A stretch of DNA of 26,184 nucleotides from a bacterium (GTDB lineage: Bacteria; Sysuimicrobiota; Sysuimicrobiia; Sysuimicrobiales; Kaftiobacteriaceae): positions 1-26,184 of the forward strand of contig JBIOWP010000083.1 in the NCBI GenBank assembly GCA_044868695.1, given 5' to 3'. The notes beneath the pieces are model-generated. The model was not told the origin of the DNA and ran no database searches. It was given only the letters and a program-made list of their open reading frames with translations. Both the position numbers and the translations under genes were made by a program. Below are positions 1-26,184 of the stretch, piece after piece; the stretch's first letter is position 1, and the number at the start of each line of letters is the position of its first letter.

Positions 1-2
1 TC

Positions 3-1559
3 GCGGAGCTCACGGACGATATCGGTCTGCTGTCCGGCCTGTACGCGGGCTACGGCCTTGGGCAGTGCGTGGGCGACGTCGGACGCGAGCAGGCCCGCCT
101 GTCCCCGCTCTCCCGCGGCCAGGTCGCCGGCGGCGCCGTGCAGATACGCGGCGGCGGCTGCGGCGTCAAACGCCGGCAGGCCCTGGGCGATCATCGCGGC
201 CACCACGCCGGTAAGCACGTCACCCATGCCCCCGCTGGCCATCCCCGGATTTCCGGTACGGATGATGGCCGTCTCGCCGTCCGGCTTGGCGACGATTGTG
301 TGCGCGCTCTTCAGAGCGACAACACAGCGGAACCGCGCCGCGGCCTCGCGCGCGGCGCCCAGCCGGTCTTCAACAATCTTCGGCGCCGGCCGTTTGAGAA
401 GGCGCCCCAGCTCGCCTGGATGCGGGGTGATGATCACCGGGCCCCGCGCCTTGGCCAGACGGTCCGCCCGGCCAGCCAGCACGTTGAGCCCGTCGGCGTC
501 GAGGACGAGCGGTTTGTCGCGCCCGAGCAACTCTTCGACGATGCGAGCCACGCCTGGGAGTGTGGACAGCCCGGGACCGGCGGCGACGACGTCCGCCGTG
601 GCCAGGAGCTCATCGATCCGGCCCATCGCCGAGGGACCGACCGCTCCCCCGTCGTCGGCCAGCGGAGTGGTCATGCCTTCGGTGATCTGCGATGCGACGA
701 TGGGGTAGACGCTCTGCGGAACCGCCGCGGTGACCAACCCCGCCCCGCCACGCAGCGCCCCAAGCGTGGACAGGACGGCGGCCCCGGCGAACCCGACGGA
801 GCCTGCCACGATCAGCACGTGCCCATACGTCCCCTTGTGGGTGTCGGGCCGTCGCGGCGGGAGGAGCGCGCGAACCTTTGCCGCCATCACCAGCCGGGTC
901 GTGATCGACGGGTCGTCGATCAGATCCTGCGGGTAGCCAATCTCCCCCACGATCACCGTCCCGGCCATCTCGGCGCCGGGGAAGAGCATCAGGCCGAGTT
1001 TCGGCAGCCCCATCGTAACGGTGGCCGCGGCGCGGATGCACGGCCCGTCCCAGGTGCCGGTGTCGGCCTGCAGGCCCGACGGGATGTCGACCGCCAGGAT
1101 GGGGCGGCCCGACCGGTTGGCCGCCTCAATCAGGGCTGCGGCGTCACCTGTGACCAGTCCGCGGATCCCGGTCCCGACCAGCGCGTCGATGACGAGATCG
1201 GCCCCGGCCATCACCTCCTCAGCCTTCTCGGACCCCGTCAGTGAGACGCCCGCTTCCCCCGCCGCGACCAGGGCCCGGGCGGCTTCGCCCGAGAACTCCT
1301 GCTTCGGCGCCGAAAGCAGCACGGTGATGTCAACCCCCGCGGCCCGCAGGTACCGGGCGGCCACGAGGCCGTCCCCGCCGTTGTTGCCCTTTCCGACCAG
1401 CACGACGCCGCGGCGGCCCCCGTGTTCATGCAGGAGCGCCTCGGCTGCCTGTGCGACCCGCCGGCCGGCCGCCTCCATGAGCGCGGCGATGGGAATGCCG
1501 TGAGTCTCGGTCGCCCGGCGGTCCAGTTCCTTCATCTGTGCTGCCGTCACCACCCGCAT
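3..1559 (-). CDS. nnr: Bifunctional NAD(P)H-hydrate epimerase/dehydratase (YjeF_N plus carbohydrate kinase domain); 3' end runs off the window
   Basis: Manual translation from the ATG at 1559: MRVVTAAQMKELDRRATETHGIPIAALMEAAG...VLVGKGNNGGDGLVAARYL...DALVGTG...HKGTYGHVLIVAGS...VITPHPGE...GLLASDV. The first and last codons are in the same frame, and no stop is reached by position 3, so the ORF track omits it. AGAAGGA lies upstream. Confidence 0.95.
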   Translation of the reverse strand, partial: MRVVTAAQMKELDRRATETHGIPIAALMEAAGRRVAQAAEALLHEHGGRRGVVLVGKGNNGGDGLVAARYLRAAGVDITVLLSAPKQEFSGEAARALVAAGEAGVSLTGSEKAEEVMAGADLVIDALVGTGIRGLVTGDAAALIEAANRSGRPILAVDIPSGLQADTGTWDGPCIRAAATVTMGLPKLGLMLFPGAEMAGTVIVGEIGYPQDLIDDPSITTRLVMAAKVRALLPPRRPDTHKGTYGHVLIVAGSVGFAGAAVLSTLGALRGGAGLVTAAVPQSVYPIVASQITEGMTTPLADDGGAVGPSAMGRIDELLATADVVAAGPGLSTLPGVARIVEELLGRDKPLVLDADGLNVLAGRADRLAKARGPVIITPHPGELGRLLKRPAPKIVEDRLGAAREAAARFRCVVALKSAHTIVAKPDGETAIIRTGNPGMASGGMGDVLTGVVAAMIAQGLPAFDAAAAAAYLHGAAGDLAAGERGQAGLLASDVAHALPKAVARVQAGQQTDIVRELR

Positions 1560-1637
1560 CTCGGAGGGTCCTTCTCTTGGACAAAGAGGGCTCCTGCCGG
1601 GCAGTTATCCCCAGAGCACACACAGTCCACACCGTGT

Positions 1638-1649
1638 GAACGAAAGTTC
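1638..1649. promoter_or_regulatory. GAAC-N4-GTTC palindrome, candidate Gram-positive-type LexA (SOS) box
   Basis: tGAACgaaaGTTCc lies in the divergent intergenic region, ending 4 bp before the -35 element at 1654. Confidence 0.35.
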
Positions 1650-1653
1650 CCAA

Positions 1654-1682
1654 TTGACCCGCCATACGCGCGGTGATACCTT
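1654..1682 (+). promoter_or_regulatory. Sigma70/SigA-type promoter for the ncRNA
   Basis: TTGACC (1654-1659), a 17-bp spacer, then TACCTT (1677-1682) preceded by an extended -10 TG (1674-1675). The predicted start near 1689-1691 coincides with the 5' end of the RNA's terminal stem. Confidence 0.7.
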
Positions 1683-1689
1683 CACTGCT

Positions 1690-1869
1690 GAGAGAGGCGC
1701 GAGTCTAACGGCAAAGTAGCCGACTCAAACGCCGCTGTACGTGGACTCCGAGAGCCGTGGGAACTTCACTTCGGGAGTAATCCCGGAGAGGGGGCCTGCA
1801 GGCGGTAGGAACCGGCGACGCGGCAGAAGACGGTGAAACGCCGAGAGTCCTGGCGCCTCTCTCGCTTTT
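1690..1869 (+). ncRNA. Putative structured non-coding RNA, family unassigned
   Basis: Perfect 11-bp terminal stem (1690-1700 GAGAGAGGCGC with 1853-1863 GCGCCTCTCTC) followed by TTTT, several nested helices including a GUAA-tetraloop hairpin (1769-1788), an upstream promoter and no listed ORF. Confidence 0.7.
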
Positions 1870-1886
1870 CCTAATGCATCCAGGAT

Positions 1887-2786
1887 CTAGGATCCGGGCC
1901 GCACCTCAACCTTCGCCAGTTCCTCAATGAGGGTGACCAGTGCCGAGTGGTCCCAGTCGCCGCGCTCGAGGCCCCGCAGCGCCGTGAAGGCTTCCTGCAC
2001 GACCGCGGTCGCCGGCAGGGGCACGCCGAGGGTGTTGGCCGTGGACAGGGCGATGTTGAGATCCTTCTGGTGCAGCCGCACGCGGAAGCCCGGCTGGAAG
2101 TTGCGGTCCAGCATGCGCTGGCCGTGCGCCTCCAGGATCCGGCTCTGCGCGAACCCACCCAGCAGCGCCTGACGCACTTTCGCCGGGTCCACCCCGGCTT
2201 TCGCCGCCAGGGCCAGCGCCTCACCGACGGCCTGGATCGTCAGCGCCACCACGATCTGGTTGCACGCCTTGGTCACCTGACCGGCGCCCGTGCCGCCGAT
2301 GTGCACCACGTTCTTTCCCAGCGCCCCGAAGATCGGGCGGACCCGGGTGAACACCGGCTCCGGACCGCCCACCATGATGGACAATGTGGCCTCGATCGCG
2401 CCCTTCTCGCCGCCGCTGACCGGCGCATCGAGGATCTCGGCACCTTTGGCCCTCACGGCCTGCGCGATCTCCTGCGTGGCGATCGGCGAGATCGTGCTCA
2501 TATCCACCAGCACCGAGCCGGGCCGGAGACCCTCCAGCACACCGTCGCGCCCCAAGACCACCTGCTGCACGTCCGGCGTGTCAGGCAGCATCGTGATGAC
2601 CACGTCACTCTGCTGCGCGACGCCCCGCGGCGTCTTCCCATCGAGCGCTCCCGCCGCGACGAGCTCCTCGACCGGCGGCCGGCTGCGGCTGTGGACCGCG
2701 AGCGCATAGCCCGCCCGCATCAGGTTGCGGGCCATGGGCCTCCCCATGATCCCGAGGCCGATCACGCCGATGCGTTCATTGGTCAC
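1887..2786 (-). CDS. glxR: 2-hydroxy-3-oxopropionate (tartronate semialdehyde) reductase, beta-hydroxyacid dehydrogenase family
   Basis: IGLGIMG Rossmann motif, DAPVSGG, GAGQVTKACNQ with the catalytic Lys, and GGFAQSRILEAHGQRM..FQPGFRVRLHQKDL, closely resembling E. coli GlxR. Confidence 0.85.
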   Translation of the reverse strand: MTNERIGVIGLGIMGRPMARNLMRAGYALAVHSRSRPPVEELVAAGALDGKTPRGVAQQSDVVITMLPDTPDVQQVVLGRDGVLEGLRPGSVLVDMSTISPIATQEIAQAVRAKGAEILDAPVSGGEKGAIEATLSIMVGGPEPVFTRVRPIFGALGKNVVHIGGTGAGQVTKACNQIVVALTIQAVGEALALAAKAGVDPAKVRQALLGGFAQSRILEAHGQRMLDRNFQPGFRVRLHQKDLNIALSTANTLGVPLPATAVVQEAFTALRGLERGDWDHSALVTLIEELAKVEVRPGS

Positions 2787-2818
2787 GGTGTCTTCTCACC
2801 TCATCCGACATTCAGGCA

Positions 2819-3544
2819 TCAGGCTCGGGCCGTCAGCATCGAGCGGGCGAAGACAGGGTCGTCGGCGATCATCCCATCGACTCCCAGGCGCAGCGCATGG
2901 CGCGCCTGGTCTTCCGTGCGCACGGTCCAGGGAATGACCCGCAGCCGGGACGCGCGGCACAGCGTCATGACGTCGGCCGAGAGCGCGCCGATCTCCGGCA
3001 AATAGGCGGCCACACCCAGCCGCACCGCCACCTGCGGGTGCGCCGCAGGCTGCAGCAGCCCCGCCGCAATCTCCGGAGCCAGCGCGCGGGCGTCCGAGAT
3101 GATCTGCAGGTCGAACGAGGTGATGAGCACCGACTCCGCCATCTTCATCTCTCTGACCAGGTCAATCAGGGACCGCACGATTCCCGGGGCCTTGACCTCG
3201 ACGTCCACCAGCAGGCGGCCCCGCGCCGCGTCGAAGACCTCGGACAGCAGCGGCACGCGCTCCCCCACGAATGCCGGGCCGAACTTCCGTCCCGCATCGA
3301 AGCGGTGCACCTGGGCGAGCGTCAGCGCGGCGATCGCCCCTGTCCCGTCGGTGGTCCGGTCCACCAGGTCGTCGTGGATGACGACGAGCTGCCCGTCGGC
3401 GGTGGCGCGCACATCCAGCTCGACGCCGTCGGCGCCGAGGTCTGCCGCCAATCGAAACGCCGCCAGGGTATTCTCCGGCGCGACCGCGGACGCCCCGCGG
3501 TGGGCGATGATCCAGCAGCGGCCGGCGTCAAGCCACCGGTTCAT
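2819..3544 (-). CDS. Glycerophosphodiester phosphodiesterase (UgpQ/GlpQ-like, cytoplasmic)
   Basis: IIAHRGAS..APENTLAAF, GVELDV, VVIHD..VDRTT, VEVK, PWTV. Start reassigned to the ATG at 3544 because the ORF-track extension to 3997 overlaps the upstream gene. Confidence 0.92.
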   Translation of the reverse strand: MNRWLDAGRCWIIAHRGASAVAPENTLAAFRLAADLGADGVELDVRATADGQLVVIHDDLVDRTTDGTGAIAALTLAQVHRFDAGRKFGPAFVGERVPLLSEVFDAARGRLLVDVEVKAPGIVRSLIDLVREMKMAESVLITSFDLQIISDARALAPEIAAGLLQPAAHPQVAVRLGVAAYLPEIGALSADVMTLCRASRLRVIPWTVRTEDQARHALRLGVDGMIADDPVFARSMLTARA

Positions 3545-4445
3545 GAAGGGCGGCCAGCTGCACCGCGGTGTCGGTGGTAATCTGACCGGCACCCGCGGCC
3601 AGCACGGCCGCCAACCTCTCGCGCGTCTGCGGCAGCCCGGAGTTGAGCGTCCAGGCGTCGACCGGCACGCCGAGCCGGCGCCGGACGATCTCGACGGGGT
3701 TGACCCCGTCGGCGATCGCACGGAGGATGAATTCCGCACGCAGGTACACTTCAACGGCACCCGGCAGCAGGTGACACAGACTCTCCACCCGGTCCTCCAG
3801 GTAGTCGCGCACCGGCATGGCCCGCAGGTACCCGAGCGGGTGATCGTCGAGATATCCGTAGACGTTGACCCGCAGCGGCAGCCGGGGGAATTCGCTGTCC
3901 GGCGCGTCGAGGTACAGCGCAAAGTCCAGGCCGACGGCCAGCGTAGTATCGAGCCGCCGCAGGATGCGCAGGTTCCAATCGCCCAGGCAGCCGACAACTA
4001 CGGTGAGGCGGGGATTCGCGCGCATGGGCTCGATCGCGCGCAGGAGGCGGCCGGCCTCCTCCGCACCGAGCGGGTCCTGATCTTTCAAATCCACCTGAAC
4101 CTTCACCGGAGCGCGGTGGGAACCCAGGACCTGCGCGACCTCCGAGAGCAGCGCGGCGGGCTCGGCCGATCCCCGCAGGCGCAGCGCCTTCACCGACGCC
4201 CGGGTCGCGCTCCGCACCGGACCGATCCCGGTCGTCTCACGGTTAAACGTGTCATCGTGGTTCAGGACGTAGTCACCGTCTGAAATCGCATGAACGTCGA
4301 ACTCGATGACCTCCGCCCCGCCGGCCAGCACCTCGTGCAGCGCGGAGAGGCTGTTGGGAGGATGGGCACCCGTTCCGGAGAGCAGCCGGTGGTATTTCAG
4401 CAGCACGCGCCGCCCGCCGGCGGCCAGACTGGCGGGGAGCGTCAC
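3528..4445 (-). CDS. Divergent glycerophosphodiester phosphodiesterase family protein
   Basis: LKYHR...PPNSLSAL, IEFDV, LNHD..FNRETTG, QVDLK, DAWT, ITTD: GDPD motifs with substitutions. Confidence 0.85.
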   Translation of the reverse strand: MTLPASLAAGGRRVLLKYHRLLSGTGAHPPNSLSALHEVLAGGAEVIEFDVHAISDGDYVLNHDDTFNRETTGIGPVRSATRASVKALRLRGSAEPAALLSEVAQVLGSHRAPVKVQVDLKDQDPLGAEEAGRLLRAIEPMRANPRLTVVVGCLGDWNLRILRRLDTTLAVGLDFALYLDAPDSEFPRLPLRVNVYGYLDDHPLGYLRAMPVRDYLEDRVESLCHLLPGAVEVYLRAEFILRAIADGVNPVEIVRRRLGVPVDAWTLNSGLPQTRERLAAVLAAGAGQITTDTAVQLAALHEPVA

Positions 4446-5491
4446 GATGCGCGTCCTTCGAGCCTGCGTCCGTCCGCGCCGAAGCAGTGCAGCCTGCCGG
4501 GATCGTAGCCGATGCCGATCTGGGTTCCCACCGCGGGACGGATGTCTGCGACCATCTTCACTGTGGTTCCGTCCAGGTCCATGGTCACCAGCACCTGGCG
4601 GCCGAGCGTTTCCACAAGGATCACGCGACCGCGGATCGCCGTCCCGGGGGCCAAGTCCTCCGGCCGCAGTCCGATGGTGCCGGGACCGGGGGAGACCGAT
4701 GCTGGAAGAGAGAGCCGCAGTCCGCCTCCCGCAAAGGTGCCGTCCTGGAACGTGCCGGGGATCAGGTTCATCGGCGGGTGTCCGACGAATCCGGCGACGA
4801 AGGTGTTCGCGGGCCTGGCGTAGAGGTCGTCGGGCGTGGCGAACTGCTGCAACGCGCCCGTCGAAAACACCGCCACCCGGTCCGCCATCGCCAGCGCCTC
4901 CGCCTGATCGTGCGTGACCAGAATGCTCGTCACGCCGAGGTCCTGCTGCAGCCGGCGGATCTCCCCCCGCGCCTGCAGCCGGATCTGGGCATCGAGATTG
5001 GACAGCGGCTCGTCGAGCAGCAGCACCTGGGGTTCCTTCACCAGGGCGCGGGCCAGCGCCGCGCGCTGCTGCTGCCCGCCGCTCACTTCGGCCGGACGGC
5101 GCTCAAGGATACGGCCGATGCCCAGCAGCTCGGCGGTCTGCGCCACTTTGCCCGCAATCTCCGCCCCGCCCTGCCGCTTGAGCCGGAGCGGAAAGGCGAT
5201 GTTCTCGAACAGCGTGAGGTGCGGGTACAGGGCGTAGGACTGGAACACCATGCCCACGTCGCGGTCGCGCGGGTGCAGCTGATCCACCCGCCGATCGGCG
5301 AAGTGGATCGTGCCGGCGGTCGGCTGGTAGATGCCGGCGATCATCAGCAGCGTGGTCGTCTTGCCGCAGCCCGACGGACCGAGAAACGCCACCATCTCCC
5401 CTGCCCGGATGTCCAGATCGAGCGCCCGCAGCGCGACCACCTTGCCGAAGGACTTGCTCAATCCCTCCAGGCGGATGGCGATGCCTTTCAT
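4442..5491 (-). CDS. CUT1 sugar ABC transporter ATP-binding protein (InoK/MalK-like)
   Basis: GPSGCGKTT Walker A, VSGGQQQR signature, LLLDEPLSNLD Walker B. The start ATG at 5491 overlaps the permease stop (ATGA). Confidence 0.95.
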   Translation of the reverse strand: MKGIAIRLEGLSKSFGKVVALRALDLDIRAGEMVAFLGPSGCGKTTTLLMIAGIYQPTAGTIHFADRRVDQLHPRDRDVGMVFQSYALYPHLTLFENIAFPLRLKRQGGAEIAGKVAQTAELLGIGRILERRPAEVSGGQQQRAALARALVKEPQVLLLDEPLSNLDAQIRLQARGEIRRLQQDLGVTSILVTHDQAEALAMADRVAVFSTGALQQFATPDDLYARPANTFVAGFVGHPPMNLIPGTFQDGTFAGGGLRLSLPASVSPGPGTIGLRPEDLAPGTAIRGRVILVETLGRQVLVTMDLDGTTVKMVADIRPAVGTQIGIGYDPGRLHCFGADGRRLEGRAS

Positions 5492-6312
5492 CCCTTCACC
5501 CCGCCTCCGTAAATGTTCAGCAGGTAGCGCTGCCCGAACAGGAAGATCATCAGCACAGGCAGGGCGTAGACCACGCCAACGGCGGCGACCATCCCGAAGT
5601 CGGCGTATCCTTCCGTGAGAAACGTCTGCAGATAGTTCGACATCAGCGTCTTTTGGTTGCTGACAATCAGGGTGAACGGCAGGATGAACTCGCCCCACGC
5701 GGACAGCAGCGCGAAGGTGCTCAGGGCCAGCAGTCCGGGACGCACCAGCGGCATGGCGACCTTCCAGAACAGCTTCCACCGCGACATGCCGTCGACCAGC
5801 GCCGCCATCTCCATATCCCAGGACAGGGTGTCAAAGAATCCCTTCATCAACCAGATCCCGAGCGGCAGCTCGAGCGAGGCCTTGACGAGAATGACCCCGG
5901 TCAGGGTATCGAACAGTCCGAGCAGCCGCAGGATATAGAAGATGGCAATGATCAGGCTCACCGCCGGGAACGCGTGCAGCACGAGGACGAGGCCGAGATA
6001 GAAGCGCCGCCCCGGGAAGGACATCCGCGAGATGGCATACGCGGCCATGGAGGCGACCACGACCTCGATGGCCGTCACCACGCCTGCAAAGATCAGGGAG
6101 TTGACCAGGGGGACGTGCACGAGCGGCCTGCCCCCCACGCCCTCCCAGAGGAAGCGCCAGTTGTCGATGGAGGGCGCGCGCACCGGGACCAGTCCGTGCA
6201 CGCGGTCAAAGACGCCGGTTAGAAAGAGCCACAGGACCCCCGCGGCGATCGGCACCGTGACGACCAGCAGCACGGCGAGGATGAGGCGCCAGCGCGGAGG
6301 GAGCAGCGGCAT
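5488..6312 (-). CDS. Carbohydrate ABC permease (InoG/MalG-like)
   Basis: Multiple hydrophobic helices and the EAA-like loop EMAALVDG. Confidence 0.93.
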   Translation of the reverse strand: MPLLPPRWRLILAVLLVVTVPIAAGVLWLFLTGVFDRVHGLVPVRAPSIDNWRFLWEGVGGRPLVHVPLVNSLIFAGVVTAIEVVVASMAAYAISRMSFPGRRFYLGLVLVLHAFPAVSLIIAIFYILRLLGLFDTLTGVILVKASLELPLGIWLMKGFFDTLSWDMEMAALVDGMSRWKLFWKVAMPLVRPGLLALSTFALLSAWGEFILPFTLIVSNQKTLMSNYLQTFLTEGYADFGMVAAVGVVYALPVLMIFLFGQRYLLNIYGGGVKG

Positions 6313-7259
6313 CAGTTGACCTCGACCTTGGGCTCCGCCACGAGCGCCCGGAAGTTGAAGATCCGGAGATACAGGAGCGAGACGGCGATGCCGATTACGA
6401 CCAGCACGGCCGCCATCGCCGCCCCCAAGCCGAACTGCACGTTACCGAAGTAGTTGGACAGCGCCAGCTTGTACGCGTGCAGCGCCCAGACCGTGGTGGT
6501 GTAGAATCCGGGCCCGCCGTCGGTGAGGAGCAGGATGTACTCGAACGACGTCAGCAGCGACAGCGTCTGGTACGCGGTGACGAACAGGAGCGGCCAGCGA
6601 AGCATAGGCAGCACCACCCGCCGGACCGTCTGCAGCGCGGTCGCGCCGTCCACCGCGGCCGCGTAGAACAGGTCGCGGGGAATCGCGCGGATCGCCGAGG
6701 TAAAGATCAGCATCCCGAACGACGCGCCGACGAGGCCGTTGGCCAGGACGATGACCGGCCACGGCGACGCGGTGATCCAGTTCCTCGAGACCCCGAGGAC
6801 GTTGCTGACCAGCCCGAAGGGCGTCTCCCGCGAGAGTCCCTGCCAGATGAAGACATAGACCACCGCGGGCAGGATGCGCGGCAGCAGCCACAAGGCGCGG
6901 ATCTGGCCCCCGGCGCGCTCGCGCACCGATGTGCTGAGCAATGCGACCAGCAGGCCCATCCCCACGTTGAACAGCAGCGTGAAGACGACGTAGCGCGCGG
7001 TGTTCACCAGGATCTTGCCGATGAACGGGTCGCCCAGCAGTTCCCGATAATTCCCCAGCCCCACCCACTTCGGCTGGCGGAAGGTCAGAGTGGAGATGTC
7101 GGTAAGCGACAGTCCCAGCGTCGTGACGACGGGTACAAGGAAGAAGAGCACGATGAGCACCGTCGCTGGCGCCAGGAAGACCGCCGGCATCAGGTAGCGC
7201 AGCGCCGGACGCGCCGCCCGGACCCTCGAGACTCCCGCGACCCCAGCCTCCTGCGCCAT
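6312..7259 (-). CDS. Carbohydrate ABC permease (InoF/MalF-like)
   Basis: WVGLGNY, the YAAAVDGA loop and multiple transmembrane segments. Confidence 0.93.
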   Translation of the reverse strand: MAQEAGVAGVSRVRAARPALRYLMPAVFLAPATVLIVLFFLVPVVTTLGLSLTDISTLTFRQPKWVGLGNYRELLGDPFIGKILVNTARYVVFTLLFNVGMGLLVALLSTSVRERAGGQIRALWLLPRILPAVVYVFIWQGLSRETPFGLVSNVLGVSRNWITASPWPVIVLANGLVGASFGMLIFTSAIRAIPRDLFYAAAVDGATALQTVRRVVLPMLRWPLLFVTAYQTLSLLTSFEYILLLTDGGPGFYTTTVWALHAYKLALSNYFGNVQFGLGAAMAAVLVVIGIAVSLLYLRIFNFRALVAEPKVEVN

Positions 7260-7279
7260 GCCTGCGCTTCCCCCCCGCG

Positions 7280-7348
7280 TAGGGGATAGGGGGATGGGAC
7301 TGGGGGAGGAACCAGTCCCCAGTCCCTAGTCCCCAGTCCCTAGTTCCT
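7280..7348. repeat. Heptamer tandem repeats (AGTCCCY)x5 with a degenerate inverted G-rich arm, forming an intergenic hairpin
   Basis: AGTCCCC AGTCCCT AGTCCCC AGTCCCT AGTTCCT at 7314-7348. GGGACTGGGG at 7296-7305 is the reverse complement of CCCCAGTCCC. Confidence 0.85.
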
Positions 7349-7350
7349 CG

Positions 7351-8700
7351 TCATTCAACGATGATCTGATCTCTGATGGTGCGCTGCATCTCGCTCGCTA
7401 CCAGATCGACGCCCTGCTGCGGCGTGACCTGGCCCGACTCGACCGCCGAGAGGCCGCGGTACACGGCATCCTGCCACTTGGAGAGATCGGGATGGGCCGG
7501 CGCGAACGTCGTGTAGTTGAGGAGGTAGCTCACTTCCTTCAGGAACTTGTTGTTGACCACGCGCGCCGTCGTGCGGAGCACGGGTAGGTGCGCGCTGCCC
7601 ACGGCGTGCTTGGCGTCGAGATCCGGCACCGTCGTAAACGCCAGCAGCCGGACGGCGAGATCTTTGTTCTTCGATCCCGCGGCGACGAAGTAGCCCTGCG
7701 GGTTGGACAGGGTGATGGGCTTGCCGCCCTTCGCATACGCCGGGTGCGGCCCGTAGCCGAAGTTCGCGAACAGCCACTCCTCCCCGCCCTTGCTGTTCAC
7801 CCACAGCTGCGCCCACTCCGCCCACTGCCATGTCCCGCCGGAGAAGAACAGGACCTTCCCGTCGGTGACCGGCTGCATGAAGCGGTTCCAGTCGTTGTTC
7901 AGGCGGTCTTTCTCGATGACGCCCGCCTCCACGCCCGTCCGCAGCCAGCTGTAATAGCGTAGGAGCGCCGCCCTGTTAATGACCAGCTTGCCGCTGGCCG
8001 CGTCGAAGTCGCGACCGCCGAAGGAGCGGTACCACTGAATGAAGTCGGGGCCGTTCACCGGGCGGTGGTAATATCCTTTGCCGGCCTCGATGACGCGTTT
8101 CTGGACCGCCTCGCGCGAGGTGGCCATCACGTCATCCCACGTGAAGTCCCCCTTCGCCATCCGGTCGGGCAGCGCGGCGATCTGCGCGTCCGACCACCCC
8201 AGTTGCCGGAGGAGCGTCTTGTTGAAGTAGAGCGGCCGCGCCTCCGTGTCCTGCGGGATGGCCCAGACCTGGCCCTTGTAGCGCATCGAGTCCCACAGCG
8301 AGGGCACCACATCGGCGAACTGCGGATAGCGGGGGAGATACGCGTCGAGCGCCGTCACGAACCCGGCGTCCGCCCAGGTCGCGGCGAGCGAGCCGTTGGC
8401 CTGGACGATGTCCGGGCCTTCCCCGCTCTGGAAGCCGAGCAGGACCCGGCGCAGATACGCGTCCCAGTTCGTGGTGTCGAAGAATCCTTCCACCTTGATC
8501 TGGACGCCGGCGCCCTCGCGCTGCAGCGCAGCGTTCAGGCGTTCCGCGGCGGCCTGCAGATTGTTGAATCGCGTGACCGACGGGTTGTCCGGCCCGATCG
8601 TCCACGCCTTGAGCACCACAACGCGCTGTGCGGAGGCCGGCGGGAGCACGAGCGCCACCAGCGCGACCATCCACACAGCGATCACCCATCGATGTTTCAT
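7351..8700 (-). CDS. ABC substrate-binding protein, InoE-like (inositol-phosphate binding family)
   Basis: Sec-type signal peptide (...PPASA). The motifs AWTIGPDNPS..RF.NL..A.ERLN, IPQDTEARP, GGTWQWAEW and AKHAVGSAHL match my recollection of Thermotoga maritima InoE (TM0418). Confidence 0.85.
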   Translation of the reverse strand: MKHRWVIAVWMVALVALVLPPASAQRVVVLKAWTIGPDNPSVTRFNNLQAAAERLNAALQREGAGVQIKVEGFFDTTNWDAYLRRVLLGFQSGEGPDIVQANGSLAATWADAGFVTALDAYLPRYPQFADVVPSLWDSMRYKGQVWAIPQDTEARPLYFNKTLLRQLGWSDAQIAALPDRMAKGDFTWDDVMATSREAVQKRVIEAGKGYYHRPVNGPDFIQWYRSFGGRDFDAASGKLVINRAALLRYYSWLRTGVEAGVIEKDRLNNDWNRFMQPVTDGKVLFFSGGTWQWAEWAQLWVNSKGGEEWLFANFGYGPHPAYAKGGKPITLSNPQGYFVAAGSKNKDLAVRLLAFTTVPDLDAKHAVGSAHLPVLRTTARVVNNKFLKEVSYLLNYTTFAPAHPDLSKWQDAVYRGLSAVESGQVTPQQGVDLVASEMQRTIRDQIIVE

Positions 8701-8729
8701 CCCTCACCCCCTGAATCGTCTGATCCCAC

Positions 8730-10118
8730 TCACTCCTTGCCGATCACGACCTCGTCGATCCCGGACGAGGCCAGTTCGTACTTCCCTTGAATCCCCCGGC
8801 CGCGCCTCCGCCGCGGACGGAACGTCCGGCCGAACATCCCGGCGAGCCGCCGGGCCTCCTCGGGCGCACGGTCGATGAGGTTCGCACGCTCGTCTGGATC
8901 GTTCCCCAGATGATAGAGTTCGTCGGGCTCGCCCGCAGGCCGCTCGACGTAACTCCACGTCTGCGTCCGGATGCAGCGGTCGATACCCTCGTAGTAGCCC
9001 ATGATGACGGCATCCCGGTGCTCGGAGGTCTGCCCCTCCACCACCGGGGCGAAGCTGCGGCCGTGCATGGCGCCGGCATCCCCCCGCACTCCCAGGAGAT
9101 CGAGCAGCGTCGGCAGCATGTCCTGGAACTGGACGAGCGCATCCGTCCGCGTCCCCCCGCGCCGTCCCTGCGGAAGCCGGATCATACAGGGCACACGGAG
9201 GAGTTCGCTGTGCAGGCGGTCGGCGCCCTTGAGGAACTTCCCGTGGTCCGAGAGCGGGTGCCCGTGGTCGGCGAGGAGGAGCACGACGGAATCGTCTAGG
9301 TAGTTCAAGCGGGCCAGTCCCTCGAACAGCCGGCCGAGGCAGGCATCGACGAAGCTGACCTCCCCCGCGTACAGCCCCCGGATGTGGCGCGTCTCGGCGG
9401 GCGACGCCCACGTGCGGCTGAGGCCACCCATGGGCAGGATAAGCCGGGGCCCGCGGTACGCGGGATCGGCATACGTGTCGAACCGCGCGGGTGGATCCCA
9501 GGGTTCGTGCGGATCGAAGCAGTCGATCCAGAGGAAGACCTTCTTGTGGCTCCGGTTGCGCTGCAGCCAGGTGACGGCCTCGTCCACGACGCGCGCGGGA
9601 AACCAGTCGTCCTCCGAGGTGAACGCGTCGGTGTTGGCCAGGAACTGCGCGACGCGCTCCCGCCATTCCGGCGTGTAGTGTTCGTTCACGTAGGCGCCGA
9701 CGTCGCGGCGGGGCGGTCCGGACTCCCAGGGATCATACTCCTGGCCGCGGATCCACCGATAGGCGTGGAACCCCGCGTGATAGTTCATGCCGGGGGCCCG
9801 GTAATGGTAGCAGTCCGAGACCAGCCCGCCGACGTAGCCTTCGCCGCGGAGGATCTGGGCGATCGTGAGGTCGCCGGACCCGAGCGGCGCCCAGGGGCGG
9901 AACGGGAGCGCGCGCTGGCCGGTCATCAGCACGTAGCGGGCGGGGATCGTCGGCAGCGCCTCCGGATAGGCGTTGGAAAACACGACGCACTCCCGGCTAA
10001 AGGCGTCGAGATTCGGCGTGCGGGCCGGCGGGACATCGCTGAACCGCGCGCGCCCCTGGTGATACGCGCCGACCTGGTCCTGGCGCAGGCTGTCGAGCAC
10101 CACCACGATGAGGTTCAC
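8730..10118 (-). CDS. Sulfatase-fold (alkaline phosphatase superfamily) hydrolase with a TxPxR motif
   Basis: VVLDSLRQD, NAYPEALPTIPARYVLMTG, DPHEPWD, ADHG, ELYHL..DPDERANL; no signal peptide. Confidence 0.88.
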   Translation of the reverse strand: MNLIVVVLDSLRQDQVGAYHQGRARFSDVPPARTPNLDAFSRECVVFSNAYPEALPTIPARYVLMTGQRALPFRPWAPLGSGDLTIAQILRGEGYVGGLVSDCYHYRAPGMNYHAGFHAYRWIRGQEYDPWESGPPRRDVGAYVNEHYTPEWRERVAQFLANTDAFTSEDDWFPARVVDEAVTWLQRNRSHKKVFLWIDCFDPHEPWDPPARFDTYADPAYRGPRLILPMGGLSRTWASPAETRHIRGLYAGEVSFVDACLGRLFEGLARLNYLDDSVVLLLADHGHPLSDHGKFLKGADRLHSELLRVPCMIRLPQGRRGGTRTDALVQFQDMLPTLLDLLGVRGDAGAMHGRSFAPVVEGQTSEHRDAVIMGYYEGIDRCIRTQTWSYVERPAGEPDELYHLGNDPDERANLIDRAPEEARRLAGMFGRTFRPRRRRGRGIQGKYELASSGIDEVVIGKE

Positions 10119-10121
10119 CCG

Positions 10122-11579
10122 TCAGCGCTCCCACCGTTCGACGACGACTTTCTTCTCGGTATAGAATTCGACGGCGTCGCGGCCCTGCCCGTGGAGGTCT
10201 CCGAAGAAACTGTCCTTGTACCCGCAGAAGGGGAAGAACGCCATCGGCGCCGCCACCCCCACGTTGATCCCGAGGTTGCCGACCTGGGCCTCGTACCGGA
10301 ACTTCCGCGCGACCGCCCCGCTCCGGGTAAACAGGCAGGCCATGTTGCCGTAGCGCTGCTGGTTCATCAGCGCGATCGCTTCGTCCACGTCGCGAACATG
10401 GATGAGGCTCAGCACCGGGCCGAAAATCTCCGTCTGGGCGATCTTGCCCGCGGGCGGGAGATTCTCCAGCACGGTCGGCTTGACGAAGAACCCGCGCTCG
10501 TAGCCCGGAATGCGGGCGCGCCGGCCGTCCACCACCGCGGTGGCGCCCTCGTCGATCCCGTCCTGGATGAGCGCTTCGACGCGCGCCTTGCTTTCGGAGC
10601 GGATGACCGGACCTACCTCGACGCCCTCGTCCAGCCCGAATCCGACTCGCCGTGACGCCGCCGCATCCGCCAGCGCGCGCGTCGCGGTGCGCGCGGTGTC
10701 GGACACCAGCAGCGCCAGCGACGACGCCAGGCAGCGCTGGCCGGCGCAGCCAAACGCGGATTCGGCGACGGCCCGCGTGGTAGCCTCGAGATCGGCGTCG
10801 GGCATGATGATGATCGGATTCTTCGCGCCGCCCTGGCACTGGGCGCGCTTGCCGTTGGCGGTGGCGCGCGTATACACGTACCTGGCGACGGGAGACGATC
10901 CCACGAAGGAGATCGCACGGATCGCGGGGTGGTCCAGGATCGCGTCGACCGTTTCCTTCGCGCCGTTCACCAGATTCACCACGCCTGCGGGCAGGCCGGT
11001 CTGCTCGATCAGGCGCATGATCTTCTGCATCGTGAGGGGCACTTTTTCCGATGGTTTGATGATCACGGTGTTGCCGCATGCGACCGCATACGGCAGGAAC
11101 CACAGCGGGATCATCCCGGGGAAGTTGAAGGGCGTGATGGCGGCCACGACCCCCACCGGCTGGCGGACCAGCAGCTCATCGATGCCGCGCGCGATATCTT
11201 CGCTGTGATACCCCTGCAGGAGGATGGGGATGCCGCAGGCCACCTCGACGTTCTCGATCCCCCGGCGCACTTCGCCCACGGCTTCAGCGAGCGTCTTGCC
11301 GCATTCGGTCGTGACGGTCCGCCCGAGCTCATCCAGGTGCGCGTCCAGCAGGACTTTCAGCTTGAACAGGTATTGCACGCGCTCCACCGGCGGCGTGCGC
11401 CGCCACTGGGGAAGCGCCCCGGCTGCGGCCTCGGCGGCCGCGTGCACGTCGGCGGCCGGCGACAGCGGCACCGCGGCAATCGTCTCGCCGGTAGCGGGAT
11501 TGTACACGTCGGCGGCGGCCCCCGCAGACGCCCGCCACTGGCCGCCGATGAAGTTGAGCACCTGCCCGTTTCCGCTCAT
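10122..11579 (-). CDS. iolA: CoA-acylating (methyl)malonate-semialdehyde dehydrogenase
   Basis: [38 protein letters not shown]. Start set at the ATG at 11579 behind a GGAGGG ribosome-binding site. Confidence 0.93.
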
Positions 11580-11596
11580 GGTCGATCCCTCCATCA

Positions 11597-13459
11597 TCAC
11601 AGGGGCATCCGCTCGCGCCGCACGGCCCGCTCGTAGTCGGCCCGCGCCCGGCGCACGGTCTCCATCTCGGAGACTTCGGCGACCGGCACGTCCCACCATG
11701 ACTCGTAGCCGGGGACGCGCTCCTCAGGGTCGACCTCGACGACGATCACCGTGGTGGTGGGCTGCCGCCGGCTCTCCAGTAGCGCCCGCGCCAGATCCTC
11801 CCGCGTGACCGCGCGCAGCGCGTGCGCGCCCAAGCTCCCGGCGTTGGCGACAAAGTCGATAGGGAGAATGGGCCCGTCCAGCTGACCGGTCTGGGGGTTG
11901 CGCGAGCGGTACGCGGTCCCGAATCCACCGGACCCCACCGCGTTCGAGAGGCCGCCGATGCTGCTGAACCCGTGGCTGTCGAACACGACGATGGTGAGTT
12001 TCACCTGTTCCTGGATCGCGGTCACGATCTCGGAGGACATCATCAAATAGGACCCGTCGCCGACCAGCACATAGACGTCCCGCTCCGGGGCCGCCATCCT
12101 GGCACCGAGACCGCCGGCGATTTCATAGCCCATGCATGAGTACCCGTACTCCAGGTGATAGGTTCCCGGCGTCCGCGCGCGCCAGAGCTTGTGGAGGTCT
12201 CCGGGCAAGCTGCCGGCGGCACACACCACCACATCCTGCGGCCGCACCGCGTCGTTGATGACGCCGATCGCCTCGGCCTGGCTGATCGGGGGGCCGTGCC
12301 GGCGGGAGGTGAGCCGTTCCACCTCCGCCTCCCATTGATCCCGCAGACCGGCGATGCGGTGGGCATACGCGTCGGCGATCCGGTAGCCGGCGAGCGCGGG
12401 GGCGAGCTCCTCGAGCGTGGCGCGGGCATCGGCGACGAGCGGGAGCGCCGCGTATTTGTACGCGTCCTGCTCGGCCACGTTGACAGCGAGAAAGCGAACC
12501 TGCGGGTGTTGGAACGTGGTCGCCGACGCCGTCGCAAAATCCCCCAGCCGAGTGCCGATGGCAATGACGAGATCGGCCTCTCTGGCGACCACGTTGGCGC
12601 CGATGGTCCCGGTCACGCCGAGCGCGCCCAGGTTCTGTGGGTGGTCGTGGGGGAGGGAGCCCTTGCCTGCCTGCGTCTCCACCACCGGGATGCCCGTCTG
12701 CGCGGCCAGCAGCGTCAGCGCATCCGTGGCCTCACTGTAGATCACTCCCCCACCGGCAACGATGACCGGATGCGCGGCGGAGGTGATCCACTGCAGGGCC
12801 TGCCTGAGCAGGGCGCGGTCGGCCAGGGGCCGGCTGATATGCCAGACGCGCTTGGCAAACAGCTTCGCGGGATAATCCCACGCTTCGGCCTGGACGTCCT
12901 GGGGCAGCGCCAGGGTCACGGCGCCCGTCGCGGCCGGCGAGGTGAGCACGCGCATCGTCTGCAGCAGCGCCGCCGGCAGCTGGTCGGCTCGATTGATCCT
13001 GTCCCAATAGCGGGAGACCGGTCTAAAGCAGTCGTTGACCGAGGCGTCCTGCGACGAATCCAGTTCCAACTGCTGCAACACCGGCGCGACGTTCCGCCGC
13101 GCGAAGATGTCGCCGGGCAGCAGCAGCACCGGCAGGCGGTTGATGGTGGCGCCCGCGGCAGCGGTGACCATGTTGGTTGCGCCTGGGCCGATGGACGAGG
13201 TGCAGGCGAACGCGCGCAGCCGCCGGGACATCTTGGCGAAGCCCGCCGCGGCGTGGACCATCGCCTGCTCGTTGCGGGCCTGATAGTAGCGGAACTGAGG
13301 ATACTGCTGCAGCGCCTGCCCGATCCCGGCCACGTTCCCGTGGCCGAAGATCCCCCACATGCCCGCAAAGAACGCCTGCTCGCGGCCGTCGCGCTCCACG
13401 TACTGCTGTGTCAGGAACGCTACCAGTGCCTGCGCCATCGTCAACCGCCGCGTGTCCAT
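11597..13459 (-). CDS. iolD: 3D-(3,5/4)-trihydroxycyclohexane-1,2-dione acylhydrolase
   Basis: [43 protein letters not shown], the GDGSY TPP motif and [10 protein letters not shown]. Confidence 0.97.
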
Positions 13460-13472
13460 GACTCCCTCCCCA

Positions 13473-14432
13473 TCACAAGCCCCCCCGCGACTCGATGAAG
13501 TCCAAGGCCTCGCGTTCGTAGGGCATAAAGTTGGCGCAGCCGTGCCGGGTCACCACGATCGCCCCGCAGGCGTTCCCCATCCGGCCCGCGTCGTGCCAGT
13601 CCCACCCTTTCAGGTAGCCGTACGCGAAGCCGCTGGCAAACGCGTCGCCCGCGCCGAGCACGTTGACGACTTCTACCGGAAACGGATTGATGCGGATGAC
13701 CTCGCCCCCCGGGAGGTGCACCGACGCGCCGCGCCCGCCGTGTTTGACCACGAGGGCGCGCGGCCCGGCATCGAGCAGCGGCCCGACGGCCTCGGCGACC
13801 GACGAGACCCCCGCGGCCTCGGTGACCTCTTCTTCGGTCCCGATGGCCACGTCCACCATCCGCAGCGCCCCCCGGACCATCACACCGAACCCCCGCGCGT
13901 CATGCCACAGCGCCGGCCGCAGGTCCAGATCCAGAAACACCGGGATCCGATGGGTCCGGGCCTGTTCGGCGGCAAACAGCGTCGCGCTCCGGCTGGGCTC
14001 CCGGCTGAGGCCCGTCCCGGTGATCACCAGCAGCCGCGTCTGCCGCACCGGCGCGGCCACGACGTCGTCGATCGTCAGCTCGATGTCGGCGCAGTTGTCA
14101 CGGTAGAACACCAGCGGGAACCGGTCCGGCGGCTCGATGCCCAGCAGCACGGCGCTGGTGCGGCGGCCCGGCTTGCGCGGGATGAACCGCGTCTCCACGC
14201 CTTCGGTCGACAGGAACTTCATGACGAAGTCCCCCACGGGATCGTCGCCGACGGCCGTCAGCAGCGCGCTGCGCAGCCCCAGCCGCCGGGCCCCCACGCT
14301 GATATTGGTGGGACACCCGCCCACATAGGCGGCAAAACTCTTGATGTCCGCGAACGGGACACCGATGTCGTTGGCATACAGGTCGATGGAACTGCGGCCC
14401 ATCGCCAGAATGTCGTACTGGGGCCCCGGCAT
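13473..14432 (-). CDS. iolC: 5-dehydro-2-deoxygluconokinase (PfkB family)
   Basis: GRSSIDLY, YVGGCPTNI, FPLVFYRDNCAD, GAGDAF. Start at the ATG at 14432 with a GGAG ribosome-binding site. Confidence 0.95.
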   Translation of the reverse strand: MPGPQYDILAMGRSSIDLYANDIGVPFADIKSFAAYVGGCPTNISVGARRLGLRSALLTAVGDDPVGDFVMKFLSTEGVETRFIPRKPGRRTSAVLLGIEPPDRFPLVFYRDNCADIELTIDDVVAAPVRQTRLLVITGTGLSREPSRSATLFAAEQARTHRIPVFLDLDLRPALWHDARGFGVMVRGALRMVDVAIGTEEEVTEAAGVSSVAEAVGPLLDAGPRALVVKHGGRGASVHLPGGEVIRINPFPVEVVNVLGAGDAFASGFAYGYLKGWDWHDAGRMGNACGAIVVTRHGCANFMPYEREALDFIESRGGL

Positions 14433-14437
14433 CGCGG

Positions 14438-15328
14438 TCACTCCATTGCGTGACTCACCACTGGAACACGGGAATCCTTCGACGTCCACGTCTGTTTGAC
14501 CCACGCGTGGTCGGGATCGTCCGTGTTGGCCAGCGACTGCGCGGACCCGGCGAGGACGTTGAGGTAGTAGCAGCCGTAGCCGTACGCGACGGTGACGGGG
14601 TGGTAGCCTTCGGGGACCAGCACGATGTCGTTGTGCTGCGCGACCATCACTTCGTCCAGGCGGCGATCGCCCGTGTAGACGCGCTGCACCGCAAACCCGT
14701 GCGGGCGGTCGAACTGATAAAAGTAGATCTCTTCCAGGTCGGCCTCGACGACCCGGCCTGCCCCATCGACGCGATGGACATCGTGCTTGTGGGGCGGATA
14801 GCTGCTCCAGTTGCCCCCAGGCGTGTAGACCTCCACGCACACGAGCCGGTGGCAGGCAAACCCGGGCGGGATGATGCTGTTGATCTGGCGAGTGGCGCCC
14901 CCGCCGCCGCGGATCTCGATCTGTGAGTCCGCCGGCGTGACGAGCACGGGCGCGTGATCCCGGTCGGTGGGGACCCAGCAGTACGCAAGGTCGACGGCAG
15001 CCGTCAGGGCGGTCAGCGTGAATTCGGTGCGGCGCGGCAGGTAGAGCGCATACGGCATCCCGGCAAAGACGCTGGGCCGGCGGCCGAACCCCGGCCAGCG
15101 GCCTCTGCTCGACTCCACCTGGCAGCGCCCGCCCAGCAGCACGATCGCGGCCTCATGCTCACCCGTCGCTGCCGTCCAGCGCTGGCCCTCCGTGACGCGG
15201 CGGACTTCGAAATTCACGAAGTCCCACCCGGCCTGTTGCGCAGTGACGCGCGTGGTGACTCCCGATGCCGCGGTGACCACGGCAGGCTTGACTAACAGGC
15301 GTGAGCGCCCAGTATCCACCATGCTCAT
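14438..15328 (-). CDS. iolB: 5-deoxy-glucuronate isomerase
   Basis: EVYTPGGNWSSYPPHKHD, LEEIY, VPEGYHP, YYLNVLAG. The start could instead be 15322. Confidence 0.96.
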   Translation of the reverse strand: MSMVDTGRSRLLVKPAVVTAASGVTTRVTAQQAGWDFVNFEVRRVTEGQRWTAATGEHEAAIVLLGGRCQVESSRGRWPGFGRRPSVFAGMPYALYLPRRTEFTLTALTAAVDLAYCWVPTDRDHAPVLVTPADSQIEIRGGGGATRQINSIIPPGFACHRLVCVEVYTPGGNWSSYPPHKHDVHRVDGAGRVVEADLEEIYFYQFDRPHGFAVQRVYTGDRRLDEVMVAQHNDIVLVPEGYHPVTVAYGYGCYYLNVLAGSAQSLANTDDPDHAWVKQTWTSKDSRVPVVSHAME

Positions 15329-15400
15329 GCTGCGTATCTTGTTCGCGTTGTTCGCCGTTCGCCCTGTCCGTTGATTCGGATGAGGAAAGTGGGAAAGAAG

Positions 15401-15417
15401 GAGGGGACTGTCCCCTC
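15401..15417. promoter_or_regulatory. Perfect 17-bp palindrome GAGGGGAC-T-GTCCCCTC (operator or REP-like element)
   Basis: 8-bp arms around a 1-bp centre, in the divergent iolB/dehydrogenase intergenic region. Confidence 0.45.
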
Positions 15418-15447
15418 ATTTCAATAGCTCAGCTGGGTCATTCTGGG

Positions 15448-15465
15448 ATAGCCCAAGCGGGCTAT
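15448..15465. promoter_or_regulatory. Inverted repeat ATAGCCC-N4-GGGCTAT, candidate operator
   Basis: 7-bp arms in the divergent promoter region. Confidence 0.35.
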
Positions 15466-15530
15466 GTCTGGGGGTGCGCATCCGGGCAGGGATTGCGCGT
15501 ACGGGCCGAGAACCATAGCAATGCCCACGC

Positions 15531-16559
15531 ATGGCCACCGATACGATGACCGCCGCCGTCTTTGCACGGCCCGGCGAGCTTGCGCTAAAGGAAGTGCCGG
15601 TTCCCCGCGTCCGCCACGACGACGATGTCCTCCTCCGGGTGCGGGGCATTGGGATTTGCGGCACCGATGTACATATCCTCAGCGTGCCTCCCGGCCACCC
15701 CGCGAAAGAAGGCGTGATCCTCGGACACGAATACACCGGCGAGGTCGTCTCGATCGGTACCGCGGTCGGGCACGTGCGGGTCGGCGACCGGGTCGTGGTC
15801 GATCCGACGCCGCCGTGCGGGACCTGCGCGTACTGCCGGCTCGACCAGCCCAACATGTGCGAGAACAATCTGTCCATCGGCGTCTTCACCGACGGCGGGA
15901 TGGCCGCCTACAGCCTGGTTCCCGCGCGCGGCGTGTTCCCGATCTCGCCCGCCGTCCCCGAGCACATCGTGGTGCTGGCGGAGCCGCTGGCCGATGTGCT
16001 GAACGGCATCCGGCGGGCCTCCCCTCAGCTCGGCGAAACGGTGCTGGTCCTCGGCGCCGGACCGATCGGCCTCCTGTTCACGCTGCTGCTGCGCGCCGCC
16101 GGCGCGGGGACGATCCTGGTGTCCGAGCCGGCGCCGTTTCGCGCGAAGCGGGCCGCGGACTGCGGGGCCGACCAGGTGATCGATCCCACCCGGGACGACC
16201 TGGCCGGCGCCGTGCGGCGGGCGGCGCCGCTGGGGGTCGACCTCGTCATCGATGCCGTCGGCGGGCTGCTGGAAGCCGCCGTGGCGACCGTGAGAAAAGG
16301 CGGCCGGATCCTGCTGTTCGGCGTGAACACGACGGCACAGGTCACCCTGCGCCAAGCGGACCTGACGTTCCGTGAACTCACGATCCTCGGCAGTTACATC
16401 GACCGGGCGACCTTTCCGCAGGCCATCAAGATTCTGGAATCGGGCCGGGTGCCGTTCGATCGCCTGGTCACGCACCGCCTGCCGCTCGGGCGGGTGCGGG
16501 ACGGCATCGAATTGTTGCGCCGCGGTGAGGGAATCAAAGTCGTTGTCATGCCAGACTAG
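15531..16559 (+). CDS. Zn-dependent medium-chain polyol/inosose dehydrogenase
   Basis: GICGTD, GHE, structural zinc site CxxCxxC..C and GAGPIG. The substrate is inferred from context only. Confidence 0.9.
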   Translation: MATDTMTAAVFARPGELALKEVPVPRVRHDDDVLLRVRGIGICGTDVHILSVPPGHPAKEGVILGHEYTGEVVSIGTAVGHVRVGDRVVVDPTPPCGTCAYCRLDQPNMCENNLSIGVFTDGGMAAYSLVPARGVFPISPAVPEHIVVLAEPLADVLNGIRRASPQLGETVLVLGAGPIGLLFTLLLRAAGAGTILVSEPAPFRAKRAADCGADQVIDPTRDDLAGAVRRAAPLGVDLVIDAVGGLLEAAVATVRKGGRILLFGVNTTAQVTLRQADLTFRELTILGSYIDRATFPQAIKILESGRVPFDRLVTHRLPLGRVRDGIELLRRGEGIKVVVMPD

Positions 16560-16580
16560 ACGATCACAGGGGGTGAGGCT

Positions 16581-17954
16581 GTGAGCAGATCCATTCGCGT
16601 GCTGTGGTTGGCCGTGGCCCTGGTCCTTGTGGCCGGGCTGGTCCCGGCGTTTGCCCAGAAGTATCCTGGGACCTCGCTCACGCTGCTGATCCACGCCGGA
16701 CACTTCGCCATTCCCTGGCAGAAGCGGGCGCCGACGATCAAGCAGCAGTTTGGGATCGACATCAAGGTCGTGGGCGTCGACGTGAACGACATGTACAAGA
16801 AGCAGCTGCTCGAGCTGTCGTCGGGCACGGGCGCCTTCGACGTCTATCAGTACAACCCCGCCTGGCTCGGTGATTACGCGCAGTTCCTGGCGCCGATGGA
16901 TGACCTGATGCGCAAGTACTCGGTGGACTGGGACGACATCCTGCCCGGCTTCCGCACCTGGCACTCCACGTTCGGCGGGAAGGTCTACGGCCTCGTGATG
17001 GACGGGGACGTGCTCCTCATGTACTACCGCAAGGACCTCTTCGACGACGCGAAAAACAAGACGGCGTTCCGGCAGCAGTTCGGCTACGATCTCACGCCCC
17101 CGCAGACCTGGCAGCAGCTCGCGGATGTCGCGAAGTTCTTCCGCAAGCCCGACCAGAATTTCTACGGCTACGCCGACCAGCTCAAACGAGGCCGCTCATT
17201 TTACTGGTACCTGCTGCGATACTTCTCGTACTGCGGCCCCAACGCGCAGCTGTTCGACCCACAGACGATGAAACCCAGGATCAACGACGCCTGCGCCGTG
17301 CAGGCCCTGCAGGAGATGAAGGACCTGGTCGCCCAGCAGCCTCCGGGCGTGCTGAACTGGGAGTGGGACGAACTGTACAACGCCTTCATGAAGGGACGGC
17401 TGGCGGTCGCGATCCACTGGCCGGACGAGGGCAAGCGCGTCCCTGAGCTGCAAAAGGATGTCCCGGGCGCGTCGATGGGGTTTGCGGTGGTGCCCGGCAG
17501 TAAGAAGGGCAGTGCGATCGAGCGGCGATCCACGGCGGCCGGCGGCTGGCTGCTGGGCATCGCCAAGGCGAGCAAGAATGTCGAAGCGGCCTGGCAGGTC
17601 GTCCGCTTCTACGAGTCCAAGGGCGAGAGCCTCAAGCTGGTCATGGACCCCGACACCGGCCAGGACCTGTTCCGGGCCAGTCACTTCAACGCGCCTCAGG
17701 TTGTGAACGCGTGGCCGAAGGACTACCTGACCGCGTACAAGCAGTCGATCGACATCCTCTACCCGGAATTGCGCATCCCCAGCAGCTTCGAGTATACCGA
17801 CGTGCTCGACCGGCAACTCCAGCTGGTGTTCGCCGGGCAGGCCGCGCCCAAGGCGGCGCTGGACGCCGTGGCCCAGGAGTGGGAAAAACTCACCACCGCC
17901 CGCGGCCGCACCGCACAGAGCGCCGCCTATCGCGCCGCGATGGGCATCAAGTGA
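16581..17954 (+). CDS. Sugar ABC substrate-binding protein (CUT1)
   Basis: Signal peptide ending in AFA, YYRKDLF, PPQTWQQL, GGWLLGI. Confidence 0.92.
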   Translation: MSRSIRVLWLAVALVLVAGLVPAFAQKYPGTSLTLLIHAGHFAIPWQKRAPTIKQQFGIDIKVVGVDVNDMYKKQLLELSSGTGAFDVYQYNPAWLGDYAQFLAPMDDLMRKYSVDWDDILPGFRTWHSTFGGKVYGLVMDGDVLLMYYRKDLFDDAKNKTAFRQQFGYDLTPPQTWQQLADVAKFFRKPDQNFYGYADQLKRGRSFYWYLLRYFSYCGPNAQLFDPQTMKPRINDACAVQALQEMKDLVAQQPPGVLNWEWDELYNAFMKGRLAVAIHWPDEGKRVPELQKDVPGASMGFAVVPGSKKGSAIERRSTAAGGWLLGIAKASKNVEAAWQVVRFYESKGESLKLVMDPDTGQDLFRASHFNAPQVVNAWPKDYLTAYKQSIDILYPELRIPSSFEYTDVLDRQLQLVFAGQAAPKAALDAVAQEWEKLTTARGRTAQSAAYRAAMGIK

Positions 17955-17974
17955 GCAGCACGACGTAGGCCGGC

Positions 17975-18002
17975 GGGGCCGTCTGCACCTCGGGACGGCC
18001 CC
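17975..18002 (+). other. GC-rich stem-loop after the binding-protein gene (mRNA-stabilising or attenuating hairpin)
   Basis: GGGGCCGTC (17975-17983) pairs with GACGGCCCC (17994-18002); there is no U-tract. Confidence 0.6.
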
Positions 18003-18019
18003 TCCTCGCTGCCTTCGAC

Positions 18020-18922
18020 GTGATGACGGCACACTGGGGCGCAACCGCCGCCCGCTGGACGGATCGTCATTTCCCGCTGCTGGCGGTTGCGCCCGCGGTC
18101 GTCATCCTGTTCCTGACCACCATCTTTCCCCTGCTGTACGCCTTGTACAACAGCCTGTTCGACTTCTATCTTCCCCAGCCCGGTCTCCGCCGCTTCATCG
18201 GGGCCGGCAACTACCTCGCGGCACTGACCGATCCGGTCTTCCTCGGATCGCTGCGGCGCACCGGGCTCCTCATCGCCGGCGGCATCGCGCTGCAGTTCCT
18301 CGTCGGTCTAGTCATTGCGCTCGTGCTCAGCGACGAGGAGGTGCGCGGCCGAAAGATCCTCACCTCGGTGATCGCCATTCCCATGATGATCCCTGAGGTG
18401 GCGGCCGCCTACATGTGGTGGCTGCTCTTTCGCGTGCAGGGCTTCCTGAACTACGCGCTGGGCTGGCTCGACCTGGGCCCGTTCTTATGGATCTCCGGCC
18501 CGTCGACCGCGCTGCCGTCCATCATCCTCACCGACTCCTGGCAGTGGATCCCGTTCGTGGCCCTCGTGCTGGTGGCCGGAATGGCCTCGATCCCCACCGA
18601 GATCCACGAGGCCGCCGCGCTGGACGGCGCGGGGTGGTTCGCGCACCTCACGCGCGTCACCCTGCCGCTGCTCCGCCGCGTCATGCTCGTCATCCTGCTG
18701 ATCCGCAGCATGGACATCTTTAAGATGTTCGGACTGATCCTCGTGATGACCCAGGGCGGCCCCGGCGACGTGACGACGACCGCCACGTTCTACACCTATC
18801 TCAACGGCTTCGCCTACTTCAAGGTCGGCTACGGCGCGGCGCAGTCGTTCATCCTGCTGGCGATCATCGTCGTCCTGTCCACCCTGCTGATCAGCCACGT
18901 CTACGAGGAGCGGGCGGCGTGA
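18020..18922 (+). CDS. Carbohydrate ABC permease (MalF-like)
   Basis: FIGAGNY, EAAALDGA loop, MTQGGPG. The start is 18020 (GTG) or 18023 (ATG). Confidence 0.93.
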   Translation: MMTAHWGATAARWTDRHFPLLAVAPAVVILFLTTIFPLLYALYNSLFDFYLPQPGLRRFIGAGNYLAALTDPVFLGSLRRTGLLIAGGIALQFLVGLVIALVLSDEEVRGRKILTSVIAIPMMIPEVAAAYMWWLLFRVQGFLNYALGWLDLGPFLWISGPSTALPSIILTDSWQWIPFVALVLVAGMASIPTEIHEAAALDGAGWFAHLTRVTLPLLRRVMLVILLIRSMDIFKMFGLILVMTQGGPGDVTTTATFYTYLNGFAYFKVGYGAAQSFILLAIIVVLSTLLISHVYEERAA

Positions 18923-19734
18923 CGCGCGCGCGGATCGTGCTCAAGCACGCGCTGGCGGCGGGCATCGCGGCGCTCTTCCTGTTCCCCGTGTATTACATCG
19001 CGGTCGTCTCGCTGCTGCCACAGGAGGCGATCTTCGCGTACCCGCCGCGGGTCCTGCCCCGGCCCCTCACGCTCGCCAACTATCCGACGGCCCTGACCGA
19101 TTTCCAGGGACTGGAGGGGCTGCGGAACAGCCTGCTGGTGGGCCTCATCGTCACCGCCGTGACCATGGTCGTGGGGGCGCTGGCCGCGTACAGCCTCGCG
19201 CGGTTCCGCACCGGCGGCCGGCACCTCCCCTTCTGGATTCTCTCCCAGCGGATGATGCCGCCGATCGCCGCCATCATCCCTCTCTTCCTGCTGATCCGGC
19301 TGCTCCGGCTGATGGACACGGTGCAGGCGCTGGTCATCGCCCAGCTGATCACGGTGCTGCCGTTCGGCATCTGGTTCATGCGCGGATTCTTCACCGAGGT
19401 GCCGGTGGAGATCGAGGAGGCGGCGCTTATCGACGGCTGCACCCGCGTGCGCACCCTGGTGCGCGTGGCGCTGCCGCTCGCCGCCCCAGGGATCGCGGTG
19501 ACGGCGCTGCTGACCTTCGTCCTCTCGTGGAACGAGCTCCTGTTCGCCGTGGTGCTCACCCGGGGCGACGCCATCACGCTGCCGGTGACGATGGCCAACT
19601 CGCTGACCGCCCACGGCATCGCGTTCGGGATTCTGGCCGCGCTGGCCATGATGAGCGTCGTCCCGGTCATCATCATCGCCGTCGTGTCGCAGCGCTTCCT
19701 GGTCCGCGGGCTGACGATGGGGGCGCTGCAGTGA
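18919..19734 (+). CDS. Carbohydrate ABC permease (MalG-like)
   Basis: EEAALIDG loop, SWNELLFA, QRFLVRGLTMGA; GTGA overlap with the previous gene. Confidence 0.93.
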   Translation: MTRARIVLKHALAAGIAALFLFPVYYIAVVSLLPQEAIFAYPPRVLPRPLTLANYPTALTDFQGLEGLRNSLLVGLIVTAVTMVVGALAAYSLARFRTGGRHLPFWILSQRMMPPIAAIIPLFLLIRLLRLMDTVQALVIAQLITVLPFGIWFMRGFFTEVPVEIEEAALIDGCTRVRTLVRVALPLAAPGIAVTALLTFVLSWNELLFAVVLTRGDAITLPVTMANSLTAHGIAFGILAALAMMSVVPVIIIAVVSQRFLVRGLTMGALQ

Positions 19735-19754
19735 GCGGCGCAGGAGGACCAGGC

Positions 19755-20657
19755 ATGCGCGTGCGCGTCGGCAACGCGCCCATCAGCTGGGGCGTCTGCG
19801 AGATTCCGGAGTGGGGACCGCAGCTCCCGTCCGAGCGGGTCCTGGACGAGATGCAGGCCGCCGGCTACGAAGGGACGGAACTGGGACCCTGGGGATTCCT
19901 GCCCACCGATCCGGGCGCGCTCGCCGCGGTCCTGCAGCGGCGCGGGTTGGTGATGGCCGCCGCATTCGTGCCGCTGCGGCTGCGGGTGGAACGGGACTTC
20001 GCGGATTCGCAGGCGCAGGTGCGCAGCACCGCGCAGCTGCTGCGGGGACTGGGCGCCCGGCACATCCTGTTTGCGGACGCCGGCGACGACCTCCGCTACC
20101 GGGTGGCCGGCCGGCCGGAGCAGACCCGCGCGCACGGGCTGCGCGCCGACGAGTGGCAGGGCTACGTGGACCGGCTGCACCGGCTGGCCCGGCTCTGCCG
20201 CGACGAGTTCGCGCTGCAGCCGTGCTTCCACTCGCACGGCGGGTCGTACATTGAGAACCCCGAGGAGATCGCGACCCTGCTCGAGCGCACCGATCCCGCG
20301 CTGCTGCGCTTGTGCCTGGATACCGGCCACGTCGCGTTCGGCGGTGGAGACCCACTCGAGGTCGCCACCCGCTTCGCCTCGCGCCTGGGCTACATCCACC
20401 TCAAGGACATCGACCTGCCGAGACTACGGTCGCTGTTGTCCGGGGGCACGTATTACGTCGCCGCGGCCCAGCAGGACGTCTTCGTGGAACTGGGGCGCGG
20501 GTCGCTCGACCTGCCGAAACTCTTTGCCGTCCTGCGGGCGGGCGGCTACGAGGGTTGGATCATCGTCGAACAGGATCGCGTGGTCCACACCCAGACAGAC
20601 ACGCTCAGCAGCGCCAAGCGCAGCCGGGAGTACCTGCGCACTCACCTGGGGGTGTAG
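19755..20657 (+). CDS. iolE: Myo-inosose-2 dehydratase-like TIM barrel protein
   Basis: GNAPISWGV, GYEGTELGPWGFLP, LCLDTGH, HLKD, FVELGRG, WIIVEQD. Start at the ATG at 19755 behind AGGAGG. Confidence 0.8.
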   Translation: MRVRVGNAPISWGVCEIPEWGPQLPSERVLDEMQAAGYEGTELGPWGFLPTDPGALAAVLQRRGLVMAAAFVPLRLRVERDFADSQAQVRSTAQLLRGLGARHILFADAGDDLRYRVAGRPEQTRAHGLRADEWQGYVDRLHRLARLCRDEFALQPCFHSHGGSYIENPEEIATLLERTDPALLRLCLDTGHVAFGGGDPLEVATRFASRLGYIHLKDIDLPRLRSLLSGGTYYVAAAQQDVFVELGRGSLDLPKLFAVLRAGGYEGWIIVEQDRVVHTQTDTLSSAKRSREYLRTHLGV

Positions 20658-20668
20658 GATCTGCCTCC

Positions 20669-21799
20669 ATGCTGACACTGAATTTTGCCATGATCGGGTA
20701 CGCGTTCATGGGCAGGGCGCACAGCCATGCCCTGCACGAGGTGGTGGCGTTCTTCCCCGATCTGCCGTCCCGGCCCGTCCGGAAGGTCCTCTGCGGCCGC
20801 ACGCGCGCGGAGGTGGAACGCGTCGCCGCCCAGTGGGGCTGGGAGTCGTGGACCACCGACTGGCGGGAGGCGGTCGAGCGGGCCGACGTTGACGCGGTGA
20901 TCGTCGGCACGCCGAACCACACGCATCATGAGATCTGCCTCGCGGCGCTGGCGGCCGGCAAGCACGTGCTGTGCGAGAAGCCTCTGGCGCGAACGCTCGT
21001 CCAGGCCGAGGAGATGGCCGCTGCCGCGCGGCGCGCGGGAGTCTGCCACGGCGTCGCGTTCAACTACCGCCGGGTGCCCGCGGTCGCGCTTGCCCGCCGG
21101 GTCATCACCGAGGGCCGGCTGGGCCGGATCTACCACCTCCGGTCGTCGTTCCTGCAGGACTGGCTGCTCGACCCCGACACGCCGATGAGCTGGCGGCTCC
21201 GGAAGGAGGACGCCGGGTCGGGCACGCTGGGGGATCTGCTGTCGCACAGCATCGACCTGGCCCGCTACCTGGTCGGAGACCTCCACGAGGTGATCGCCGA
21301 TCTGACCACGTTCATCCCGCAGCGGCCGCGCGCGGAGGAGGCGGGCGGGCGGGAGAACGTGACGGTGGATGATCGGGCTGCGCTGCTTGCCCGCTTCACC
21401 GGCGGCGCCGTGGGAACGATTGAAGCCAGCCGGCTGGCTGCGGGACGAAAGGCGGCAAACGCCGTGGAGGTGTACGGCGAGCGCGGCAGCCTGCGATTCA
21501 ATCAGGAACGGCTCAACGAGCTTGACTTCTACGCGGCCTCTGATCCGCCCCACCTGCAGGGCCCCCGGACCATCCTGGTCACCGAACCCTCCCACCCGTA
21601 CATCGCGGCCTGGTGGCCCCCTGGTCACATCATCGGGTGGGAACACACCTTCGTCCACCAGCTCCGCGATTTCATCGCTGCGGCCTCCGCTGGAACGCCG
21701 TTTGAGCCCGACTTCGCGGCCGGTGTGGCGTGCCAGCGGGTCCTGGACGCCGCGGAGCGCTCGCTGGCCTCCCGCTCCTGGACCCAGGTCGCTCGATGA
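20669..21799 (+). CDS. Gfo/Idh/MocA oxidoreductase (levoglucosan/glucoside 3-dehydrogenase-like subgroup)
   Basis: IGYAFMGRAH, CEKPLA, FNYRRVPA, LQDW, GDLLSHSID, WWPPGHIIGWEHTF. Start reassigned to the ATG at 20669. Confidence 0.9.
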   Translation: MLTLNFAMIGYAFMGRAHSHALHEVVAFFPDLPSRPVRKVLCGRTRAEVERVAAQWGWESWTTDWREAVERADVDAVIVGTPNHTHHEICLAALAAGKHVLCEKPLARTLVQAEEMAAAARRAGVCHGVAFNYRRVPAVALARRVITEGRLGRIYHLRSSFLQDWLLDPDTPMSWRLRKEDAGSGTLGDLLSHSIDLARYLVGDLHEVIADLTTFIPQRPRAEEAGGRENVTVDDRAALLARFTGGAVGTIEASRLAAGRKAANAVEVYGERGSLRFNQERLNELDFYAASDPPHLQGPRTILVTEPSHPYIAAWWPPGHIIGWEHTFVHQLRDFIAAASAGTPFEPDFAAGVACQRVLDAAERSLASRSWTQVAR

Positions 21800-22923
21800 G
21801 CGCGGCGCTTCGGCTGGGTCTGGTCGGCTGCGGGAAAGTGGTCGAAACCTTCCACCTCCCCGCCCTGGCCGCCATTCCTGAGATCAGCGTCACCGCCATC
21901 GCCGACAGCGACCCTGCGCGGGTGGCTCGGACCGGCGATCTGCTCGGCCTGGCGGCGGCGCACCGCTATGCCGACTACCGGACGCTCTTAGAGCGCGAGA
22001 CGGTAGACGCGGTCAGCATCTCATCGCCACCGGGCCTCCACCGGGAGATGGCGGTGGCGGCCGCGCAGGCCGGCGCCCACATCATCAGCGAGAAACCCAT
22101 GGCCACCACGCTACTGGATGCGGACGCGATGATCGACAGCGCCCGGCGCCACCGGGTGCTGCTGTCGCTGCACCACAACTACTTGTGGTTTCCGGAAAAC
22201 GTCGCGGCGCGGCGCCTCATCCGCGACGGCCGGCTGGGCCGGCTTACCTACACCACCATCAACTGCCTGGGGCTGCCGTACTTCGGGGGCACCTGGCGCC
22301 TGCACGACCCGGTCCAGAGCGGCGGGGGAATCCTGATCGACATGCTGCATCTCATCTATCTCACCAACGCCTTCTTTGGGGGAGTGCCCGGTCGCGTGGA
22401 CGCCCGGGTCGCTCGCATCCGGGACGAACGGATCCTCGTCGAAGACTTCGCCACCGCGCGCCTGGAGTATGCGGGCGGATTCGGCGAGATCAACGTCTCC
22501 TGGGGAGCGGGCTGGGGCGGCACCCAACTGATGGGCACCAGGGGGCGCCTCATCTACGACTACGACCACTTCACCACCGTCAACTACGAGCGCCCGGACC
22601 GCCTGCGCCTCATCACGACGGACGAGGACACCGACATCGAATTTGCAGATGCGCCGGCGTTCTCCGAGGGTCCGTTCCGCCAGTTCGTATCGGCGGTCCT
22701 GCACGGCCGCCCCCTGGAGGTCACCGGCGAGGACGGCCGGGCGGCGCTGGGCGTGGCGCTGGCGGCGTACAAGTCCGCGGCCCTGCGTACGGCGGTGGAG
22801 GCCTCGCTGGTCCCCAGTGATCCGGTGTACCGGCGCGGCATCCTCGGCCTGCCCGACCTCCCGGGCGTCTCGCCGGAGGTGCTGGCCCTCTACGGGCTAA
22901 GTCCGTCGCCCGGCAGCAGGTAG
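21796..22923 (+). CDS. Gfo/Idh/MocA oxidoreductase, candidate inositol dehydrogenase
   Basis: GLVGCG, SEKPM, GGGILIDMLH. The ATG at 21796 overlaps the previous stop (ATGA). Confidence 0.88.
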   Translation: MSAALRLGLVGCGKVVETFHLPALAAIPEISVTAIADSDPARVARTGDLLGLAAAHRYADYRTLLERETVDAVSISSPPGLHREMAVAAAQAGAHIISEKPMATTLLDADAMIDSARRHRVLLSLHHNYLWFPENVAARRLIRDGRLGRLTYTTINCLGLPYFGGTWRLHDPVQSGGGILIDMLHLIYLTNAFFGGVPGRVDARVARIRDERILVEDFATARLEYAGGFGEINVSWGAGWGGTQLMGTRGRLIYDYDHFTTVNYERPDRLRLITTDEDTDIEFADAPAFSEGPFRQFVSAVLHGRPLEVTGEDGRAALGVALAAYKSAALRTAVEASLVPSDPVYRRGILGLPDLPGVSPEVLALYGLSPSPGSR

Positions 22924-23954
22924 ATGCCCGTGGGGTGGAACTGCAGCCGCACCTGACTCCCGGCGGGAAGCACGCTGCGCACAGCGAGCGGCTCCGTCAC
23001 CTGCACCTCTCCCACCGGCGTATCCACGAGATATTCGTGCGAGGTCCCCATGAAGAACGCCGTCCGGATCACGCCGGGCAGTCCCTCCCCGTCGCTGTAC
23101 AGGCTGATGGCCTCCGGCCGCGCCATCACCAGCACCGGGCCGGGGACAATCCCGCTCTGACGGAACGCAAAGGCAAACGGCCCCAGCGTCACCCGGCCGT
23201 CCCCGTAGCGGCCGGGCAGCAGGTTCGCTTCCCCGATGAAGTCGGCGACAAACCGCGTCGCCGGCTGGCGATACAAGTCGGCCGGGGCGCCCACCTGCTC
23301 GATACGGCCCCGGTTCATCACCACGACCACGTCTGACAGGGCCAGCGCCTCGGCCTGGTCGTGCGTCACGTAAATGCTGGTGATGGCGAGGCGCTGCTGC
23401 AGCTCACGGATCTCCGCGCGGACGTGCTTGCGCAGCTTGGCGTCGAGATTGCTGAGGGGCTCATCGAACAGCAGCACTTTCGGCTGCATCACCAGCGCCC
23501 GTGCCAGCGCGACGCGCTGCTGCTGCCCGCCGGACAGCTGCGCGGGGTAGCGTCCGCCGATCTGCGGCAGGCCCACCAGGTCCAGCACCGCCGCCACCTG
23601 CGTGGTGATCTCCCCCGCGGGCAGCTTGGCAATGCGCAGGCCATACGCGACGTTCTCGAACACGGTGAGGTGCGGGAACAGAGCGTAGGACTGGAACACC
23701 ATCGTCACGCTGCGGCTGCTGGCCGGCAGGGGCGTGACGTCATCGCCGCCGATGAACACGCGGCCGGTGGAGGGATATTCCAGGCCGGCGATCATCCGCA
23801 GCGTCGTCGTCTTGCCGCACCCCGAGGGGCCGAGCAGCGTCACGAGCTTGCCGGCCGGAATCTCCAGGGTGACGTCGTCCACGGCGACCACCGGCCCAAA
23901 CGTCTTCGTCACCCGCTCGAGCCGAACGGGGACAGTCGCCTTGGCGTCTGTCAC
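22890..23954 (-). CDS. ABC ATP-binding protein, FbpC/AfuC/PotA type
   Basis: GPSGCGKTT, LSGGQQQR, LLFDEPLSNLD and a TOBE-like C-terminus. Confidence 0.94.
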   Translation of the reverse strand: MTDAKATVPVRLERVTKTFGPVVAVDDVTLEIPAGKLVTLLGPSGCGKTTTLRMIAGLEYPSTGRVFIGGDDVTPLPASSRSVTMVFQSYALFPHLTVFENVAYGLRIAKLPAGEITTQVAAVLDLVGLPQIGGRYPAQLSGGQQQRVALARALVMQPKVLLFDEPLSNLDAKLRKHVRAEIRELQQRLAITSIYVTHDQAEALALSDVVVVMNRGRIEQVGAPADLYRQPATRFVADFIGEANLLPGRYGDGRVTLGPFAFAFRQSGIVPGPVLVMARPEAISLYSDGEGLPGVIRTAFFMGTSHEYLVDTPVGEVQVTEPLAVRSVLPAGSQVRLQFHPTGIYLLPGDGLSP

Positions 23955-26170
23955 GGGATCGCCGTCTCGCGGGCGGCCCGGACATCCAGCCGGCGGTTGA
24001 TGCCGTACAGCCCCAGGATCACGGTGATCATGAAGACCGTGAGCAGCGAGGCCAGCGCCGCCCCCCGTCCCTGCGACCCATACTCCACGTACGTCAGGAT
24101 CTGAGTCGTCGCCAGGCTGACCTGCGGGGTGATCAGGAAGATCACCTGGCTCACCGCCGTCATCGCCCTCACAAACGCGAATACCAGCCCCGACAGCAGC
24201 GCCGGGCGCACGAGCGGCATTACGACCCGCCGCAGGGTCATCGCCGAATTCGCCCGCAGCATCGTACTGGCTTCCTCCAGCGATCGGTCAATCTGATGGA
24301 TGGCGGCGACCCCGGACCGGATCCCCACCGGCATGTTGCGGAAGATGAACGCCAGGATAATGATGAGCTGCGTGCCGGTCAACAGCAGCGCTCCCTGATT
24401 GAACGCCAGGATGTAGCCGATCCCCATGACGGTGCCCGGCACCGCGAAAGAGAGCATGGAGCTGAACTCCATCGTGCTGCGACCGGGGAACTCCACCCGG
24501 CTGACCAGATACCCGATGAGGAACCCGAGGAGTGTAGACGGGATGGCGGCGTACGCGGACAGTTTTGCGGTGGTCCAAAACACCTTCCACCCCGTCGGGG
24601 AGAGACTGCGCAGGTGGTCGAGCGTGAACGTGTAGTCGAACCCCCACAGCCGCGTGACGCTGCCGACGAACACGGACCCGTACAACGCGACGATCAGGAT
24701 CACCCAGAATACGAACATCGACGACACCGCGTAGTCGAGGGTCGGAGGCAGCGGCCGGGGGGTCCCCCCCGACGGCTTCCCTGTGACGGTGACGTACGAC
24801 CCGCGGCCGAGCCAGCGCCGCTGGATCAAGAAGATCGTCAGCGTCATCGCCAGCAGGATCACGCCGTACACCGCCGCCTCGTTGGGATTGAACCGCCCGA
24901 TGATCGCGAAGAACACCTCGGTCGCCAGAAACGGCGCGCCGCCCCCGACGATAATCGGGTTGCCGAAGTCGGCCAGGCTTTCAATGGCCACCAGTAGAAA
25001 CGCGTTCGCGATCCCCGGCCGCGCGAGCGGCCAGATCACCGTGCGCAGCACGTGCCAGCGCGAGGCCCCCAGCGTCTCCGCCGCCTCCTCCAGCGCGGCA
25101 TCCATCGACTGCACGACTCCCTGCAGGACGAGGTAGGCGATCGGTGCATAGGCGAGGATCTGGGCCACCGCGACGCCGAGGGGGCCGAAGAACACGTTCG
25201 TCGAGATGCCCAGCAGCTGGTACGTCACGAATCCGCGCCGGCCGAACATGTAGATCATCGCGAGCCCGAGCACGAACGGCGGCGTGATGATCGGTAGGAT
25301 GGAGAACGGCCCCAGCAGTGTCCGCGTGCGCAGCCGGGACCGCTCGCCGATCAGCGCGAACAGAAAGCCGAGCGCTGTCGAGATGACGCCGACGACGATT
25401 GCGAGCAGCACACTGTTGCGCAGGGCCCCGAACCCAAGGTAAAGAGCGGCGAGCACCCAACTCCCCGCGCCCACCGCCGCGCCCCACAGGACCGGCCGGG
25501 ACCGGCGGGCTCCCACACAAACGGCGATCACCAGCAGGCCGGCAAACACACCGGTCCATCCCGCGCGGGCCGTTTCGTTCACCGGCGTGGCTGGGTTGTT
25601 CAGCAGGAAGAACGCCGGCGAGCGCAGCGTTTCGGCGACGACGCGAAGGGTGAACTCGCCCCGCACGATGACGCTCGCGCTGAGCACGGCCCACAGCGGA
25701 TAGAGGATGAAGATGGCGACGAACGCCGCGACCCACAGGATGCAGCCAGCGATGAAGGCATCCGCCCGCAGCAGACCCGACAGCGCCAGCCCGGTCCCGA
25801 GGATGGCAAGAAATCCAAACAGCGCGGCCACCGCGCCCCAGCCGAAGGGCTGCGCGTCCACAACGAGCTGCGCTGCCGTGAGGACCACACCCACTCCGCC
25901 GAGCACCACCGCGCCTCGGCCGCGCTGCGCCGCCGGCCACGGGAGCATCCCGGTTCCGATGACGAGGGCGGCGGCGGCCACGGCGGCGGCGAGCAGGGGC
26001 GAGGTGCGCAGGAGCGCGGCGCCGGTCGAGGCCGGCAAGAAGGTCAGCAGGTCACGCCCGGGGCGCGTCCACGGGAGCAGGAGCGCTGCGAGCAGCGTGA
26101 GACCACCCCAGGCCACGAGCGTCGTGTTGGGAGCCGTCCGGACGGCCGGAAGAGCGAGAGCACGCGCCAT
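23951..26170 (-). CDS. Fused double ABC permease, FbpB/AfuB type (Fe3+ or sugar-phosphate family)
   Basis: Two EAA loops (LEEAAETLGA, LEEASTMLRA), LPIITPPFV, SLADFGNP, FAVPGTV.G.GY and a long hydrophobic N-terminal extension. Confidence 0.9.
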   Translation of the reverse strand: MARALALPAVRTAPNTTLVAWGGLTLLAALLLPWTRPGRDLLTFLPASTGAALLRTSPLLAAAVAAAALVIGTGMLPWPAAQRGRGAVVLGGVGVVLTAAQLVVDAQPFGWGAVAALFGFLAILGTGLALSGLLRADAFIAGCILWVAAFVAIFILYPLWAVLSASVIVRGEFTLRVVAETLRSPAFFLLNNPATPVNETARAGWTGVFAGLLVIAVCVGARRSRPVLWGAAVGAGSWVLAALYLGFGALRNSVLLAIVVGVISTALGFLFALIGERSRLRTRTLLGPFSILPIITPPFVLGLAMIYMFGRRGFVTYQLLGISTNVFFGPLGVAVAQILAYAPIAYLVLQGVVQSMDAALEEAAETLGASRWHVLRTVIWPLARPGIANAFLLVAIESLADFGNPIIVGGGAPFLATEVFFAIIGRFNPNEAAVYGVILLAMTLTIFLIQRRWLGRGSYVTVTGKPSGGTPRPLPPTLDYAVSSMFVFWVILIVALYGSVFVGSVTRLWGFDYTFTLDHLRSLSPTGWKVFWTTAKLSAYAAIPSTLLGFLIGYLVSRVEFPGRSTMEFSSMLSFAVPGTVMGIGYILAFNQGALLLTGTQLIIILAFIFRNMPVGIRSGVAAIHQIDRSLEEASTMLRANSAMTLRRVVMPLVRPALLSGLVFAFVRAMTAVSQVIFLITPQVSLATTQILTYVEYGSQGRGAALASLLTVFMITVILGLYGINRRLDVRAARETAIP

Positions 26171-26184
26171 AAGACCTCGAATGA

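Follow-up and report, generated by a model that had tools for sequence, protein, structure and literature searches.

Does the short interval between nnr and a reductase-type gene in a member of the Sysuimicrobiota encode a free-standing RNA and, if so, what kind of RNA is it? The interval belongs to a 26,184-nt stretch of DNA (the window) from a phylum of uncultured soil and hot-spring bacteria, for which PMC11604079 reports a relative abundance of up to 22.64% in soils. We found no description of such an RNA in the literature on CSP1-3/Sysuimicrobiota, and non-coding terms gave no match in the main text of PMC11604079 and PMC11962464. The original prediction, made from the letters of the sequence, had placed here a compact multi-helix RNA with its own promoter, possibly of a new class.

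Results

Our analyses support a free-standing, promoter-driven, structured RNA on the + strand. The gene spans 1690..1863 and encodes an unbranched rod of about 175 nt. A covariance model scores this interval at 185 bits on the + strand and 28 bits on the - strand, and its folding z-score against shuffled sequence is -4.73 on the + strand and -2.30 on the - strand. Alignment of 28 full-length copies, which leaves out three partial or poorly aligned matches, gave a single unbranched rod in which 97.5% of cells are paired, compared with 39-57% in slid-alignment controls, and 22 of 45 pairs show compensatory changes. Among 62 distinct metagenomic copies, derived from 67 of 80 scored loci, the paired share of cells is 97.1%, with compensatory changes at 20 of 49 pairs; that alignment was model-fitted and pattern-selected, and the invariance of its core is partly by construction. 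Covarying homologues, for which the original prediction had proposed a search, do exist. Genome G033 contributes one row to each of the alignments (28 and 55 rows), and together with G062 it accounts for two of the 94 genomes in the tallies below; no claim is based on these two genomes alone. An ATG-initiated reading frame of at least 15 codons is present in only 12 of 55 sequences, and no frame is conserved.

The rod is closed by stem P1, where 1690..1700 pairs with 1853-1863; in the eight pairs assessed, 100% of cells are paired and three pairs are compensatory. The core (1709..1726), 99% paired, consists of helix P2 (1709-1712/1840-1843), an AAAGUA/GAAAC internal loop and helix P3 (1719-1722/1831-1834), followed by a 2-nt bulge and the pairs 1725-1726/1829-1830. 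The segment 1727..1749 carries an AAAC/NGAA 4 x 4 loop and the helices 1731-1744/1812-1824 and 1747-1749/1808-1810, with nine of 13 pairs compensatory. A second 4 x 4 loop, the bulged-G-like GANA/RGUA (1750-1753/1804-1807), occupies the segment 1750..1767 together with helices 1754-1767/1790-1803, and its motif recurs in 26/28 and 46/62 sequences. The tip is an 8-bp hairpin (1769..1788) with a GUAA tetraloop at 1777-1780, which is present in all main copies (28/28 and 62/62) and in 24 of 55 sequences once divergent paralogues join. All of these elements lie on the + strand. We take the AAAGUA/GAAAC and GANA/RGUA loops to resemble the loop-E or bulged-G motif. Unpaired bases are also conserved, A1727-1729 at 82-89% and A1827-1828 at 93-95% (n=56), and the biggest conserved internal loops measure 6/5 and 4/4 nt (a variable one, 8/9).

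In place of the compact multi-helix architecture first proposed, the homologues support this unbranched rod. Two of the proposed elements, the 11-bp P1 and the GUAA hairpin at 1769-1788, were confirmed and belong to the rod. The helices that had been named P2, P3 and P4 and a hairpin at 1795-1809 are indeed complementary in the window copy, but they are not conserved: 66, 46, 62 and 69% of cells are paired in 28 homologues and 49, 37, 65 and 65% in 55, with pair probabilities of 0.00-0.04. The calculated energies are -81.5 kcal/mol for the rod and -66.4 kcal/mol for the fold first proposed. Rod helices P2 and P3 are near-palindromic, and a minor cruciform made of two small hairpins, GGC/GCC and CGGU/GCCG, competes with them (probability 0.26, vs 0.74 for the rod). 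At 1709:1843, 38 of the 62 metagenomic sequences have C-G and 20 have U-A, a change that favours the rod over the cruciform. Pair 1755:1802 likewise is C-G in 28 and U-A in 23 of 55 sequences.

The sigma70-type promoter (1654..1682, + strand) had been described correctly, and it is conserved among homologues. It comprises a -35 box TTGACC (1654-1659), a 17-nt spacer, an extended -10 TG (1674-1675) and a -10 box TACCTT (1677-1682), from which the RNA would start at 1687-1690. Of the upstream regions compared, 27 of 28 from genomes and 58 of 61 from metagenomes preserve the arrangement TTG-16/18-TA, and the extended -10 is also conserved. A consensus promoter scan missed the window promoter, which fell below its threshold, and a consensus scan of the window returned no standard terminator. 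The original prediction had UUUU after P1; the stem stands, and the U-tract lies two bases further on, at 1866..1869 (+ strand), where the transcript would end. Most copies have a U-rich tail (24/28 from genomes, 58/61 from metagenomes).

Further upstream lie elements that, like the paralogues and the second RNA family described below, the first reading had missed. A DnaA-box-like 9-mer, TTATCCCCA, is present at 1605..1613 (+ strand), with a second, weaker one at 1623-1631. Upstream 9-mers were scored at up to one mismatch to TTATCCACA, which we take to be the DnaA box consensus; such boxes occur in 22 of 28 genomic and 46 of 61 metagenomic upstream regions, with about 0.4% expected per 130 nt, and they also flank dnaA in the source genome. 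Adjoining the -35 box is a LexA-box-like GAAC-N4-GTTC element (1638..1649, + strand), and GAAC-N4-(G/T)TT is present in 25 of 28 genomic and 47 of 61 metagenomic upstream regions and in none of 45 tRNA promoters. Its core is that of the CGAAC-N4-GTTYG-type sites at lexA and recA of the source genome, but the outer bases are unlike them; the element thus resembles those sites and does not equal them, and LexA control of the RNA is putative. Two LexA paralogues (G000:C54:3223-3414 and C72:47391-47576) each have an operator-like site upstream, and LexA-like sites are also seen at recA and at ruvC-like, radical-SAM-like and imuA-like genes, named from their translations. A position weight matrix trained on relatives' promoters ranked the window site first in the genome, and two sites on contigs C77 and C12 second and fourth, among sites passing a pre-filter; the third-ranked match is at a contig end (G000:C15:54127, + strand). 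Many divergent copies use another element, AATAC-N11-GAT, with each AATAC position kept in 21-23 of 25 rows, and four further such sites occur in the loci of those copies.

The flanking genes both lie on the minus strand. The gene nnr (YjeF_N plus NAD(P)H-hydrate dehydratase; 3..1559) is the divergent neighbour, outside the RNA, and is found beside 21 of 80 copies examined; a gene of the 3-hydroxyisobutyrate/tartronate-semialdehyde reductase type (1887..2786) converges on the RNA and is beside 12 of 80. The main copy is divergent to nnr in families f1 and f5, and in f3 it sits between a DUF1844 and a DUF255 gene. In f5 the RNA is antisense within a glmS-acpS-nnr gene run, and in the four f4/f2 genomes examined acpS abuts nnr with no RNA between them. 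Genes downstream of the main copy vary between genomes and are often convergent. A riboswitch or cis-acting leader was rejected, as originally predicted from the converging gene at 1887-2786, because the neighbours are convergent or changing and no same-strand gene is consistently found downstream. Extra copies adjoin Usp, CBS-BON, Hsp20, Lon and cold-shock genes; a stress-type neighbour is beside 21 of 35 copies without a DnaA box vs three of 44 with one, counts that are not independent among related genomes and that use a gene list picked after Pfam names were seen. The rest of the window is ordinary: sugar or glycerophosphodiester ABC transporters and GDPD genes at 3528-16964 (- strand), and an inositol-catabolism-like run (aldehyde dehydrogenase, TPP enzyme, PfkB, KduI/IolB, Gfo/Idh/MocA) at 18020-26170.

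A DNA search found homologues in 29 of 41 genomes. Two covariance models place the RNA in 74 of the 94 genomes examined from the phylum and in 43 of 54 near-complete ones: f1 16/21, f5 32/34, f3 23/23, f6 1/1 and f7 1/1, with none in f4 (0/12) or f2 (0/1). Family f3 holds up to eight sense copies, some in tandem and some less than 50% identical to the window copy. Two tandem pairs have a promoter for each member (L022:1187-1673 and L055:1501-2014), and a degenerate copy (L103:2528-2711, G009:C40) scores 24-25 bits and has GCGCAA repeats at its 5' end. A naturally minimal form is seen in three paralogues of about 153 nt (L094, L096 and L097, G040), which retain the core, the apical hairpin and the promoter but not the middle helices. 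When 185,579 species genomes were scanned with a pattern, 49 loci came up, with titles that include ANGP1, RBG_19FT_COMBO_69_19 and Ca. Fervidifonticultor, all of which we take to be CSP1-3/Sysuimicrobiota. Of 15 pattern loci scored with the model, eight reach 151-179 bits.

Several apparent matches elsewhere were rejected. Seven pattern matches came from genomes whose titles name other phyla, and the model did not score at any of these sites; a 33-bit Planctomycetaceae match lies in what reads as coding sequence. Model searches outside the phylum covered 151 genomes of one other phylum, that of an actinomycete, with Armatimonadota, Chloroflexota, Bacillota and Eremiobacterota outside their scope; their three matches of 24-31 bits (including L204) align poorly and are treated as chance. 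A phage collection gave no full-length match, just a 28-nt match in two records, and plasmid and viral-contig collections gave none. The runs found have shares of only 0.05-0.11, and we therefore claim no habitat.

The promoter sites on C77 and C12 each start a rod RNA of 90-120 nt that belongs to a second family (G000:C77:2933-3054, - strand, equal to L111:2434-2555; and G000:C12:7797-7882, + strand). The C77 copy has no Rfam match and no score with the first covariance model. In 24 aligned main copies of this family, GGGAG(U)GAGGUA and ACCCGGCCUAACU are invariant, with an SD-like word contained. The second RNA occurs in 66 of 94 genomes (f1 21/21, f5 32/34, f4 11/12, f7 1/1, f3 0/23) and in none of 151 genomes of another phylum. 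The two families are complementary, in that f3 has only the 175-nt RNA and f4 only the second one; at least one is present in 92 of 94 genomes, and both are absent only from G088 and G022. They share the promoter element, a DnaA-like box plus GAAC-N4-GTT, and a local YGGA/ACC(C)GGC motif (27/28 and 24/24 copies). The shared motif is short, and the two may or may not be homologous. At one locus (L085:2855-3163, G050:C32) a copy of each stands side by side, convergent and about 55 nt apart.

The original prediction had also looked to a transcript. In one of three RNA runs (X1) the copies of relatives reach very high abundance; the two others show no enrichment. In X1, three bins over the RNA reach depths of 3,622, 12,684 and 7,293 and every other bin stays at or below 17, where depth is that of relatives' contigs on the window, blind to strand and ends and measured against nearby bins, not 6S, with flanks that are perhaps too divergent to align. 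The depth is confined to bins 1693-1875. Runs X2 and X4 have depths of 5-12 over the RNA vs up to 16 and 27 nearby.

Discussion

The RNA has no credible match among Rfam families, in agreement with the original prediction. Rfam gave no match in the whole window at the gathering score, just three eukaryotic chance matches on the minus strand in 1600-1950 at E values up to 10, and none in 19 homologous loci. This is a real RNA family absent from Rfam, with a mechanism possibly of a known kind. Its newness is set against Rfam only, and an earlier nameless entry in supplements or non-Rfam catalogues (e.g. PMC11109978, PMC10690425) is possible.

The prediction had also seen no hallmarks of 6S, SRP, RNase P or tmRNA, and each of these was found elsewhere in the source genome: 6S at C84:62978-63159, SRP on C146, tmRNA on C130 and an RNase P signature on C156, with none in the window. 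Across the phylum, 67 of 94 genomes have an Rfam 6S. The 12 f4 genomes and the f2 genome have no Rfam 6S at E <= 0.01, even at 94-100% completeness, reflecting loss or strong divergence. Our RNA is similar to 6S RNA (RF00013) in its length of about 180 nt, its rod of short helices and internal loops, closing stem, sigma70 promoter and abundance, and it matches the size and rod shape of 6S as described in PMC8876501. However, 1600-1950 has no RF00013 match to E = 10, and there is no sequence likeness to the 6S RNAs of the phylum. The RNA coexists with a canonical 6S, and it has up to eight copies. The large central bubble is also absent, with loops of 6/5 and 4/4 nt in contrast to a 20-nt strand in the genome's 6S; forcing such a bubble on the RNA gives -74.4 vs -89.2 kcal/mol. 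The RNA may work like 6S, but it is not a member of the 6S family.

Lineage-specific polymerase-binding RNAs unrelated to 6S are described in PMC11077062, which proposes one abundant RNA of this type per species. As portrayed there, Ms1 and CoRP are similarly lineage-restricted, intergenic, abundant and missed by 6S searches. They differ in length (about 300 and 516 nt vs 175 nt here), and our RNA has no Rfam match; the comparison with CoRP draws on its description.

Other stand-alone RNAs offer partial parallels. The raiA motif RNA is stand-alone and structured, with about 200 nt, a long closing stem and an unclear function. Our RNA shares its free-standing structure and closing stem, but it is unbranched, its neighbours are without raiA or comFC, and a search with RF03072 gave five weak matches of at most 11.9 bits, none at the RNA locus. 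Bacterial Y RNAs have ends joined in a long stem, a U-tail, several copies and an SOS-like promoter. All four features recur here, but a tRNA-like domain does not, and a Ro60 (TROVE) gene was found in 0 of 94 genomes (control rings were found in 2 of 14). A CsrB/RsmZ-type sponge was rejected, with CsrA in 0 of 5 genomes and a single apical GUAA loop in place of repeated GGA hairpin loops.

Our preferred reading is a free-standing gene whose RNA is abundant and stable and acts in trans through protein binding, to which we give a probability of about 0.75. We infer protein binding because conserved unpaired bases are displayed on an abundant rod, whose short helices, broken by conserved internal loops, would form the binding surface. 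RNA polymerase is the likeliest single partner because of size, shape and precedent; by analogy with 6S, Ms1 and CoRP, we tentatively suggest, at less than even confidence, that the RNA is a polymerase decoy. It would imitate duplex DNA and retain polymerase during stalls of growth or replication. The level of the main copy would be under the control of DnaA and a LexA-like factor, and the extra copies would be expressed from stress promoters. A short transcript made on the 5' strand at 1712-1730 could let the 3' strand refold and release polymerase. When 1712-1730 is held unpaired in a folding model, the 3' strand forms a 5-bp hairpin at 1831-1843, which can be likened to the release hairpin of E. 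coli-type 6S as presented in PMC8876501. In 20 of 62 sequences base 1843 is A; the hairpin is then shorter, a point against this step. The missing bubble, the resident canonical 6S and the lack of enrichment in X2 and X4 also count against polymerase.

A serious rival, although one that we doubt on balance, is a decoy or scaffold for another protein (DnaA, a LexA paralogue, a nucleoid protein or a lineage-specific RNA-binding protein) in a stress ribonucleoprotein, a role comparable with raiA-motif or OLE RNAs. Two loop-E-like motifs and the fixed GUAA would suit tertiary folding or protein contact. The second family, with the same promoter element and local motif, is at 90-120 nt too short for a 6S-like job, and the two families complement each other in f3 and f4. 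Against this, no partner gene was found travelling with the RNA among its neighbours, Ro60 and CsrA genes were lacking in the genomes searched, and the raiA model is unmatched.

An RNA associated with ribosomes or dormancy is improbable. Its high abundance in one run and the extra copies beside stress-type genes would fit, and loop-E motifs are common in rRNA, but there is no ribosomal-gene link among 67 neighbour representatives. We consider it quite improbable that the RNA binds a ligand or is catalytic, switching between rod and cruciform. The near-palindromic P2 and P3 permit both folds and the core is almost invariant; however, the compensatory changes speak for the rod, Rfam has no matching riboswitch or ribozyme family (1600-1950 to E = 10 and the 19 homologous loci), and there is no gene to control.

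A selfish or viroid-like circular rod RNA is very improbable. Pospiviroid-like circular RNAs are also rods with loop-E-like motifs, copies number up to eight with tandem pairs, and two contigs end in a 30-nt repeat (X2 record 11 and X5 record 27), taken as a sign of circles in the method of 10.1101/2022.07.19.500677. These repeats may be artefacts and hint at circles only weakly: each contig has a different junction, and run X5 is probably DNA. Furthermore, this is a chromosomal gene with a conserved promoter and no match to an Rfam ribozyme family, the position of the main copy beside nnr is the same in two families, the 67 neighbour representatives include no transposase, reverse transcriptase or integrase, and phages, plasmids and viral contigs gave no full-length match. 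Least probable of all is a base-pairing small RNA, or one antisense to reductase-nnr read-through, which the antisense position in f5 would suit but which the many paralogues with other neighbours and the lack of an exposed seed (no long single strand for antisense pairing; best genomic matches of 14-20 nt) argue against.

Conclusion

Few abundant, stand-alone structured RNA classes are known in bacteria, and each has revealed new biology. Most of a phylum retains the RNA described here, one family has multiplied it, and a second uncatalogued RNA accompanies it under the same element. At 175 nt it is short enough for synthesis in vitro, which opens the question to testing without culture. If polymerase binding is true, the RNA would be another class beside 6S, Ms1 and CoRP, coexisting with 6S. 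A broader reading, which we regard as unlikely, is that the 175-nt family, the 90-120-nt family and their paralogues form a Sysuimicrobiota regulon of abundant rod RNAs under one promoter element with DnaA boxes. Any of these RNAs would stand in for another as a decoy of one central protein (polymerase or the replication initiator), and they would couple transcription or replication to the state of the DNA and to dormancy, alongside the canonical 6S.
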